Shown here one piece after another: positions 1 through 64,000 of a stretch of DNA of 64,000 nt. The DNA is from Nitrospirota bacterium (GTDB lineage: Bacteria; Nitrospirota; UBA9217): contig CAVVOB010000012.1 in NCBI GenBank assembly GCA_963749655.1, positions 192,001 through 256,000 of the forward strand, written 5' to 3'. The notes below the pieces were generated by a model that saw only the letters and a list, made by a program, of their open reading frames with translations, ran no database searches and was not told where the DNA came from. Both the position numbers and the translations under genes were made by a program. Positions within the stretch are counted from its first letter, which is position 1; each line of letters opens with the position of its first letter.

Positions 1-13
1 CACCTTTTTCGCT

Positions 14-259
14 ATGAAAGCTTCGGACGGCAGCATTCGGACCGCCTTTGATGCCTGCACGGCCTGCAACCACGCAAAGCTCGGCTACCGTCAGGAAGGC
101 GGGGTGGTCGTATGCAATAACTGCGGCATGGGCTTCGAGCCCGCGGATGTCGGTAAAGTGACCGGCGGATGCAGCCCGATCCCGGTCAACAAGACTATGG
201 ACGGCAAGATGCTGGTGCTCAGGACCAGCGACCTCGAAGCAGGGGCGCAGTATTTTTAA
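14..259 (+). CDS. DUF2318-family Cys-rich (Fe-S/metal-binding) protein, probably 5'-truncated by the window edge
   Basis: AFDACxxC...GYRQEG..VVCNNCG..F......GGCSPIP motif, directly upstream of an ABC permease and ATPase. Confidence 0.8.
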   Translation: MKASDGSIRTAFDACTACNHAKLGYRQEGGVVVCNNCGMGFEPADVGKVTGGCSPIPVNKTMDGKMLVLRTSDLEAGAQYF

Positions 260-295
260 TGCGGAATGCGGAGTTCGGAATGCGGAATGCGAAAT
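258..295. repeat. Heptamer tandem repeat, (GCGGAAT)x5, degenerate
   Basis: gcggaat gcggagt tcggaat gcggaat gcgaaat immediately after the stop codon. Confidence 0.9.
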
Positions 296-321
296 GAAAC
301 CATCCGAAACCCAGTAGATTG

Positions 322-414
322 AACCGCGAAGGCGCAAAGGTCGCAAGGAAGGCAAAACATTGTTCAGGTAATGAGGGATTTTCGTTTTCCTCGCGTCCCT
401 CGCGACTTTGCGGT
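322..414. repeat. Palindromic element with 9-mer periodic arms
   Basis: AACCGCGAAGGCGCAAAGGTCGCAAGG ... CCTCGCGTCCCTCGCGACTTTGCGGT; imperfect inverted arms around an AT-rich spacer. Confidence 0.8.
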
Positions 415-442
415 AAAAATTTTTCATTTGTTTGAGGTCCCT

Positions 443-1607
443 ATGAAGCTTCTCGATATTTCTCTGAACAACCTGCTCCGGAAAAAAGGGCGGACCTTCT
501 TCCTGGTGTCCGGCCTTGCCATCGGCATCGGCGCAGCGGTGGCCATGACCTCGGTGGGCGATGCCATGAACAAGGAGGTCATGCACGCTCTCGACGAGTT
601 CGGGGCCAACATCCTGGTGCTTCCCGCTTCTGAGGGGCTTCCTCTTTCTTACGGCGGGCTGACGGTGTCTGCGGTGAACACCGGCGGCCGCGAGCTTACG
701 ATGCGCGACGTGGAGGCCATTGGGACCATAAAGAACAGGCAGAACATAAGCACGATCGCGCCGAAGCTGCTCGTGCAGACCGAGGTGAAGGGAACGAAGG
801 TGCTGTTGGCCGGCGTGAACTTCACGGCTGAGCAGCGATTGAAAAAATGGTGGCGTGTTGCCGCGGGAATGACGCCGCGTGTGCCGGGAGAGGCATTGAT
901 CGGCAAGGATGCCGCAGCCCGGCTGCATCTCGCGCCCGGAGACAGCGTCGCGATCCCGGGAGGAAGTCTGCGGATCTCGGGCGTGCTCGACACCACAGGG
1001 TCACAGGACGACGGCCTGTTGTTTGCCGACCTTGCCTGGGTTCAGCAGCACTTCGGGAAGGGAAACGCCGTGAGCCTGATCGAGCTGTCGGCCCTCTGCA
1101 GCGGCTGTCCGATCGAGGACATGGTCGGGCAGGTGAACAGCGCGCTTCCCGGCGTCGCGTGCGGTCGCGGTCAAGGAGACCGTGGAGCTCAAGATGCAGG
1201 CCATGCACTACTTTCACAAATTTTCGCTCGGCATCTCGGCGCTTCTTTTGATCGTGGCGGGAATGATCATCTTCTTCGCCATGACCGCATCGGTGAAGGA
1301 GCGCGTCCAGGAGATCGGCCTGTTCCGCGCCATCGGCTTCAGGACCGGACATATTATCCAGGTGCTCCTGACCGAAGCGTTCATCGTGAGCCTGCTCGCG
1401 GGCCTTGTGGGGTACGGGATCGGCGTGGTCAGCCCGCGCTTCGTCGCGCCTTATCTCATGAGGGCTTACCGTCTCACGTTCGAGTTCGATCCGGTCCTTG
1501 CCGCCGGTTCTCTTGCCGCGTCAGTCGCCGTGGGGCTCCTCGCAAGCATCTACCCCGCGGTCCGCGCGGGGCGGCTCGATCCGGTCGAGGCGCTGAAAGC
1601 TCTGTAA
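443..1607 (+). CDS. MacB/FtsX-family ABC transporter permease (frameshift near 1160)
   Basis: GAGG RBS then MKLLDISLNNLLRKKGRT; ORF 1182..1607 supplies ERVQEIGLFRAIG...LDPVEALK. Confidence 0.85.
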
Positions 1608-1610
1608 AAA

Positions 1611-1733
1611 AGGCAGAGAGCAGAGAGACCAAGGGCAGTTATGAGTGCTTAGTTTTGAGTTTGTAGTTTTTAGTTTCGAGTCGGAAGATAACAGCGGAAT
1701 AACTAAAAACTCACGACTCACGACTAAAAACTG
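1611..1733. repeat. Heptamer-periodic inverted repeat
   Basis: gcagaga x2, then agttttgagtttgtagtttttagtt ... aactaaaaactcacgactcacgactaaaaact. Confidence 0.75.
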
Positions 1734-1785
1734 AATTTTATCATGCTATGCTCTATGCACTATGCAGATTTCAGGGAGTGACGAG

Positions 1786-2451
1786 ATGTCCTTTATAGAA
1801 TTGCAGAATGTCGTAAAAAAATTTCATGCCGGAGACGAGGAGTACGCTGCGCTCAAAGGCGTTTCGCTCGGCATCGACTCCGGCGAGTTCGTCGCTGTCA
1901 TGGGCCCGTCGGGCTCCGGGAAGAGCACCCTGCTGTCTCTGATCGGCGGTTTGAGCCGGGCATCGGCAGGCATTGTGGCGATCGACGGCATCGATCTCGG
2001 CAGCCTCGGCCCGAACAAGCTTTCCGATTTCCGGCGCGAGTACCTCGGGTTCGTGTTCCAGTCCTTTTATCTCGTGCCCTATCTCACCGCTGTCGAGAAC
2101 GTCATGCTCCCTCTCGCGATCCAGCCCGGGGTGAACGGAACAGCCCGGGGAAGGGCGTTGGAGGCCCTGGCCCGTGTGGGGCTGGAGGCCAAGGCAGGAC
2201 GTTTGCCGTCCCAGCTTTCCGGCGGGGAACAGGAGCGCGTCGCGATCGCGCGCGCCATCGTGAACGGCCCGGCCTTGATCCTTGCCGACGAGCCCACGGG
2301 GAACCTCGACACGAAGACGGGCAACAAGGTGCTCGATATGCTCGAGTCTCTTCATGCGGAAGGCAGGACGATCGTGATGGTAACGCACAGCGAGGAGAAT
2401 GCGAAGCGCGCAGGCAGGACTGTCGAGATCAGGGATGGAGAAGTCGTGTAA
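1786..2451 (+). CDS. ABC transporter ATP-binding protein (LolD/MacB type)
   Basis: [34 protein letters not shown]; an alternative start lies at 1762. Confidence 0.95.
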
Positions 2452-2848
2452 CGGTCATCAACGACGACAGCGCCGTTGCCTCACGTTTCTCCCCGCCTTT
2501 CCTTCCGCTTTCCTCCAACACGCCTGCGACCAGGTTGAATAGGTCCTGGTCCATTCCTCCCGCACGCATTTCGAACTGTCTGATGAGGTCGCTGAAGGGC
2601 GCTGCTCCGTCCGGCACAAGGATCGGGCTGCGGTTCTCGAGCGGCATTGTCTCGCCGCTGTCGATCCGGTGGTGTTCTGCTCCCGTTTCCCTGCGCCAGG
2701 TCAGCGCGTGTTCGTTCCTTCCCCGGTCATAGCAAAGCTGGAATCCGCTGATCCGCTCCGCGTCGTCATACCAGACGATCAAGTCGAAGTAGTCGTCGCC
2801 GAACCACCGCCGCTTTTTGTCTTTCCCGCCGCGATATTCTCTGAGCAT
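2429..2848 (-). CDS. Hypothetical protein (RRWF.DDYFDLIVW...GFQLCYD)
   Basis: Globular-looking ORF on the same strand as, and downstream of, the barrel gene; start may be 2899. Confidence 0.65.
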   Translation of the reverse strand: MLREYRGGKDKKRRWFGDDYFDLIVWYDDAERISGFQLCYDRGRNEHALTWRRETGAEHHRIDSGETMPLENRSPILVPDGAAPFSDLIRQFEMRAGGMDQDLFNLVAGVLEESGRKGGEKREATALSSLMTVTRLLHP

Positions 2849-2923
2849 TGTTTTGGGAGTTTTGCTGATAAGGAAGAAGGGTCGCGTCGCAGGAATCATG
2901 GATGTTCTGCGGCGCAGGGGCTG

Positions 2924-3571
2924 TCAGAATTCGAAGAGGAGTCCGCCTACGATGGTCGTGCCGCCGAGATCGACTTTGCCGGCGTCGGTCATGACCGTTG
3001 CCTTGATGTACTCCGATTCGATGAAGAGATAGGTATGGTAGACGCCGTAGTCCCGGTACATGTTGTTCGCTGCGTCCATGTCCAGGTTGTCGAGCAGCAG
3101 CTGTACGCCGCCCCGCAGATTGTAACCGTCCGCCTTGCCGTTCACCGTGCCTTGCGCTTCCACTTTTTGCGTGTAGTAGATCCGGGTGAGTCCGCCTCCG
3201 ATGTAGGGGACCAGGAACTGTGATTCATCGAACACGCCGCGCAGGAGCACAAAGAGGTCGAGGGGATAGGCCGTATACTTCACGTTCCCTGACAAGCTCC
3301 CGTGTAAAGGCGCAGTTGCCTGGCCGCTTGCCTCCATCATGCCGCCTGAGACGCCTGCTTCGACCATGCGGTGGAGCTTGTAGGCCAGGGAGATCCCGTA
3401 GACCGGCATTTCTTTCTTGCCGTAGTATTTCTCCCAGTTGTCAAGGGAGGGAGTGAATTGGCCGCCCTTCAGTTCGAGGGACCATTTGGGTTCTCCGAGA
3501 AGAGATTCATCGGCGGCAAAGGCCGCGGCCGGTATGAGGATCAGCGCCAACAGCAGAATAAGATTTTTCAC
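2924..3571 (-). CDS. Outer-membrane beta-barrel protein, MXAN_2562-like
   Basis: Signal peptide, alternating beta pattern, LVPYIGGG, LLLDNLD...YGVYHTYLF, C-terminal FEF. Confidence 0.75.
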   Translation of the reverse strand: MKNLILLLALILIPAAAFAADESLLGEPKWSLELKGGQFTPSLDNWEKYYGKKEMPVYGISLAYKLHRMVEAGVSGGMMEASGQATAPLHGSLSGNVKYTAYPLDLFVLLRGVFDESQFLVPYIGGGLTRIYYTQKVEAQGTVNGKADGYNLRGGVQLLLDNLDMDAANNMYRDYGVYHTYLFIESEYIKATVMTDAGKVDLGGTTIVGGLLFEF

Positions 3572-3651
3572 CGAGAACCTCCGGGGCTGCGAAGTGTCTT
3601 TTGAAAATAGAACGATTCCCTGTTGACCATGCGACCGTCGAACAGAAGCGT

Positions 3652-5465
3652 TTACTCAGGTCTGACCGGATGTGCGGCAGACATCCGTTTTCTGCTGATC
3701 ACGATTCCCGCAAGCAGAAGGAGCATTACGAATACAACGGTCTTGATCAGGAGCGATGTCCGCGTCATGAAAGAGCGCGGCGCCGACAAGAGGCATCAGC
3801 CCGGCCCGGACCGCTGGTTTGAGCCCGGGATGGGCGTTCAGCCATGCTGCGGCGTCGGGGCTATATTTATAATAGAAGTTTACGAACGCCCTGCCGATGC
3901 TGTTGGTGGCCAGGTATCGGTCGCGGAATGCTCGTAAAGCCTGCACCTGTGGTGCGGAGTAGAAGCCATAGGCCGCTGTTGCAATGAAGCAGCCCTGGCC
4001 CGTGCTCGGCAGGTTTGGGTAGGCTACAAGCGCTTCGGGAAAATCTTCCCACTGATTCGATGCCGGGCTCCATTCGGTGGTCTCCGAGCTGTGCGACTAA
4101 TTCACCGGAATATGAGCTTTCATGTTCGATGCCGGGCGTGAAAGTCGGACCGTATTTGTCAATTGCGGTTACCGCGATATAATAGTTGGCTTGAGAGTAG
4201 GCGTAGACGAGCATTTTGTATTTCACGCCATTTGTCAGACCTGTGATGGGATAGGAGGTATCAGTAGTTGTGGCATAGCTGGCAGTGGCTGTTGTGATCA
4301 GGTCGGTAGTAAAATCAGAGACCTGCCAGAGAACAAGGTAGCCTGTCGCACCCGAAACAGCATCCCAGGAAAGGACAAGACTTCCGTTCAGGACTTGCGA
4401 TGTTGTGATCGTAGGTCCAGTGGAAAGCGGCGTTGCGGTTGCAGTGAGGCCGCTCAGGACTGCGCTTGTTCCCGTCACGGTGATGGGGGAGGCGCCTTCG
4501 GCAGCATCCGTTCCAGTGTACACTCCTGAAGAGGTCCCGTAGTAAACGTGGTAGCCGCCCAGGCGATAGTCAGTGTTTGCGGTCCATGTCAACGAAACGG
4601 AATTGGTGGTTTCTACTGAACCGGTCAGACCCGAGACTAGAATCATGATCGTGTCCGCATCCCCTCCGCCGTATGCGCCGATGTCGCTCGTTGTATTGTC
4701 GAATGAATTTGGGTATTGTGAAAAGTTCCCCGTGGCAATGCACGGAGACCCGGTTGTCAGATGAAAGTCCCCGCCCGTTTGGCTGACGACAGAGGGATTG
4801 GTATTAATGTTGTGATAGGTAGTGTCAGGGGTTGAAAACGTAAAGCCGTTCGTCCCGTTGCCGTAAAAGTCGTTATAGGTCACCTTGGTGAGCGAGACAC
4901 TTGGCGCAATCGCCGTGGTGTTGGACAGGAATATATTATTGATAATATCGATGTCGACGCTGGTGCTGATCGCGGTCGTGTTGTTGTAAAAAACATTGTT
5001 CACGATGCGGGAACCGGTGCTTGCAATCTGTATTGCCGTAGTCAGCGAGTCGAAAATATTGCTCGTAACGTCCAGGCTTGCCCCGCTCTGGATATCGATC
5101 ACGGACGAGCTTGTCAAAAAGAACCTCGAAAAGGTGGACGAGCCGGAGGCCGCGGTGACGGTCCCGGACAGGAATGTCCTGGCAGCTTCGCGGCCCCGCA
5201 CGCTGATTCCCTGAAGGTTGAGCGATTCGGTATACGAACCCGGCTCCACCAGCACGGACAAGCTGGACGTGGAATTAGTGACTGCCGTGTCAATGGCTGC
5301 TTGAATGTTACAGTACGTCGACGTGGTCGTTGACGCTGCAGAGATGCAGTTAGCAGTATCCGCCTGGTTGACGATGATATCGGCCGCCCGCGCCGTGCTC
5401 GATAGGAATGCAGAAAGGAGTGTAATAGCCACTACTGACAGGAACAGGATCCGAAATGGTTTCAT
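3652..5465 (-). CDS. Secreted beta-helix + FnIII protein with CFI-box-CTERM domain (frameshifts near 4070 and 3770)
   Basis: Signal peptide, NN-rich beta-helix, DFHL...SPCI...DIGAYG, FnIII (LTW...GYHVYYG); another frame gives GCFIATAAYG...VQALRAFRDRYL...FYYKYSP, then a hydrophobic helix and basic residues. Confidence 0.8.
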
Positions 5466-5767
5466 CTTTTTATCCCCCGCATGGTCAGCTAAAAATACAT
5501 GAATATCTCTGGAATGTCAATGAGAAAGCTCCTCCAAACCCTCAGTGCAGTGATGTTCCGCAACAGTTCTTTATCTCCATTCACCGGAACCGTTGGACAA
5601 GCAGCAGCGTACGATCGGTCGTTCGTGGAATCACCAGGTACGCAAAGAATAGCAGCAGCGAAAATCAGTTTAGAGGCAGTCTTATGCTGCAAATCTCTTG
5701 TATAAGCGTTGGATATTTTTTGTTAAACAGTTAAAGAGGCGCCGCCTTATACCGATAAGATATGTAC

Positions 5768-5804
5768 TCCCCTTCACTCGGCCCTCTCCCTTGGGGAGAG
5801 GGAG
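5768..5804. repeat. CCCTCTCCC/GGGAGAGGG hairpin element
   Basis: cccttcactcggCCCTCTCCCttgGGGAGAGGGag followed by a T-run. Confidence 0.65.
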
Positions 5805-5970
5805 TTTTTTTGTTTCCCCTCTTTAATTACAGGTGAGTGGATTAAGATGAGCGGGTGGTTTAAGGATTATGCTGAATGTGCATGCTTCCCATGATTAAAA
5901 GATGCGAAGTCCTGCAACGACAAGAAAAAAAATAAAATGCATTTTTTAGTTGTTGGGGGTACTTCGTAAG

Positions 5971-5979
5971 TGCTATAAT
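5971..5979 (+). promoter_or_regulatory. Extended -10 element for the NHL gene
   Basis: TGcTATAAT about 145 bp upstream of ATG 6123. Confidence 0.5.
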
Positions 5980-6122
5980 TTTCGTCGTACGGTTGCTTGC
6001 CTTCGGTCCGGGCCAGCGATTCCCCGGCAACGGGCGGACCATCCTCCTTCGATGGCCCCATAAGCACAATCCGTCCCACCCTGGGACGGGCGAAGCAAGT
6101 CCCAGTCTTTCCGGAGGTTCCT

Positions 6123-9100
6123 ATGTTTCGGCATTTCCTTTCTTTATCTTATCTGGTAATTTCACTCCTCGTGGTTGCTTCGAGCGCCCCGGCGTTCCAG
6201 CAGGTAGAGCTTGTGCGGGAGCTGGGAGGCAAAACCGCTGCCGCAGACCAGTGCCGCCTGAGCGGACCGCGCGGGATCGCCGTCGCCGGAGACAAGTATT
6301 ATGTCGCCGACACGGAAGCGCATCGTGTCGTTGTTCTCGACCGATCAGGGAAGGCGATCCGGACCTGGGGAGAGAAGGGGAGCAAGCCGGGACAGTTCAA
6401 GGAGCCCGCCGGGATCTCCGTTGACGAGCAGGGCAGGGTCTATGTCTCCGATACGGGCAACGACCGGATCCAGGTTTTTGACGCCGACGGCGCGTGGCTG
6501 CGCAGCTTCGGCGCCAGGGGCGAAGGCCCCCGGGAGTTCAATGCTCCTCTCGGCATACGGGCGTCGAGAGGCCTTCTCTATGTCGCCGACTCGGGCAACG
6601 GCCGCGTGGTCGTACTCACCAGCGGCGGTATCGCGCTCCAGAGGATCGCGGTCAAGGGCGAGAAGGACGCGATGAAGACGCCCGTCGACGTTGCGGTGGA
6701 CATCCGGAACCGGATCTATGTCCTTGATGCCGGAAGCAGCAATGTACGCATCTTCGAACCCTCGGGCGCGCAGGCCGGAGTTTTCGGCGCAAAGGGAAAA
6801 GGCGTTGAAGGATTTTCCGGGCCCGGCGGCATTGCTGTCGACGACCGCGGAAATATCTATATCGCAGACACCGGCAACTATAAGCTGAAAAAGTTTGACC
6901 AGAAGGGCACGCTGCTCGGTTGCCTCGGCAACGAAGGCCCGGGCCCGGGCCAGTTCCTCTCAAACAGCGGGCTCGCCGTGGACCAGGACCAGCGGGTCGT
7001 TGTGCTGGATGCGGCTAAGAACTCGATCCAGCTTTTCTCCTGGGAACGCGGCGACGCACAGCCACTTCAGGCGGCCTCACCCCTGCCCACAGTCGAGGTG
7101 CTTAAGGAAGTTCCCGGTGAAGTGAACGCCCTGGCCCCTGCAGGCCAGCGAGTCTGGACGATCGCAGGCGACTCCCTGGCGGCCCTCGGCATCACCGGCG
7201 GCAGACGGATCGGGAGCCGGGGGAGCGAACCGGGGAACATCAAGAGCGCCCGGGGCATTGCCGTTGACGCGCAGGGCGCCTTCTGGATCGCCGACACGGG
7301 CAATGACCGCGTGCAGAAGTTCGACCGCGAGGGAAACGGAGTGCTGATCGTCGGCAAGTCGGGCTCGGACGAAGGAGAATTCAAGTCGCCGTCGGGCATC
7401 TCCATCGGTCCGCGCGGCAGGCTCTACGTGGCCGACGCGAAGAACAAACGCATCCAGGTTTTCAATTCCCAGGGGATCTTTATCATCGCTTTCGGCAAGG
7501 CGGGCAAACTTGCCGGACAGTTCGGCGAGCCCGTGGACGTGGCCCTGGACAATGCGGGCGGCGTCTATATCGCGGATCGGGGCAATGACCGCATCGCGAA
7601 GTACGACGGCAACGGCGTCATGGTCTGGGAAAGCGGATCGACGGGAGTGCTCGACGGCCAGTTCAAGGGCCCTGAGAATATTCTCGTTGCGCCTGACGGC
7701 GAAATATATGTGCTCGATTCGGGCAACTCGCGGGTCCAGGTGTTCGACGACCGCGGAAAATATCTGAGGCAGTTCGGAAACGAAGGCCGTGAGGCCGGCG
7801 AATTCAGCTCGCCCCTCGGCATGTCGCTCCAGGACGGATACCGCCTCACGATCGGCGACCGGGGCAACAGGCGGGTGCAGGTCTTCGCGATCAGGAATAC
7901 GCCGGCGATCCCTTCGGACATTGCCGCCCAGGCACGGATGAACGAGGTGCAGGTGCGCTGGAAGCCGAACAGCGAGACCTTCTTCGAGAAGTACAACGTC
8001 TTCCGCGCCGACTCCGCAGAAGGCGAGTACAAACTGATCGGCTCGACCACGGACCCCTACTTTGTCGACAAGGGGCTTCCGAGCAACCGGACCTTCCATT
8101 ACCGCGTGAGCAGCAAGGCCCGCGAGGGACGGGAGAGCGCCCCTTCGGCGATCATCACGGCCGTCACGCCCAAGCTCATCCCCGCGCCGCCGAAGGCGGT
8201 CAGAGTCGCGGCGTCGGTGAAACAGATCACGTTGTCCTGGGTCCCGAACACCGAACCGTTCTTCAGCAACTATCATATCTATTGGTCCAAAAAGGACGAC
8301 GCCGGTTTCGAGTTCCTGGCGAGAGTGGACAAGACCATTTTCACGGACAGCCGGCTCGACGATGAGACGCAGTATTTCTACAGGATCACGGCCGTCGGGA
8401 AGGAGGGAGATGAAAGCGCACCCGGCGGCATTGTGTCCGAGACGACGCCGAAAGCTCCGCAGCTGACCCCTCCGTCGAGATCACGGGAGCGGCCATGGAG
8501 GAGATCTACGCATCCTCCTATAAATACTACGAGTCCCATCCCCTGGGCAAGGTCGCCATCATCGACGATACGGACATGCCGCTTACGCCGGTCAAGCTCA
8601 GCTTCTCGATCAAGAACTACATGGATTTCCCGACGGAGCAGGTCATCGATATGCCCGCGAAGCAGCAGCTGGACGTTCCGATCAAGGCGGTGTTCAACAA
8701 CATGATCCTCGACGTGACGGAAAACACCGCGCTGCAGACCGAGATCGCCATCACCTACTACCTCGACGGCGAGCCGAAGACCGTGACGCGCAGCTTCCCG
8801 ATGATGCTCTTCGAGCGGCACGCCATGGTGTGGGACAAGAAAACCAAGCTGGGCGCTTTCGTGACCCCGAAGGACCCGCCGGTGGTGGAGTTTGCGAGGG
8901 CCGCGATCCTCCCCTACGTGGACACGAACACCAGTCTCCCTCAGTCTATCGTTTATGGGCGTAGCATCTACGGAGGGCTCGGGGCCTACGGCCTCGCCTA
9001 CGTCGTGGACCCGTCGAGTCCCTTTGCGCAATTTTCGGAACGGACCGGGGCCGTTGATTACCTGGAGTATCTCCCCCGCGACACGCTCGCGCGGAAGGGC

Positions 9101-9929
9101 GGGGACTGCGACGACCTTTCGACGCTCTTCGCGGCCTGCATGGAGAGCGTCGGGATCCCAACGGCGTTCATCGATGTTCCGGGCCACGTGTTCGTCATGT
9201 TCAATACCGGCATTTCGGACAAGGACCGCTCGACGGTGGGCTTCCCCGATGACTTGCTCATCGCCTACGAGGGGTCTCTCTGGATCCCGCTGGAGATGAC
9301 GATGGTGGGGTCGTCCTTCACCCGGGCCTGGCAGAAGGGGGCCGAGGAGTACCGCGACTGGTCTGCCAAGGGCCGCGCCGAGATCATCGTCGTCCAGCAG
9401 GCATGGGAGCAGTTCAAGCCCGTCACCCTTCCGTCATCGAACAACGGAACGGCAAAGGTGACCAGGGAGGAGATCGAGGCGAAGTTCAAGGACGAGCTCG
9501 ACACTCTCGCGGCACAGCGGCTGACAAACCTGTCGGCGGGATACCTTGAGATCCTGAAAAAGTCCCCGAACGACACGACGGTCCTGGGCAGGCTCGGCAT
9601 TCTGTACGGTGAGAACGGTTACTACGCAGAGGCCATGGAGCAGTTTCGGAAGAGTACTGAACCAGGACAAGAACAGTGCGCTGGCCTGGAACAATATCGG
9701 GAACCTGAACTTCCTGCAGGGCAAACTGGACGAAGCAAGGCAAGCCTATGAGTCCGCGCTTGCAGCGGAACCGGGAGAGCCGGGCATCATGGCGAACCTT
9801 GCCCGGACGCTTTTCAAAGCCGGGAAAAAGGATGAGGCGAGGAAGGTGCTGACGGACGCCGCGTCACGGGACCCGCGGGTACTCCGGCAATACGACGATC
9901 TCGCGGCAAGCCTGGGGATCGTGAAGTAG
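6123..9929 (+). CDS. Secreted NHL-repeat / FnIII x2 / transglutaminase-like / TPR protein, about 1270 aa (frameshifts near 8475 and 9650)
   Basis: GGAGG RBS, signal peptide, many P.GIAVD...YVADTGN.RIQVF repeats, FnIII, GDCDDL...PGHVF, TPR (AWNNIGNL). Confidence 0.85.
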
Positions 9930-10011
9930 CAGCCGAGAGTTGGGAACGTCAAAGACTGTTTAACCGCGGAGGACGCAGAGAAAGCGGATGAGAAAAAACA
10001 GGAGGCATGCC

Positions 10012-10467
10012 ATGATTAAAAAGGTATTTGTAATTCTGGCTTTGACCGGCTTCAGCATTGCAATAGCTTTTGCACAGGAGAGCGGACAGGAGAAACAGGG
10101 GCCGCGGATCTCGGAGTGGCTCAAGTCGATACAGCACAAGATCGCCCAGCTCGTGCCGAAAAAGTCCGTTCAGACGTCCACGAGCGTCGCCGGCGTGCGC
10201 GGCGCCAAGGAAAGCTCCCAGACCAGGCTTTACTGGAAAGGGAAGGCGGGTGAGGAACCGGTGACCGAAGAGGAGCTTGTGCAGTTCAAGAAAAGCGTCG
10301 ACTTGGCCGCAAAGGGCGATGCGGCAGGCGCCGTTGCCGAGCTGCAGGAGTTCATGAAGCAGCACCCCGACAGCGCGCTGATTCCCGACGCCAAGAAGAC
10401 GCTCGATCTGGTCAAGGCGGAGCCGCCGAAGATTGAGGAAAAGAAGGAAATGCAACCGGAAAAATAG
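10012..10467 (+). CDS. Secreted hypothetical protein with a TPR/BamD-like C-terminal hairpin
   Basis: AGGAGG RBS, signal peptide, VAGVRG, LQEFMKQHPDS. Confidence 0.75.
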   Translation: MIKKVFVILALTGFSIAIAFAQESGQEKQGPRISEWLKSIQHKIAQLVPKKSVQTSTSVAGVRGAKESSQTRLYWKGKAGEEPVTEEELVQFKKSVDLAAKGDAAGAVAELQEFMKQHPDSALIPDAKKTLDLVKAEPPKIEEKKEMQPEK

Positions 10468-10499
10468 CGCCGCAATTCATAAGGAAACGGACACCAGAA

Positions 10500-10530
10500 G
10501 GCAGGGAGCGATCCCCTGCCTTATTTTTTC
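10500..10530 (+). terminator. Intrinsic terminator
   Basis: GGCAGGGAgcgaTCCCCTGCC followed by TTATTTTTT. Confidence 0.7.
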
Positions 10531-11289
10531 TGATATCTTTTTTTTCTTTCGCAGTTGACGTATTCGTACAATTCAAAATTCACCGCCGAGACGCTGAGGC
10601 GCAGAGAAAATCGGTTTTTTACGAGATCCTCAAAGGGTTGTGATCGCGAAAAGATTTCAGGTGCAATCCCGCGCCTTGGCATCCCCCGGCTCCCGCCGGG
10701 GGTGGAAAGCGCTTTCTCGCGACGTGAACGAACAGGTCGCGAGTAAGCAGTTCCGGGAGGTCGCGTTGTTCGAGGGAGCCTCCGGCTCCTGCCGGAGGGG
10801 GCTCCACTCCGTGCGGCCTGCTCCTTTTCTTGGCTGACTGTCGCCCGATCGTGACGCACAGCGGATTCCCTCCCTCGGAGGATGTTCGGGGTATTGACAT
10901 ATTGCGATGAATATGCAATAACAGTCGCACGCATCACCGGGGGGGGAACGTACATATCAGAAAACCGCAGGACTCACAGCCATGCCGATCTTCTTCAGTC
11001 TACTCTACTCCCGCCCCGATTATATTCTTTGCTTGCAGATCGAACCGACCGGATTGAACCTCTGCCGCCGGCGTATGTAATATCAATCCGCGAAGAGGTT
11101 TTCTGTGGGTATGCCAGGCTTGCTTCCCGGGCAGCCGCGGAACGATCCAGCGCGGCTCATTAGCGACCGATCAGCGCAGACCCGGCCCACGCCGATATCC
11201 GGGGGAACATCTCAATTCATCGCGGGGAGATTGTGCACGGGCACGAGATTTACAGGGAATGGGTCCGATTTTTCTAAGGAGAGCAGGCC

Positions 11290-12249
11290 ATGTTGAAACG
11301 CGGTGAGAAGATATCCGTGATCGTTCCTTGCTACAACGAGGAGTCCGTAATAGTTGAATCGTACCAGCGCATAAATAGTGTTTTGACGAAGAATGATTTC
11401 GATCGCTACGAGATTCTATTTATAGATGACGGCAGTACGGATCGAACACCTGACCTGTTATGGGAATTATCAGGAGACAATAAATCCGTCAAGGTGATCA
11501 GGTTTTCCCGTAATTTCGGCCATCAAGCAGCGGTGACGGCCGGTATTCAATATTCTTCCGGCGACCTGGCTGTTATTCTCGATGCGGATTTACAGGACCC
11601 GCCGGAACTCATCCCTGACATGGTACGCATGGCAGTGAGTGAGAAAGCAAATGTTGTTTACGGCGTTCGCAAAGAACGGGACGGCGAGGGCTTTCTTAAG
11701 TTACTTACCGCTAAACTGTATTATCGTATTATGAATCATCTTTCCGAGGTGCCGCTTCCCCTGGATACCGGTGATTTCAGGCTGATCGACAAAAAAGTCA
11801 TTAAGGAATTCAAAAAACTGAAGGAGAAACGCAAGTATGTCCGTGGCTTGATCAGCTGGATCGGTTTCCGGCAGATACCCCTGTATTATTCACGCGCCCC
11901 GCGCTTCGCCGGCAAAACAAAGTATTCCGCAAAAAAAATGATAGGCTTCGCAGCCACCGGCCTTCTTTACTTCACAAAAAAACCGCTCAGACTCGCCCTG
12001 TCCCTCGGTTTTTTCAGCGTCTTAGTGGGAGTTTTACTGACTATCTATGTTTTCGTGTCCAAGTATTTGAATGCAAACGCAGCGGTACCCGGCTGGGCTT
12101 CGACCTTGATCGTCATAATATTTTTCGGGGGAGTTCAGCTTGTCACGGTCGGGGTTATGGGAGAATACATAGGCGGCATTTTCGATGAGGTAAAGGAAAG
12201 GCCGGAATTTATTATCGATGAAAAGGTTAATTTAGATGAAGAACCGTAG
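11290..12249 (+). CDS. GT2 polyprenyl-phosphate glycosyltransferase (GtrB/ArnC-like)
   Basis: ISVIVPCYNEE, DDGSTD, FSRNFGHQAA, LDADLQDPP, two C-terminal TM helices. Confidence 0.93.
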   Translation: MLKRGEKISVIVPCYNEESVIVESYQRINSVLTKNDFDRYEILFIDDGSTDRTPDLLWELSGDNKSVKVIRFSRNFGHQAAVTAGIQYSSGDLAVILDADLQDPPELIPDMVRMAVSEKANVVYGVRKERDGEGFLKLLTAKLYYRIMNHLSEVPLPLDTGDFRLIDKKVIKEFKKLKEKRKYVRGLISWIGFRQIPLYYSRAPRFAGKTKYSAKKMIGFAATGLLYFTKKPLRLALSLGFFSVLVGVLLTIYVFVSKYLNANAAVPGWASTLIVIIFFGGVQLVTVGVMGEYIGGIFDEVKERPEFIIDEKVNLDEEP

Positions 12250-13714
12250 GTTGAAGAGCATAGTCTTATTCATTGCCAGGCATAAACGTGCATTATTCAT
12301 GGCGCTTTTTATATTCACGTCGCTTCCGCTGGTTCTTCGATTTTTTGAGTTTGAGGGGAAGACCGGCGCATACGATCTGGGAATCCAGGCGGGAACGGCA
12401 AGAAACATTGTTTTTAAGCATTCATTTTTTGATCCTGTAATGAATATGAATCTGCTTGGGGATCATTTTGAGCCGGCTTTGGCACTGCCCGGGTTGCTTT
12501 TTTACCTTTGGGACAGTGCGGCCGTCACCATCCTCTTTCAGAATGTTTGCGTTTTTTTGTCAATCTATCTTGGCTACGTTTTGGCAAAAAAAATCCTGCA
12601 CGGCGAACTTCGAGCGCTTTTCATAACAATCCTCTTTGTCTTCAACAGTCATTTGCGCGATGCCAACTTGTTTCCATTTCATATTGAGATACTGGCAATG
12701 CCGCTTTTTTTTCTTCTCCTCGTGTTTATCGAGCAGGAAAAAAGCACGGTCAACAAACTGTATATTCTCATCATCTCGCTGCTGATGTGCACCATCAAGG
12801 AGGACGTGCCGTTAACGCTTGCCGTTTTCGGGCTTTGGGTCCTGCTGTTTAAAAAAGAGAAGAGGCCGGAGGGTGCCATGATGCTGTTCGTCGGCATGTC
12901 GGCATTCTTGATTATTTCCGCGGTTCTCATGCCCTATTTCTCAGGAGGCGGCTACACCCATCTCGGCAGATACGATAATTTAGGCGCTTCTCGCGGAGAA
13001 ATAATCCGGACAATTCTGTTCAGGCCCGACAAAGTGTTGTTGAATCTTGTCTCCCCGCCTGAAAAGGTGCTGTTTTTTTCCCGACTCTTTAAGCAGTTCG
13101 CTTTTTTGCCGTTTCTGGCGCCTACCTATATTTTTGCCGGATTTTCTCCGCTCTTCTATAATATGGTTTCAAACTGTGAACTGCAATATCAATTTGGTTT
13201 TCAATACTCGATCACGCTTTTGCCTTTTCTATTTTACTCTTCACTATACGGATTGAAAAATCTGCGGCGAGTCAGTGCCAGATTCGGCAGTCACGCCGCA
13301 ATGAAAATGATGAACAGGGTTTTCGCGCTGTTCTGCATCCTGCTGGTGATCACCCTGGGGTATCGCTATTTCGGCAAATACACGGATCCGTTCAGAGACA
13401 AAAATATTCAAAAATTATCCTACAATTCCATTCTTGAAAAGACGATTAAACCCAAAATACCTCTTTCGAGCAAAATATACGCTGTCAGCCACATTCAGCC
13501 CCATTTTATCGAATATAACTACGCAGGGATGTTTTCGCCTGATCTCGACTTCCGTCAACAACCGGACAATACCTTTGTGATATTGACCAAAGACGAACCT
13601 TGGTTCCCCTCGCTAGAACAAGCGGGAAAATATAATCAAGCCATAATCGATTTGAAAAAAAATCTGTCTCCCGTATATGAAGACGGATACTTTATCGTGG
13701 TAAAAAAGCCGTGA
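12236..13714 (+). CDS. DUF2079-like multi-pass membrane protein (putative GT-C)
   Basis: YDLGI, LGDHFEP, FPFH, KED motifs; multiple TM segments; overlaps the GT2 stop. Confidence 0.75.
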   Translation: MKNRRLKSIVLFIARHKRALFMALFIFTSLPLVLRFFEFEGKTGAYDLGIQAGTARNIVFKHSFFDPVMNMNLLGDHFEPALALPGLLFYLWDSAAVTILFQNVCVFLSIYLGYVLAKKILHGELRALFITILFVFNSHLRDANLFPFHIEILAMPLFFLLLVFIEQEKSTVNKLYILIISLLMCTIKEDVPLTLAVFGLWVLLFKKEKRPEGAMMLFVGMSAFLIISAVLMPYFSGGGYTHLGRYDNLGASRGEIIRTILFRPDKVLLNLVSPPEKVLFFSRLFKQFAFLPFLAPTYIFAGFSPLFYNMVSNCELQYQFGFQYSITLLPFLFYSSLYGLKNLRRVSARFGSHAAMKMMNRVFALFCILLVITLGYRYFGKYTDPFRDKNIQKLSYNSILEKTIKPKIPLSSKIYAVSHIQPHFIEYNYAGMFSPDLDFRQQPDNTFVILTKDEPWFPSLEQAGKYNQAIIDLKKNLSPVYEDGYFIVVKKP

Positions 13715-13793
13715 CTCCCTTCGCCGTGGACCGATCTGACGGGAATGCTCTTTTTTCTGGATGTTTCCCCGTCAATTTGTTACTCTACCGTCC

Positions 13794-15062
13794 ATGGCAA
13801 ACCAACCTGTCTCCCGCAACCCCTGGTCTTTTCTTCCCACGCTCTATTTCGCCGAGGGTCTCCCCTACGTCCTGATCAACACCGTTTCGGTGATCCTGTA
13901 CAAGCGAATGGGCATCGACAACGCCCACATCGCTTTCTGGACGAGCTGGCTCTATCTGCCCTGGGTCATCAAGATGTTCTGGGGCCCTTTCGTGGACGTG
14001 TACTCGACCAAGCGGAAATGGATCCTCGCCACCCAGGCAACGATGAGCTTCTGCATGTTCCTCGTCGCATTCTCGCTCAGGACGGACTCGTTCTTCGCCC
14101 TGTCGCTTGCGGCCTTTTTCGCGGGAGCCTTCGTCTCCGCGACCTATGACATCGCCACGGACGGCTTCTACATGCTGGCGCTCACGGAAAAGGACCAGGC
14201 GCTTTTCGTGGGGCTTCGCGCAGGCTTCTACCGGCTGGCGATGATCTTCGGGTCGGGCGCCCTGGTCTATCTTGCCGGCATGCTCGAGACATCGAGCGGG
14301 GACATCGCCTGGAGCTGGTCGACGGCAATGATCGTCTCAGGCCTCATCTTCGCGAGCGCGTGGCTGTACCATAAATTTATGCTTCCGTTCCCGCCAGCGG
14401 ACCGGGGAAACCCGGCACGGGAACGAACAGCAGGAGCTTCCTTCGGCGAGGTCATCAATGCCTATTTCAGGCAGGACAAGATCGGCGTGACGCTCGCCTT
14501 CATTCTCCTCTACCGCCTGGGCGAGGCCATGCTGCTCAAGCTGGTTACCCCCTTTCTTCTCGACAAGGCCGAAGCGGGCGGGCTGGGGCTGTCAACACAG
14601 GATGTGGGGATCGTTTACGGAACAATCGGTGTGATCTGTCTGGTGGCGGGGGGGATCCTGGGCGGATGGCTCATCTCGCGGTTCGGATTCAGGCGCTGCG
14701 TCTGGCCCATGGTGATCGCCATGCACCTGCCCGACCTGTTTTTCGTGTATATGGCTTATGCGCAGCCGGGCATCGGCTTTGTGTACCCGCTCGTCGCCCT
14801 TGAGCAGTTCGGCTACGGGCTGGGCTTTACCGTGTTCACGGTCTACCTCATGTACTCCGTGGACAGCCGGTACAAGACGTCGCACTACGCCATTTCAACG
14901 GGCATCATGGCCCTCGGCATGATGCTTCCGGGTTTTGCCAGCGGATGGATCCAGCAGCAGGCGGGCTACAGGATGTTCTTCATCATCGTGTGCCTGATGA
15001 CCATCCCGGGAATGCTGACTATTCCTTTTCTCGCAAAGGAGCGGATGGACCGGCAGGGGTGA
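13794..15062 (+). CDS. AmpG-like MFS permease
   Basis: LYFAEGLPY, LPWVIK.FW.PFVD, SATYDIATDGFY. Confidence 0.85.
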   Translation: MANQPVSRNPWSFLPTLYFAEGLPYVLINTVSVILYKRMGIDNAHIAFWTSWLYLPWVIKMFWGPFVDVYSTKRKWILATQATMSFCMFLVAFSLRTDSFFALSLAAFFAGAFVSATYDIATDGFYMLALTEKDQALFVGLRAGFYRLAMIFGSGALVYLAGMLETSSGDIAWSWSTAMIVSGLIFASAWLYHKFMLPFPPADRGNPARERTAGASFGEVINAYFRQDKIGVTLAFILLYRLGEAMLLKLVTPFLLDKAEAGGLGLSTQDVGIVYGTIGVICLVAGGILGGWLISRFGFRRCVWPMVIAMHLPDLFFVYMAYAQPGIGFVYPLVALEQFGYGLGFTVFTVYLMYSVDSRYKTSHYAISTGIMALGMMLPGFASGWIQQQAGYRMFFIIVCLMTIPGMLTIPFLAKERMDRQG

Positions 15063-15125
15063 AGCAGCCGCGGCCATTGGATGCTCCGCGGCGTTCCCGA
15101 CAATCTGCGGTTTTGCCGGGCGGAT

Positions 15126-15371
15126 CTAGTCCTTCCACCCTCCGGCCAGAACATATCCGATTATCACGCCGATGATCGGGCCGATGGTCTCGCGGCCGAG
15201 AACGCCGATCGCGCCGAGCGCCAGCATGAGAGGCAGGACGAGTACGATCGAAACCAGCTGCAGCGTCTTGCCCCCGATCGTTGCGTTCTGCTTGACGATG
15301 AGCGAGTAAACGCCCCACAAACCTGCCCCCATGACGATCATCGCGACCACTGCGATCACTGTATTCCACAC
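15126..15371 (-). CDS. Small membrane protein (about 3 TM)
   Basis: Hydrophobic 81-aa ORF with upstream GGAGG. Confidence 0.6.
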   Translation of the reverse strand: MWNTVIAVVAMIVMGAGLWGVYSLIVKQNATIGGKTLQLVSIVLVLPLMLALGAIGVLGRETIGPIIGVIIGYVLAGGWKD

Positions 15372-15582
15372 ATTATTAATCCAGACGACCTCCCGGTAAA
15401 ATAATGGCTTTGCCGCAGACTGCGGCCAATGAACGAGGCACCATTATAAGGGAACCGGCAGTGCGTTGTCAAAGAGTAAAAACAACTGCGGTCCTGGACA
15501 ACAAGGGATGGCAATGTTCCGGGAAAGCAGGTACAATTGAAGCATCGACGGCTTTTATCGGGGCGTCAACAGGGAGGCGACT

Positions 15583-16512
15583 ATCGAAAAGGTTCTCTAT
15601 GAATTCGGTCTCATCATCGCGGCGGGATACGGCTGGCGGTGGTTCAATCCCGGCGGGCTCGACCGGCACCGCGCGCGCCATGCGCTGAGCGTGACGGTAC
15701 TGCACGTTTTTCTTCCGGCGCTGGCTTTCGGGCTTGTTGCATCGACGAAGGTAGACCGGAGCTTCGTCGCTGTTCCGCTCACGGCCGCTGCTGTTGTTCT
15801 TGTTTCGCTCGCAGCCGGTTTTGTTGCATACAAACTGCTTCCCTGGTTCCGGGACATCCCGCCACGCGCCTTCGGCGTCATGATGCTGTCCGCCGCCTTC
15901 GGCAACGTCACCTATCTCGGGCTGCCGGTCATTACGGAAATGCTCGGCCCCGGCTACGGCTATGTCGCGGTCCTGTACGATCTGCTGGCCTCGACGCCGA
16001 TTCTGCTCACGGTCGGGGTGTTCATCGCGGCGCGCTACGGCAGCGGCAGGGCGCTGTCCGTCGCCGCATCGTTGAAGCGGGTCGTGCTTCTTCCGCCGCT
16101 CTGGGGCGTGGTCGCGGGCATTGCGGTCCGGCTGGCCCACCTCCCGGTGCCTCAGCTGGTGCTGGATACAGCGACGCTCATGGGCAAGGCGGTGATTCCA
16201 ATCATGATCTTCACGGTCGGCCTCGCCCTCGATTTCCGGGACGTCAAGCGGCTGCCCATTGCGATCCCCGCGCTTGCGATCAAGCTGCTGGCCGCGCCGG
16301 TCCTGGCATGGTGGGCCGGATCGCGGCTCGGACTGGCCGGTCCGGTGCTCGAAGCATCGGTCGTCGAAGGCGCCATGCCGGTCATGGTGCTGTCGCTTGT
16401 GATCGCCGACGAGTTCGAGCTTGATGTGCCCCTGGCCGCGGCGTGCATCGCGGCATCGACCGTTCTCTTGTTCTTTACCATGCCGCTCATGATGAAGGCG
16501 GTGCAGGTATGA
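15583..16512 (+). CDS. AEC (auxin efflux carrier / membrane transport) family transporter
   Basis: FLPAL.F, GNVTYLGLP, EGAMP; the frame stays open back to an ATC behind AGGGAGG. Confidence 0.85.
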   Translation: MEKVLYEFGLIIAAGYGWRWFNPGGLDRHRARHALSVTVLHVFLPALAFGLVASTKVDRSFVAVPLTAAAVVLVSLAAGFVAYKLLPWFRDIPPRAFGVMMLSAAFGNVTYLGLPVITEMLGPGYGYVAVLYDLLASTPILLTVGVFIAARYGSGRALSVAASLKRVVLLPPLWGVVAGIAVRLAHLPVPQLVLDTATLMGKAVIPIMIFTVGLALDFRDVKRLPIAIPALAIKLLAAPVLAWWAGSRLGLAGPVLEASVVEGAMPVMVLSLVIADEFELDVPLAAACIAASTVLLFFTMPLMMKAVQV

Positions 16513-17895
16513 AAACAACAAAGGAGTACGACGTCATCATCATCGGGTCCGGGCCCGGCGGGCATTTTCGCCGCCCTCGAACTCGTCCGGAAGCCCGGGC
16601 TCAGGATCCTCATGGTCGAGAAGGGCAGCGACATCAACGAGCGCTCGTGCCCCATGGTCGAGTCCGACATCGCCTGTGTTCAGTGCAGCCTCTGCAGCAT
16701 CCTCTGCGGATGGGGAGGAGCGGGGGCGTACAGCGACGGCAAGCTGACCCTCACGCCCGACTTCGGCGGCTGGCTCAAAGACTATATTTCCCAGGACGAC
16801 CTCCTGTCGTTCATCGATTACGCTGATTCCGTGTACCAGTCCTTCGGCGCCGGCGGCGAAGTCCACGGCGGCGACACCGAAGCGGTGTCTCGTCTCAGGA
16901 AAAAGGCCGCAGGCTACAACCTGGAGCTCATCCCCGCGCGGATCAGGCATATCGGCACGGACCTCTGCCGCGAGGTATTGAGAAAGATCAGGGAGCATTT
17001 GAACGGAAAGGTGGACATCCTGTTCGACGTGCCGGTGGAGCAGATCAGGACGAGGGACGGCCAGGTGTCGGGAATCGTAACGACGAAGGGGGACGCCTAC
17101 GACGCCCGTTTTGTCGTCGCGGCAGCAGGCAGGGAAGGCTCGTCCTGGCTTTCGGGAGAGGCGAAACGGCTGGGGCTTCCGGTCCAGAAGAACCCGGTCG
17201 ACATCGGCGTGCGCGTCGAGCTTCCGGCGCACATCATGAAGGACATCACCGACATCGCCTACGAGGGCAAGTTCATCTACTTCTCCCGCCGGTTTCGCGA
17301 CCGCGTGCGGACGTTCTGCATGAACCCTTACGGTGAGGTGGTGAAGGAGTACAGCGAGGGCATCTGCAGCGCGAACGGCCACAGCTACAAGAACCGCAAG
17401 ACCGGCAACACGAATTTCGCCCTGCTCGTGAGCACCGACTTTACCCGGCCCTTCAACGATCCCATCGCCTACGGCAGGTATATTGCCGGGCTCGCGAACC
17501 TGCTGGGAGGCGGGGTGATCGTTCAGCGGCTCGGCGACCTCAAGATGGGAAGGCGTTCCACGGCCGAGCGCATCGCCGAAGGATCGGTCCGGCCGACGCT
17601 CGATGACGCGGCGCCGGGCGACCTCAGCTTCGTATTGCCCTACCGCCACCTGCACAATATCACCGAAATGCTCGAGGCGCTCGACAACGTGGCGCCGGGA
17701 GTGAACTCCGGTGACACGCTGCTCTACGGCGTGGAAGTGAAGTTCTACTCCATGAAGCTCAAGCTTTCCTCGTGCCTCGAAACGGAAGTGAGGAATCTCT
17801 TTGCCGCGGGCGACGGCGCGGGGGTGACCCGCGGCCTGATCCAGGCGTCCATCTCCGGGATCGTTGCGGCGCGGGAAGTGCTGAAAAGGGTGTGA
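16509..17895 (+). CDS. FAD-dependent oxidoreductase/dehydrogenase (COG2509-like; frameshift near 16560)
   Basis: YDVIIIGSGPGG, GWGGAGAYSDGK, RHIGTD, RTFCMNP, GDGAGVTRG; ATGA overlap with the AEC gene. Confidence 0.85.
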
Positions 17896-17949
17896 CAGGC
17901 AAGCCGGAAGCAAAACATTTGTCACCATGAAGGCCACGAAGAACAGGCG

Positions 17950-18013
17950 CCGGTTCAATCTTGCAGATTGAACCGGAATTTTAACGCATGGTTCAGGCTT
18001 CAAGCCTGAACCA
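17950..18013. repeat. Pair of GGTTCA...TGAACC hairpins (REP-like)
   Basis: ccggttcaatc-ttgca-gattgaaccgg and tggttcaggcttcaagcctgaacca; a related hairpin lies at about 55397-55421. Confidence 0.7.
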
Positions 18014-18280
18014 GTTCCTTTTGTGTACGGCCGTATCTTCATCGTGAATATTCTTCCCATAATGGGCGGAACGTTACTTTTTCGTAAAGTCATCACGTTT
18101 CTCCTCAAGTCTCCGAATTTACCCCGTCGTCCTGTAATGTGTGGCAACCGGTTACGCTCCTCCTCATTTTTCCCTTCCCATCTATTGGCTTGATTTTTCA
18201 GGTATATGGTGTTATTTTATGCCATTCATGACCGGCTGTGTGCAGAAAGGTTACATGCAGGGCACAAGAAAGGACAAGTC

Positions 18281-18456
18281 ATGAGAAGAGACATCTGGAT
18301 TTTCCTGTTTTTCGTCGGCATCCTGTTCTTCGGCTGGCCGATCCTCAGCATCTTCAACAACGGCCTGGCTTCTATCTTTTCATTGTCTGGCTGCTCTTCA
18401 TCGTGTTCATCTTCATTGCCGTAACATTCCCGCGAAGAGAGGACAATAACGGATAA
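18281..18456 (+). CDS. Small two-TM protein abutting the kinase gene (CbrX-like position; frameshift near 18370)
   Basis: MRRDIWIFLFFVGILFFGWP...YLFIVWLLFIVFIFI; the stop is immediately followed by the kinase GTG. Confidence 0.65.
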
Positions 18457-21416
18457 GTGTTTTCTCCCTGGGTCCTGCTTGCTGTAATACTTTCCTATCT
18501 CCTGCTCCTCTTTTCGGTCGCCTATTTCGCCGAACGCAAGGAGGCGCAGGGCAGGAGCCTCGTCTCCAATCCCTACATCTATTCGCTCTCCCTTGCCGTA
18601 TACTGCACCTCCTGGACGTTCTACGGCAGCGTGGGCAAGGCCGCCAATTCGGGCCTGAGCTTTCTCACGATCTATATCGGACCGACGCTCATGGCGGCGC
18701 TCTGGTGGGTCGTCCTGCGCAAGATCGTCCTATCGCGAAGGAGAACCGGATCACCACGATCTCGGACTTCATCTCGTCGCGCTACGGAAAGTCCCTCGGC
18801 CTGTCGGTCCTGGTCACGATCGTGGCGGTCGTCGGCATCACGCCCTATCTCGGGCTCCAGCTCAAGGCCATCATGACCGCCTTTGCCCTGCTCTCGGGGA
18901 GGTCCCAGGGCAGCCACCTGGCAGGCTGGTTCACGGGCTGGTTCATCTCGCTGCTGCTCGGGCATCTTCGCCGTCATCTTCGGAGCGCGAAGGCTCGATG
19001 CGTCGGAGCGCCACGGCGGCCTGGTCTTTGCCGTGGCCTTCGAGTCGGCGATCAAGCTGGTCGCGTTTCTGCTCGTCGGGGTCTTCGTGACCTACGGGCT
19101 CTTCAACGGGTTCGGCGACATCTTCGGAGGATCGCCGCGGGGCCCTACGCCCCGCTCATGAAGATCGGCGACGGGTCTCCGGTCAGCTTTCTGGAATGGA
19201 CCTCGCTCACCTTTCTGTCCATGATGGCCATCCTGTTCCTGCCCCGCCAGTTCCATGTGGCGGTCGTGGAAAACTATTCGGTGGACCACATCAAGAAGGC
19301 CATGTGGCTGTTTCCGCTGTATCTGTTCCTGATCAACATCTTCGTGCTTCCCATCGCCTACGGCGGGCTGCTGCTGGGCGACATCCCGTCCACGGCCGAC
19401 TATTTCGTGCTGACCATCCCCATGCACCACGGCCACCCGCTCCTGGCGCTCATCGTGTTCATCGGCGGGTTCTCGGCGGCAACGGCCATGATCATCGTGG
19501 AATCGGTCGCGCTTAGCACCATGGTGATGAACAGCTTCGTCATGCCGACGTTCTGGGACCTTCCGCCGTTCAAGAATTTTCATGCCGTGATGCTGAACAT
19601 CAAGCGGATGGTCATCCTGGGGTGCGTGTTCCTGGGCTATATTTTCGCCGTGTACATCGGCGATTATTACAGCCTCGTGGACATCGGGCTCAAGTCCTTC
19701 GAAGCGGTCACGATCTTCGCGCCGTCCATCCTGCTCGGCCTCTACTGGAAGGGCGGCAACAAGAAGGGGGCCATCGCCGGCATCGTCGCCGGGTTCAGCG
19801 TCTGGATCTATACGCTGCTGATCCCGGCGCTCATGCGCGCCGGCATCATCCAGCAGGGCGATCTCCTGGAGGCGATCGTCAGGTCAACGCTGCTGAATCC
19901 CACGGCGCTCTTCGGACTCGAAGGCCTCGACCGCTGGAGCCATTCCCTGTTCTGGGGGCTGTTGCTGAACCTGCTCTTCTATGTGGGCGTGTCGCTCTTC
20001 ACGAGGCAGTCCGATGCCGAGACGCACCAGGCCATCATTTTCGTCGATTCCTTTTCACCGCTCCAGTTCTCCGCAGACCCAGCGGCCGCTGGACATCGGC
20101 GAGATCGAGACATGCTCGGCCAGTATATCGGGCCCGGCGAAGCGCGCGAGCGTGGACGAGTTTTCTCAGATACAACGGACTGGAGCGCACAGAGCCTGTC
20201 CGGCGAGTGGCTGCTGAAGCTCCGGCAGGAGGCGGAGCGGATCCTTTCGGGCGCGCTGGGGCCGTCGATCAGCACGCTGGTGTTCCAGGACAAGACGGTC
20301 CTGACGCATGAAGAGGCGCTGCGGGTCTCGAAATCGATCCGGCAGATCTCGCGGAGCCTGCAGATTGTCGCGGCAGGAGCTTGCCGAGGCGAACCGGCAG
20401 CTCGCCATGCTCAAGGAGTTCAGCGAGAACATCATCGAAAGCCTTCCCCTCGGCGTGGCGACGCTCGATGAATCGCTGCGCGTCAAGTACTGGAACAGCG
20501 GCATGGAGCTGATCACGGGCGTGGAAAAGTCGGATGCCATGAACCGGGACGCCGCCAGCTGCTCACCTGCCTCGAGCCGCGCCTCTTCAGCCCCACGGTG
20601 CATGAGGGCGAGATCACCTGCCGAAGGAACTTCGATCCCCAGATCATCCTGAAGGGGAACCTGAGCAAGCTCACCGGCGCCCACAAAGGGTATGTGCTCG
20701 TGCTCGAGGACATCACCGAGAAGAAGAAGATCGAGGAGGAGCTGTTCCGGGCGACCAAGCACGCCAGCGTGGGCCGGCTCGCCGCGGGCGTGGCCCACGA
20801 GATCGGCAACCCCCTTGCCTCCATCTCGTCGCTGGTGCAGGAGCTCCAGACCGAGGAGCTGACGTCCTTTGTCCGGGAGTCGCTCACCACGATCAACGAG
20901 CATGTGCACCGCATCGCGCGGATCGTGCGGAACCTCGGCGATTTCGCCCGGCTCTATCCGCGCCAGAAAATGCCGACGAGCCTCCGGGACATCCTGGAGA
21001 ACACGCTGAACCTGGTGCGGTACGACAGGAAGTTCAAAAAGATCGAGATCCGCACGGACGTGCAGGATACGCCGCCGCTCAAGATCGATCCCGGACCAGA
21101 TCCAGCAGGTGTTCCTGAACCTGATCCTGAACGCCCGCGACGCCATGCCCGACGGCGGAAGCCTCGACATCGTCCATCGGGCAGACCGACGGCCAGGTGC
21201 CGGATGGTCTTCGCCGACACCGGGACCGGCATCGAGACGGAGGTGAAGGACAAGGTCTTCGACCCCTTCTTCAGCACCAAGGGGCCGACCAAGGGCACGG
21301 GCCTGGGCCTCTCGATCTGCTACAGCATCATCAAGGACCACGGCGGCACGATCGAGATCGATTCGGAAAAGGACAAGGGGACGAAGTTCATTATCACGAT
21401 TCCGGTGGAAGCGTAG
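18457..21416 (+). CDS. Sodium:solute symporter-STAC-PAS-histidine kinase, CbrA/CrbS-like (several frameshifts)
   Basis: [60 protein letters not shown]...GTGLGL. Confidence 0.88.
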
Positions 21417-21420
21417 ACGC

Positions 21421-21880
21421 TATCCGCAGATTACGCAGATTTCCAGATAGCTGACAAATATGCAGGAGCTGGCAAAAGAAATGGTCGAGGCGACAAAAAA
21501 TGATCCGAGGACTTATGCGGTCATTGGGGCCGCCATGGAAGTCCATCAACAACTAGGATGCGGGTTCCTGGAAGGTGTATATCAAGAGGCGTTTGCACTG
21601 GAGTTGGCGGCAAAAGGCATCCCTTTTCAATCCGAAATGGAATTGCCGATTTCTTATAAGAGTAAGAGGCTTCGTACATCCTATCGTGTCGACTTTATCT
21701 GCTATGATTCTGTCATCGTCGAGCTTAAGGCTTTAGCAAAACTGTCCAAAACGGAAGAGGCTCAAATAATTAATTACTTGAAAGCGACTGGCTTTCCAAT
21801 AGGCCTTCTCATAAATTTTGGTTCCACATCGCTTGAATACCGTCGTTTTGCGTTTTCTCACTCTGCGGAATCTGCGGATA
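21421..21880. mobile_element. Putative GxxExxY element bounded by 20-bp inverted repeats
   Basis: TATCCGCAGATTACGCAGAT (21421-21440) against the reverse complement of 21861-21880, TATCCGCAGATTCCGCAGAG (18/20); lower GC; lies between kinase and regulator. Confidence 0.6.
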
Positions 21881-21894
21881 AATATATACAATAG
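21460..21894 (+). CDS. GxxExxY protein (PD-(D/E)XK nuclease fold)
   Basis: GAAMEVH..LGCGFLEGVYQE, YRVDF, VELKA, AQIINYLKATG, GLLINFG; start may be 21481. Confidence 0.92.
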   Translation: MQELAKEMVEATKNDPRTYAVIGAAMEVHQQLGCGFLEGVYQEAFALELAAKGIPFQSEMELPISYKSKRLRTSYRVDFICYDSVIVELKALAKLSKTEEAQIINYLKATGFPIGLLINFGSTSLEYRRFAFSHSAESADKYIQ

Positions 21895-21902
21895 AGGTTT
21901 CA

Positions 21903-23264
21903 ATGTCCAAAAGCATCTTGATCGTGGAAGACGAAGAGACGCTGCGGGAGTCCATCAAGCGGATCTTCACCAAGGAAGGCTACGCCGTGGAAGGGGCGGA
22001 GTCGGCGGAGAAGGGCTGGAGCTGCTGGGCACGAACAGTCTACGACGTGATCATCTCGGACATCATCCTGCCGGGCATGGACGGCATCGAGATGCTCACC
22101 AAGGTGCGGGAGCAGATCCCGGACCAGATCGTCATCGTCGTCACCGCCTATGCGTCGCTCGATACGTCGGTCAAGGCGCTCCGGGCCGGCGCCTACGACT
22201 ACATCATGAAGCCGATCATCCACGAGGAGATCAAGCAGATCGTCCGGAACGCGCTCCGCCAGAAGAGCCTCCAGACCGAGAACGTGCTGCTCAAGCGGGA
22301 GATCGGGAAGGACTACGATTTCAGCAGCATCATCGGCGAGAGCGCCGGCGCTCAAGACCATCTCGACGAGGTCAAGAAGGTCACGGACACCAAGAGCAGC
22401 GTGCTGCTCCTCGGCGAGACCGGCACGGGCAAGGAGCTCTTTGCGCGGGTCATCCACCACAACAGCTCCCGGCGCGACATGCCCTTTGTCCCGATCAACT
22501 GCTCCGCGATCCCCGAGAACCTGCTCGAGACCGAGCTCTTCGGCCACGTGCGCGGCGCCTTTACCGGCGCCGTGGCGACCAAGAAGGGCATCCTCGAGGA
22601 CGCCGAGGGCGGCACCGTGTTCCTCGACGAGATCGGCGACATGAGCCTGGCGCTCCAGGCCAAGCTGCTCCGCGTGATCGAGGACCAGGTGATCCGGCCC
22701 GTGGGCAGCACCAAGGGCACCAAGGTGGACATCCGGTTCATCACGGCGACGAACAAGGACCTGAAGTCCGCGGTCAAGACGGAGCGCGTTCCGCGAGGAC
22801 CTCTACTACCGCATCAATGTCATCTCGCTCCAGATCCCGCCGCTCCGGGAACGGAAGGAAGACATCCGCGTCGCTGGTGCAGCACTACCTGGCAGATATG
22901 CCCAGGAGATGGGCAGGCAGGTCAAGGAGCTCTCCCCCGAAGCCATGGATCTCATGATGAACTACGAGTGGGCCGGGAACGTGCGCGAGCTCCAGAACGT
23001 CATCGAGCGGGCCATCCTCATTTCCGACGGCGACGTCATCAGGCCGGAGCATCTGCCCGGCGGCGTGACGGCCGGGATCGACGTTCGAGCTCGAGTCCTT
23101 CGACCAGAAGCTTTCGATCGAGGACTACACCAAGGCCTTCATCCTGCGCTACCAGGCCGAGTTCAACGAACAGCAGCTCGCCGATCATGCTCGGGATCAC
23201 CCGGAAATCGCTCTGGGAGAAGCGGAAGAAATGGGGGATCCCGAAAGAGCGGCAGGTCACATAG
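21903..23264 (+). CDS. Sigma-54-dependent response regulator, CbrB/NtrC-like (frameshifts at about 22790-23190)
   Basis: REC domain, GETGTGKE, GAFTGA, FLDEIG, WAGNVREL, C-terminal LGITRKSLWEKRKKWGI. Confidence 0.9.
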   Translation: MSKSILIVEDEETLRESIKRIFTKEGYAVEGAESAEKGWSCWARTVYDVIISDIILPGMDGIEMLTKVREQIPDQIVIVVTAYASLDTSVKALRAGAYDYIMKPIIHEEIKQIVRNALRQKSLQTENVLLKREIGKDYDFSSIIGESAGAQDHLDEVKKVTDTKSSVLLLGETGTGKELFARVIHHNSSRRDMPFVPINCSAIPENLLETELFGHVRGAFTGAVATKKGILEDAEGGTVFLDEIGDMSLALQAKLLRVIEDQVIRPVGSTKGTKVDIRFITATNKDLKSAVKTERVPRGPLLPHQCHLAPDPAAPGTEGRHPRRWCSTTWQICPGDGQAGQGALPRSHGSHDELRVGRERARAPERHRAGHPHFRRRRHQAGASARRRDGRDRRSSSSPSTRSFRSRTTPRPSSCATRPSSTNSSSPIMLGITRKSLWEKRKKWGIPKERQVT

Positions 23265-23342
23265 CTTCAGCCATCCGCTCTGTCCCTGATACAGAAAACC
23301 ACAGAACTTGTGTTTCTCTTTGCGCGACATATCCTTTCCCTT

Positions 23343-23619
23343 AAACCTGGAAGGGCAGTTGGAACCACAGATAAACACGGATGAACGCAGATGAAAAAAG
23401 GTATACGAGTGCTTCAAGGATTTGCATTAACGCTCTGACTTATCTGTGTCTATCAGTGTTCATCCATGGTTAATTGTTCTTCAGTCCATCAAAAACCTGG
23501 AAGGGCAGATGGAACCACAGATAAACACGGATGAACGCAGATGAAAAAATGCATACGAGTATTAACGCGCTTATTTATCCGTGTCTATCAGTGTTCATCC
23601 GTGGTTAATTGTTCTTCAG
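23343..23619. repeat. Two tandem copies of a palindromic element with 10-mer periodic arms
   Basis: aaacctggaagggcag..ggAACCACAGATAAACACGGATGAACGCAGAT ... ATC(t/c)GTGTCTATCAGTGTTCATCC(a/g)TGGTTaattgttcttcag, present twice. Confidence 0.9.
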
Positions 23620-23662
23620 ACGAATTCAGTTCATACCCTTCTCCCCACGCTATAATATCCCT

Positions 23663-26600
23663 ATGAAGCTCTCCGATCTGCTCGATATCCGGGTCATAGC
23701 CGTCAATCTCCGGGCACGAGACAAGAAGGCCGCGCTCGAGGAGATGGCCGGCATCCTCAAGAAGGCCGGGACGGATAGACGATTCGCGGGAAGCTGCAAG
23801 GCCCTGCTGGACAGGGAGGCCGCGGGCAGCACGGCTCTCGGCCGGGGAATCGCGTTCCCCCATGCACGGCTCGACCGCCTCAGGGAACCGGTCGCCCTGC
23901 TCGCCCTGTCGCAGAGAGGGCATTGATTTCGGCGCAGGCGACGGGCATCCCGTTCACCTGTTCTTTCTGTTCCTTTCTCCGAGCGAGGCGACGGAGATCC
24001 ATCTCCGGATCCTTTCCCGCGCAGCGGCAATCTTTTCCGACGCCAACCTCTATCACACCATACGGAGGGCCAGGACAAGCCAGACGGTCCTGAGTCTTCT
24101 GCTCCACCACGAAAAGGGCCCGAAGGAAGCCTTTTTCCCCCTCGCCATCGAGGACATCTACCAGGAGCTGGGAACGGACAGCCGCGGGCTTGCGGAAAGC
24201 GAGGCTGCGAAACGGCTCGGCCGCTACGGTCCGAACCTCCTGAAAGAGGTGAGGGGGAAGCCCCTCGTTCTCCGGTTCGTCGAAAATCTTACGAGCTTCT
24301 TCGCGCTCCTGCTCTGGGTAGGCGGCATTCTTTCCTTTGTCGCGGACATGGCCGAGCTCGGCTGGGCGATCTTCAGCGTCATCATCATCAACGCGGTCTT
24401 CAGTTTCTGGCAGGAGTACAAGGCCGAGCGGGCGCTCGAGGCGCTTAAGAAACTGCTCCCCCAAAACGCCCGGGTGCTGCGCGACGGGGCAAAGAAGGAA
24501 GTGCCGGCTACCGATCTCGTGCCGGGCGATATCATCCTTCTGGAGGAGGGCGACGCGGTCTCCGCAGACGCGCGTCTCATCGAAGCCTTCGACATGCGGG
24601 TCGACAACTCCACTCTGACCGGAGAGTCGAAGCCCATCCACAAGACCGCCGAGGCCGTTGCCGACGGCAGTGAGTTTCTCTGGACCGAGCTCCCGAACCT
24701 GGTCTTTGCCGGGACTTCGGTCTCGTCGGGAAACGGAAAGGCGGCGGTCATCGCAACGGGAATGCATACCGAGATCGGCAGGATCGCTTCGCTGACCCAG
24801 GAGCTTGCAGATCGAGAAAAGCCCGCTTCAGCTCGAGATCGAAAAGGTCACGAAGATCGTGACCCTGCTCGCCGTGTCCATGGGCGTCCTCTTTTTCGTC
24901 GTCGGCACCTCCCTCGGCAAGCTGAGCCTTGCCGCTGCCTTCCTTTTTGCCATCGGGATCATCGTGGCCAACGTTCCGGAAGGCCTCCTCCCGACGGTCA
25001 GCCTGTCGCTCGCCATGGCGGTCCAGCGAATGGTCAAACGGCATGTGCTCGTAAAGAGGCTTTCGTCCGTCGAGACCCTGGGATGCACGAGCGTCATCTG
25101 CACGGACAAGACCGGCACCCTCACGACCAACAAGATGACGGCGACGAAGGTCTGGGTAAACGGAAAAACGGTGGACATCAGCGGAGCGCACTACGAGCCT
25201 TCGGGAAGCTTCTACGAACAGGGAGTTTCCCTTTCCCACGAGGAGATGAAGAGCAACGGGCTCTACCAGCTCTTTGACGCGGCGCTTCTGTGCAACAACT
25301 CATCGTTGATCGCGCCGAAGAGGCCGGGAGAGGAGTGGACGATCCTGGGCGATCCCACCGAAGCCGCCCTCCTCGTCATGGCTGCCAAGGGCGGAATAGA
25401 CGTGAGCGCCCGGGCGGCAGCACTTCCCCGGATCGGCCATCTTCCCTTCGAGTCCCTGCGAAAGCGCATGACCAGCGTCAACCTTGTGGAGGGAAAACCC
25501 GTAGCCCATGTCAAAGGAGCGCCCGCGGAAATGCTCGAGCTCTGCACGCGCGTACTTCTGAACAACTGCAGCGAGCCGCTGACCGAGGAGCTGCGGCGTC
25601 AGATCGGCTCGCAGAATGATGCCCTGGCAAAGGACGGTCTGCGCGTGATCGGTGTAGCGGCAAGGCCCCTTGAATCGACCGGGAAGTTCACGGTGGAGAA
25701 TACGGAGCGCGACCTGGTGTTCCTCGGTCTCGTCGGGATGATGGACCCGCCGCGGCCCGAGGTGCCCGGCGCCATGGAACTTTGCCGCAGGGCCGGCATC
25801 CGGACCATCATGATCACCGGCGACTACGGTCTCACCGCCCTCGCCATAGCGCGAAAGATCGGGCTCGCGCGAACGGAAACGCCGCGCGTCGTGACCGGGC
25901 TCGAACTCGACGGAAGCGACGACAACGGTCTTACGCAGCTTCTGAAGGGCGAAGTGATCTTCGCCCGCGTCACGCCGGAGCACAAGATGAGGATCGTTTC
26001 GAGCCTGCAGCAGTCGGGGGAAGTCGTGGCGGTGACGGGCGACGGGGTGAACGACGCGCCTGCCCTGAAGAAGGCGGACATCGGCGTCGCCATGGGCATG
26101 CGGGGCTCGGATGTGGCCAAGGAGGCCGCGGCCATGATCCTGACGGACGACAACTTCGCCTCCATCGTGTCCGCCATCGAGGAAGGCCGGGCGGTCTATA
26201 CCAATATCAAGAAGTTCATTGCCTACATATTCGCGAGCAATATTCCCGAGGTCGTTCCGTTCATCGCCTTCGCGCTCTTCAGAATACCGCTTCCGCTTAC
26301 GGTCATGCAGATCCTGGCGGTGGACCTCGGCACCGACCTCGTGCCCGCGCTGGGCTTGGGAACGGAACCTCCCGAGCCCGGAACCATGGACCAGCCGCCG
26401 CGGCCGAGAAACAAGCGGCTTCTCGATCTCCCGCTTCTCCTTCGCGCGTACTGTTTTCTCGGACCGATCGAGGCAGCGGCCAGTATGGCCGGGTTCTTCC
26501 TTATCTACTGGCAGAGCGGATGGCGGCCGGGAATGTCCATGGCGGATTCGGGAGCATTGTACGTAGCGGCCACCACGATGTCGCTGGCCGGCATTGTGGC

Positions 26601-26862
26601 CTCCCAAATGGGAAACGTGTTTGCCTGCAGGACCGAACGGGAATCGATCTTCCGCGTAGGATTTTTCTCGAACAAACTAGTTCTTTGGGGTCTTGCGACA
26701 GAAGTCGCCATTTTGACAGCGCTCGTGTATACGCCTGTCATGCAGGAGATCTTCGGTCTCGCGCCGCTCGTCTTCCGGGACTGGGCCCTGCTGCTCGTCT
26801 TTCCCCCGGTTCTCCTCCTGCTGGAGGAAGCGCGAAAATGGATTGTAAGAAGGGCACGATGA
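23663..26862 (+). CDS. PTS EIIA(Ntr/Fru)-domain fused P-type cation ATPase, P2C-like (frameshifts near 23915 and 24808)
   Basis: REAAGSTALGRGIAFPHAR, GIDF.AGDG.PVHLFF; TGES, VANVPEGL, DKTGT, TGD, GDGVNDAPALK, SNIPE, DLGTD. Confidence 0.88.
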
Positions 26863-26994
26863 ACGATCCGCCGTACCTGCGCGATTTCCCGGTTTTTTCC
26901 CTGTTGTGAAACCGACCCGCCGTGGTTCAGCTTTGTTGATTTGCCGCTGCGTGGTATACTATTTTATAATTCACCGAACGGAAGACATCTGACA

Positions 26995-27972
26995 ATGAAA
27001 CAGATTACCATCCATGAAGCGATCCTGGACAGCATGAGCGACTCGGTCTACGTCGTGGACCGGCGCATGCGGATCCAGTACGCGAATCCCGCTGCTGAAA
27101 AATTGACCGGGTACTCCTGCGATGCCTCCATAGGGAAGTATTGCCATGCTATCTTTTGTGAGCAGTCGGACCGGTGCGAGAAAGGGTGTCCGCCGAAACA
27201 AGCCATGCTGGAGGAGGCGCCGATCCTCCACCGCGACGCGGAAACGAGGGCGCTGGACGGCACAGTGCGCCGGACGCAGATATCGATCTCACCGTTCTTC
27301 GACGACGGCCGGTGCATCGGGGCGGTCATCGTGATCAAGGATATTACGGATCTCAAGCAGGCGGAGGAAAGGATCAAGCACCAGAACACGTTCCTGACCG
27401 CGGTTATCGATGCTCTGCCTCATCCGTTCTCCGTTATCGACGCCCGGGACTACCAGTTGAGGCTTGCGAATTACGCGGCATACCGCGGCGACATGCCGGA
27501 GCGCATCACCTGTTATCAGCTCTCACACAGCCGTCAGTCGCCGTGCAGCGGCGAGGGCCATCCCTGCCCCATCGAGACGGTGAAGGAAACGGGCCGGCCG
27601 GTGACGGTGGAGCACAGGCACTGCGACGCGGCGGGAACGTGCAGGGACGTGGAGGTCCACGGATATCCGATCTTCGACGACAAGGGCACGGTCGTCCAGA
27701 TGATCGAATACTGCGTCGATATCTCCGAGCGGAAGCAGGCGGCAAAGGAGCGGGAAGCGCTCATTACCGACCTGCAGAAGGCGTTGAACGAAGTCAAGGC
27801 TCTGAGCGGCCTGCTCCCCATCTGCTCATCGTGCAAGAAGATCAGGGACGACAGGGGATACTGGAGCAACGTGGAGACTTACATCAGCGAGCATTCCGGC
27901 GCTGAGTTCAGCCACGGCATCTGCCCCGACTGCATGGAACGGCTGTATCCGGAATTCGTCAAGAAACGCTGA
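26995..27972 (+). CDS. PAS-PAS protein with Cys-rich C-terminal tail
   Basis: Two PAS/PAC repeats (IKDITD, VDISERK), LLPICSSCKKIRDD...FSHGICPDC. Confidence 0.85.
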   Translation: MKQITIHEAILDSMSDSVYVVDRRMRIQYANPAAEKLTGYSCDASIGKYCHAIFCEQSDRCEKGCPPKQAMLEEAPILHRDAETRALDGTVRRTQISISPFFDDGRCIGAVIVIKDITDLKQAEERIKHQNTFLTAVIDALPHPFSVIDARDYQLRLANYAAYRGDMPERITCYQLSHSRQSPCSGEGHPCPIETVKETGRPVTVEHRHCDAAGTCRDVEVHGYPIFDDKGTVVQMIEYCVDISERKQAAKEREALITDLQKALNEVKALSGLLPICSSCKKIRDDRGYWSNVETYISEHSGAEFSHGICPDCMERLYPEFVKKR

Positions 27973-28069
27973 AGCCGGCAACGGTCGTTTCTCCTATTCT
28001 TTTTTCCCATTTTCCCCTTTTTCTGCGTTCATCTGCGTCATCTTCGGACAATATGATGAACGGTTTTCC

Positions 28070-28687
28070 TCAGAGCATGACCATCAGGCTCATCATCGCC
28101 ACGGACCAGATGATGTCGGTGGGCAGCTGAAGATCGCAGGTCGAATCGAAGAGCAGGTCCGCCTTGGCCGGGAATTCCTCGTCTTCCAGCCAGAGCGTCA
28201 CGATAACCGGTATGCGCGGAAGAGGGGCGAGTTGGATCGAGACGTCTCCCAGCCGCACCCGGGGCAGCTCCGCGCCGAGCCGCTTTCCCCTGGCGAGAAA
28301 AGCCTCCCGGTCCTTCCCGTAGGCAGCCGCTATCCTGTCGAGGGGAAGAATGTGAGAGCCCTTCGTGAAGATCTCCCCTCCGCGGATATATTCGAGCTTC
28401 ACCAGCCGGTCGGTGCAGGCGATGTCCCGTGCGCTTACGAGGTACCACAGGACGGACAGCCGAAAGAAATAGCCGAGCTTTTTGAGCAGCAACTCGCTTC
28501 CCTCCGCCGTGCTCGTGATCGTCTTGTCCCTGACCGAAACAGTGAAATCCATGCCAAAGGACGTGAGGGTGTATGATGTTGTTTCTGGATCGTAGGTCAC
28601 GGCTGCGGCCCTGCAGACGAACGCGGGGTCGAGCGATGCCAGTATCTCCCACGCCTTGTTCTCTCCGGGAATGTTCTGTTCAGCCAT
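28070..28687 (-). CDS. DUF3786-family protein
   Basis: PLPRIPV...LW..DEEFPA.A.LLFD motif. Confidence 0.8.
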   Translation of the reverse strand: MAEQNIPGENKAWEILASLDPAFVCRAAAVTYDPETTSYTLTSFGMDFTVSVRDKTITSTAEGSELLLKKLGYFFRLSVLWYLVSARDIACTDRLVKLEYIRGGEIFTKGSHILPLDRIAAAYGKDREAFLARGKRLGAELPRVRLGDVSIQLAPLPRIPVIVTLWLEDEEFPAKADLLFDSTCDLQLPTDIIWSVAMMSLMVML

Positions 28688-28951
28688 GGCGTCCTTTCAA
28701 TACGACATACGGCATGCCGTTTCTTTAATAGTATCAGATTGAGATCCTTTCCTGCAACAGACGACAGCGAATCAGAAGAGGTATAATGTATTAGCGGTAG
28801 GGGCAAACGACCGTTCGCTCTGAGATTTCCTTTAATAGATGACCCATGTGTTCAGACCCTGCCCCCCGGGGACCTTAGCAGGGCAGGGTGATTTTTCCCT
28901 TTATCTTTCCGGGCAACTTTACTATACTTTTGCGCATCAAAGGAGGTAACG

Positions 28952-29803
28952 ATGAACAGAAAAAAAATATTGCGATCGTTGTTCGGAGTCATTGCTTTCG
29001 GAGCAATTGTTTTGCAATCCGCCGCGCCGATACAGGCCCAGGAGATGCAGCCTCCGCCACCGCCTCCTCCGGGGTACGAGCAGCAGGCTCCACCACCCCT
29101 GCCGCCCCCGCCTCCTCCGCCGTCGCCGTATCAGCGGCAGGTGCTTCCTCCGCAGCTTCAGCTGCAGGCTCCGCCCCCGCCCCGTCCGCCGATCGACACG
29201 ACAGGCAAAATGCGGCTCTCTTTGTCGGCTGCGGTCGGATTCGGCTTTGATCCCGTTGACGTCGGACGAACAAATGACGGAGACAAGGTCACGATCAGCG
29301 GCGGCGGCGGTTTCGGCATCGACCTGGGACTGGGATTTGCCCTTACGCCGATTATCGATCTGGACTTTGATCTCGGTGGTCAGCAATCCACGCTGACGCC
29401 CAGCGTGACGAATGCCGATGGAACATTCGACCGGTCCTTTCTGCTGGCAACGGTCAAGTTCAAAGTTCCGACGTCGGAGACCGGACAATTCAAATGGGGC
29501 TTCGGGCTCGGATCGTACAACAACGGAAAGCTCGACATAGACACCACAGGCGCAATAAACGGAGCACATACGATCGTCAAGTACGACGATGCGCTCGGAG
29601 TTCATCTGACCGGCGAGTTCGAGCGGTTCATCGGTCCCGCGACATCGGTCAATTTCGGGGCCAAGATGTATTTCGTGAAGTACAAGGCAAAGTCGGTGAC
29701 GAATAACGGCGCGACCGTACCGGTCAGCGGCCTGGGCAGCGATGTAAAGGACTTCGACGGCAGCGGCATGGACTTCATGATCGGGATCAACCAGTATTTC
29801 TAG
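28952..29803 (+). CDS. Outer-membrane beta-barrel protein with Pro-rich N-terminal region
   Basis: AGGAGG RBS, signal peptide, poly-Pro tracts, beta pattern, terminal YF. Confidence 0.8.
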   Translation: MNRKKILRSLFGVIAFGAIVLQSAAPIQAQEMQPPPPPPPGYEQQAPPPLPPPPPPPSPYQRQVLPPQLQLQAPPPPRPPIDTTGKMRLSLSAAVGFGFDPVDVGRTNDGDKVTISGGGGFGIDLGLGFALTPIIDLDFDLGGQQSTLTPSVTNADGTFDRSFLLATVKFKVPTSETGQFKWGFGLGSYNNGKLDIDTTGAINGAHTIVKYDDALGVHLTGEFERFIGPATSVNFGAKMYFVKYKAKSVTNNGATVPVSGLGSDVKDFDGSGMDFMIGINQYF

Positions 29804-29966
29804 AACTATGTACAAGATAGCTTGAAACAGGGTGATGTCTGTAATACCCTTCACGCCGGCTCAGAGACAGCGATGCTCTGAGCCGGTTTTTTCTGCGGCA
29901 AGCTTCAACTCCGCACCCGCGGTTTGTAGAGCGAAATCTGTTATAGTAAGAATCAGGAGGGCCTCA

Positions 29967-30830
29967 ATGAATGTCTGGCTGAGACTGGCACTCGCGATAA
30001 CCATTTTTTTCGGCGCAGCGTTCGGCGCAGCGATCTGGGTCGGCACCATACGCTGGAACGGGACGACGCACCGGATGATTGAAGAGATTTCGGGTGCCGG
30101 GCCCCGGGATGGAGCGAAGACAGTTTCCTTTCGGGACCTCGACAAGCTTCCCGCGCCTGTGGTCCGTTACTTCCGCATGACGCTCCGGGACGGACAGCAG
30201 GTCATCCGCTCCGCACGCATCGCGCATCAGGGGGAATTCCTCACCAGCCCCGCAACGAACGGCTGGAGCCCGTTCACGTCCCTACAGAATTTTTCCGCAA
30301 ATCCTCCCGGGTTCGTCTGGGACGCAAGCATTCGCTTTGCCCCGCTGATGGAGGTGCGGGTTCGGGACGCATACCTGGCCGGGAAAGGCGCGATGGAAGC
30401 GAGGACCTTTGCAGTTTTACCCGTCATGGACCAGCGCGACAAGACCGAGCTGGACCAGGGCGCCCTGCAGCGCTATCTCGCGGAAGCTGTTTGGTTCCCG
30501 ACGGCGCTGCTGCCGGAAGCGGGCGTTGTCTGGAGCGCGATCGACAACTCCCGCGCCAGGGCGACGCTCGTCGATTGGGGCGTCAAGGTTACCCTCGATT
30601 TCACCTTCAACGAAAAGGGAGAGATCACGCGCATTTATTCACCAAGCAGATATCGCGAAGCAGGCGGGAAGTACGAGCTCACGCCGTGGGTGGTCAGGGT
30701 CTGGAATTATGAGGAACGGGGGGGCATGCGGATTCCGCTCGAAGGGGAAGTCGCGTGGCAGCTGCCCGGCGGCCTGCAGCCGTACTGGAAGGGCAGGATC
30801 GTGGATGCGCAGTATGATTTCGTGAAGTGA
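29967..30830 (+). CDS. DUF6544/DUF6920-like membrane-anchored protein
   Basis: LPAPV.RY, PGFVWDA, VRDAY..G.G.M, RYLAEAVWFPTALLP. Confidence 0.75.
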   Translation: MNVWLRLALAITIFFGAAFGAAIWVGTIRWNGTTHRMIEEISGAGPRDGAKTVSFRDLDKLPAPVVRYFRMTLRDGQQVIRSARIAHQGEFLTSPATNGWSPFTSLQNFSANPPGFVWDASIRFAPLMEVRVRDAYLAGKGAMEARTFAVLPVMDQRDKTELDQGALQRYLAEAVWFPTALLPEAGVVWSAIDNSRARATLVDWGVKVTLDFTFNEKGEITRIYSPSRYREAGGKYELTPWVVRVWNYEERGGMRIPLEGEVAWQLPGGLQPYWKGRIVDAQYDFVK

Positions 30831-30879
30831 ATATTATGTCCAGCAAAGGCATCACGTATTTTGTGCCCGGTGTTTTACC

Positions 30880-30946
30880 GTCATGCCGGACTCGATCCGG
30901 CATCCAGATGTTTGATGGAGACTGGATTCCCGCCTTCGCGGGAATG
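30880..30946. repeat. GTCAT(T/G)CC...ATCCAG-type palindromic repeat
   Basis: gtcatgccggactcgatccggcatccag ... ctggattcccgccttcgcgggaatga; relatives at 40125-40184 and 45962-45988. Confidence 0.8.
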
Positions 30947-31102
30947 AGGAGCTTAGGGGTAGGATCGTGGTTAAGTCTTGCCTCGACGGCCCGATATCTC
31001 CATATATTGTTTAACTGAGTTATTCCCCGGTTCTCATGTGAAATTTTCTCTCCCTTGCTTTTTCCCCTTTCCTGAATTATCTTTTAAACAGAAGGCAAAA
31101 CA

Positions 31103-34100
31103 ATGTCAGAATCGAACCTTTCATTATTCCATCCCCTCATCAGACAGTGGTTCAGGGAGAAGGTCGGCGCTCCCACCGAGGTCCAGGAGAAGTCCTGGCC
31201 CGCGATTGCCCGGGGCAGCCACGTGCTCGTGACCGCGCCCACGGGCTGCGGCAAGACGCTGGCCGCTTTTCTCTGGGCCGATCAACCAGCTCATTACGGG
31301 AACCTGGACCGACGGCAAAGTCCGCGTCCTCTATATCTCTCCGCTCAAAGCACTGAACAACGACGTGCAGCGAAACCTGCTTGAAGCCGCTTCAGGAGCT
31401 TGCGGGAATCATTTCGCCAGCGCGGGAGAAGCCTTCCCGGAACATCAACGTCATGACCCGGAGCGGGGACACGCCCGGCGAAGAACGCAGAAGAATGGTC
31501 CGCAGGCCGCCGGAGATCCTGATCACCACGCCCGAGTCCCTGAACCTGCTCCTGACCTCCCGGAGCGGGCGCTCGATGCTGACCGGCATTGCGACGGTGA
31601 TCCTCGACGAGATCCATGCAGTCGTCGGAACCAAGCGCGGCACGCACCTGATCACCGCCGTCGACCGGCTCGTTCCTCTTAGCGGCGACTTCCAGCGCAT
31701 CGCGCTTTCCGCAACGGTCAATCCCGTGGAGCGGGTCGCTGAGTTCGTGGGAGGCTTCCGGAAGATCGGGAAGGGCAGGGACAGTCATTTCGAAAAGCGC
31801 CCTGTTTCCGTGATCCAGTCCCGCCAGGCAAAGGCCTACGAGATCGTCGTCTCCTTCCCGCCTGATGCGCGGGAGAAGATGGTGGATGGCTCCTGGTGGC
31901 CTGCGCTCATCGATGCGTTCAAGGAGATCATCAACCAGCACCGCTCGACCCTGTTCTTCGCGAACAGCAGGAGGACCACGGAAAAGGTGACGCGGCTGAT
32001 CAATGAGGCCGAGAGGAGATCCGAGCTTGCCTATGCCCACCACGGCTCGCTCTCCCGCGAGATCCGGCTGGCCGTGGAGCAGAAGCTGAAGAACGGCGAG
32101 CTCAGGGCCATCGTGGCCACGAACTCGCTCGAACTGGGCATCGACATCGGCGCGCTCGACTCGGTCGTGCTGATCCAGACGCCGCGGTCGGTCTCGTCGG
32201 CGCTCCAGCGCATCGGACGGTCAGGCCACTCCGTGGGGGAGAAGAGCAGGGGACTTCTTTTCCCGACGCACGGACGGGATTTCGTCGACGCGGCGGTCAT
32301 GGCGCGGGCAAGCCTGGACCAGGACATCGAAGAGGTGCATCCCATCGAAGCGCCGCTCGATATCCTGGCGCAGATCATCCTCTCGATGTGCTCCATGGAG
32401 AAGTGGGACATCGACGAGCTCTACGCGTTCCTTAAAACCAGCTATCCCTACCGCGAACTGCCGCGCAAGCATTTCGACATCGTGCTCGAAATGCTCTCGG
32501 GCCGCTACGCCGACAGCCGGCTGCGGGAGCTCAAGGCCCGGGTGTCCCTCGACAAGGTGGACAATACGATCCAGGCCCACAGTGAAGTTCCCTACCTTAT
32601 CTATACCTCCGGCGGGACGATCCCCGAGCGCGGCTACTTCGACCTGCGGCTCAAGGACACCCGGGCAAAGATCGGCGAGCTCGATGAGGAATTCGTGTGG
32701 GAGCGGTCCATCGGCGAGACCTTTACCCTGGGCACCCAGCTCTGGCGGATCGAGAAGATCACGCACAACGACGTGGAGGTCGTGCCGGTCCGCTCGGCAA
32801 CGGGCATCTTCCCGTTCTGGAAAGCGGAGCAGCAGGACCGCGATTTTCATTTCTCCGAGCTGATCGGTCTCTTCCTCGAACACGCGGACAGCGTCGCTCG
32901 ACGCTCCCGATTTCCGGCAGGAGCTCCGCACCCGCTATGTCATGGAAGAGGCGGCTGCGGACGAGCTCATCGGATTTTTGAAGCTCCAGAAAGAAGCCAC
33001 GGGAACGAATCTTCCGCACCGTCATCATCTTTTGATCGAGCACGTGGAGGAGCCGGGGGACGCGGGCGATTTCAAGCAGGTGATCCTGCACACCTTCTGG
33101 GGCGGAAGGGTGAACCGTCCCTTTGCCCTGGCCCTGGCGCAGGCATGGGAAGAGAAGAACCGGAGTGCGCTTGCAGTTTATCGAGAACGACGATGCGATC
33201 CTGCTCATGCTGCCGCGCGAGTTCGAGGCTCCATGATCTTTTTTCGCTCCTGACGCCGGAGAACGTGGAGGCGTTTCTCAGAAAGCGGCTGGAGCAGACG
33301 GGCTTCTTCGGCGCCCGGTTCCGGGAGAATGCCGAGCGGGCGCTTCTGCTGCCGAAATCGAGCTTCAAGCGGAGGATGCCGCTCTGGGTCATCCGGCTCC
33401 GGTCCAAGGAGCTGCTTGCAGCAGTCCATTCCTACGAGGACTTTCCGATCCTGCTCGAAACGTGGCGCACCTGTCTTGAGGACGAGTTCGATCTCCAGCA
33501 TGTCAAGACGATGCTCGACGAAGCTCCAGACCGGCGTCGATCCGCGTCAGCGAGACCGTGACCCGCGTTGCCTCTCCCTTTGCCGGAAATCTTGTCTGGA
33601 AGCAGACGAACAAGTACATGTACGAGGACGATACGCCGGTCCTTGCCAAAGGAGTCGGCGCTCCGGCCTGATCTGATCAAGGAGCTGCTGTTCTCGACCC
33701 ACCTGCGGCCGAAGATCCCGGCGAGGTGATCAGTATCCTTGACGGGAAGCTCAAGCGTACGGCCCCGGGATATGCGCCGGCATCGGCTGTTGAGCTTCTG
33801 GACTGGGTGAAGGAACGGCTGCTCATCCCGGAGCCGGAGTGGAAGGAACTGGCGCTCGCGATCAGGAGGGACCTTGAACAGGACGCGAGGCGAGTGGCTC
33901 GTCATCGCAGTCACGCAAGCTGTTCTGGATAAGCTGGCCCGGGGTCAGGCACCCGCTTCTCTGCGCTCTCGAAATACTGCCGAAGGTGGTCGTTGCCTTC
34001 CGGCTTCATACGGACGTCCTCGAGATCAGGCCGGTGACCAGCGGACGAAAAAGCGGACACGGTCAGGCGCCGGGTCATGTCCTTTCTCCGGGCCGTCCCG

Positions 34101-35591
34101 GAGTCGATCAGGACCGCGGAGGAGTACGACCTTACGGCTTTCTTGCCGAGTGGCTGGCCTTTTACGGGCCCGTGGAGAAGGAGGAGCTTGTCTCCACTGC
34201 TCGGCATAACCATGGAACGGATCGACGAAGCGATCGAACCGCTGATCGAGTCGCAGGACCTCGGTCATGGACCGCTTCGGAGAGGAGAGCCGCGTCACTC
34301 GAAATCTGCGACAGCGGAAATCTTGAGATCCTGCTGCGCATGGCACGGCGGTACCGCCAGCCGACCTTCGAGCCCCTTCCGCTGGAGAGACTGCCGCTGT
34401 TTCTGGCAGCATGGCAGGGCATCGCCCGGTCGGGAGAATCCCTGGAGGACCTGCAGCAAAGGCTCGAGCAGCTCTTCGGATGGCCCGCGCCGGTGAATGC
34501 CTGGGAGGAATATATCCTTCCCGCCCGCATGCAGGTCTACCGGAGCGAATGGCTGGACAAGCTCATGAATTCTACCGACCTCATCTGGTTCGGCTGCGGA
34601 AAGAAACGGATCAGCCTTGCTTTCAGCCAGGACCTGGAGCTCTTCCGTCCCGCGGGAGCGGGCGAACAGGACGGCGAGCTCAGCCACCTCATCCCTGACC
34701 GCCGCGGCAAGTACAGTTTCCTGGAGATGACCGAGTTCGCGCACCTGGACACGGTCCATGCCACGGAGCTTTTGTGGAAGGAAGCCTGGAAGGGGAATGT
34801 GACGAGCGATTCGTTCCGCACGATCAGAAGGGGCGTCATGACGGGCTTCTCTGCCCAGACCTTCAGCGATGAGGCGAGGCAGACCTCGCGCAGGTCCGGG
34901 TTCAACCGGTGGAAGGTCTCCCGGCCGCTGGAAGGGAACTGGCACCGGATCGATTCGCTGCCGAACGGGAACGAAAAGGACCTGCTGTCTGAGACGAGGA
35001 GCTGGTGAAGGACCGCATCCGTCAGCTCCTGAAGCGCTACGGCGTCCTGTTCCGTCGCGACTTCTCGAGAACGAGCTTCCGCCTCTCCAGTGGCGGGCGA
35101 TCTTCCGGTCGCTCCGTCTCATGGAGCTTTCCGGCGAGGTGCTGTCAGGCTACTTTTTCGACGGCGTTCCCGGGCCGCAGTTCGTCTCCCACGAAGCCTT
35201 CCGCATGCTCCAGGAGCCGCAGCCGAAAACGCTGTCTACTGGATCAATGCGGCCGACCCTGCATCTTTCTGCGGCCTGGGACTTTCGTCGCTCCGGGCTT
35301 CCCTCGCGCATCGCCTCGACGCATCTCGTGTACCACGGCACCAGGCTCGTGATGGTCTCGAAGCGCTCGGGAAAGAACCTCGAGATCATGGTCCGGCCCG
35401 ATGATCAGCATATGGCTGAGTATTTCAAGCTGTTCAAGGACCTGCTCTCCCGCGAGTTCAACCCGCTCCAGAAGATTGTCATCGAGACGATCAACGGAGA
35501 ATCGGCTGCCCAGAGTCCCTTTGCCGCGGCGCTCAGGCAGTTCGGGTTCCGGTCTGCGAGGAGCGCGCTGGAGTTGTGGAGGGAGTATTAG
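31103..35591 (+). CDS. lhr: Lhr-like DEAD/H-box helicase (many frameshifts)
   Basis: APTGCGKT, YISPLKALNND, RSGDTP, ITTPESL, DEIH, HHGSLS, SLELGIDIG, QRIGRSGH, LDEEFV; C-terminal LL.RYGV and LRLMELSGE..SGYF. Confidence 0.85.
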
Positions 35592-35660
35592 GATGAGACC
35601 GTGAGTGTCGGACAAATACGGCTTGTGGGGTTTATCAGGGAAAGGCTGGTCCGGACAGCT

Positions 35661-35754
35661 TGTAGGTTGGGCTGAACGCTTTAGATGTGAAGCCCAACGC
35701 ATTATGATTGAGAAAAGTTGGGCACTGTGGACCTTTTTGCCCAACCTACGAACT
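35661..35754. repeat. GTAG-type REP doublet (REPIN-like), copy 1
   Basis: GTAGGTTGGGC...GCCCAAC...GTTGGGC...GCCCAACCTAC. Confidence 0.85.
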
Positions 35755-35818
35755 ACGTCCCCAAAGTTTCGCGGAGTTACTAAGGAGTCAAAATCTACGC
35801 AAAATGGCAAGAATATTT

Positions 35819-35927
35819 TCGCGCAAAGCCGCAAAGGCGCCAAGAAAGGCGCAAAGAGAGGCTCAGGCTTCTGGTTTTAAACCATAGACTTAAAGGTTTT
35901 CTTTGCGTCCTTCGCGTCTTCGCGGTT
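35819..35927. repeat. Palindromic element with 9-mer periodic arms
   Basis: cgcgcaaagccgcaaaggcgccaagaaaggcgcaaag ... ctttgcgtccttcgcgtcttcgcggtt. Confidence 0.8.
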
Positions 35928-35961
35928 CAAAGGTTGTTTCCGGCTTGTCCGGGTTAGGTTA

Positions 35962-37317
35962 TTACCTCACCACCTTCGCAAGTGGTACGACGACTCGAAG
36001 CCCGAGTAAGGGCAACTCGTCCGCTTTTGCTCCACCAGGGAGTACGATTTCAAGGTGATAGGAAGCTGCGGGATCAGGCGGACCAAATTCGAAGGCGGCT
36101 TTCTCCATGGCAGCAGCCAGGGTGCAGCTCAAGCCGGACGTTGATGCCGAGGTGCAATCGCTGTCATCCTTTCCGGAAGTGAGTATGGTCTGCATAAGCC
36201 GCAGGGGCCTCATGACCGGCACGCTGTTGGCTGGGGTCGTTGAGAGGCTTGCGACGATCCTGACAGGGACACTCGGTGTCAGCCCGCTGGATGCGCTTAA
36301 AAGCGGCGCTGTCAGGTCCGAAAATAGCCGCGCTAAATATGCGGCGAGAGGCGCGGCTGGTTTTCCCGCTGTTATGTCCAGCTGTGTTATGATCTGGATT
36401 CTGGGGCTCAGGTCTGACGGAAAAGAAACCGCAACAGACTTGGCCTGTGGAGATTGCTCGAACGAGAGTGCCACCTGTGCTTTGGCATCGCGTAACGCGT
36501 CGAGCCCCTTAAAGGTCACCCGCCGCGTGAGGTCCGACGCCCCGTTCTCATCAATAGCGATCACAGCGCCGGGCGCATCGGGCTCAGCCGCGGAAATCTC
36601 GGCATAAACCCGTCTTTTTTTGTACTGTTCCGTCACCGTGTAGTGATAGGTCCTTGAGGGAATTCGGTCATCCACGGAAGTCAGTTTCAGCTCCACCTTC
36701 GTCACAACCGGGCAGTTGGTCGGCGGGATAGCCAGGGACCGGTATGTGACGCCGTATGTCCAGAGGGCGAGGCTGCTTAAATGGTCGCCGTTTTCCAATT
36801 GTCTCGCGGCCGACTGTGCAACCAATTGGGGCGTATCAAAGGGAGTGAACCATGGCTCTATCAATTGACCTGACGAGCTCCAGGCCGCAATGGTGCGATT
36901 AGTATGAACGACGGTCGGGCTGTCTTTCGACGGCATCACTTTCACGGAGCGCAGGTAAAGGCCCCCTGGCAGACAAGGGCCGGAGTAAGGCAAAAAAATG
37001 AGATCGACGGAAAAGAAGGAGTCCTTCGCACGGTTCGAATAGCTGAGCTCATTGGAGCCCGGAAAGAGGCGTGTCGAGAGGTGGTGTTCGGAACCGAAGG
37101 AAAAATCCACTTTGGCGCTGTTATACTGTGGTGCCAGGACCGTCGTCGTGATCACTAAACCTTCAAGGTTGTGCGTGCTGATAATGGGAGGAGAGGAACT
37201 TTCCGGAAGCGTTTCCGGAGCCGGGGCGCCGGCGACAGCCCGGGAAGAGAGGACCAGGAAGGCGCCGAGAGCCGCCAATATTCCGCGCAAGCAATTCAAA
37301 AGGGGGAGAGATTTCAT
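35962..37317 (-). CDS. Hypothetical secreted protein
   Basis: Long ORF (up to 484 aa from 37416) with a signal-peptide-like segment; no family recognised. Confidence 0.65.
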   Translation of the reverse strand: MKSLPLLNCLRGILAALGAFLVLSSRAVAGAPAPETLPESSSPPIISTHNLEGLVITTTVLAPQYNSAKVDFSFGSEHHLSTRLFPGSNELSYSNRAKDSFFSVDLIFLPYSGPCLPGGLYLRSVKVMPSKDSPTVVHTNRTIAAWSSSGQLIEPWFTPFDTPQLVAQSAARQLENGDHLSSLALWTYGVTYRSLAIPPTNCPVVTKVELKLTSVDDRIPSRTYHYTVTEQYKKRRVYAEISAAEPDAPGAVIAIDENGASDLTRRVTFKGLDALRDAKAQVALSFEQSPQAKSVAVSFPSDLSPRIQIITQLDITAGKPAAPLAAYLARLFSDLTAPLLSASSGLTPSVPVRIVASLSTTPANSVPVMRPLRLMQTILTSGKDDSDCTSASTSGLSCTLAAAMEKAAFEFGPPDPAASYHLEIVLPGGAKADELPLLGLRVVVPLAKVVR

Positions 37318-37450
37318 AGAACATTCCGGTTGGGGAGAGCGGAACGAAGTCCGACAGAATTCATTGCTGTTCCTGATTACTTTTATGCAGGTCGCGACGA
37401 TGTAGACTGGTCTCATGATTTGCCTTTCCCCTTGTATTGCAGCTTAGCTT

Positions 37451-37543
37451 GTAGGTTGGGCTGAACGCTTTACATGTAAAGCCCAACGCATCATGATTGA
37501 GAAATGTTGGGCAGTGTGGAGCTTTTTGCCCAAACTACGAACT
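37451..37543. repeat. REPIN-like element, copy 2
   Basis: Near-identical to 35661-35754. Confidence 0.9.
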
Positions 37544-37801
37544 GATCTTTAAAGTGAGTTTATTGCCGGTTATTTGATATGTCCCACTATAGAAATCACC
37601 ACCTTCGTAATTTGAATCTGTTTTAAAAGTGTTGTCTGGTGTAAATTTGAAATACAAGCCTAATTCGCCTATATCCGGCCCCCATACATTGTTCATTAGA
37701 TAATTCTTCGTCAGCACATCTGCTGCGCTGCCAACTTTCGAAGAAATCACCGACACAAACATCGCAAGGATCAAAAATAAAAAATTTGTAGTTCTAGCCA
37801 T
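37535..37801 (-). CDS. Low-GC secreted protein, probably truncated
   Basis: GGAGAGG RBS and signal peptide; the stop codon lies inside the repeat end. Confidence 0.6.
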   Translation of the reverse strand: MARTTNFLFLILAMFVSVISSKVGSAADVLTKNYLMNNVWGPDIGELGLYFKFTPDNTFKTDSNYEGGDFYSGTYQITGNKLTLKISS

Positions 37802-37841
37802 GACCTCTCCCTTACAAAATTAACAAAATAACTGGTAACTT

Positions 37842-37934
37842 GTAGGTTGGGCTGAACGCCTTACATGTGAAGCCCAACGCATCATGATTGAGAAATGTTG
37901 GGCAGTGTGGAGCTTTTTGCCCAACCTACGAACT
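37842..37934. repeat. REPIN-like element, copy 3
   Basis: Near-identical to copy 2. Confidence 0.9.
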
Positions 37935-38135
37935 TCACGCTGCAGGTCGGGTCGCGTTTGTGACCCGACAGCTGCTCTGAAAGCCTGAACCGGCAAAGAA
38001 GGGAAAATATTTTACCTCCACTTTACACTCTTCTCTTTACTTTAACGAACGTGGAAGTCGGCGAGCTTGCGAATTAAGCGCAGAGGAAGTGGTTCATCCA
38101 AAAGAAACTGGATTCTGCCCTTCGAGATGTTTCGC

Positions 38136-38208
38136 TTACGTTTTCGAGCTTAGTAGGCCCACAAGTCAGTCGGCTTAACTTTGAAATTATCGTTAAACAA
38201 ATATGCAG
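38136..38208 (-). repeat. Duplicate of the 3' end of the DUF4395 gene
   Basis: Matches 38361-38434 with 2 substitutions and 1 deletion. Confidence 0.9.
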
Positions 38209-38211
38209 CTG

Positions 38212-38319
38212 GTAGGTCGGGTAGAGCGAAGCGAAACCCGACATTTTCAGTTCATTATCTGTGCGAATATACTAGCATACAGGCGTCGGGTTTCACAAAA
38301 AACGTTCTACTCGACATAC
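38212..38319. repeat. REPIN-like element, GTAGGTCGGG variant
   Basis: gtaggtcgggtagagcgaagcgaaacccgac ... gtcgggtttc...tactcgacatac. Confidence 0.75.
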
Positions 38320-38360
38320 CCGGCTACCTCATACAAACCGTCACAAGGCCGCTGCCCCAA

Positions 38361-39017
38361 TTACGTTTTCGAGCTTAGTATGGCCCACAAGTCAGTCGGC
38401 TTAACTTTAAAATTATCGTTAAATAAATATGCAGTAAAAAAAACAAAGACAATAAAGCTGGCAAGAATGCCGATCTGCTTCGTCGATATTTTCTGAATTT
38501 CCTGTCTGGCTTTTGCATCGCATATTTCACCAGGGCAATACTGCGCTTTCTCCCTATAAAACCAGCCGTAGAACAGGCACCCTAAACAAATGCCGAAGGC
38601 GGATTCGAAAAACAGGAATATCAGGCAGGTTAGACAGATCAAACCCGTGATGATGCTGTAGGAATTTACGATCACCATGAGAAGGAACATGATTGACGCC
38701 AAAACCAGACCTATCACCCAGGCGAACTTTTTCTGAGGCGCGCCGACGTATTCGGGATTCTGCCTGCGCACAATCAACCGGCCGATGATCAGGGTTGGAG
38801 AAAATCGTGGATTGACGAAGACACGGATTATGAAATCTGCGAGAAAGATGGTGATAATGTACTTGATCATTAGAAAGTTTTCTTTGAAGATTATCAGCAT
38901 TAAAGCTATAAACATAAATAAAAAGAGAATTCCTGCCGATGCCCGTACTTCACGCTCATTCAGGACCGGAATCTTAAAGCCTTCTACCGTTTCGCCGAAT
39001 TGTATCGCTTTGTTCAT
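38361..39017 (-). CDS. DUF4395-family membrane protein
   Basis: NEREVRASAG, PQKKFAW.IG, FESAFGICLGC, CPGEIC. Confidence 0.8.
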   Translation of the reverse strand: MNKAIQFGETVEGFKIPVLNEREVRASAGILFLFMFIALMLIIFKENFLMIKYIITIFLADFIIRVFVNPRFSPTLIIGRLIVRRQNPEYVGAPQKKFAWVIGLVLASIMFLLMVIVNSYSIITGLICLTCLIFLFFESAFGICLGCLFYGWFYREKAQYCPGEICDAKARQEIQKISTKQIGILASFIVFVFFTAYLFNDNFKVKPTDLWAILSSKT

Positions 39018-39066
39018 TTTGCTCTCCTGTTCGTGGTAAGATTGAAATTCAGAGAGATAAAAGTTT

Positions 39067-39142
39067 GTAGGTTGGGCTACGCATCATAGCCCAACATTTT
39101 TTGAATTCTGTTGGGCAAGGTAAGGCTTTTTGCCCAACCTAC
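39067..39142. repeat. REPIN-like element, copy 4 (diverged)
   Basis: gtaggttgggct..agcccaac...gttgggca...tgcccaacctac. Confidence 0.8.
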
Positions 39143-39320
39143 GGTCTCATCCTGACGGATCACTTACGATACCTAAGCGAATATATGCGTGGCCTGGGGA
39201 AATGTCAACGACATTGATGGGGTATTTTAAGGGTATTCGGGAGAAGTCTGGAAATCGGGATGCATCAAGCCGACGAGCTGTGGGGTCTGTCCGGGTCGAA
39301 AATGTTTACTTCGGCTGCTG

Positions 39321-39620
39321 TCAGTCCAGCGTATCGTTAAAATACTTCCGGTGCGCCTCGCAGCGGCACTTTTTGTCCCACGGTTCGAAGCAGTGACCTA
39401 TGAGCTCTATTCTTTCATCTCCCTCCTGCTTTGACAGGGGGCCGTTGACACTCACCGTCTCTGTGCCGGTAAAGTCATCCCACCAGGTCACGACGGTGTA
39501 CACCTTGCACAGAGGACAGAGAAAATAGACGTCCGTATGCTCGTCGCCCATGATGCTGCCCGAGATGGAGGCGATCCGCTCTGCATCCAGAAAGGGCCTG
39601 CTGCATTGAGTGCACTGCAT
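39321..39620 (-). CDS. Small Cys-rich (zinc-ribbon-like) protein
   Basis: CxxC, CxxC and C..CxCxxH; GAGG RBS. Confidence 0.7.
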   Translation of the reverse strand: MQCTQCSRPFLDAERIASISGSIMGDEHTDVYFLCPLCKVYTVVTWWDDFTGTETVSVNGPLSKQEGDERIELIGHCFEPWDKKCRCEAHRKYFNDTLD

Positions 39621-39624
39621 CAGT

Positions 39625-39993
39625 TCACCTCATATCCTTCAGCATATCGCCGTCGGACAGGAAATAGATAATGCAGATCCCGATGACTATTACCCCCCAG
39701 CCGCCATATACCACTGCCTGCTCATGGGCCTGAAACCACTTGACGAAAATAAACGCGCCATTGCCGATTTTCAGCTGCAGGACGATGAATAACCGCACCG
39801 CGAGCGGGACGATTGCAAAAGCCATGGTGCAGAACAATACAAGGTATGCTAATGTTATGGCATCAGTGCCTTTGGGCCCGATCTTTTCCTCGCTTAAGAT
39901 CCCGTTGGATTCGAGAATATTGACAATGATCGCGCCAAGGACCATAAGTCCAAATGAGGAGCCAAGGATGATCAGGTAGATTTTGGTATTCAT
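39625..39993 (-). CDS. Small membrane protein (3 TM)
   Basis: GGAGG RBS, hydrophobic segments. Confidence 0.7.
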   Translation of the reverse strand: MNTKIYLIILGSSFGLMVLGAIIVNILESNGILSEEKIGPKGTDAITLAYLVLFCTMAFAIVPLAVRLFIVLQLKIGNGAFIFVKWFQAHEQAVVYGGWGVIVIGICIIYFLSDGDMLKDMR

Positions 39994-40227
39994 GGGGCCT
40001 CCTCGAAAAACAATCTATGTCGCGAAGAGCCATTGACTTCAATTGAAGAATTTTCTATGGTTACCCTATCGATCTGCTATCATCTAAAGAATATCATAAA
40101 TAGGGAAGAAAAATGACCTCCCCCGTCATTCCTGCGCAGGCAGGAAACCAGGCTGTCACGGGTCCTCGTTTCACGGGGATGACAAATCAGGCTGCAAGTG
40201 CGGCTTTTAAATGCTGAAGATTATTGT

Positions 40228-40950
40228 ATGAACGTTATTCACAAAATATGCCGTCCTGACGGCTTAAAGACGATCGTGAGCGCAGGCGCCTTCCTTCTCT
40301 GCTCAGCCGCTGCAATCGGTTTAGCAGGCCAGGACCTTTCCTCGCCCGATTCTGTTGACGCCAAGCGCGCGGTGACCATTGAATACAGCGCCCTGAATCA
40401 CGCAACCTCTTATACTGCTTCCAGCGGAGACTGCTCCATCACCTGGATCGCCTACGACAACGGGCCCAACCAGGGCATCATCAAGCACTCGCCCCGATGC
40501 GATGCGCCCATGGAGTTGCAGATTTCACTTATGACAAAGATCTGCACGGCGTTCTTCGGCCATGACAAGAATGCCCGAACATATCGAACATTGTTCTGGG
40601 GCGGGCTTGAAGCAGAACAAAAACCTGCTTCCCAGGATCTGCAGTTCAGGCTCGCGCTGGCAGCATATCGATCACCCGGGTGGGATGCTCGGAAGGGGAA
40701 GCCGAAAAACGGGGACATCAACGGGTTCATAAGGAAGCTTGCGAACGAGACGCCGATCTACCGGGAACTGCAGGAGCTGTTTCGCGGTTTTGATATGCAG
40801 ATAAAGCTCGCGAGTGTGGAGAAGGTCAGGGTCCTGGAAGCGGGGAAGCTTCCGTTTTACAGCCGGCTCAGACAGCAGGGGGTCGCGGCAACAGACAGGC
40901 TGCCCTTCGACTGTATGGCATGGTTTTCCTTATCAGTCCTTTCCCAATAG
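40228..40950 (+). CDS. Hypothetical secreted protein
   Basis: Signal-peptide-like segment; ORF of about 240 aa. Confidence 0.65.
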   Translation: MNVIHKICRPDGLKTIVSAGAFLLCSAAAIGLAGQDLSSPDSVDAKRAVTIEYSALNHATSYTASSGDCSITWIAYDNGPNQGIIKHSPRCDAPMELQISLMTKICTAFFGHDKNARTYRTLFWGGLEAEQKPASQDLQFRLALAAYRSPGWDARKGKPKNGDINGFIRKLANETPIYRELQELFRGFDMQIKLASVEKVRVLEAGKLPFYSRLRQQGVAATDRLPFDCMAWFSLSVLSQ

Positions 40951-41069
40951 AAATCTGCCGGCAAAGGTTCTAACCTTTTTAAACAAGAAACCGTTTTTGA
41001 TTTTCTTTGCGGGTTTTGCGCGAGATAAGTTTTTCTTTTCTATTTATGATATTCTCCAAGGAGGCGGCA

Positions 41070-41483
41070 GTGGATCAGGAATTCAAACTGGGAATCACTG
41101 AGATAGACAATCAGCATGAGGAGCTGCTTGAGCGCATGGAGCTGTTGCGCGATTACATGAGAAGGGGACAGAGCAGGGACGCTATTCGCGATACCCTGAA
41201 GTTTCTGGAAACATATGTAGTGGAGCATTTCGCCACCGAGGTCAAATACATGAACCGGTACGGCTATCCGGGCATTATCCAGCACAAGGCCGAGCACGAA
41301 ACGTTCCTCAGGGACTTTACCGCCTTCAAGGAAAGGTTCACATCCATGCAGGCGCAAGGGGACATCACAACCTTCCTGGGTCTCGAAATCGTGCGCAAAC
41401 TCAATGCCTGGTTCACAAATCATATCGCCACGGTCGATATGACAATGGGCGAGTTCCTGGCGAAGAAGATGGGGGCGAAGTAA
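41070..41483 (+). CDS. Bacteriohemerythrin
   Basis: GITEIDNQH, HFATE, HKAEH, WFTNHI...D; AGGAGG before the GTG start. Confidence 0.9.
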   Translation: MDQEFKLGITEIDNQHEELLERMELLRDYMRRGQSRDAIRDTLKFLETYVVEHFATEVKYMNRYGYPGIIQHKAEHETFLRDFTAFKERFTSMQAQGDITTFLGLEIVRKLNAWFTNHIATVDMTMGEFLAKKMGAK

Positions 41484-41693
41484 GGGAACGTGATTGTAAA
41501 CGTTCAAGGTGAAACGGGAAAAGGGAAAAGAAAATCGTTGTTGGGAGCTCCATCCCGTTCGTCACCCGATCCTGGTGCACTGAGTAAGGAACAGACGGTA
41601 AACCTGGATTTTGCCTTGATTTTCCTCTGATTCCCCGTATATAATGTCGCTTCGCGGCTGAATCCCGGCCTTGCAATGAGGTATAATCATCCC

Positions 41694-41921
41694 ATGGCGG
41701 AAAAAAAATTCGAAGCGGCGATGGAGCGTCTTGAGGAGATTGTCCAGGACCTCGAAAAAGGCGACCTTCCCCTTGAACAATCGCTGAAACTGTTCGAGGA
41801 GGGCGTCAAGCTTTCCCGCATCTGCACGAAACGGCTGGACGAAGCGGAACGTAAGGTGGAGATCCTGGTCAAGGACAAGAACGGAACGATCAAGGCCGAG
41901 CCGTTCGAGGAAGAGGAGTAA
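41694..41921 (+). CDS. xseB: Exodeoxyribonuclease VII small subunit
   Basis: FEAAMERLEEIV..LE.GDLPLEQSL..FEEG; upstream of ispA-dxs. Confidence 0.95.
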   Translation: MAEKKFEAAMERLEEIVQDLEKGDLPLEQSLKLFEEGVKLSRICTKRLDEAERKVEILVKDKNGTIKAEPFEEEE

Positions 41922-41923
41922 TT

Positions 41924-42000
<77 letters not shown>

Positions 42001-42011
42001 CCGAGTTAATC

Positions 42012-42902
42012 ATGGACATCAAGATATACCTCAAGAAGAAAAAAGAGCTCGTTGACAAATCACTCGAAAAGCTCGTGCCCCAGGCCAAGACCTTTCCTCC
42101 ATCGATCCATGAGGCCATGCGCTACAGCCTCTTTGCCGGCGGCAAACGCGTACGGCCCATTCTCGCGATCGCTGCCGCGGAATCGCTCGGCGCGAAGACA
42201 GCGGACCTGCTTCCCATTGCAGGGGCGCTGGAGCTGATCCATACCTACTCCCTGATCCATGACGATCTGCCTGCCATGGATGACGACGACTTCCGGCGCG
42301 GGCAGCCCACGTGCCACAAAAAATTCGGCGAAGCGATCGCGATCCTCGCCGGCGACGGGTTGTTGACCATGGCCTTCGAGACGCTGTCCGATCCCAGGCG
42401 CCTGAAGGCGGTCCCCGCAGCTAGGCTCCTGCCGATCATCCGGGAGATTGCGTTTGCATCGGGCGCTTTCGGCATGGTGGGCGGTCAGGTTGTGGACATG
42501 GAGTCGGAAGGCAGGGAGATCGATTTTCCCACACTCGAATACATTCACACCCGCAAGACCGGCGCCCTGATGCGCGCATCAGTGCGCGTCGGAGCGCTGT
42601 ATGCCAAGGCGGGCAAGCGGCAGCTGCTGGCGCTGACGCATTACGGGGAAATGGTGGGCCTGGCCTTCCAGATCGCCGACGACATCCTGGACATCACCGG
42701 CAAGCAGGAAGAGATCGGCAAGGACGTGGGCAGCGATATCAAGAAGGGCAAGAAGACCTTTCCCGCCTTTTACGGTCTGGAAGAGTCGCGCCGCAGAGCG
42801 GGCGAAGTTGCAGACAGGGCAGTCCAGGCGCTCGCCGGCTTCGGGCGCAAGGCAGACCCGCTCAGGGAACTGGCGAAATATATCGTGCAGAGAGTGAATT
42901 GA
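42012..42902 (+). CDS. ispA: Farnesyl/geranylgeranyl diphosphate synthase
   Basis: GGKRVRP, DDLPAMDDDDFRRG, KTG, FQIADDILD. Confidence 0.95.
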   Translation: MDIKIYLKKKKELVDKSLEKLVPQAKTFPPSIHEAMRYSLFAGGKRVRPILAIAAAESLGAKTADLLPIAGALELIHTYSLIHDDLPAMDDDDFRRGQPTCHKKFGEAIAILAGDGLLTMAFETLSDPRRLKAVPAARLLPIIREIAFASGAFGMVGGQVVDMESEGREIDFPTLEYIHTRKTGALMRASVRVGALYAKAGKRQLLALTHYGEMVGLAFQIADDILDITGKQEEIGKDVGSDIKKGKKTFPAFYGLEESRRRAGEVADRAVQALAGFGRKADPLRELAKYIVQRVN

Positions 42903-42906
42903 CAGC

Positions 42907-43090
42907 AGGGTCCAGGGTCCGGTAAAAACTGGGTTCAGGGTCCGGTAGCAAGGGTCTGGTAGAAACAGGGTCAAGGGTCCAGTAACGAGGGTCCGATAAA
43001 AACTGGGTCCAGGGCCCGGTGGCAAGGGTCAAGGGTGGGGTATTTCCTGGCCCCTGGACCCCGGCCCCTGACTTCCCGGCCCCTGACTTT
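42907..43090. repeat. AGGGTCC-based heptamer array with an inverted arm
   Basis: Many agggtcc/gggtcca units, then cctggcccctggaccccggcccctgac. Confidence 0.85.
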
Positions 43091-43102
43091 TGAGAGGTAA
43101 TC

Positions 43103-45025
43103 ATGATTCTCGACAAGATTCAGAACATTGACGACGTGCGGGCACTGGCCCCGGCAGAGCTTCAGCCGCTGGCCGATGACGTGCGCCAGGAGATCATCGA
43201 CACGGTGGCGAAAACAGGCGGCCATCTTGCGCCGAGCCTCGGCGTCGTGGAGCTGACCGTTGCGCTCCATTACGCCTTCAATACGCCGCAGGACCGCATC
43301 GTATGGGACGTGGGGCATCAGGCTTATGCGCACAAGATTTTGACCGGCAGACGCGCGCAGTTTCCCACTCTCAGGCAGCACGGCGGCCTGAGCGGGTTCC
43401 CGAAGCGCGACGAGAGTTCCCACGACCATTTCGACGTGGGCCACGCGAGCACCTCGATCTCGGCAGCCCTGGGCATGGTCGCGGCCCGCGACATCAGCGG
43501 CGGCGACTTCAAGGTGATCGCCGTGATCGGCGACGGCTCGATCTCGGCGGGCCTTGCCTTCGAAGGCATGAACCAGGCAGGGCACCTGAAAAAGGATCTC
43601 ATCGTCATCCTGAACGACAACGAGATGTCCATTTCGCCGAACGTGGGCGCGCTGTCGTCCTACCTCAGCAGGATGCTGACGGGCAACTTTTACACGCGCC
43701 TGCGCCAGGAGACCAAGCAGTTCCTGCAGGGCATTCCCAAGGTCGGCGAATCCATGTTCAACCTCGCGAAGAAGGCCGAAGACTCCATCAAGGGCCTGAT
43801 GTCTCCGGGGATGCTCTTCGAGGACCTCGGCTTCCAGTATGTCGGACCCATCGACGGCCACAATATCAGCCATCTGCTCGAAACCTTCCGGAACATCAAG
43901 GGCTACACCTGGCCGGTGCTGGTCCACGTGATCACCAAGAAGGGAAAGGGCTGCGAGTTCGCCGAGTGCCGTCCGTCAAAGTACCATGGAACGCCGCCCT
44001 TCGACCCTGATACGGGAAAGGTCATCACCAAGAAACAGTCCATCATGAGCTACACCGAGGTCTTCGGGAAGACCATGATCAGGCTCGCCGAAGAGAACGA
44101 GCGGGTCGTCGCGATCTCGGCGGCGATGTCCGAAGGCACGGGACTCGACCTGTTCGCCGAGCAGTTCCCCGGCCGTTTCTTCGACGTGGGCATCGCGGAA
44201 TCGCACGGCGTGACCTTTGCCTGCGGCCTCGCCGTGGAAGGGCTGCATCCCGTTGCGGCCATCTACTCGACGTTCACGCAGCGGGCCTACGACCAGATCG
44301 TCCACGACCTCTGCCTGCAGAACCTTCCCGTCACGCTGGCGCTCGACCGCGCCGGTCTCGTAGGCGAGGACGGACCCACGCACCACGGGGTGTTCGATAT
44401 CGCCTATCTCCGCCATGTGCCGAACATGGTCGTGATGGCGCCCAAAGACGAGAACGAGTTCCAGCACATGATCAAGACCGCCGTGGAGCACCCCGGGCCG
44501 ACGGCGCTGCGCTACCCGCGCGGCATCGGCTGCGGCGTGCCCATGGACCAGGAGCTGACGACGCTCCCGATCGGCAAAGCGGAGGTCATCAAGGAAGGGA
44601 GCGAAGCGGCCATCATCGCCATCGGCAACATGGTCTGTCCTTCCATCGAGGCGGCGAAACGGCTCGCCGACGAGGGAATGTCCGTCGCGGTCGTGAACGC
44701 CCGGTTCGTGAAGCCCCTGGACGAAGAGCGGATCATTGCCTTCGCGAAAAAGACCGGCAGGATCATCACGGTGGAGGAGCATGTGCTCCAGGGCGGCTTC
44801 GGCAGCGCAGTGCTCGAATGCCTCGACGCGCGGGGCATCACGGGGGTCAAGACGCTTCGCATCGGCCTTCCCGACGCCTACGTCGAACACGGCACCCAGG
44901 CGGTGCTCCGGAAAAAGTACGGCCTCGACGTGGACGGGATCTATACCTCGGTCAAAGCGTTCATCGAAAGGTCGCGGCTCAAGGTGGTGACTCCGGTGGC
45001 GGCAATACGGATGAAAGACGCGTAG
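43103..45025 (+). CDS. dxs: 1-deoxy-D-xylulose-5-phosphate synthase
   Basis: GGHLAPSLG, WDVGHQAY.HK, GDG...LNDN, DVGIAE, DRAG..G.DGPTH. Confidence 0.97.
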   Translation: MILDKIQNIDDVRALAPAELQPLADDVRQEIIDTVAKTGGHLAPSLGVVELTVALHYAFNTPQDRIVWDVGHQAYAHKILTGRRAQFPTLRQHGGLSGFPKRDESSHDHFDVGHASTSISAALGMVAARDISGGDFKVIAVIGDGSISAGLAFEGMNQAGHLKKDLIVILNDNEMSISPNVGALSSYLSRMLTGNFYTRLRQETKQFLQGIPKVGESMFNLAKKAEDSIKGLMSPGMLFEDLGFQYVGPIDGHNISHLLETFRNIKGYTWPVLVHVITKKGKGCEFAECRPSKYHGTPPFDPDTGKVITKKQSIMSYTEVFGKTMIRLAEENERVVAISAAMSEGTGLDLFAEQFPGRFFDVGIAESHGVTFACGLAVEGLHPVAAIYSTFTQRAYDQIVHDLCLQNLPVTLALDRAGLVGEDGPTHHGVFDIAYLRHVPNMVVMAPKDENEFQHMIKTAVEHPGPTALRYPRGIGCGVPMDQELTTLPIGKAEVIKEGSEAAIIAIGNMVCPSIEAAKRLADEGMSVAVVNARFVKPLDEERIIAFAKKTGRIITVEEHVLQGGFGSAVLECLDARGITGVKTLRIGLPDAYVEHGTQAVLRKKYGLDVDGIYTSVKAFIERSRLKVVTPVAAIRMKDA

Positions 45026-45103
45026 AGAAGCAATGCGGAATTCGGAATGAAAGCTGTGGTTTCAATTGCGTTGTGAATTGTGGATTAGAACACAAGGCAG
45101 TTG

Positions 45104-45185
45104 GAACCACGGATGAACACGGTTTAATAACCTTGTAATTCAATGAAAGAAGTCATCCGTGTCTATCCGTGTTAATCCGTGGTTA
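45104..45185. repeat. 10-mer periodic palindromic element, preceded by GCGGAAT heptamers at about 45032
   Basis: aaccacggatgaacacgg ... atccgtgtctatccgtgttaatccgtggtt. Confidence 0.85.
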
Positions 45186-45209
45186 AATGCTTTTTGATAC
45201 GGGCGCCGG

Positions 45210-45845
45210 TTACGGCGTCTTTTTCTTTTCTTCCTGCCTCAACTCGTATCCGTAGCCGCCGATCCTGATGTCCGTGAGCTTTCCGTTTCTGAAGGTGAGA
45301 ATGCGGACAAAGCGGTTCGGTCCGAGATTGTAGGTCCATTCTTCGATCGTTACAAGAGTTTTCTGGACCAGCCCGGTTTCCAGCCGAGCGCTTTTTTCTT
45401 CCTGCCTCGTGTCTTTCCACGTGGGCTCGCCGCACTTGGCAATCACGTCGCTCGTCCGTTCTCCGGTTGAAAGGGACTGTTCGGTGCATTCCCGCGCCGG
45501 GGTCTTCGTATTCCCGCTGTATCCGTAGCCGCCGGTCCCGATGCGGAACACCTGCCCGTTTTTCAGCGTCACGATTCGCGTAAATTTGCTCGGTCCGAAG
45601 TCGTACGTCCACTCATCAACGGTCACGTAGGTTTTATGTCTCACTCCCGGGGAAGTGAAGTCGACGATCTCCTCCTGGTGGGATTCTTTGGAGGACGGTT
45701 CACCGCACTTCATGAGAAGATCAACGCGGGAATCGCCGGCTGATATGATGCCGTTGGTGCAGTCGAGCGTTGCGGCGAACAGGGCTGTGCCGGGGAGTGC
45801 CCAGACGATCGCCACCATGGCAAATAGTATTCCCTTTTTCTTCAT
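45210..45845 (-). CDS. Secreted protein with two DUF2845 repeats
   Basis: Two copies of C....S.G.......KCGEP...EWTY..GP..F.RI.T..NG. Confidence 0.85.
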   Translation of the reverse strand: MKKKGILFAMVAIVWALPGTALFAATLDCTNGIISAGDSRVDLLMKCGEPSSKESHQEEIVDFTSPGVRHKTYVTVDEWTYDFGPSKFTRIVTLKNGQVFRIGTGGYGYSGNTKTPARECTEQSLSTGERTSDVIAKCGEPTWKDTRQEEKSARLETGLVQKTLVTIEEWTYNLGPNRFVRILTFRNGKLTDIRIGGYGYELRQEEKKKTP

Positions 45846-46074
45846 TCGGTAATCTCCGTCCTGCTGATAATTCGACCCGTACATCTGACTAAAGTTTATC
45901 GTTTGGTGGATTGGACGTCAATCGGCAATAATTCAATAATCGCCGTTCACCTTATGACTCCGTCATTCCTGCGAAGGCTGGAATCCAGAGCTTAAGATTC
46001 TACAGTATTTGCAGATTCGACGCACTTTGCAGCATAAATATTTTTGCTTTGCCTACATCAAAAAGATTGTAACG

Positions 46075-46103
46075 TTGACAGCTCCTCCGTGTTCTGATAC
46101 GCT
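46075..46103 (+). promoter_or_regulatory. Sigma-70-type promoter for tlyA
   Basis: TTGACA-17-TACGCT. Confidence 0.6.
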
Positions 46104-46132
46104 TCATGGTGAAGGATCGTTCATCCCCACCC

Positions 46133-46894
46133 ATGTCCACCAGCGATAAACAAAAACCGAAAAAGATCAGACTCGACCGGCTCCTTGCGGAGCGGGGCCT
46201 TGCGGCAAGCAGGGAGCGGGCGCAGGCGCTGATAGTAGCCGGCCAGGTGCTCGTGAACGGACAGAAGCAGGACAAGGCCGGTTCGCCTGTTGCCGGAGAC
46301 GCAGACATCCGGATCCTCGGCGAGCAACTCCCCTATGTGAGCCGCGGCGGATTGAAGCTTGAAAAGGCGCTGCAGGAATTTCGCGTGAATGTCGAAGGCA
46401 AGGTTGCCGTGGACATCGGCGCGTCGACGGGCGGGTTCACGGACTGCCTGCTCCAGCACGGTTGCGCGAAAGTCTATGCCGTCGATGTGGGCTACGGCCA
46501 GATCGCATGGAAACTCAGGCAGGACCCCCGCGTCACGGTTATTGAGCGGACCAACATCCGCACGATGGATCCGTCGCTCATTCCCGAGGCAGCGGACATC
46601 ACGGTCATCGACGTTTCCTTCATTTCCCTTGATAAAGTGATCCCCTCTGCGCTCATGTTCCTGAAGCCGGAAGGCGAGATCATCGCGCTCATCAAACCCC
46701 AGTTCGAGGTGGGCAGGGAACAGGTGGGCAAGGGCGGCATCGTGCGGGACGAGGCGGCGCGGGATGCGGCAGTCGGAAAAGTCGCCGAGTTCGCGGCCGA
46801 CCTCGGCATGGAGGTGCGGGGCATCGTCCCTTCGCCGATCACCGGTCAGGACGGAAATGTCGAGTATTTAATTCATGCGATATGCCGGCCCTAA
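46133..46894 (+). CDS. tlyA: TlyA-family rRNA 2'-O-methyltransferase
   Basis: S4 domain (RLD), YVSRGGLKL, DIGASTGGFTD, DVSFISL, LIKPQFE, GNVEY. Confidence 0.95.
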   Translation: MSTSDKQKPKKIRLDRLLAERGLAASRERAQALIVAGQVLVNGQKQDKAGSPVAGDADIRILGEQLPYVSRGGLKLEKALQEFRVNVEGKVAVDIGASTGGFTDCLLQHGCAKVYAVDVGYGQIAWKLRQDPRVTVIERTNIRTMDPSLIPEAADITVIDVSFISLDKVIPSALMFLKPEGEIIALIKPQFEVGREQVGKGGIVRDEAARDAAVGKVAEFAADLGMEVRGIVPSPITGQDGNVEYLIHAICRP

Positions 46895-47313
46895 GTCCCT
46901 CCATTCTGTAAATAGCAGATGCCTTCAAATATCTCATCGCTGTCCTTTGGCAGATGTCCTGGCCAGGCGGATATGAGCGACAGAGCAGGGGCGGCGGGGC
47001 GGCAAACGCCATATACGATCGCTGCCAGCCGGGATTATTCAAAATATGACCTGTCAGGCGTGCAGCAGCTTCGCGGACCGGTAACGGCACCGCGAAATTC
47101 GGATCATCGGTTTGTCAGAATATGTCTTACACGCGGAGGATAGAAAACCGGCAGTCGAACTCCACTATTTGACAATTCTTCATCCCTGCGGTATCGTTAA
47201 TCATCAGCACACATGGCATGCAGCAAGCGGCAAAAAACTGCATGTTCCCTCCTTTTTATCAAACGGAATGCTCTGCAAAGGTTCACTGCCTCGCTGCCTG
47301 AGGGGGATGCTTT

Positions 47314-48819
47314 ATGAACTGCTCTGTGCCAGTTTACGCTCATTCCTCCGCACTATCGCGGTTCATGAACGCCCTTCACCGTCTCGGTGAGCTCCTGGGG
47401 AGCGGCGATCAGCAAGCAACATCGCCGTTGAAGGACCGCAATTTTCTGTTCAAAACCATACTTGATTCGATCAGCGACGCGGTCCTCGTCGTTGGACTGG
47501 ATCGCCGCATCGTGTTTGCCAACCCCGCCTCATGCGTGTTCTTCGGCTACAGCATGGAAGAGCTGCATGGACAAACCACCGAAATGATCTATCCCGATCG
47601 GGAGTCTTATGAAAAGGCCGCCGAAGAACCCTGCGCATCCCTGCTGCAGGGGAAGCGCCTCCTCATGGAGTTCGCGTTCAAGCGGAGGGACGGCGGCGTT
47701 TTCGAAGCGGAAACGCTCGGCGCTGTGCTGCGTGACCTGCGCGGAGCGCCCGTCGGCTTTCTTGCCATGATCCGCGATATTACGGAGAGAAAAAGATTGG
47801 AATCGGCGCTTTGGCGGAGCGTGGAACATTACCGGGATCTCCTCTCAGCCATCGAAGCACGGCACCTTATCTATACCCATGACGCGAACGGAAACTTCAC
47901 GTACCTCAGTTCCTTGGTGGGTGCAATACTGGGGTATTCGCCGGAAGAGTTCATGACGCACTTCAGCAGGTTCATGACGGACCATCCGGCCAACGCCGAA
48001 GCCGTCAAGCGGACGGCGCTCAGCATGCGGGGAGAGCAGCAGCCTGCCTATGAAGTCCAGATCTTTCATAAGAACGGCGAGCGCCGGTGGTTCGAGGTCG
48101 TCGAAACTCCCCTCCGGGGGCCCGACGGCACCATCGTTGCAGTTCATGGCATCGGGCTCGACTGCACCGACCGTAAACGCAGCGAGGAGCTGTTGATCGA
48201 GAGCGAAACGCGCTTCAGGAACATTTTCGAGTCGGCCCCAATCGGAATGCACATGTACGAGCTCCGTGCCGACGGCAGGCTGGTCTTCATCTGCGCCAAT
48301 CCGGCCGCCGACCGGATTCTGGGTGTCGATAACAGCGCCTTTATCGGAAAGACTATTGAAGAGGCGTTTCCTCCCTTGGCGGGAACGGAGATCCCGGACC
48401 GGTATCGCGAGGCAGCGTCCGCGGGAACTTCCTGGCGTTCCGATAATGTGCAGTACGAGAACGGACTGATCCGGGGGGCCTACGAAGTCGCTGCCTTCCA
48501 GACATCGCCCGGGATCATGGTCGCGGCCTTCATGGACATCACCGAGCGGAGGAGAAGAGAGGAGGAACTCGGACGTCTGAATGCGGAATTGCGGGAAGCC
48601 TCCGAGAAGGTCCGGGTTCTCAAGGGTCTGCTGCCGATCTGTTCATACTGCAAACGGATCAGGGACGACAACGGCAATTGGGAGCAGATCGAGTGGTACA
48701 TCAAAACGCGTTCCCAGGCCGAGTTCAGTCACGGCATCTGCCCGGAGTGTATGAAGAAGAGGTTCCCTCCCGGTCCGCTCTCGATCCAGGACCACGAAGA
48801 TGACGACGATCGTTCGTGA
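47314..48819 (+). CDS. Triple-PAS protein with Cys-rich C-terminal tail
   Basis: RDITERK, DCTDRK, DITERR; LLPICSYCKRIRDD...FSHGICPEC; upstream TTGACA-17-TATCGT at about 47169. Confidence 0.85.
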   Translation: MNCSVPVYAHSSALSRFMNALHRLGELLGSGDQQATSPLKDRNFLFKTILDSISDAVLVVGLDRRIVFANPASCVFFGYSMEELHGQTTEMIYPDRESYEKAAEEPCASLLQGKRLLMEFAFKRRDGGVFEAETLGAVLRDLRGAPVGFLAMIRDITERKRLESALWRSVEHYRDLLSAIEARHLIYTHDANGNFTYLSSLVGAILGYSPEEFMTHFSRFMTDHPANAEAVKRTALSMRGEQQPAYEVQIFHKNGERRWFEVVETPLRGPDGTIVAVHGIGLDCTDRKRSEELLIESETRFRNIFESAPIGMHMYELRADGRLVFICANPAADRILGVDNSAFIGKTIEEAFPPLAGTEIPDRYREAASAGTSWRSDNVQYENGLIRGAYEVAAFQTSPGIMVAAFMDITERRRREEELGRLNAELREASEKVRVLKGLLPICSYCKRIRDDNGNWEQIEWYIKTRSQAEFSHGICPECMKKRFPPGPLSIQDHEDDDDRS

Positions 48820-48961
48820 TCAACGTGACGCTTCGCATTCTCGCGTTGTAAAGCGCAACGACCCCGTCGTTCCTGATCAACAAAAATTGGGAGCTGGAGA
48901 CGCCCGAACTCGCGGATCCCTGTCGAGATCCCGCCGTTCGGGTGCTCCGCAAGACATGTTC

Positions 48962-48990
48962 TTGACAAAAGCCCGCCAAAGTTTTACTCT
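48962..48990 (+). promoter_or_regulatory. Sigma-70-type promoter for the REC-LpxC gene
   Basis: TTGACA-17-TACTCT. Confidence 0.6.
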
Positions 48991-49032
48991 ATCTTCACTT
49001 TAGACCGTACCGCCCGTCAGGAATAATTTATT

Positions 49033-50361
49033 ATGAACCCTATCTGTATCGTAGACGACGAAGCATCCATCTGTACCACCGTTGCAGGCATCCTGAAAGA
49101 CGAAGGGTATGAGTCCGCCATCTTTCCCGATGCCGAGAGTCTGTGGCAGAAGCTCGACACCCTGGAGCCCTCGCTCGTTCTTCTGGATATCTGGCTTCCG
49201 GGCATAGACGGCATGCAGCTCCTGAAGCGGCTGCATGAACGGTTCCCCGCGGTCCCCGTCATTATGATGAGCGGTCATGCGGGCATCGATGCGGCGGTAG
49301 CGGCGATAAAAGCCGGGGCCTTCGATTTTCTGGAAAAGCCCCTGCACCTCGAGGTCCTGCTCGACAAGGTGGCGTCCGCCCTGAAACACCGGCCCGCGGG
49401 CCGGAGCGTGGAGCTGCCGTCGGATACGAGGCTCGAGATAGCCAACGCCGATCTTTCGATCCCTCCCGGCACCGTGGAAGTGATGGATTCCCGCGAGCCC
49501 CAGCGCACGCTCAGGGGAAACGTGGTCCTGAACGGCATCGGACTCCTGAGCGGCAGGAATACGGGCATCATCCTGAGCCCCCTCGGCGCCAACGAAGGGA
49601 TCGTCTTTCAGACCCTTGACGGCCAGACCATCCGCGGGCATATCACCTCGCTCGAGGATTTCGCGCGCGGCGGCCCGTCGAAGACCTTCTCGGCCAACTC
49701 CACGACGCTGGACAACGGCAGGCGGCGCGTGCGCACCGTCGAGCACCTCATGGCGGTCCTTTCCATGTACGGCATCACCAACGTGCTCATCAAGGTCAAC
49801 GACGAGATCCCGAACATCGACGGCTCGGCCAAGGACTTCTGCGACCTCATCGAGGAAGCGGGGATCGAAGAGCAGTCCGGCTTCACCAAAGTCGCCGTCA
49901 TCCGCCGGAAGATCGGCGTGGGAAACGAGGCCAGGCATGAAAAGCATCTCTTTGCCGAGCCTTACGAGGGGTTCGAGGTATCGATGCGGGTGGATTACCC
50001 TGCGCCCATAGGCGAACAGACGCTCTCGTTCAATCCTGAACAGGGGTCTTTTGTAAAGGATATCGCCCCCGCCCGCTCTTTCAATACGTTCGAGAACATC
50101 GAAATGGCGCAGAAGCTGGGCAAGGTCGGCGGCGGGTATCTCCATTCCCACATCATCATGTACGAAGGCAAGGTCATCAACACCGAGCTCCGGTATCCCG
50201 ACGAATTCGTACGCCATAAGATACTGGACCTGATCGGCGACCTCTACCTCCTCGGCCTGCCCATCCGGGGACGCATCACCGCCAACATGACCTCCCACGG
50301 CTTCAACCAGGCCCTGGTGCAGCGCCTGTACCAGGCCATCCAGAACAATTCCGGAAGATGA
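49033..50361 (+). CDS. lpxC: Response-regulator receiver fused to UDP-3-O-acyl-GlcNAc deacetylase
   Basis: REC: IVDDE, LLDIWLP, MSGH, FLEKP. LpxC: QRTL, TVEHL, DGSA, APARSF, RHKILDLIGD, SH. Confidence 0.9.
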   Translation: MNPICIVDDEASICTTVAGILKDEGYESAIFPDAESLWQKLDTLEPSLVLLDIWLPGIDGMQLLKRLHERFPAVPVIMMSGHAGIDAAVAAIKAGAFDFLEKPLHLEVLLDKVASALKHRPAGRSVELPSDTRLEIANADLSIPPGTVEVMDSREPQRTLRGNVVLNGIGLLSGRNTGIILSPLGANEGIVFQTLDGQTIRGHITSLEDFARGGPSKTFSANSTTLDNGRRRVRTVEHLMAVLSMYGITNVLIKVNDEIPNIDGSAKDFCDLIEEAGIEEQSGFTKVAVIRRKIGVGNEARHEKHLFAEPYEGFEVSMRVDYPAPIGEQTLSFNPEQGSFVKDIAPARSFNTFENIEMAQKLGKVGGGYLHSHIIMYEGKVINTELRYPDEFVRHKILDLIGDLYLLGLPIRGRITANMTSHGFNQALVQRLYQAIQNNSGR

Positions 50362-50415
50362 AGCACGGTGTGCGCCGGACAGGCTACCCGGTCCCTTCGC
50401 TCAAGCATTGATCCC

Positions 50416-50616
50416 TTATGATTTCCCGGCCCACCGCTTTTTCCCCCGTCCTGGTCCTGTCTTTCCCGCATCCCCCGCAGCGTTCAGTATCTGCCAGAGT
50501 TCATCGAGGTTGGAGAAAGCACGCTTCCCGTCCACGCCCACTTTTTCCACGAGGCCGACGAGCATGCGGGGATCGTCCTTCTCCCTCCGGTAAATGCGTA
50601 CGATGTAGTTGTCCAT
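50416..50616 (-). CDS. Small hypothetical protein (YIVRIYR...GLVE.VG...F.NLDELW)
   Basis: Compact ORF at the end of a minus-strand gene run. Confidence 0.6.
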   Translation of the reverse strand: MDNYIVRIYRREKDDPRMLVGLVEKVGVDGKRAFSNLDELWQILNAAGDAGKTGPGRGKKRWAGKS

Positions 50617-50652
50617 GGGCTGCCGCCATTCTGCTCTGCTGCAATGCAACCT

Positions 50653-51075
50653 TTATTTTTGTGCTGCACGTTCCACGGCATCAAGGTACTGGTTGATGGC
50701 CTTCCTGGTGACGTTGGCGACGATCCAGCCGGTGCCGGGAATTTTCGGCGTGAACTCGACGTTCCACCGGACTTCCGTTGATGAGCCATTCGACGCAAAC
50801 TCAGCTCTTGCATGATGGTCCTTCATGGGCGCGCCGGAAAGGATCCGGTAGGTGAACGATTTGCCGGCCGGGTCCACGGACTCGAGCTTTTCGCGTACGC
50901 GTACTTTGCCGATGGTAATCGTACGGATGGCGCCGGTTCCGTGGGAATGGGCATCGCCCCTGTCTTCAACATCGACGGTAATTCCGCCTCCCGGAGAGGC
51001 TGTAAAATCTGCGGCTATGCTCCAGACGGTACTGACCGGCGCATCGACTTTCCTGGTCATCGTGAATGTTTTCAT
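50653..51075 (-). CDS. SRPBCC/START-family protein
   Basis: AGGAG RBS; V.APV..VW...ADF, GAIRTI, VREKL, FTYRI. Confidence 0.85.
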   Translation of the reverse strand: MKTFTMTRKVDAPVSTVWSIAADFTASPGGGITVDVEDRGDAHSHGTGAIRTITIGKVRVREKLESVDPAGKSFTYRILSGAPMKDHHARAEFASNGSSTEVRWNVEFTPKIPGTGWIVANVTRKAINQYLDAVERAAQK

Positions 51076-51110
51076 AAATGCTCCTTGCCCTTTTTTCTCC
51101 AATCCGTTAT

Positions 51111-51515
51111 TTATTGAAGAATCTCCTTCGCTCCCTGCCTGGCCCAGAGCAGAAGGACGAAAAGCGAAATGTTGATGAAGCACGGCGTCATGTGGAACCA
51201 GAGGGCGGAGGTTGAGTTGTCGAAGATCTTCGAATACCCGATCCCGAGCCCCACGAGCAATGCCGACGTTATTGCTATCGTCATAAAGACATTTTGCCCT
51301 GCAGGATTGCGATAGACCTGGAGCGCGCCGATTGCCAGCGCAAGCAGCGGCCCGCCTGCCCAGCGGATCCAGCTCAAGCCCAGCGGATCCGGACTCCCGG
51401 ACATCGCGAATACCACCGCGGGTAGAAAGAGGAACAAGATGCCGTAAAACAAATGAGTGAGGATGTAGATGACCAGTACGCCTTTCAATTTGCTGATTCC
51501 CTTGTCCTGTGACAT
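51111..51515 (-). CDS. Four-TM membrane protein
   Basis: AGGAGG RBS, hydrophobic helices. Confidence 0.75.
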   Translation of the reverse strand: MSQDKGISKLKGVLVIYILTHLFYGILFLFLPAVVFAMSGSPDPLGLSWIRWAGGPLLALAIGALQVYRNPAGQNVFMTIAITSALLVGLGIGYSKIFDNSTSALWFHMTPCFINISLFVLLLWARQGAKEILQ

Positions 51516-51766
51516 GGTAAAGCCTCCTTTGTGTGATGTAGTTGCATCCGTCTTTTGCTTGTGCGGTCAGACTACCACGCAGGAGGTTACGGATCGGATA
51601 CTTATGGGGGGAAATATTGCCTTGAAAAGGGGGGCCTCCGGCGGGAACCGGGGGTCGCAGGATCGTTGGATCCGAATTCAGGAAGACGCCGCATCTTGCG
51701 GATTGCCGTATCGGGTTGCCGGGTCTCCGCGCGGCCGGATGGACGAAGACGGGAAGAGAATGCGGA

Positions 51767-54700
51767 CTACGGTCCGGCAATGCTGTTGTATATGCCCTTT
51801 GTTTCCTCTGAGGGCTCGACCCCGAAGGCTGCCGACAGCGCCGTCTTGCAGCGGCGATAAACCTTCATGACCTCCGCCCGTGAACCCGCCTGCTGATGAC
51901 AGAGCATGAGATTCTGATAAAATTCTTCCGCCACTTCATCCACTTCCAGCCCCCGTTCATAGCACTCGATCGCTTTGCGGATAGCTGATTGCCGGTTTCG
52001 GATTGCCGCGTGCGCGTTGTCTTCCCCTTTCGAGCTACCCTGCTCCAGCCAGTAAGCGCCGAGCGTGCTCACCGCGCGGAGATACTTGCTGCGCAGACGC
52101 TCCCTGGCCGACATTGTCCACGGTTTTTCTTCGTCTGCCTCCAGGAAATGGCCGCGATAGAGCCGGAGCGCTCTTTCGAGCTGCTGCAGCACTTCGGATT
52201 TCGGAATCCGGACAGTGGATGTATGCCCGCAGTCCCTTGCCTCTGCTTTGTTTGTATATTCCGCATTCCGCAATACGCATTCCGCAAATTCGAGCTGCTT
52301 CTCGAAGGCCCATGCGTCCACCCGGCAAAATCGCCGATCAAGACTCAGTCTCCCCTCGCGGAGCCGGGTCACGTCGTCATTCCCCAGCAGCTGCCGCAGG
52401 CGGTGGAGCGTGGTCTTGAATGAAATGCGGGCGGCGTCTCCCTCCGCCTCGGGCCAGAGCGCGTCGATGATGCGCTCTTCGGATACATCGCGACCGCCGA
52501 ACGCGATGACCGCCTTCAGCATCTCCAGGGGCTTCTTCTGGACCTTGCCGCTGAAGGAAACCGGCTCGTCCCGCAGCAGGAGCCTGAATTCGCCAAGCGT
52601 CTCGATCCTTACCGGCCAGGGCCAGCTTTCAATGTGGAGGGGCGGCTCTTCGGGAACGAGATTGCGCTTGCGGATCAGATCCCGCACGAATTCCGTTTCG
52701 ATCCCGGCTTCGAGCGCCTTCATGCACAGGGGGGTTATCTCCTGTGAAATCCAGAGGGTATAATTGAACTGGGCGAACCCCTTTTTTCGTCCCAGCGCCA
52801 TGGCGTCGCGCAAACGGCGCATACCGGCCGCTTCCCGATGCTCTGCGAAATCCGTGCCCGCCTCTGAGAGGAGGCAGAAAAATTCAACGAGATCGCTTTT
52901 CACGTCCTGCCCGATCCGGCGGCATGCGGCGGTCTGCGCCCTGGCCTGCGCATGCTTTCCTGTCGCGCGCAGCAAATGCGCCAAAGCGAGCCCGCTCTTG
53001 ACCTGGGCGCCCAGGAAGCCGATCCGCTGCGCGAGATCGTTCGCCGTCGCGGCGACAGACAGGGCGCGGGGAATGTCGCCTTCATGCGCGTAGTGGCAGG
53101 CCAGCATGAGGTGATAGTAGAACTTGTCGAGAGGGCGGCCCTGTTCCAGCGCAGAGGACATGGTTTCCAGGAGCTTCTCGGATTCGGCGAGGTTCCCCGA
53201 GGAAAGAGAAGCGCATACGCCCATGGTGAGGATCAGGTAATCCCAGCGGTGGACGCCGCTTTCCCTCGATATCTTCAATCCTTCATGCATGAGCGACATG
53301 CACCGGTCGTAGGAACAGACCGCCCATGCGAACCAGGCGTCCGCCATCTTCCCCATGCACTGCGCAAGCGGCGACACGCTGCGGCTCGACGCCAGCAAGC
53401 GCCTGACGGCTCCCAGGGCATGCTCGCACATCGTCCGGTCTCCCGCCTGGATGAAATGGGTGAACAGATAGTATCCCGTCAGCAGCCGCAGGCTCGGGTC
53501 TGCGGCGCCGTCGTTGAGAAGCGCCAGCGCCTTTTCCTTCCACAGGTCGAAGGACGGGTGCCGCGGTTGGCGGAGTGAAAGCGCCATGAAGATGCGGCTC
53601 GTGACATGTCCCTCCGTCTGCGGGGACGGGAACAGGGGGTATTCCTTCATCAGATCGCCGAGCAGCGCGATCCAGGCGTCCAGCTGGCCGAGGTCCCCCA
53701 ATTCCTGGATGATGGACTCCGTGACGCCAGACCAGGCGAGAAAGATCCCGAGGCGTCGCGGCGCTTTTTGAAAAGCTCGAAGGCTTTTTCAAAGCATCGA
53801 CGTCCCTCCCGAAGGTCGAAGGGCATCCTGCACACGCCCAACCAGTACGTCATCCACGGCTCTCCGCCGATGACCTCGTCGGGAACGGACGTGAGGTGCG
53901 CCTCGAGCGCACGGCTCCTTCCCTGGGACACCAGGACCCGTGCGATCGCAAGGACCGTCGGTACAAAGCTCTTCCACGCTCCCGCCAGCCGGTACAGTTC
54001 CACCGCGTCCTCGGGCTGTCCTTCACGCTCGAGGAGCTTCCCTGCCTTTTGGAGGAGCTCCTCTATCTGCTCGGTGGAATAGGTCTGCCGCGCCCTGGCC
54101 TGGAGGAATTCCCTGAAGAGGGGGTGGTACTGATATACCGGATGGGGGAGGGAGCGCTGCTCCGTGAAAAAGTGGTTGCGGCTGAGCGTTGCAAGAACGG
54201 CTCCCGCGTCATCCCTGCCTGTCAGGGCCGACGCCGAGGGAGGAAAAATGCGCGGCAGGAAGGCGGTTTTGAGAAGGAAGGACCGTGTTTCCGGGTCCGT
54301 CTTTTCGAACAGCTCGGTTGCAAAGTAGTCGAAGAACTCCTGGGGGTTGAAACGGTCCATATCCATGGGAGCTCCGGCGAGCGTCCTCATCCGTTCCATC
54401 AGAAGCATGAGGCCTGCCGCCCAGCCCAGGGTCGTCTGCTGAATGCGGGTCAGAAGCTCCACCTTGAGCCCGCTCCGGCGGCCGGACCTGAAGAGCGCCC
54501 CGGTCTCGTTCATGTCGAACTTGAGATCCTCCCATCCGATGCCGTGGACCTTATTGTAGGTCTGCAGGACCGCCAGTGCAGGCGGAGGCGCGCCGCGGCT
54601 CATGATCACGACCGAGATGCCCTCGGGAACGACGGACAGCGCTTCGCGGATCATGTCATGAAAGGGAGCGTCGTCGGCGATATGGTGATAATTGTCGAGA

Positions 54701-55083
54701 ACGATCGCATGGGGCGGCTTCAGGCGTGAGAAGAGATTTTCGAAATAGCGTTTCGTGAAGGCGGGTACGGCGCGCAGGTACTCCGGAGTGAGCAGCGGAA
54801 GGGGCGTCCGGTGGCGTGGCGCAGCTTTCTTTGCAGCAAGGCCGAGATAATAGAAGAACGACGCGATGTCTCCGTCACCTTCGTCGAGGTGGTACCAGAG
54901 GCAGGGACGCTTTCGGGCCTCGATCCAACTGGCGACGAGCGTCGTTTTTCCCGATCCCCCGGGGCCGGCGACCCAGGTGAGCGGATGCATGCTGCCTTTA
55001 TCGAGAAGGGTGAACAGACGGGTTCGCGGATAGACGGTCGACAGTCGCGGGCGGGTGATTTTGGCTATGGCTGTCTGAGGCAT
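51767..55083 (-). CDS. MalT-like STAND ATPase / TPR / wHTH-BTAD transcriptional regulator (frameshift near 53745)
   Basis: AKITRP, GPGGSGKTT, VLDNYH, GWAAGL, YQYHPLF; TLGEF, ALWPE, LHRLR.LL, LYRG.FL, EEFYQ.LM, GVEPS. Confidence 0.85.
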
Positions 55084-55317
55084 CGCAACTCACCTGCATA
55101 CCAGCTTGAACATGCCTGTTTGGACAGGACGCCATTACGGGTAAAGCGAAGAAGCGACTCTAATGATGGGGATCTTTGGTGCACTCAAGAACGGTTGAAG
55201 CGGCTCTCTATATGAATACTATACCCAGATTGTTTACTGGTGGCAACATTTTTTTGCAGAAAAGAGCATAGCGATTTAATCCTTAGGCATACATCGATAA
55301 ACCTGAAAAGAGCATGT

Positions 55318-55508
55318 AACCACGGATTAACACGGATAAACACGGGCAGGCTTCTGGGCTGCTTCAGGCTTGCATCGTGAATCACTCGGTAAGGTCTGGT
55401 TCAATCAGCATGATCGAACCAGCGAAAAAAACGAAGAGCTGTTTGGTTGAACCTGTCTGTGAGTAAGAGTCATTGTTCAAGAATCTTAACCGTGTTCATC
55501 CGTGGTTA
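55318..55508. repeat. 10-mer periodic palindromic element with a nested hairpin
   Basis: aaccacggattaacacggataaacacgg ... aaccgtgttcatccgtggtt. Confidence 0.8.
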
Positions 55509-55733
55509 CAATTACTGTCTTTCTTTTCAGGTGTCGGCCGGACATTACCCCGTCATCCGTCCTCGCGAACTTCTGTTAGTTAGTTTTTCCTGAAATGCGC
55601 TCTTATTGTTTCTGCCTGCCACGTGTATTTCCCATCTTGAAACATATCTTCTCACACTCTTGCTATAATTGAACAGGAAAGAAGGCGAACCTTAGATCAA
55701 CCTTAAATGGTCCGAATAGGGGGAGCGGCCTTC

Positions 55734-56438
55734 ATGGGAATTGCGAGCCGAAGATTTGAGCGGGTTATTTTGAAAAAAGAGGTGCTGATCAACGGCTCCT
55801 TCAGAGCGCAGGGGCTCGATCTGAGCGTTGGCGGAATGTTCGTGCAGACGGGGCGCAGTTTTGCCATCGGCTCCGACGTTATGGTGACGCTGCCGCTGGA
55901 CGGAAAGTTCATCAACGCTCACGCACGCGTTCAAAATTCACAGCAGTCCCTGGGAATAGGGATCATGTTCATCGATCTTAGTCTTGAGCAAAAGCTCGAT
56001 ATCGAGGCATATGTCGCTACCGTTGCGGAAAAGATAGCGGACACGAACACGGGAAAAAGGACTATATTGCTCGTTGACGACAATGAAGCGGCGCGGCGCA
56101 TGAATAGGGGCAGGCTGACGCTTGACGGCTACGCTGTTCTGGAGGCGAAAGACGGCATTGAGGCCCTGAACATGCTTGCAAAAGAAAAAGTTGATCTCCT
56201 GGTCCTCGATTTGTACATGGAACGGCTCGATGGATATAAGGTGCTGTCGATCGTGCGGGAGAAACCGGAATGGAAGGAAATACCTGTGCTGGTTCTTTCG
56301 GCGAGGAGTTCAGCCAACGAGGTCGATAAGGCTATCCTGGCCGGGGCCACGGAATTTCTCATGAAGATGACGACATCGCCGGTCAAGCTGAGCCAGCGAA
56401 TCAGCAACTACCTGACGCGCAGAAAGCCGCCTTTTTGA
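55734..56438 (+). CDS. PilZ + receiver domain protein
   Basis: RRFER, DLSVGG; LLVDD, LDLYM, LSA; start may be 55707. Confidence 0.85.
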   Translation: MGIASRRFERVILKKEVLINGSFRAQGLDLSVGGMFVQTGRSFAIGSDVMVTLPLDGKFINAHARVQNSQQSLGIGIMFIDLSLEQKLDIEAYVATVAEKIADTNTGKRTILLVDDNEAARRMNRGRLTLDGYAVLEAKDGIEALNMLAKEKVDLLVLDLYMERLDGYKVLSIVREKPEWKEIPVLVLSARSSANEVDKAILAGATEFLMKMTTSPVKLSQRISNYLTRRKPPF

Positions 56439-56465
56439 TTAAGAATAGTTGATGATCTTGATGTT

Positions 56466-56498
56466 CATTCCGAATTCCGCATTCCGAATCCCTCATTT
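56466..56498. repeat. ATTCCGC-type heptamer repeat
   Basis: cattccgaattccgcattccgaatccctcatt. Confidence 0.75.
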
Positions 56499-57287
56499 TC
56501 ACTCTTCCGTCATCCGTCCCGCGAACTCTTCCCCCAGCACTACGATCGATTCGATATCGAGAAACCTGTCCACGTTGCGGTCGAGGAGCAGCTTCACCTG
56601 GGAGGGGAAGTCCTCGTCCGGCACAGCGTCGTAGAAGAGGAGCAGAACGGGATAGTTCGGGAAGAAGCGGAACTCATAGGCTGCATCATGGTTGCCGCTG
56701 ACGGTCGCAGGTTCCCCTCCGAGCCGTTCGCAGGCCCCTTTCAGCCCTGCCGTGTTCCCGGAAAAATGCTTTGCGATCACGTTCTCCACATGTCCCGCCC
56801 ATGCCTTGTCTTTGGCGTGTGACGCCGGCACCGAGGCGAAGGTTATCCATTCTCCCGAAGGCGGGGGAGGGTCGGGCATGCAGAGGTGGTTGTAGATCAG
56901 GATCGATAAGAACGGCTCAGGTTCGCATCCCGCGGAATCGAGGATGCGTTCCCTCGTAACGGAATAAACCTCGTTCAGGAATGCGATCTCCAGACAGTCC
57001 GGCTTACAAAGTTTGGCGCCGGACCATCGGGCGACGTCGGCAAAGTCGAGCGCCTCCACCTTGGGTTTGAGGGCGTGGAGCGTCTGCTCGAATACGGTGC
57101 CGCGAGAAGCGGTCTGCTGCTCTCCGATCTGAAGCGCTTCGCGCGCGCCTGCGGACAGATTGGGGCAGTCGTCGCTTGCAGCCTGGCCGGTTGCCAGTTT
57201 GGCTGCGAAGCCGATGCAGCTCGTGGTCCCGCATTTTCCGCAGTTGGTTTTGGGGAGGAACTTGTAGATCTCGATGGCGGTCTTCAT
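56499..57287 (-). CDS. Fe-S domain (AcsC/RnfB-type) + DUF3786 protein
   Basis: LPKTNCGKCG..SC..FA...CP; FFP.YPV...DEDFP....LLLD. Confidence 0.85.
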   Translation of the reverse strand: MKTAIEIYKFLPKTNCGKCGTTSCIGFAAKLATGQAASDDCPNLSAGAREALQIGEQQTASRGTVFEQTLHALKPKVEALDFADVARWSGAKLCKPDCLEIAFLNEVYSVTRERILDSAGCEPEPFLSILIYNHLCMPDPPPPSGEWITFASVPASHAKDKAWAGHVENVIAKHFSGNTAGLKGACERLGGEPATVSGNHDAAYEFRFFPNYPVLLLFYDAVPDEDFPSQVKLLLDRNVDRFLDIESIVVLGEEFAGRMTEE

Positions 57288-57658
57288 GACTAAAACTAAC
57301 GCTTTTCAATTCGCCTGTCAAATGTCGACATCATTTTATACCGTTCGTGCCGTGACCATTTGTCGACGACGGGCGACAATATTTTTTTGACATTCAGTGC
57401 ATTTTTGTGTTACTGTTTTACTACATTTTCCCTCCGCTCATTGACCACGTCACCGAGAGTTTCGCATATCCATATCTATGAAATCCGGGACCGGTGAAAA
57501 CTGCGTCCGGTATACCATTATTGTTCTGATTACAAAGATCTGTTCGGCGCCGACGGGAGCAATGTCTTTTATCCGACATGCAGGCTGATGAATCGAACAG
57601 GGCTGAGTTCGTCGTCGACCGACACGACCCTGCCCTGAATCACTTTCAGGAGGTCCTA

Positions 57659-59215
57659 ATGCCGAGATTCCCTGCGTTTGCATCCATTGTTGTGTTGTGC
57701 CTGCTCTTGTCCGGCTGCACCAAAGGGCGCGACTCGACGTCGACCCCGGCCCAGACCCCTTCATCCGGCACAGCGCCGACAAAAACTCAGTATGTCCACG
57801 CCGAGACCGGCGCAGTTCTGTACGAAGCGCCCGATCTTCTGTCGCGGGCAACAGCCACCGCACCCGACCTGGCGCAGGTCCTTTCCGGAGAACGGTCCGG
57901 CCAATGGGTGCAGGTTGCGTGGCAGGGCAGGACCGGATGGACCTGCGCCAATAAGCTTTCCGACGTCAAATCGGGCATCGCCGTGACCAAGGACCTGATC
58001 GCCGATACCTGGTGCGGAGAGAACGAGCAGCCCGGGACCGGCTGCTACACCTTCCGCGACGACGGGACCCTGAACATCGAATGCCCCATGTGCTTCCACG
58101 GCACCTGGTATATCAGCGACGATAAAGTGTATGTGCAGCTCGAAAGCCCGGAGCAGAGTTCGGAGGGCCGTCCTCTGGAACGAATCACCTATGCCGGGAC
58201 CATGACCGTGCTGGACGGGAATTCGCTGGAAGCGAATTTCCCGGACGGCGACGGGGTAGCCCGCGATACGCAATCCTGGATCATGACCCGGTCCGACGGA
58301 GCGGTCAGGTATTCGGAAACTGCGCCGCCCGCGCAGAAGCAGCAGTTCGAACGATCACTTCCTTTCTCGCGGCCCGTGAGCGACATCGCCGTCAGCCCTG
58401 ACGGGAAAAGTATCGCCGTGGTCACCTATGATCCGGATGTGGTGCTCCTGAGCATGGACGGAACGAAGCGCACAGCGCTCAAGGGGCATCGCGAGGACGT
58501 CTGGGGCGTGGCGTTCAGTCCGGACAGCGCTATCGTGGCCTGCGGGGGCAAGGACAAAAACGTGATCCTCTGGGACAGGACCGGCAAGCAGCTCGCGACA
58601 TTAAAGGGCCATACCGACGGGGTCACCAGCGTTGCGTTCAGCCCTGACGGACAGACGATCGCGTCCGGTTCTGCTGACAAGACCGTCCGTCTCTGGAAGC
58701 GCGACGGGACGCTCATTCGCAGCATCGAAGGTCAGGGAGACACGGTCAGCCGCCTTGCCTTCAGTCCTGACGGGAAAACGCTTGCAGCCGCCCTGGGGAG
58801 CGGGACTGTGAAGCTCTGGACTCCCGAAGGAAAGCTCGTCAAGACGCTGGAAGGCCACACGAACGGAGCAGACGGCGTTGTCTTCAGCGCCGACGGGAAA
58901 ACGCTTGCTACCTATGCCGGAGACGGCATTGTGCGGCTCTGGAGCCCATCCGGCGGGCTCATCACGGTCCTTGATACGAAATCACCGCAAGCAGCGTCCT
59001 TTTCCCTGCGTCCTGACGGGAAGGTCGTCGCCACCGGCACCGCTGACCCGGCGCTCATGCTCTGGACGGCCGACGGCAGGCTCATCAAGACCCTCTACGG
59101 CCACAACGCCATCCTGCACACCATTGCTTTCAGCCCCGACGGAAAAACCATTGTTACCGGATCAGAGGACAGCACGATCAAGTTCTGGCCTTTCGACAGC
59201 AAGGCGTGCGAGTAG
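57659..59215 (+). CDS. Lipoprotein with SH3-like region and WD40 propeller
   Basis: AGGAGG RBS, lipobox LSGC, WVQV...GRTGW, repeated LKGH...V.FSPDG..ASGS.D.TV.LW. Confidence 0.88.
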   Translation: MPRFPAFASIVVLCLLLSGCTKGRDSTSTPAQTPSSGTAPTKTQYVHAETGAVLYEAPDLLSRATATAPDLAQVLSGERSGQWVQVAWQGRTGWTCANKLSDVKSGIAVTKDLIADTWCGENEQPGTGCYTFRDDGTLNIECPMCFHGTWYISDDKVYVQLESPEQSSEGRPLERITYAGTMTVLDGNSLEANFPDGDGVARDTQSWIMTRSDGAVRYSETAPPAQKQQFERSLPFSRPVSDIAVSPDGKSIAVVTYDPDVVLLSMDGTKRTALKGHREDVWGVAFSPDSAIVACGGKDKNVILWDRTGKQLATLKGHTDGVTSVAFSPDGQTIASGSADKTVRLWKRDGTLIRSIEGQGDTVSRLAFSPDGKTLAAALGSGTVKLWTPEGKLVKTLEGHTNGADGVVFSADGKTLATYAGDGIVRLWSPSGGLITVLDTKSPQAASFSLRPDGKVVATGTADPALMLWTADGRLIKTLYGHNAILHTIAFSPDGKTIVTGSEDSTIKFWPFDSKACE

Positions 59216-59244
59216 GGGATCCTATTCCGAAAGGGGAAAAAAAT

Positions 59245-59943
59245 ATGTCCGCTCGATGCATTCAACAGAAACGGCTTTTGGTTCTTCTAATGGTCCTTGC
59301 CTCCCTGTCAGCAGCCCTCGCAGCTGAACGTATGACCGTCATCGATTATTACAACACGAACAAGCACGACTATCTCAAGATCGAAAAGCAGGACGGCGTC
59401 TGGAAAGGCCAGGGTGATTCAGGCTGGTATCCCCTGAAGAAGGCGGACATTGCGAACGGCTATGTGGAGTACGAAGACCCCGGTTACAACAACGGCGCGG
59501 GGCACGCAACATTCTCCGGAGCTCTCTTCCTCACCAGGGACCGGCAGCCCATGTTTGCTCTTCTGCAAACCATCACCTCTACCGAACTGAAGTGCCCTGA
59601 TACGAATTATACGCTTGAGACCTATCGGATGAACGGCGACCGGATGGCTGAGGCGACCGACGTAGTGCCGCCGCTGCCTCCGAGCTTCTTCCTGAAGCAG
59701 GGTGCGAGCACGGAAAGCGGGATCGCCTATTCCATCGGCTTTCGTCTTCCTCAAAAGGGGACGACCGTGGAAGCGTTCCTCGATACGTCCTATATCTCCT
59801 GCATGCTTGAAAAAAGCAGCAAAGAGCTGACGAAAAAAGATATCGACGTTGCGAGGGAATTCCTCAAGAATGTGCGGACAGAGCCGCTCAAGCTGAAGTG
59901 GAACAAGGACACGGGCAGGTTCGAAATACAGACGGAGAAATAA
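59245..59943 (+). CDS. Hypothetical secreted protein
   Basis: Signal peptide; LPQKGTT and LKWNKDTGRF motifs. Confidence 0.75.
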   Translation: MSARCIQQKRLLVLLMVLASLSAALAAERMTVIDYYNTNKHDYLKIEKQDGVWKGQGDSGWYPLKKADIANGYVEYEDPGYNNGAGHATFSGALFLTRDRQPMFALLQTITSTELKCPDTNYTLETYRMNGDRMAEATDVVPPLPPSFFLKQGASTESGIAYSIGFRLPQKGTTVEAFLDTSYISCMLEKSSKELTKKDIDVAREFLKNVRTEPLKLKWNKDTGRFEIQTEK

Positions 59944-60024
59944 GAGCCCGGGATGCGGGCCTTCGGCGGGAGGACATCACTTGAACGCCTATCCGGTCCG
60001 CGATTAAAAACAGGAGGAGATCGT

Positions 60025-60576
60025 ATGCACAAGATGAACAGGAACGCGCGCTTTTTTGCGGGAATGGCGGCAGTCCTTTTGTTCCCGCTTATTTCTGCGG
60101 CAGCGGCCGTCGCGGAGACCCCACTGCCCCGTTTTGCGGACTATCCCGTCAAGGAATGGTTCACGGGGAAGCCGGTCCCGCCCGACTTCAAGAACGATCC
60201 TGATGCCAAACGGTTCGCGACCCGCATACGGGAGGGCGCAACGAAGGGCCCGAACTTCGCCGGCCGCTACACCATCATCGAATGGGGCTGCGGCTCCGAG
60301 TGCCAGTCCTTCGCCATTGTCGATGCGAAAACCGGGGCGATCTTCTCCCCGCCGTTTTCCACGGCGTGGGGCATGATGTATCGTCTGGACAGCAGCCTGC
60401 TGATCGTGAATCCGGTGACGCCCGAGGCAGCAGCCGGCGACTGGGTGCCCGGCTGGCTGGTGACGGGCTTCTATGTGTGGGACGGCAGCCAGCTGAACAA
60501 GGTCCAGGAGGACAGGCCTTTGGTCATCGATCCGCAAACAGGGGCAGCCAGCGCTCCCGAAAGCCTGAGGAAATAG
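60025..60576 (+). CDS. Hypothetical secreted protein (GPNFAG.Y....WGCGSEC)
   Basis: AGGAGG RBS, signal peptide. Confidence 0.8.
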   Translation: MHKMNRNARFFAGMAAVLLFPLISAAAAVAETPLPRFADYPVKEWFTGKPVPPDFKNDPDAKRFATRIREGATKGPNFAGRYTIIEWGCGSECQSFAIVDAKTGAIFSPPFSTAWGMMYRLDSSLLIVNPVTPEAAAGDWVPGWLVTGFYVWDGSQLNKVQEDRPLVIDPQTGAASAPESLRK

Positions 60577-60803
60577 ATACAGCCGATTATTTCTAACCGG
60601 CCGGACCTACACCTACGATTCCAACGGCAACCAGACCGCGAGCGTTAATTATTCCGGGGCAGGAACAGACTTGACCTGGTTTACGACGGATGACGTTGTC
60701 GCGAGTGACAATACCTATGAATATGAAATGTGATTGCGAGGCAGGATTCCTGATAAACGCGGATCCCGCGAGCCCTTGCTGAAGTTTACGGAGGGAAAAT
60801 CGT

Positions 60804-61601
60804 ATGCAGACAAAAAAGATGCTGACCGGATTTTTTGCGGGAATGGTCGTACTCCTGGCAACTGCAATGGCGGGACAGGCGCTCGCTGCAGGCCGGTCCG
60901 CGGAAATGTTCATCTGGGGCGGCGGCAATACGCAGGAAGATGCACAGGCGTCGCTGGACCAGTACCGCGACCGGTCCGCTGAATGGTCGGACATCGTGGC
61001 CCTTGCGCCCGAATTCCCGCGCATCCTGGAAAGCAAGTCGGTCCCCGGTCTGAAGCCCGGTTTCATCATCGTCGTGCTCGGCGTATGCGCCGCACCGGAT
61101 GCAGCGACAGCTGCGAAATATCTCAAGGCGCTCGAGCCAACAGTGTACCAGCGCAGTGTGACCTGGAGCGACGCCGGTGGCGCGCTGCCCTGCCCGGGAC
61201 TTGCGAAGGGATGGTCCTTCCGCGGCGCCGAGCGTGCACGAACGTCCGCCGGAGAGCTGAGCGGCGCTCTCTTTCTGCAAAACGAGCTGACTGAAGGGGC
61301 CGAGTTCGAGTTCAAGCGCTGGAAAGCGTTCATCGACCTGCGCGGGGCAAAGGGCGAAGTACAGGCCCACCTTACGGATAACAGCCGGAGCGACGTATCG
61401 ATCGTAAAGGCATTCAAGGCTGGGGCTTCGGGCATCGTCCTGGAGGAGGAGTACACCGACCCGCTCTGCACGGGGGAACCCGAGTTCAAGCAGTATCTTC
61501 GGACCCGGACGTATGCAGCATCAAGCGGGGAGATACGGGCAGGAGAGAAAGAACGGCTCATCAAGCAAGGCCCCTGCAGCTATCCTGAACTCGGCCGATA
61601 G
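60804..61601 (+). CDS. Hypothetical secreted protein (possible SPOR-like N-terminal domain)
   Basis: GGAGG RBS, signal peptide, PGLKPGF..VVLGVC. Confidence 0.75.
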   Translation: MQTKKMLTGFFAGMVVLLATAMAGQALAAGRSAEMFIWGGGNTQEDAQASLDQYRDRSAEWSDIVALAPEFPRILESKSVPGLKPGFIIVVLGVCAAPDAATAAKYLKALEPTVYQRSVTWSDAGGALPCPGLAKGWSFRGAERARTSAGELSGALFLQNELTEGAEFEFKRWKAFIDLRGAKGEVQAHLTDNSRSDVSIVKAFKAGASGIVLEEEYTDPLCTGEPEFKQYLRTRTYAASSGEIRAGEKERLIKQGPCSYPELGR

Positions 61602-61666
61602 GGGACGGGTCCGCGGATACGCGAGGAGCGATCCGCAGGATCTGAAACGGAAGGGGGCAGCCTGCA

Positions 61667-62123
61667 ATGAAAAAGCAAAGAAAAGACGCATTTTCAGATA
61701 TTCGCAAAAAGACCGAGGAGGAGATGGCCGCGTTGCAGCCCCCGCCGGTTCCTCCGGAGGAAGAACTCCGTTTCAAAAGGCGCAAGGCCGTGAAGGATCA
61801 GTTCTCCCCCATGGTCACGGAAGTCCTCACTGAACTTCGTGATGCCTTGATGCACCCGCGCGCGATCATCAAGGAAGGAATAAGTAATGACGATGAGTCG
61901 GGCTTCTGGGACCTTGTAGAGAGTTACAGTCTGCACCACGTGGGGGGCTCATCCGGAGGCAGCAGCGAGGCCTATGCCGAGGTTCAGCTTGTATTCGACA
62001 AGGAAGACCGTCCTCTTCATTTTCGTGTGCATTCGTTTCCGGACCATATTCGACAAGCGCAAGAAGGCGGGGCTCAGCCGGGAAGAGCTTGTTGCCGTTC
62101 TGCATGACCTGTTTGCAAAATAA
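61667..62123 (+). CDS. Hypothetical protein (probable frameshift near 62050)
   Basis: An alternative frame ends ...LSREELVAVLHDLFAK*. Confidence 0.55.
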
Positions 62124-62146
62124 GCGGATGTCAGGGTCAACGTGCT

Positions 62147-62815
62147 ATGAAAAAAATAAAAAGAAGACAAATCACCGATGCAGTAAAAGCAGAGCCGATA
62201 GCGCTGTGGTCGCTCGACACGTTCTTCTATGCCTTCATCGTCGTCGGCGTCCTTTTCCATTGGGCGGCGCTGAACTATCAGATCATCAACGGGACGCGAA
62301 GCGCGGCGTGGCCCTGGACGAACGGCGTGATCGTGGATGTTCATACCAGGGAACACAGTCAAAGCAACGTGAACATGAAGGGGGCGTCGCGGCCGGGCGG
62401 CAGCGGTTCGACCAGTCATTTCTACGAGGTCGTTCCCACCTACGAGTATACGATCGAGGGAAAGAAGTACGTCAGCAACAAGGTCACGACGGGCGGCGGG
62501 TGGTTCCTCGGGAGTCGGGCAGATGCCAGGCAGAAGGCGGTCAGCCTCGTACCCGGTTCCCCGGTGGTTGTCTATTATGACCCCGCTGACCCGGCATCGG
62601 CTGTGCTGGAACAAGGCGTTGCCGACCGCACATCGTCGGGAATGCTCGTGACCATCCCCGCAATCGGCGGGGCAATGGGAATGGCGTTCAACTACTTCAG
62701 CAGGACCAGGTTCCCGGAGCGAAGAAGACGGCTGAAGCTTTCCATTGCCGCGGGGACCGGGGCGGCCGTTCTGGCGGCGCTTATGCTGTGGCTCGTGATG
62801 AGCGCGTTGGTTTGA
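62147..62815 (+). CDS. DUF3592-family membrane protein
   Basis: W..T.G.I, Y.Y.I.GK.Y, V.VYYDP.DP..AVL, flanking TM helices. Confidence 0.85.
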   Translation: MKKIKRRQITDAVKAEPIALWSLDTFFYAFIVVGVLFHWAALNYQIINGTRSAAWPWTNGVIVDVHTREHSQSNVNMKGASRPGGSGSTSHFYEVVPTYEYTIEGKKYVSNKVTTGGGWFLGSRADARQKAVSLVPGSPVVVYYDPADPASAVLEQGVADRTSSGMLVTIPAIGGAMGMAFNYFSRTRFPERRRRLKLSIAAGTGAAVLAALMLWLVMSALV

Positions 62816-62856
62816 TGCAGTGATCCGGCTGGATATGATACGAACGGGGGGGAGTC

Positions 62857-64000
62857 ATGGAAAGGAAGGGAACGCATCGGTTCAATCGCGATACTGTGAA
62901 GACCCTGCTCTATGTGGTCGGCGCGATCGCAGGCATTGCGTTCCTCTCGTCCGTCTTCTATAATCCCGTCATTTTTGTCCGGGGCACGGGCTTCGCATTC
63001 GCTCTGTTCGGCCTGTTGCTCCCCTTCGGGATCACCTACGAGCTTTATAACCGCAAGCCCTATGAATCATTGGGAGGAATCAAGGGCAGCGGCTTTGCGC
63101 TGATCCTGTTCTTCGGCATCATGCTTCCCGGCTCCGGGACCGTGGGAATGCCGGGCTTCCTGGAAATAGTCAAGCCCATGCTCTGCCCGACGGGCTTCGA
63201 GGAGATCAAAAGCGACATCGCCGTGCGGCAGTATGACATGCCGGGGCTGGTGCTGACCTTCAACAGAGAGGCTGTGTGCACCGGCGAACTGGGCGATTAT
63301 ACGCCGGGACGGCTGCCCCGGCACCTGGGCGGCATGCTCCTGTATCTCCTCTACTGCGGTATGTACTTTTCCATCGTTGCGCTCGTCTGGAAACAGAAGT
63401 TCATCGTGCTGCACAAGTATGCGGCCCAGGGCATCATCCTTGCTCTCTTCATTCCGCTGTTGTTCGTCACCCTGCTGAACCCTTCTTTCCGCGCTGTCGT
63501 CTCCAAACCAATGAACGCACTGATCTACCGCGGCCATGCCGTATCGCTCGTGGAAGCGGTGAAGCGGCACAAGATCGGGATGATCAAGGAACTCCTGGCG
63601 CGGGGCGGGGACATCCGTGCCGAGGGGCAGGACAATGAGACCGCCTTGACCGTGGCCCAGCGTTATCAGGACAAGGAAGTGCTGAATTTGTTCGCAGGTC
63701 AGATCACCGGCGGGTCGGACAGCAAGAAGGCGCTGCTGGACAAGGGGATCGTATACGATCAAGCGAACTTCGTCAAGCAGGTCGGAGAGCGGGAGCGTCG
63801 GGAACGTCAAGCTGTTCCTGGACGCGGGGTGGACATCAACGCCCTGGTGGCCCTGGTGGAAGGCACGGCGCTGACTGTAGCGGTCTTCAACGGGCGCAAG
63901 GACCTTGCGCGGTTCCTGCTCGACCGGAAGGCCGATGTCAACAAGCCGAGCGAGAAGGAATGGACGCCGCTCATCGCAGCGGCGCTTGCCAGCACCAGGC
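62857..64000 (+). CDS. Membrane protein with ankyrin repeats, runs off the window
   Basis: GGAG RBS; my translation stays open to the end, with about 5 TM helices then ETALTVA, GTALTVAVFNG..DLARFLL..KADVN, WTPLIAA. Confidence 0.8.
   Translation, partial: MERKGTHRFNRDTVKTLLYVVGAIAGIAFLSSVFYNPVIFVRGTGFAFALFGLLLPFGITYELYNRKPYESLGGIKGSGFALILFFGIMLPGSGTVGMPGFLEIVKPMLCPTGFEEIKSDIAVRQYDMPGLVLTFNREAVCTGELGDYTPGRLPRHLGGMLLYLLYCGMYFSIVALVWKQKFIVLHKYAAQGIILALFIPLLFVTLLNPSFRAVVSKPMNALIYRGHAVSLVEAVKRHKIGMIKELLARGGDIRAEGQDNETALTVAQRYQDKEVLNLFAGQITGGSDSKKALLDKGIVYDQANFVKQVGERERRERQAVPGRGVDINALVALVEGTALTVAVFNGRKDLARFLLDRKADVNKPSEKEWTPLIAAALASTR

Follow-up and report, generated by a model that had tools for sequence, protein, structure and literature searches.

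The closest described counterparts of the element reported here are the REPtrons (REPIN-RAYT systems), which consist of a small enzyme gene with inverted-repeat flanks and of dispersed, gene-less hairpin doublets (PMC3116915). As described in the sections of the literature drawn on here, the type of repeat is matched to the group of enzyme, and RAYT genes are inherited mostly vertically, are rare on plasmids, and lack near-identical duplicates (bioRxiv 10.1101/2021.07.10.451892; PMC5581495). The enzyme of a REPtron is an HUH (Y1) tyrosine transposase, and the repeats are self-palindromic and carry GTAG or CGTC tags. TIRtrons, which are associated with CGTC repeats and occur in Acidobacteria, consist of a gene set between terminal inverted repeats, and these repeats also occur as dispersed families, some of them in coding regions; TIRtrons encode tyrosine transposases, and the relevant sections of the report mention neither a GxxExxY protein nor periodic arms (PMC3733652). 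Intervening sequences of 23S rRNA that carry an S23p gene are ~0.45 kb in length, low in GC, bounded by inverted repeats, and contain one small open reading frame; the portion of the report used here presents them as sporadic in distribution and unexplained in mobility (PMC4990558). Rpn/YhgA-like proteins (PF04754/PF12784) are sporadic, multi-copy PD-(D/E)XK nucleases. RpnA cuts DNA weakly and non-specifically, and the resulting ends prime synthesis, which provides a precedent for mobility by nicking and template switching; the main text of that report contains neither “palindrom” nor “inverted repeat” (PMC5350276). GxxExxY proteins belong to another Pfam family, PF13366, which one survey lists as of unknown function with multiple transfers (PMC3424549). 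The name GxxExxY is elsewhere mentioned in passing, near a reverse transcriptase. No published account of repeats linked to GxxExxY genes was found in a search that did not extend to subscription journals, database comments, or supplements.

We analyzed a 64,000-nucleotide stretch of a Nitrospirota contig (the window) in which a GxxExxY gene separates the two genes of a two-component operon. The upstream gene (18457–21416, plus strand) encodes a host sensor histidine kinase with a solute-symporter-like N-terminal membrane region that matches TIGR03648 at E=3.5e-8, below the cut-off; the downstream gene (21903–23289, plus strand) encodes a host sigma-54-dependent response regulator. Between them lies the GxxExxY gene (21460–21894, plus strand), whose 144-amino-acid product is assigned a PD-(D/E)XK fold. 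The left arm (21421–21448, plus strand) contains two full 9-nt units and a degenerate third with the outer end TATCC, and begins 4 bases after the TAG stop codon of the kinase, which ends at 21416. The right arm (21862–21880, minus strand) contains two 9-nt units in inverted orientation and is located within the 3′ end of the GxxExxY gene. The ATG of the regulator at 21903 is 8 bases past the end of the GxxExxY reading frame at 21894. Several single-base frameshifts interrupt the kinase and regulator genes (18457–23289), and further genes of the window are affected likewise. Those in the kinase and regulator are probably read errors, because a related locus, L001, carries intact orthologues of both (981 and 450 amino acids, respectively; the regulators are 88% identical over the part compared). 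L001 is labeled Betaproteobacteria although it carries the operon of the window, and the label looks misbinned.

A first-pass annotation of this DNA had described a gene of lower GC content between kinase and regulator, bounded by 20-bp inverted arms (18/20) of 9-nt units, with the right arm translated as the tail of the protein. Our analysis bears out each of these points. The GC content of the gene is 0.44 against 0.575 for the window. The arms at 21421–21439 and 21862–21880 are complementary at 18/19 positions, or at 18/20 with one base more, and the codons of the right arm specify SAESAD within the tail H-SAESADK-YIQ. GC at third codon positions (GC3) is 0.45 in the gene, compared with 0.95 in the adjoining segments; among related loci with same-strand neighbors, old sites included, GC3 of the GxxExxY gene was below that of the neighbors in 73 of 76. 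Synonymous change was also faster in the gene than in the neighbors, but we did not use this comparison, which is confounded by the neighbors’ high GC3.

A scan of the GTDB collection yielded 137 relatives, the best 80 of which, mostly 50–70% identical to the query, were kept as loci. The scan was built on six query peptides and thus samples the query’s part of the family rather than all of it; for comparison, 17,729 representatives at 50% identity match the family at E 0.001, and a search of E. coli DNA gave zero matches. We scored inverted repeats between the flanks of the 75 testable loci (the 80 minus five with short flanks) and observed scores of at least 12 in 62 of them, as opposed to 6 of 375 control placements drawn at random from these loci. 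The score of the window arms, 16, was reached by 2 of the 375 control placements. Exactly one arm is present per side in 40 of the 80 loci (the best 80 of 137 relatives), and most of the remaining loci show additional arms, or an entire hairpin, on at least one side. More distant, plasmid-borne members (n=8; 32–50% identity) showed clear inverted arms of a related type in three cases, a single-unit repeat with a score of 11 in one, and scores of 9–10 in four. Arms are thus usual among members close to the query; among more distant members they are common but not universal. The expectation that other GxxExxY genes carry periodic inverted arms is therefore upheld by this flank survey, and so is the view of gene and arms as a unit, which recurs across phyla and has gene-less hairpin partners. 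We conclude that the feature is real and widespread and apparently represents an undescribed family of slow-moving mobile DNA that has no recognized transposase. Two of the loci, L059 (Bacteroidota) and L060 (Bacillota), have near-identical genes and flanks, and their labels look misbinned.

Each arm is built from a 9-nt unit that comprises an RCAGAT core plus 3 nt. Successive cores in the related loci are spaced by 9 nt in 189 of 227 instances and by 10 nt in 28, and the outer end is constant, reading (T/A)ATCC in the consensus of 62 left arms. The 9-nt pattern has three matches in the window (0.18 expected), two of which are exact and correspond to the arms themselves. With a period of 9 nt, the reading frame survives the gain or loss of units, in keeping with the occurrence of in-frame copies. 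Arm-derived C-terminal tails such as SAKSA are present in 83 of 120 close homologues; such tails (SAKSA, PQITQ) account for the ragged ends of GxxExxY proteins in annotations. The arms fall into two classes, A (CAGAT core) and B (CTAAG/CGAAG core). In a tree of 81 proteins, class B arms are confined to one clade that spans phyla (15/15; branch support 99/88), and phylum labels require 37 changes; the tree is based on few alignment columns and leaves many forks unresolved, and its phylum names were taken from MAG titles that may be misbinned. The match between arm class and protein clade amounts to a single change on the tree, which shows linkage rather than co-evolution and would be expected from mere linkage. 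Covariation between left and right arms was 403 compared with 345 +/- 7.5, and element-specific co-evolution of the two arms was rejected because most of the signal is explained by locus-wide similarity, with arms elsewhere in a locus matching nearly as well (10.7 vs 10.0 of 14, n=11). One interval contains class A in one genome (L041) and class B in another (L063; 57% identity).

The protein is assigned to its family by TIGR04256 (E=3e-43; 146.7 bits, cut-off 35) and PF13366 (PDDEXK_3; E=3e-41; 140.8 bits, cut-off 22). These were its only matches in Pfam and NCBIfam, which agrees with the earlier claim that no classical transposase is involved: no DDE, HUH, serine, or tyrosine recombinase family was matched. 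Rpn/YhgA-like families were not among the Pfam matches at E 0.001, and proteins of that group are about twice the size of GxxExxY proteins. Putative catalytic residues in the window protein are E38, D78, E88, and K90, accompanied by a Q102-xxx-Y106 motif; across 90 sequences, E38, D78, K90, Q102, and Y106 are invariant and E88 is nearly so, with the conservation of QxxxY in the loci inflated by the scan pattern. QxxxY marks RecB/Cas4-like nucleases. Structure prediction was confident (pLDDT 84.7), and the top fold matches of the model are members of the PD-(D/E)XK superfamily, among them Cas4, Hjc, and restriction-like proteins, with which it shares the core; these matches are generic, with a best Z of 7.6 and no standout. 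As modeled, the protein combines the core fold with the acidic residues and ExK and so has the attributes of the PD-(D/E)XK superfamily. Cas4/RecB-like and Hjc-like proteins (SSO0001, 4ic1; Hjc, 1gef) share this core and the arrangement of E, D, ExK, and QxxxY, but are only 11–18% identical (Z 5.9–7.1), and the four-cysteine pattern of Cas4 is absent from the window protein. NucS also appears among the fold matches, as do tRNA splicing endonucleases at Z 5–5.8; no transposase fold is listed among them, which does not exclude one. Solved structures include no sequence relative of the protein, and an Atlas search found no look-alike beyond PF13366. Nine natural proteins contain two GxxExxY domains in tandem (P0133, P0150, P0188, P0210, P0236, P0241, P0246, P0260, and P0266). 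The first domain retains D and ExK and the second has lost both; one of these proteins is predicted to form a compact two-domain unit (pTM 0.77). Their organization suggests that an asymmetric dimer with a single active site, that is, a nickase, would be workable. The arms provide a defined candidate DNA substrate that makes the function of the family testable with a 144-amino-acid protein and a 30-bp oligonucleotide.

Grouping by shared flanks placed 81 copies at ~62 distinct sites. Neighbors are unrelated between sites and include nuoD-nuoE, two peptide ABC ATPase genes, imuB-dnaE2, fabD-fabG, and radA with a gene for an FAD protein. The left arm begins 0–20 nt past a same-strand upstream stop codon in 34 of the 53 cases in which both were called, and units are often found directly 3′ of the stop codon in housekeeping operons. 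These positions corroborate the proposal that insertions occur at gene junctions. Three of the junctions are empty in relatives. At fabD-fabG, Sphingomonas parapaucimobilis carries the gene, and the junction of S. paeninsulae is shorter by 466 bp. The imuB-dnaE2 junction is filled in four Caulobacteraceae and empty, with an ATGA overlap, in two alphaproteobacterial plasmids. The junction between radA and the FAD protein gene is filled in Bacteroides finegoldii, empty in Parabacteroides distasonis, where the genes are 13 bp apart, and occupied by an unrelated gene in Phocaeicola massiliensis. No target-site duplication was seen at the junctions examined, where the filled and empty members of each pair belong to different species or genera and do not define the ends at the level of single bases.

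Orthologous operons with an empty site had also been named as a check of the first-pass annotation. No empty version of the kinase-regulator operon was found, the regulators on plasmids being at most 46% identical and the kinases at most 41%; a Paracoccus kinase positioned directly before a single-domain regulator was considered as an empty site and discarded as too distant to count. L001, the sole orthologous operon found, has the GxxExxY gene at the same junction, which partly bears out, for this site, the syntenic fixation that was to count against the annotation. The two genes are 70% identical and their synonymous sites are saturated, which rules out recent insertion at the window site. 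The window copy is thus an old resident.

At sites shared between genomes, the GxxExxY genes mostly group together on the tree, which indicates largely vertical inheritance. dN/dS values were 0.01–0.12 in 9 of 10 unsaturated pairs and 0.30 in one near-identical pair; three further pairs were saturated. The highest identity between copies at different sites was 87% (L009 and L022, sister proteins at unrelated sites), and near-identical copies at different sites were not seen in a sample that mostly includes one locus per genome. Divergent copies within one genome are exemplified by L008 and L014, which are 79% identical. The gene moves, but rarely, and is retained under selection at its site. 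The first-pass annotation, whose idea holds in outline, had viewed the window copy as the autonomous form of a minimal mobile element; the old site, the mostly vertical inheritance, the purifying selection, and the lack of near-identical copies in this sample are unlike an active autonomous element. Rare movement combined with selective retention is the pattern of RAYT genes, as far as these are described in the reports cited above, and not the pattern of insertion sequences.

Arms are also found away from the gene, 75 in the 80 loci compared with totals of 13–23 in three shuffles, and many of them form hairpins. In the window, the pattern with a 10-nt period has 10 matches (0.32 expected), and four gene-less elements with such arms were delineated. 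Two hairpins form a tandem pair just 3′ of the regulator gene (23363–23471 and 23513–23606), a third lies 3′ of a dxs-like gene (45105–45184), and the fourth element (55315–55510) has 25-nt inverted arms (92%) that enclose a spacer of 146 nt. Five of six hairpins folded better than shuffles (z −2.5 to −9.2), including the second of the tandem pair (z −2.5) and the one 3′ of the dxs-like gene (z −4.5); the first of the tandem pair folded no better (z −0.7). Because their period is 10 nt and not 9 nt, the gene-less hairpins of the window are a sister subtype rather than copies of the gene’s arms. Elsewhere, one site contains a gene-less hairpin in L010 and a GxxExxY gene in L035. A 27-codon hairpin is inserted in frame in the methyltransferase gene of L041 and absent from L063, where the empty site resembles an arm end; this is a single case. 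Four related Anaerolineae loci carry different repeat families at the same sites, two of them in frame in a membrane-protein gene, and the families that occupy orthologous sites include GTAG-type and CCCTC-type palindromes. We also noticed that orthologous junctions and protein loops in L029, L032, L034, and L036 are filled by repeat families that differ from genome to genome.

These findings point to a family with two forms: a long form, in which arms enclose the GxxExxY gene (~420–550 bp), and a short form, in which two arms surround a non-coding spacer (~60–200 bp). The element works like a REPtron with its REPINs, including gene-less, dispersed inverted doublets related to the flanks of the gene, and falls outside that class in its enzyme and its repeats. 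The protein has a PD-(D/E)XK fold instead of an HUH transposase, and the repeats are tandem 9–10-nt arrays with RCAGAT cores and the outer end (T/A)ATCC instead of tagged palindromes. Unlike REPtrons, the GxxExxY gene occupies many unrelated sites across phyla and hence moves at times. The reading that we favor, and to which we assign about an even chance, is that of a REPtron/REPIN-like, bipartite, slow-moving family in which a PD-(D/E)XK nuclease takes the place of the HUH transposase. The GxxExxY protein, acting as a dimer, would read the 9–10-nt units as tandem double-stranded binding sites and would introduce a nick in or close to an arm, or a target that resembles one. Host repair, by template switching or gene conversion from another copy, may then write a hairpin, and rarely the whole gene, into the cut. 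Copying by repair would leave no target duplication and would allow one repeat family to replace another. Insertions would survive chiefly where they directly follow a stop codon or keep the frame within a tolerant loop, and the gene, once placed, would stay for long periods. If the protein mobilizes hairpins in this way, REPIN-like systems would have a second, unrelated origin, and the family would be a source of in-frame peptide insertions and operon remodeling in Chloroflexota, Acidobacteriota, Planctomycetota, Nitrospirota, and others.

An alternative is that the nuclease is a passenger: the arms would be moved in trans by shared machinery, be it an HUH transposase, host repair, or a reverse transcriptase, with the enclosed genes as cargo that serves, for example, in defense or addiction. 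This alternative gains weight from a second kind of gene. We searched all loci for other small open reading frames bounded by inverted repeats and obtained six candidates, three of which are four-helix-bundle genes (TIGR02436) at operon junctions with arms of 7-nt period (L038:17066–17449, L049:3694–4047, and L075:5263–5616; arm scores 25, 21, and 18); one of these also weakly matches Avd. The arms are thus present around three of four copies, the fourth (L005:3965–4303) being cut by the contig end. These genes do not encode nucleases and share the architecture; therefore, the enclosed protein need not be the mobilizer. The two proteins may each recognize their own arms and draw on one shared host process, or both may be cargo. 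Where sites are fixed, purifying selection is compatible with a benefit to the host, and the different repeat families at orthologous sites suggest shared hot spots, both of which would suit a passenger. Other observations speak against a passenger. Across the 81 sequences scanned, GxxExxY was the only substantial gene directly enclosed by a 9–10-nt arm pair, and arm class tracks protein clade across phyla rather than host phylum. A search with PADLOC 2.0 anti-phage profiles gave a best E of 0.041 with no passing stretch, PHROG returned no match of note, and an IS4/5-type transposase lies beside only one of the loci whose neighbors were scanned. On balance, we consider a passenger cassette unlikely.

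It is conceivable that the nuclease reading extends further, such that GxxExxY is a minimal sequence-specific nickase that drives transposase-free mobile DNA by repair copying and is one of several protein-repeat pairs, including the 7-nt arms with Avd-like proteins, that compete for shared hot spots at junctions and in loops. We put this extension forward tentatively, as possible but doubtful. It would provide a function for two very large families for which none is known and could help to account for the way in which rRNA intervening sequences move; through the parallel four-helix-bundle units, the question also concerns a second large family without a known function. A gene-less hairpin of 7-nt period lies between two ABC transporter genes of the window (1644–1732), with further 7-nt tracts alongside, and is probably a short form of the four-helix-bundle type.

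The resemblance to rRNA intervening sequences raises the question of whether the element acts at the level of RNA, with the arms forming a stem in mRNA that is cut by RNase III or by GxxExxY itself and that processes or uncouples the operon transcript. Intervening sequences are bounded by inverted repeats, can hold a four-helix-bundle gene, and are excised by RNase III, according to the sections of that report used here (PMC4990558); the four-helix-bundle genes in our loci have, in addition, periodic arms. The arms around GxxExxY pair in the predicted RNA fold, both neighbors are on the gene’s strand in 42 of the 62 loci with both neighbors called, and tRNA splicing endonucleases are found among the fold matches. 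The sites differ, however, in that they are mRNA junctions between protein-coding genes and not 23S or 16S rRNA, and the open reading frame has a nuclease fold and periodic arms. Wobble pairs show no strand bias (19 G.U and 19 A.C on the sense strand), which argues against a strand-specific RNA hairpin. The fold of the whole region is no better than shuffles (z −1.2), an Rfam search of the window gave zero matches, and in many loci whole hairpins lie to one side of the gene, or to both, where a single enclosing pair would be expected under this reading. Cutting of mRNA also gives no account of spread. We therefore regard an RNA-level element as distinctly unlikely. An antisense promoter-like site at 21909–21881 was set aside, as one such site was found and 0.7 were expected.

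Very unlikely, in our judgment, is a domesticated repair or anti-palindrome enzyme that resolves hairpins or cruciforms for the host; in that view, the arms that accumulate around the gene and elsewhere would be scars left by the enzyme and not mobile units. The vertical persistence and purifying selection described above would be natural for such an enzyme, and so would the rarity of the gene on plasmids (8 of 72,556 records) and its absence from 50,697 phage records. The fold matches include Hjc and NucS, and some inverted repeats run past the arm consensus (L067 and L005), as template switching would yield. Nevertheless, a housekeeping gene would not be expected to occupy ~62 different sites, to occur patchily across phyla, and to exist in several divergent copies per genome (L008 and L014; three places in one record), and one and the same arm sequence is found in many phyla. 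A classical insertion sequence or MITE family with an unrecognized transposase would explain the terminal inverted repeats with a fixed outer end and the short, non-autonomous copies, but is highly improbable given the absence of target duplications at the junctions examined, of near-identical copies at different sites, and of any DDE, HUH, serine, or tyrosine recombinase match, together with the long residence at fixed sites.

Additional repeats were observed in the window and in related loci. GTAG-tagged, REP-like doublets (37446–37545, 37838–37934, 37942–37972, and 38211–38330) surround a low-GC gene on the minus strand of the window. A CCCTC...GAGGG palindrome is located at 5770–5803, and L036 has a similar repeat at an orthologous hot spot. 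A tandem tract of 7-nt units of the TCCGCAT type lies in a coding region (52260–52288) and has a weak inverted partner at 51974–52002. Single, partnerless arms of related types are positioned at gene junctions (9961–9979, 28022–28050, and ~35900–35925). Finally, an aminotransferase-like open reading frame in L049 (10871–12493) contains many in-frame insertions of periodic repeats and is situated in a region dense in toxin-antitoxin-like genes and arms.

Follow-up and report, generated by a model that had tools for sequence, protein, structure and literature searches.

Organization of the locus

The window, by which we mean the whole 64-kb stretch (64,000 nucleotides) of Nitrospirota DNA that was analysed, contains at positions 23663-26862 of its forward (+) strand a single gene that joins a PtsN-like EIIA domain to a P2-type ATPase, and that is broken into three frames by two single surplus bases. 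The corresponding open reading frames, all on the + strand, are 23609..23926, which holds the sequence MKLSDLL... from 23663, 23862..25277, which carries the middle part of the gene, and 24805..26862, which carries the last part. The first-pass annotation had pointed to an EIIA with the phospho-histidine motif GIAFPHAR; the motif is found in the first of these frames, with the codon of the phospho-histidine (His67) at 23861-23863.

The first piece of the gene (23663..23917, +) encodes the N-terminal half of EIIA in 85 codons counted from the start codon, and aligns with residues 1-85 of P0001, one of the nearest intact homologues. It is followed by the first frame break, a GGG run (23918..23920, +) that has one base more than the frame of the intact homologues, and the first frame then ends at a TGA (23924-23926, +). 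At this junction the window reads ...LALSQRG / EGIDFG..., where P0001 has LALSKRGIDFG. The second piece (23919..24809, +) is a single continuous frame that covers the C-terminal half of EIIA, a linker, the Cation_ATPase_N domain, TM1-2 and the beginning of the actuator domain, including its TGES motif, and it is 87% identical to P0001 (100% coverage, 565 bits). The second break, again one surplus base, lies at about 24804..24810 (+). The third piece (24811..26862, +) contains the M4 motif VANVPEGL, the DKTGT motif (codon of the phosphorylation-site Asp at 25102-25104, +), the nucleotide-binding and phosphorylation domains (GDGVNDAPAL), the motifs YIFASNIPE in M5, DLGTD in M6 and QMGN in M8, the M9-M10 helices and the stop codon. 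When both surplus bases are skipped, the coordinates add up to 85 + 297 + 683 = 1065 codons, as many as in P0001, P0002 and others among the nearest intact homologues (identities of up to 87%).

The domain assignment by Pfam follows the same pattern. PTS_EIIA_2 (PF00359, cut-off 27 bits) is matched at positions 2-77 in the first frame (46.2 bits) and at positions 80-142 in the second (37.2 bits). The second frame also matches Cation_ATPase_N (PF00690, 60.9 bits) and positions 1-110 of E1-E2_ATPase (PF00122, 114.5 bits), while the third contains E1-E2_ATPase 107-181, Cation_ATPase, Hydrolase and Cation_ATPase_C (170.4 bits). The per-domain E-values range from 1e-9 to 1e-50, i.e. the matches are far beyond chance. 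It had been proposed that the C-terminal half of EIIA reads into the N-terminus of the ATPase without any frame repair, and Pfam indeed places both on one uninterrupted open reading frame. From its sequence, the gene is predicted to encode a membrane pump of about 1065 residues that starts with EIIA (residues 1 to about 150) and goes on, past a short flexible linker, as a P2-type ATPase, so that EIIA is attached immediately before the actuator domain.

Distribution of the fusion

The EIIA-pump fusion is real and widespread, and its architecture is kept across phyla. Intact relatives of 1065 amino acids exist, and no stop separates the two domains in the relatives, so the fusion suggested in the first-pass annotation is genuine. 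Full-length EIIA-pump proteins (1028-1187 aa) make up 101 of the best 120 database matches, and PF00359 is present in 118 of these 120. Within the genus the fused pump was seen in 3 of 14 relatives, and the open frames of the relatives G007, G006 and G019 are intact, with lengths of 1079-1092 aa. Complete fused open reading frames were also found at 8 of 80 metagenome loci. The best 150 representatives at 50% identity, many of which are fragments, include 2 full-length fused proteins and about 11 more N-terminal pieces or chimeras. A chimera of KimA, EIIA and the N-terminus of the pump is found in Brocadia.

In the trees of the pump body, all 49 sequences labelled as fused fall on one side of one branch together with L071, whose N-terminus is EIIA-like on inspection with a strongly diverged domain, and the unfused pumps fall on the opposite side. 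The support for this branch is high (SH-like 100 with FastTree on 108 rows, SH-aLRT 99 with IQ-TREE on 59 rows), and the EIIA columns were left out of both trees. This placement speaks for a single origin of the fused pumps. The abstract of Chan et al. 2010, 'The P-type ATPase superfamily', reportedly mentions P-type ATPases fused to regulatory enzymes, so the EIIA-pump architecture may already be listed there. Our full-text literature searches found no paper that describes an EIIA-P-type ATPase fusion, and the words PTS, phosphotransferase and EIIA never occur in the text of a 2023 review (PMC10654040).

Class of the pump and its ion-site residues

The catalytic motifs of P-type ATPases (DKTGT, GDGVNDAPAL, TGES) are all present in the frames of the window, and the model of HAD-IC P-type ATPases, TIGR01494, assigns the protein to the superfamily (244 bits for the third piece and 306.8 for P0001, cut-off 62.3). 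At the subfamily level the best model for P0001 is TIGR01106 (ATPase-IIC_X-K) with 645.8 bits, which is below its cut-off of 946.1. The PMR1-type Ca-ATPase model TIGR01522 follows about 15 bits lower (630.4 bits, below the cut-off of 798.3), and the SERCA-type model TIGR01116 (561.4 bits, cut-off 703.4) and a third Ca/Mg family model (382.2 bits, cut-off 610.75) stay below their cut-offs as well. For a profile built from 35 fused proteins, the best 36 sequences in the PDB are all alpha subunits of Na,K- or H,K-ATPases (721-776 bits), whereas the Ca-ATPases LMCA1, SPCA and SERCA reach 682, 659 and 652 bits, respectively. The best Na,K/H,K chain thus lies about 95 bits above the best Ca-ATPase. 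With P0001 alone, the Na,K/H,K alpha subunits (8d3u, 9roj, 2zxe, 7x23) are again the best-scoring solved relatives (567 bits).

The motifs VANVPEGL, SNIPE and DLGTD, which had been read as Na,K-ATPase-type segments, match human Na,K-ATPase alpha-3 (9roj_A) residue for residue. The M4 stretch IGIIVANVPEGLL of the alpha subunits is identical in the pump, SNIPE in M5 and DLGTD in M6 are common to both, the M8 Gln and one M9 Glu are aligned, and the two share the ten-helix P2 layout and every catalytic motif. The Glu of PEGL in M4, the Ser-Asn-x-x-Glu of M5 and the Asp-x-x-x-Asp of M6 are what we take to be ion ligands of P2C pumps. Depending on the site, the ion-site residues of M4, M5 and M6 are kept in 37-49 of the 49 fused sequences. 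Changes are found in subclades, i.e. PEGL is replaced by PQGL in 6 of 49 and the SN of M5 by HL in 11-12 of 49, and in view of these changes the cargo may differ within the fused family.

There are also points in which the pump departs from the Na,K/H,K alpha subunits. It has a bacterial host and an N-terminal EIIA. M8 reads QMGN where 9roj_A has QWAD, and the Asn in place of the Na,K-ATPase Asp, which belongs to the third Na+ site, is found in 49 of 49 fused sequences. Finally, the M7-M8 loop is about 25 residues shorter (residues 577-592 of the query are opposite 872-911 of 9roj_A), which leaves the region of beta-subunit contact unaligned. According to a passage of PMC9609216, the SYGQ/E assembly motif is missing from prokaryotic Na,K-like sequences. 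The P2C class proposed in the first-pass annotation can therefore be kept only in part: the profile and sequence scores and the M4, M5 and M6 motifs are nearer to Na,K/H,K-ATPases than to Ca-ATPases, but the TIGR01106 cut-off is missed, M8 has an Asn and the M7-M8 loop is short. By subfamily-model scores and PDB rankings, used here in place of a tree with named references, the pump does not come out nearest to the P2A pumps, which would have spoken against the proposal. On the present sequence evidence we use 'Na+/K+-ATPase-like' to denote a resemblance only.

The EIIA domain and its putative phosphoryl donors

The solved structures closest to the EIIA domain are those of PtsN (4gqx, 3urr, 1a6j and 2a0j, 82-87 bits), with EIIA-Mtl at 39 bits. 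The PtsN equivalog model TIGR01419 gives 84.6 bits, below its cut-off of 138.7, and the FruA-IIA model 93.5 bits, below its cut-off of 103.5. The genome has separate, free EIIA_2 genes, and the fused domain shares only 32% identity with the free PtsN-like protein that the genome encodes. Judged from these comparisons the domain is PtsN-like but not a PtsN orthologue. The fused sequences are only 51-87% identical, and the phospho-histidine His67 is kept in 47 of 48 of them (P0068 has Asn instead); a second histidine, His113, is kept in 46 of 48.

The genome, G000, contains two HPr and two EI genes with intact frames as well as HprK, and no PTS_EIIC was found in it (the genome is 86.6% complete). 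With EI, HPr and HprK but no EIIC, its PTS looks to be regulatory only. HPr and EI are likewise found in 5 of 5 relatives that have the fused pump, i.e. in 6 of 6 genomes searched when G000 is included.

The AlphaFold2 model of P0001 has a mean pLDDT of 76.5, with 80-90 in EIIA and less than 50 in the linker (153-160), values that describe per-residue confidence only. When EIIA (1-152) and the pump (160-1000) were predicted as a complex with both alignments, the score was 0.01 against a mark of 0.32, a value that weighs neither for nor against docking.

Gene neighbourhood

The genes that surround the pump and its homologues point to potassium, as far as gene order can tell. K+ transport genes lie nearby in 4 of the 17 fused loci examined, and none were found in the 64-kb window. 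Downstream of the fused pump in G006, a member of the same genus, are genes for a KdpD-like kinase (DUF4118-GAF-HisKA) and for a KimA homologue whose sole PDB match is 6s3k (E 1.9e-58). TrkH is immediately upstream of the fused pump in L109 and also upstream in L118, and in L110 KdpC, TrkA and Usp are found around it. The unfused relatives have neighbours of their own: one or two TrkA_N/TrkA_C (RCK) genes are immediately downstream in 17 of 63 genome-scan loci, all 17 of which carry unfused pumps, and a tandem-Usp gene is directly upstream in 12 of 61 loci.

The first-pass annotation had placed the pump next to a CbrAB-like carbon/nitrogen sensor, and a functional tie between the two is not borne out. 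The sodium:solute-symporter domain is presumably the hallmark of CbrA, and no Pfam domain was found in the N-terminal kinase pieces of 547-588 aa upstream of the pump, i.e. they show neither this nor another sensor domain. The upstream regulator is of the generic NtrC type (Response_reg, Sigma54_activat, AAA_lid_14). None of the 16 further fused loci examined has such a kinase-regulator pair next to the pump, and no sigma-54 promoter-like site with 2 or fewer mismatches is present between the regulator and the pump gene (23246-23662); in the window as a whole there are 21 such matches as compared to 26.4 expected by chance. The absence of a sensor domain, of a sigma-54 site and of a conserved pairing led us to discard the adjacent two-component system as a functional partner.

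Two tandem units (135-150 nt) of a small dispersed repeat take up most of the space between the regulator and the pump gene (23343..23619, +; families D1 and D2, 92-96% identity) and lie outside the protein. With up to 4 mismatches allowed, the genome has 15 copies of this repeat, spread over 10 contigs. A riboswitch was considered and dropped, since a search of the window and of 6 related loci (118,139 bases) gave no Rfam match at gathering score.

Alternative explanations

Errors of the assembly are the likeliest cause of the two frame breaks, ahead of gene decay. We favour this explanation because the 64-kb window holds at least four more genes (MacB_PCD|FtsX, a histidine kinase, a sigma-54 regulator and an Lhr helicase) that are split between abutting frames, a pattern that fits an error-prone assembly. 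If the breaks were real, the copy in this organism would be a pseudogene with no full-length pump, in a family that functions elsewhere. Such a reading can draw on the position of both breaks within 900 bases of one gene, on the second break being outside any obvious homopolymer, and on the patchy occurrence of the fused pump in the genus, which suggests that loss is common. Nor did the public data yield a read set of this organism: three runs contain part of the stretch, with shares of sampled words of 0.05-0.06 (0.06 in the best read set), and no cover was found over the first break. Apart from the two surplus bases, however, the reading is free of in-frame stops, no catalytic motif is damaged and the pieces are 70-87% identical to P0001. 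A public metagenome contig (237 nt, 8 mismatches, depth 2) that spans 24618-24855 has one base fewer at 24810, i.e. it lacks the surplus base of the second break. Taken together, we regard a pseudogene as improbable.

The two further alternatives concern the pump and its regulator, respectively. The pump might be a divalent-cation (Ca2+ or Mg2+) ATPase of the P2A or P3B kind, whose Na,K-like motifs reflect shared ancestry and have no bearing on the cargo. Names such as 'Ca2+-transporting ATPase', 'magnesium-transporting ATPase (P-type)' and 'P-type Ca2+ transporter type 2C' in the source records agree with this, although they are automatic labels, and so do the narrow distance between TIGR01522 and TIGR01106 and the fact that alignments with Ca-ATPases reach the C-terminus, while those of single sequences with Na,K-ATPases break at the M7-M8 loop. 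Yet every Ca/Mg family cut-off is missed, the family profile ranks the Na,K/H,K alpha subunits above all Ca-ATPases, M5 and M6 carry SNIPE and DLGTD exactly as in Na,K-ATPase, at positions where the residues of SERCA presumably differ, and the neighbours are K+ systems (KimA, TrkH, Kdp, RCK proteins). We therefore consider a divalent pump very unlikely, and the least probable of the alternatives. As for EIIA, it may have descended from PtsN and become a module that acts independently of phosphorylation (as a fixed autoinhibitory, oligomerisation or ligand-binding domain), in which case the PTS would have no control of the pump. The scores below the PtsN and FruA-IIA cut-offs, the low identity to the free PtsN-like protein, the Asn of P0068 and the diverged domain of L071 are in line with such a role, and the pairing of unfused sister pumps with RCK pairs or tandem Usp proteins makes the regulator seem exchangeable and not bound to act as a phospho-switch. 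On the other hand, the near-complete retention of His67 and His113 over such a range of sequence identity is hard to explain if the domain has no role as a phosphorylation site, and EI and HPr occur in all the searched genomes that carry the fused pump. A phosphorylation-independent EIIA seems unlikely to us, if somewhat less so than a pseudogene.

Comparison with other systems

It is useful to compare the fused pump to systems in which a PTS protein acts on a transporter. Free PtsN (EIIA-Ntr) of E. coli binds TrkA and KdpD. The fused EIIA is closest to PtsN structures, has kept the phospho-histidine and, like PtsN, is associated with a cation transporter tied to K+. The differences are that regulator and target are here part of one polypeptide, and that the target is a P2-type pump instead of an antiporter, a Trk gating ring or a sensor kinase. 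According to PMC11808508, PtsN in its unphosphorylated form binds to YcgO, a K+/H+ antiporter, and inhibits it, and PMC9239096 describes a PTS-Ntr to KdpDE to KdpFABC pathway. A precedent for the covalent attachment of a PTS EIIA to a non-PTS transporter is LacS of streptococci and lactobacilli, in which HPr-dependent phosphorylation of the joined EIIA domain modulates transport, as stated in a passage of PMC10710835. LacS is a secondary carrier with a C-terminal, glucose-class EIIA, whereas the protein described here is a primary, ATP-driven pump with an N-terminal EIIA of the Ntr/fructose class (PF00359).

The unfused prokaryotic relatives (Nitrospira, Bacillota, Chloroflexota, Collinsella and some archaea) are about 45-57% identical to the fused pump and share the pump body and most ion-site residues with it, but they have no EIIA and are, at part of the loci, adjoined by RCK or tandem-Usp genes instead. 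We found no functional study of them in the literature.

Proposed mechanism

The reading we lean towards, if by a small margin, is that the gene encodes a PtsN-type EIIA-P2 pump with breaks that are errors, that the pump serves K+ homeostasis, and that PTS phosphorylation of His67 sets its activity. According to this model the pump would move monovalent cations in the service of potassium homeostasis, with K+ probably taken up against Na+ or H+. EI and HPr would phosphorylate His67 of the fused EIIA; in one phosphorylation state EIIA would dock on the cytoplasmic headpiece and hold the actuator domain, and in the other the actuator would be free. The proposed docking of the tethered domain is modelled on free PtsN, whose action on K+ transporters is limited to one of its phosphorylation states. 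In this way PEP/pyruvate and the energy state of the cell could set the activity of the pump directly. Gating by PTS phosphorylation, which the first-pass annotation had suggested, is plausible in view of the conserved residues and the gene content described above. More tentatively, and as a possibility that we hold to be somewhat short of probable, we speculate that bacterial Na,K-ATPase-like pumps set by histidine phosphorylation of a built-in PtsN domain are widespread and of single origin, and that the regulator has been swapped among an RCK pair, tandem Usp proteins and a fused EIIA.

Significance

The tuning of potassium transport by PtsN in trans is known, and the way in which PtsN acts upon its targets is a matter of current study. 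A PtsN domain and a transporter in one chain have a fixed pairing and stoichiometry, and would offer a biochemical and structural handle that consists of one purified protein, one histidine and one measurable ATPase. If the model is true, it would add a third, covalent mode of PTS control over ion transport, and provide a natural experiment in the gating of P2-type K+ pumps. There is also a practical point of annotation: the fused proteins are now named Ca2+/Mg2+ ATPases or 'HAD-IC family P-type ATPase', and the divalent names find no support here.

The Na,K/H,K-ATPases have a large prokaryotic sister group, apparently unstudied and predicted to work without a beta subunit, of which the pump is a member. 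To learn what the pump carries and how it is controlled would inform ideas on how the animal sodium pump arose, and the system, if the model holds, would offer a tractable model in prokaryotes of both the ancestry and the regulation of the animal pump. Such knowledge would also be relevant to the ion balance of Nitrospirota, anammox Planctomycetota, Omnitrophota and related uncultured groups. In the bacterium studied here, the state of nutrients and energy may act directly as the switch of a potassium-linked pump.

Organization of the fused pump gene

Three overlapping plus-strand ORFs span positions 23609..26862 of the window. The first (23609..23926, +) reads MKLSDLL... from position 23663, is matched by positions 2-77 of the Pfam profile PTS_EIIA_2 and contains the phospho-His motif GIAFPHAR, as the first-pass annotation had noted. 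The middle ORF (23862..25277, +) carries positions 80-142 of the same profile, followed by Cation_ATPase_N and positions 1-110 of E1-E2_ATPase, while the last one (24805..26862, +) carries E1-E2_ATPase 107-181, Cation_ATPase, Hydrolase and Cation_ATPase_C. Since the Pfam profile coordinates run on across both frame changes, the three pieces are one gene that is interrupted twice. The middle frame alone joins EIIA to the pump, so the earlier claim that the fusion lies within a single frame holds. In the alignment to P0001, a close and intact homologue of 1065 residues, there is one extra base in the GGG run at 23918-23920 and one more at about 24804-24810. If both are skipped, the coordinates give 85 + 297 + 683 = 1065 codons, which matches P0001, P0002 and most close homologues in length.

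Interruptions of this kind may reflect either errors of the assembly or decay of the gene. A codon-usage scan of the window, followed by Pfam scans, revealed abutting frame changes of like kind in at least four other genes. The MacB_PCD (404-1159) and FtsX (1161-1604) domains of a MacB-type permease are in separate frames by Pfam, the histidine kinase upstream of the pump (18472-21413) is in four pieces, and an Lhr helicase (31384-35549) has been broken into four or more. The sigma-54 response regulator (21903-23245) has Sigma54_activat positions 1-151 in 21903-22784 and AAA_lid_14 in 22786-23085; the coding segment that follows them (23081-23245) is again in a different frame and had no Pfam match. 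Counting the two breaks of the pump, there is roughly one break per 6 kb, a density that suggests an indel-rich assembly; the genome itself is a bin of 39 contigs, 86.6% complete and 5.8% contaminated. In three relatives the gene is open, 1079-1092 aa long and without stops. A true pseudogene we consider unlikely. Public sequencing runs contained no close source of the window DNA (best share of sampled words 0.06). A public contig of 237 nt with 8 mismatches covers 24618-24855, which includes the second break, and it lacks one base at 24810; the first break was not covered by any public sequence found. In our view both breaks are most likely assembly errors.

The fusion as a protein family

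Homologues were sought among longer proteins with the middle piece alone (C-terminal half of EIIA plus N-terminus of the pump) as the query. PF00359 was present in 118 of the 120 best matches; 101 of the 120 were full-length (1028-1187 aa) with all pump domains, the remaining ones being 8 partial proteins, 9 Brocadia chimeras and 2 proteins without EIIA. Judged by source names the hosts are Nitrospirota, Planctomycetota (Brocadiaceae), 'Deltaproteobacteria', Nitrospinae and Krumholzibacteriaceae, and the fused-pump sequences are already public, under product names that are generic or refer to divalent cations. Among 40 relatives of the window's genome, the intact fused type occurs in G007, G006 and G019 (80%, 77% and 75% identical, respectively); in G030 the fused gene is spread over the ends of two contigs, in G008 it is truncated where the contig begins, and the other relatives have unfused pumps only, with at most about 55% identity and matches that begin near residue 160. 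In 80 metagenome loci, an EIIA-only profile identified 8 more complete fused ORFs, and DKTGT was in the same frame as EIIA in 10 of the 80.

Phylogenies were computed from the pump body alone, after removal of the EIIA columns. In the FastTree phylogeny (108 rows) the 49 fused-labelled rows and locus L071 are on one side of a single branch with an SH-like support of 100; L071 had been labelled unfused by rule, yet on inspection its N-terminus is diverged EIIA-like. For a quick IQ-TREE run (LG+G4) the rows were reduced from 108 to 59 (26 fused, 33 unfused), and here the fused label corresponds to one change (SH-aLRT 99). As the trees are unrooted, 'one origin' of the fusion means one change of state. 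Full-text literature searches found no description of an EIIA-P-type ATPase fusion (Chan et al. 2010 may list one), and a 2023 review of P-type ATPases (PMC10654040) does not mention PTS or EIIA.

EIIA domains are found in other combinations as well. A C-terminal PtsN-like EIIA is present on other long proteins (L126, L132, L133, L141, L144, L147, L149 and others), the EIIA-bearing loci having 350-770 aa of open frame upstream of the domain. P0128, P0129, P0139 and others, proteins of 850-900 aa with two matched stretches, likewise have the domain C-terminally, as further EIIA fusions. In the Brocadia chimeras (P0109-P0117; e.g. P0111, 678 aa) residues 36-391 correspond to KimA, 393-521 to PtsN and 535-677 to the start of a P-type ATPase. 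The chimera ends after the first part of the ATPase and occurs on many contigs, one of them of 4.03 Mb; it could represent the leftover of a deletion or a genuinely new protein.

Classification of the pump

The catalytic motifs of the window's pump are intact. The NCBIfam scores of P0001 are 645.8 bits for TIGR01106 (IIC, Na,K / H,K; cut-off 946.1), 630.4 for TIGR01522 (PMR1-type Ca; cut-off 798.3) and 561.4 for TIGR01116 (SERCA-type Ca; cut-off 703.4), and the general P-type model is the only one passed. Against solved sequences, P0001 alone scores 567 bits with Na,K-ATPase alpha-3, 507 with LMCA1, 474 with SPCA and 444 with SERCA. With a profile of 35 fused proteins, all 36 best solved sequences are Na,K / H,K alpha chains (721-776 bits), and LMCA1, SPCA and SERCA reach 682, 659 and 652, respectively. 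Compared with the human Na,K-ATPase alpha-3 chain (9roj_A), the M4 segment IGIIVANVPEGLL is identical, M5 reads YIFASNIPE vs YTLTSNIPE, M6 reads DLGTDLVPA vs DLGTDMVPA and M8 reads QMGN vs QWAD; one Glu of M9 is aligned with the pump, and about 25 residues are missing from the M7-M8 loop of the latter. The assignment of ions to the aligned membrane residues is taken from general background. The ion-site residues of the window's protein are the canonical ones; some fused subclades depart from them (PEGL to PQGL in 6 of 49, SN to HL of M5 in 11-12 of 49). The Na+/K+-ATPase-like (P2C) label of the first-pass annotation thus agrees with the best scores and with the M4, M5 and M6 motifs, but goes too far as regards the TIGR01106 cut-off and two missing hallmarks of the class: by sequence comparison the pump is P2C-like and nearest to P2C, outside the curated threshold. 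The published survey PMC9609216 describes prokaryotic Na,K-like sequences as grouping together, without the alpha/beta assembly motif.

The EIIA domain and its phosphoryl donors

The closest solved relatives of the fused EIIA are PtsN proteins (4gqx, 3urr, 1a6j and 2a0j, 82-87 bits), vs 39 bits for EIIA-Mtl. The domain is below the NCBIfam cut-offs for both PtsN (84.6 vs 138.7) and FruA-IIA (93.5 vs 103.5), and shares 32% identity with the free EIIA that the genome encodes. His67 is present in the window's own first piece and in 47 of the 48 fused sequences covering the site (Asn in P0068), and a second histidine, His113, is kept in 46 of 48. In the predicted structure of P0001, the linker between EIIA and the pump (residues 153-160) has a pLDDT under 50.

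Two HPr, two EI, two HprK and two free EIIA_2 genes, all with intact frames, are located on contigs C24 and C27 of the window's genome. They form two complete ptsN-hprK-ptsH-ptsI clusters (C24, about 110956-117801; C27, about 12237-16927). The two EI proteins are just 45% identical to each other, and the five relatives searched have one such cluster each; the two clusters could be true paralogs or the sign of a mixed bin (5.8% contamination). The EI open frames of 594 and 612 aa would be too short to include a GAF domain as in PtsP. PTS_EIIC was not found in this 86.6% complete genome. HPr and EI are present in all five relatives with the fused pump.

Genomic neighbourhood and the potassium link

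Upstream of the pump are the histidine kinase and the sigma-54 regulator, which is NtrC-type; a PD-(D/E)XK (PDDEXK_3) gene at 21460-21894 separates the two. We found no support for the proposed tie to a CbrAB-like sensor: no domain could be recognised in the N-terminal pieces of the kinase, a sigma-54 site was not found ahead of the pump gene, and the kinase-regulator pairing with the pump is absent from the other fused loci examined. We treat these two-component genes as adjacent only. A dispersed repeat of 135-150 nt with partly complementary arms takes up most of the gap between regulator and pump, as two units in tandem at 23343-23619; the genome has 15 copies of it (up to 4 mismatches), spread over 10 contigs. 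An Rfam search of the window and 6 related loci (118,139 bases) gave no riboswitch at the gathering score.

PAS-domain proteins are encoded at 26941-27972 (+), directly downstream of the pump, and at 47362-48810 (+); the former has a Cys/His-rich tail (…ICSSCKKIRDD…HGICPDC…) without a Pfam match. A 434-aa frame at 49048-50349 (+) combines a response-regulator receiver (residues 1-108) with an LpxC deacetylase (152-428), an unusual combination for an enzyme at the committed step of lipid A synthesis, and PilZ is fused to a receiver domain at 55758-56417 (+).

Flanks were scanned in 17 fused loci (the window, L020-L024, L071 and ten metagenome loci), and K+ genes are near the pump in 4 of them. 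In G006, of the same genus, a DUF4118-GAF-HisKA-HATPase kinase with the layout of the C-terminal half of KdpD comes after the fused pump on the same strand, and next is a 666-aa permease whose sole PDB match is the K+ importer KimA (6s3k, E 1.9e-58). TrkH ends 25 bases ahead of the pump gene in L109 and is upstream of the pump in L118; in L110, KdpC precedes the pump, and genes for TrkA, Usp and an APC permease come after it. Nothing K+-related was found in the scanned flanks of the other 13 loci, the window included. As for unfused pumps, 31 of 122 nearest-downstream ORFs are TrkA_N proteins, mostly with TrkA_C. Of 63 loci, 17 have TrkA_N/TrkA_C on the downstream side; the pump is unfused in each of the 17, which come mainly from Bacillota, Chloroflexota and Collinsella, and 14 loci have a pair. 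In 12 of 61 loci, mostly Nitrospira, the ORF closest to the pump on its upstream side encodes a tandem Usp. RCK proteins are standard gating subunits of K+ transporters and channels. From the gene neighbourhood we consider it rather probable that the pump is a K+-linked monovalent-cation pump. There also seems to be regulator swapping in the pump family, with a TrkA_N/TrkA_C pair or a tandem Usp (both in the unfused loci, L026-L098) or, in a third clade, a fused EIIA.

A possible gating mechanism

The short linker joins EIIA to the segment leading into the actuator domain, whose rotation drives the P-type cycle. In the simplest model, the tethered EIIA, in one of its states, would dock on the headpiece and restrain the cycle, and phosphorylation by EI/HPr would free it, or the reverse. 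Free PtsN binds K+ transport targets in one phosphorylation state only. In its unphosphorylated form PtsN inhibits YcgO (PMC11808508), and LacS (PMC10710835) offers an earlier example of a transporter modulated by an EIIA domain fused to it. Given standard EI and HprK, the PEP/pyruvate ratio together with the energy state would serve as the signal, a sensible input for an ATP-consuming pump.

Follow-up and report, generated by a model that had tools for sequence, protein, structure and literature searches.

The window analysed here, a stretch of 64,000 nucleotides from a Nitrospirota genome, holds a single uninterrupted open reading frame of 442 amino acids (aa) on the plus strand (49033..50361), in which a phospho-receiver domain is joined to LpxC as an earlier note on this DNA had claimed. 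LpxC is the committing enzyme in the synthesis of lipid A of the outer membrane, and sets its rate. No Rfam families or tRNAs were found in the window. The features of the locus are as follows.

48962..48990, + strand: predicted promoter-like site, with -35 TTGACA (48962-48967), 17-nt spacer and -10 TACTCT (48985-48990), from the sequence
49033..50361, + strand: receiver-LpxC fusion gene, 442 aa (ORF, Pfam, NCBIfam, homologues)
49033..49386, + strand: NtrX-type receiver domain, aa 1-118, with D8, D9, D52, W54, S80 and K102 (PF00072)
49186..49188, + strand: codon of the phosphoacceptor Asp52 (Asp in 120/120 close homologues)
49387..49500, + strand: linker, aa 119-156, with a low-confidence middle followed by a strand entering the LpxC fold (pLDDT, faster evolution)
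49501..50331, + strand: LpxC deacetylase domain, aa 157-433 (PF03331, TIGR00325, Foldseek)
49741..49746, + strand: E237-H238 (E. coli E78, H79), catalytic base and zinc ligand (alignment to solved LpxC)
50074..50151, + strand: Insert II/acyl-tunnel segment, remodelled, with S349, N351, Y369 and H373 (alignment, E. coli mutational scan)
50215..50298, + strand: HKILD zinc motif (H395, K396, D399), D403 and catalytic H422 (alignment)

The receiver-LpxC gene and its product

Pfam places Response_reg at aa 4-113 (100 bits) and LpxC (PF03331) at aa 157-433 (247 bits against a cut-off of 27), and the fusion scores 208 bits with the TIGR00325 lpxC model, which has a curated cut-off of 187. The receiver is intact, as had been proposed, with D8, D9, D52, S80 and K102 all in place, and from these residues it looks phosphorylatable. 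The earlier note was also right that the zinc and catalytic residues of the enzyme are kept (E237, H238, H395, K396, D399, D403 and H422), the last five of these corresponding to H238, K239, D242, D246 and H265 of E. coli LpxC. In E. coli numbering, the zinc ligands H79, H238 and D242 and the catalytic residues E78, H265 and D246 are therefore all found in the fusion, the roles of E78 (catalytic base) and H79 (zinc ligand) being those given in a figure legend of PMC13333357. Across the 120 top homologues, query included, the site residues of receiver and LpxC are invariant, with the sole exception of H422 (119/120).

The predicted fold of the enzyme domain agrees with these assignments. The top Foldseek matches are LpxC structures, aligned with an rmsd of about 2 Å over some 286 columns, and the match to P. 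aeruginosa LpxC has an E value of 5e-30 and a TM-score by target of 0.85. Between the domains the linker falls below a pLDDT of 50 at residues 122-134 in one structure prediction and 120-138 in the other, and among 12 orthologues it evolves faster than either the receiver or the LpxC domain. In the same orthologues the receiver has a dN of 0.05-0.17 against a dS of 0.66-1.95, the enzyme domain has a similar dN, and both domains are under purifying selection. Two single-chain AlphaFold runs gave pTM values of 0.78 and 0.68 and differed in the pose of the receiver relative to the enzyme; a fixed contact between the two is not reproducibly predicted.

The doubt raised earlier, that the fusion might be absent from related genomes, is dispelled by 119 other full-length two-domain homologues among the matches listed, which are 82-87% identical to the query over 99-100% of its length and carry both Pfam domains in every case; their source names include two Nitrospirota and one Nitrospirae. 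A genome scan gave full or near-full matches to the fusion at 16 of 80 loci, under titles that include Nitrospirota, Desulfocapsaceae, Myxococcota, Oligoflexales, Leptospirales and other bacteria. An assembly artefact is ruled out by these homologues together with the matches in other genomes. Sequencing runs were searched for reads of the source genome and none of them holds it (best share 0.09). Contigs of relatives in an RNA library span 49330-49508 and 49405-49566, across the linker, with DNA carry-over a possible source. The database names of these proteins are plain LpxC or NtrX.

The gene had been credited with its own sigma-70-like promoter, and this stands in part: TTGACA and TACTCT are present at a spacing of 17 nt, but the consensus scan does not call them, the -10 matching at three of six positions, and calls a weaker site at 48999-49027. 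The pattern TTGACA-N17-TAC(T/C/A)CT lies upstream in 8 of the 19 orthologues examined, query included. No kinase is adjacent, as had been noted, the upstream gene encoding a PAS-only protein without a kinase domain. This protein was considered as the partner kinase and rejected for lack of that domain, and among the compared fused loci no neighbour recurs at more than two; within its own family the fusion gene is without conserved neighbours.

Relationship to NtrX and arrival in this genome

The best NCBIfam regulator match of the fusion is NtrX (NF051870), at 112 bits against 600 and over residues 3-119 only. The AAA+ and HTH domains of an NtrX are absent and its whole-protein score is not reached. 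In a tree that included 11 other enhancer-binding-protein receivers, the fused receiver groups with those of NtrX at 100/98, and it shares with them the D-x-W and (S/T)GH signature. By these profile and tree results the receiver-LpxC protein is derived from NtrX and is not itself an NtrX; it differs from NtrX in having an enzyme as its output in place of AAA+ and DNA-binding domains.

Longer relatives of the fusion link the two. Fifty-two representatives were chosen from the 150 listed, and 38 of them have receiver and LpxC, 15 of these with an AAA+ domain as well. The longer forms are a whole NtrX joined to LpxC, often just downstream of ntrY. In the phylum of Desulfopila (G003) such a long fusion is present in 15 of 251 genomes, is the sole LpxC in all 15, and has ntrY directly upstream in 8. 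The GAFTGA, Walker B or arginine-finger motif is kept in none of the 15 long representatives, while distinct fused receivers keep the phospho-Asp in 102 of 105 cases and the Lys in 104 of 105. A class of 51 genomes (that of G016) has 20 with stand-alone LpxC and 23 with a long frame, eight of the long frames having been read as fusions. Unfused lpxC genes adjoin ntrY-ntrX in several lineages, as at the loci L023, L025 and L027, and lpxC lies beside a conserved small gene and ntrY in 8 of the 10 loci L153-L162. The forms can be arranged in a series that begins with ntrY-[NtrX::LpxC], passes through fusions whose AAA+ domain is decaying and ends in receiver-LpxC.

A 66-row tree unites the fused LpxC domains, without exception, in a single clade (100/98) that includes two members without a receiver match, and a 208-row FastTree also gives a single clade of fused LpxC, the stand-alone LpxC sample in both trees being biased towards matches to the query. 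One representative of the query's subfamily without a receiver match, P0123, comes from a 925-base contig. Taken from gene order, domain content and phylogeny, the receiver is one that descends from NtrX via whole NtrX-LpxC fusions. The simplest history would be one ntrX-lpxC fusion, after which the middle domains were lost repeatedly, its root and order being inferred.

Copies from Nitrospirota, Desulfocapsaceae and related sources make up an 11-row clade (100/100) inside the subfamily. The AU test, run under LG+G4 with no mixture model, rejects a tree that groups the fused copies with native Nitrospirota lpxC (p-AU 1.9e-5), and the fused LpxC domains of this genome and of Desulfopila are 83% identical, against 41% for their ordinary enzymes. 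Duplication of the genome's own lpxC is ruled out by this AU test and these identities. On the same comparisons, the fused copy of this genome is one that came from another lineage, and the subfamily is one that has moved horizontally.

Ordinary lpxC, replacement in relatives and changes in the enzyme

A search for a second lpxC, suggested in the earlier note, found one on contig C20 (G000:C20:133561-134514; 351 bits vs 249). It is of the ordinary type, and its product is only 36% identical to the fused LpxC domain. Such a gene accompanies the fused form in this genome and in 10 of the 17 genomes compared. A class search yielded 64 genomes of one family, 32 of them good (at least 90% complete, at most 5% contaminated). 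Ten of the good genomes have both forms, 11 the ordinary form only, 9-10 the fused form only and one neither, the type being judged by score and frame length with selected loci read directly; G020, counted as ordinary only, also has a broken fused copy, and G028, counted as fused only, is a partial match. The single genome with neither compares with about four expected if the two forms were independent (Fisher p 0.023, kin not being independent). The family is in effect a natural replacement series of ordinary only, both, and fused only.

In this family ordinary lpxC occupies a fixed site, where a TPR gene and ABC-ATPase genes are oriented divergently to it. In G038, G059, G062 and G064 this native site is assembled with its flanks contiguous and holds no lpxC remnant; in G053 the anchor gene of the locus was not found. 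The lipid A pathway is kept in such genomes, with lpxB in all five fused-only genomes tested and lpxA in eight of nine (G077, fused only, gave no lpxA match). In G038 a single operon carries lpxD, fabZ, lpxA, lpxB, msbA and lpxK above their NCBIfam cut-offs, and lpxI-like and kdtA-like genes below them. Genes resembling gnnA/gnnB are also part of the operon. Broken copies were not counted as evidence that loss is under way. They affect the ordinary lpxC in G050 and the fused gene in G020 and G031, and G032 has a short frame; sequencing indels may account for them, since G050, G066 and probably G020 have a fragmented NtrY as well.

Outside the family, too, the fused form can be the only LpxC. 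The phylum of G010, which we take to be probably SAR324, has exactly one LpxC in each of 61 sampled genomes, 32 of them of the fused type (13 types read directly, the remainder assigned by frame length and score). G010 itself has a single 4.26-Mb chromosome with lpxA, lpxB and lpxK, and the fused form is its only LpxC. Gene content thus indicates strongly, if indirectly, that the deacetylase step of lipid A synthesis is supplied by the fusion where it is the sole LpxC of a genome that keeps the pathway. Since this is so in many genomes, the apparently active LpxC of the earlier note is very probably just that, and we hold with high confidence that the fused protein is an active LpxC of lipid A synthesis.

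The active site is altered around this preserved core. The three deviations named in the earlier note are real (GLH to GLL, RTF to RSF and GH to SH), and four more had gone unmentioned (G193N, S211Y, A215H and K262M in E. coli numbering). Compared with P. aeruginosa LpxC structures, the full set in E. coli numbering is H19L, T191S, G193N, S211Y, A215H, K262M and G264S, with E78, H79, D105, R190, F192, G210, H238, K239, D242, D246 and H265 unchanged; S349, N351, Y369 and H373 of the fusion correspond to E. coli T191, G193, S211 and A215. The substitutions are fixed or nearly so among 35 aligned members of the query's subfamily, with L19, N193 and H215 in 34, 35 and 35 of them, whereas stand-alone LpxC has H19, G193 and A215 in 109, 75 and 83 of 113. 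Of the small tunnel residues, G210 is kept, and A215 is replaced by His and G193 by Asn in 35/35 subfamily members. Other fused forms also have a larger residue at position 215 (F, V or L).

An E. coli LpxC mutational scan (PMC9842644) allows some of these changes, among them T191S and G264S, and gives fitness values for S211Y and K262M, which are likewise tolerated. H19L, G193N and A215H are without a fitness value there, and A215H falls outside the allowed list; a blank may reflect library dropout, as two other substitutions of H19, H19I and H19M, do occur there and the G193 rows are covered in part. At 11 of the 12 positions that are least tolerant in E. coli (Table 1 of the same paper) the fusion has an identical or allowed residue. 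From these alignments the query's subfamily has an intact catalytic core and a rebuilt acyl tunnel, and as H19L, G193N and A215H have no E. coli fitness value, the properties of the fused enzyme must differ from those of E. coli LpxC. In the segments inspected LpxA gave no sign of a difference in chain length between fused-only and ordinary-only relatives, being identical or nearly so (for example in G053 and G049); a motif filter dropped 13 of 33 loci from this comparison, including all fused genomes of the G010 phylum.

The C-terminus differs too. Fused enzymes end 42-54 residues past HKxxD, against a median of 64 in stand-alone enzymes, and a non-polar C-terminal end is found in 3 of 33 members of the query's subfamily against 38 of 48 stand-alone enzymes. 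The degron of E. coli LpxC is a non-polar C-terminal tail, and control by FtsH is reported to be largely restricted to Enterobacteriaceae (both from the portion of PMC12444477 available). Because the fused forms are without this tail of stand-alone LpxC, control by phosphorylation may have replaced control by proteolysis.

NtrY and proposed control by phosphorylation

This genome has one clear NtrY orthologue (G000:C10:9224-11461, minus strand) and a native NtrX (G000:C38:26805-28238), neither linked to the fusion; the ntrY adjacency of the long fusions is absent here, with ntrY on contig C10 and the fusion on C12. The receiver of native NtrX is the closest in this genome to the fused receiver, at about 40%. 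Across the G010 phylum NtrY is present in 32/32 fused and 25/29 stand-alone genomes, and because of the latter its presence alone discriminates little. Among the best 30 of 58 ntrY loci in that phylum, ntrX follows ntrY at 18/18 stand-alone loci and 0/12 fused ones. An NtrX orthologue (at least 417 bits) was found in none of the 32 fused genomes against 7/7 stand-alone controls, with at most 36 candidates scored per genome; 11 of the fused genomes have weaker NtrX-like matches, and the four placed in a tree fall outside NtrX. These fused genomes are probably one clade, and the absence of NtrX from them may be one event. Judged by gene content, NtrY in this phylum appears to have no NtrX-type receiver left other than the fusion.

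NtrY is the likely partner of the receiver because the fused genomes of the G010 phylum all keep NtrY and none was found with NtrX. In the family of the query all 32 good genomes have NtrY, and the four in which NtrX was looked for still have it, so that in this genome NtrY would have two receivers, native NtrX and the fusion. Another partner kinase is possible because NtrY already has native NtrX and the genome gives about 128 receiver-like matches. At the kinase-specificity positions known from OmpR-type work, the fusion has SITGI, identical to NtrX of L024 and L289, and matches its own genome's NtrX (SVTDV) at two of five, both being weak indications. With good confidence we regard NtrY as probably setting the phosphorylation of Asp52. 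Against this, Caulobacter NtrY is described as mainly a phosphatase and as dispensable for NtrX phosphorylation (bioRxiv 2021.04.17.440287).

The mechanism we propose would run as follows. NtrY, a membrane kinase/phosphatase (contig C10), would set the phosphorylation of Asp52; the state of Asp52 would change catalytic output by way of a shift in conformation or dimer state that the receiver brings about; and lipid A flux would in this way track an envelope signal with no need for new transcription. That phosphorylation alters lipid A flux by some route is probable. That it does so through catalytic activity in particular is a narrower claim, which we favour slightly, and to the whole reading, of a working lipid A deacetylase under two-component control whose catalytic output changes with NtrY-set phosphorylation of Asp52, we give a little better than even standing. 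Either direction of the switch, activating or inhibiting, is accommodated.

The strongest competitor is that the receiver governs where LpxC is or how long it lasts, and not its rate, by docking to NtrY or by phospho-gated proteolysis. The fused enzymes are shorter after HKxxD and without the non-polar tail, part of the linker is disordered and the two predictions place the domains differently, and localisation of LpxC is the proposed mode of action of Neisseria Ght (PMC12444477). A degron in the receiver has no direct support, however, and a degron-like tail is not proof of proteolysis in these phyla, given the restriction of FtsH control noted in that paper. The data agree with control of stability or membrane localisation about as well as with catalytic switching; as a specific account the former seems to us unlikely, though worth keeping in view.

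Catalytic switching is next to be set against a signal running the other way, in which LpxC is constitutive and its occupancy by substrate or product acts on the receiver, making it a phosphate sink or a modulator of NtrY and, in genomes that have it, of native NtrX. The remodelled tunnel would suit this, as would the native NtrX kept by this genome and its relatives, often with an ordinary lpxC, but in the 32 fused genomes of the G010 phylum no NtrX was found as a recipient and the fused protein is the sole LpxC, and the idea is improbable. Rather less probable still is that the receiver is carried along from an operon fusion and does not regulate the enzyme. Neighbouring genes can fuse by chance, and the lpxC genes beside ntrY-ntrX (L023, L025, L027) or near the small gene and ntrY (L153-L162), with the receiver-less P0123, are what this would lead one to expect; against it, the AAA+ motifs have gone (0/15) while the phospho-Asp and Lys of the receiver have been kept (102/105 and 104/105), and receiver and enzyme domain have similar dN values. 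Least probable of all is that the subfamily has left lipid A synthesis, its narrowed tunnel taking another N-acetyl sugar nucleotide while ordinary lpxC serves lipid A, for although an ordinary lpxC co-occurs in this genome and in 10 of the 17 compared and L19, N193 and H215 are fixed or nearly so, native lpxC is cleanly lost in four relatives that keep lpxA and lpxB, the fusion is the sole LpxC of G010, the LpxA segments examined hardly differ between fused-only and ordinary-only relatives such as G053 and G049, and T191S, G264S, S211Y and K262M are tolerated in E. coli (PMC9842644, in part).

Catalytic switching by the receiver would differ from the controls of LpxC described so far. These comprise proteolysis, MurA, Ght and transcriptional repression by NtrYX in the sections of PMC12444477 on the subject, where no mention of a fusion was found, and allosteric tuning of activity by LapB and MurA in PMC13333357. 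The available part of the latter (2026) calls allosteric control of LpxC an emerging question and an open goal, and no mention of a fusion, receiver or response regulator was found in it. NtrYX acts as a repressor of lpxC transcription in two alphaproteobacteria (PMC12444477, PMC7240162), and lpxC mRNA is 8.8-fold higher in Rhodobacter without NtrYX, an indirect effect (PMC7240162); in the fusion, by contrast, the link to lpxC is direct attachment. In Desulfovibrio vulgaris, from a related bacterial group, the response regulator DVU2934 has lpxC as its single mapped target (PMC3333781, in part; the portion of bioRxiv 2021.11.05.467447 available mentions the DVU2934/lpxC operon only). Like the fusion it is a two-component regulator dedicated to lpxC, but it works as an independent protein by binding to DNA upstream of lpxC, whereas the fusion is one protein.

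The fold and all zinc and catalytic residues are common to the fusion and the LpxC structures of E. coli, P. aeruginosa and A. aeolicus, and the fusion differs from stand-alone LpxC in its N-terminal receiver, its H19L/G193N/A215H/S211Y tunnel and its missing non-polar tail. The bifunctional LpxC-FabZ (NF009667) is another LpxC fusion of similar size (about 440-460 aa), but its partner is a C-terminal dehydratase and proteins of this kind lie outside the fused-receiver clade. Among response regulators, enzymatic output is known from CheB, REC-GGDEF and REC-HD-GYP proteins. They join a receiver to a catalytic domain as the fusion does, but their output is a signalling enzyme, whereas that of the fusion is an essential biosynthetic one.

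We found no paper describing a receiver-LpxC fusion in the literature searched, although subscription journals and bioRxiv supplements may list the architecture. LpxC was not found listed as a response-regulator output domain in the same literature, two older census reviews lying outside the search, and the supplements of PMC4558063 that were available hold no LpxC entry. The combination of LpxC and a response regulator with enzymatic output thus appears undescribed. Whether the fused proteins form a widespread and undescribed class of lipid A enzyme, in which NtrY switches LpxC catalysis by phosphorylation in place of proteolysis and which is portable, rebuilt in its tunnel, spread across phyla and now displacing native lpxC in one lineage after another, is in our judgement evenly balanced. 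Such a class would be a fourth mode of LpxC control beside proteolysis, protein partners and transcription, and a portable module that wires lipid A synthesis into each host's own NtrY; it would also provide one concrete output at the outer membrane for NtrY/NtrX, a system whose signal and main role are not yet settled. The replacement of ordinary LpxC in many relatives points to direct signal control of outer-membrane synthesis, and the fusion offers a one-protein system for testing allosteric control of LpxC. What this genome adds is an ordinary copy side by side with the fused one, clean replacements in its relatives, the rebuilt tunnel and the missing tail. Both forms are also carried by a cultured bacterium, Desulfopila sp. 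IMCC35006 (WP_136813984.1).

Gene order around lpxC and ntrYX

L023, L025, L027 and L153-L162 (compared loci): stand-alone lpxC, conserved small gene, ntrY
Source genome G000, contig C10, 9224-11461: ntrY
Source genome G000, contig C38, 26805-28238: ntrX

In several phyla, stand-alone lpxC is directly followed by a conserved small gene and then ntrY, and ntrX also lies in this run where the locus extends far enough. Judged by gene order, the lpxC-ntrYX neighbourhood is a conserved link across several phyla. In G091, a member of the phylum of G010, ntrY lies approximately 4 kb upstream of the fused receiver-LpxC gene on the same strand. In the source genome ntrX and ntrY are unlinked, being found on separate contigs, and its NtrX has DIA at the phospho-Asp instead of the usual DIW.

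L012, L163, L165, L167-L169 and L274 (G010's phylum): fused gene, then a gene presumed to be nusB-like

LpxC tails and lipid A genes

L001:1411-2316, (-) strand: stand-alone lpxC, Ala/Val/Leu-rich tail
L277:9381-11451 and L278:6815-9095 ((-) strand), in G038 (a fused-only relative) and G000: oxidoreductase and aminotransferase genes

Stand-alone LpxC proteins of Nitrospirota, Desulfobulbia and other groups (L001 and further loci) have an Ala/Val/Leu-rich C-terminal tail, which is similar to the E. coli LpxC degron. PMC12444477 describes FtsH control of LpxC as mostly enterobacterial.

In G038 and G000, lpxI and lpxB are separated by the oxidoreductase and aminotransferase genes. We take this pair to be gnnA/gnnB-like, with NCBIfam matches under the cut-off, and this likeness suggests that the family of both genomes may make diamino-glucose lipid A.

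Other genes of the window

41676-46894: housekeeping run (xseB, ispA, dxs, S4-FtsJ methyltransferase)
47314-48819, (+) strand: three-PAS protein with a short C-terminal tail that contains CxxC
55083-51767, (-) strand: MalT/BTAD-type regulator, split over two overlapping frames

A domain scan found no kinase domain in the three-PAS protein. The housekeeping run is interrupted by a DUF2845 gene on the opposite strand; its methyltransferase was identified by Pfam, and xseB, ispA and dxs are presumptive names assigned from translations. Of the regulator's two frames, one encodes 477 aa and the other 644 aa; the interruption at about 53700 is a frameshift or sequencing error, and paralogs occur on G000 contigs C14, C19 and C28.
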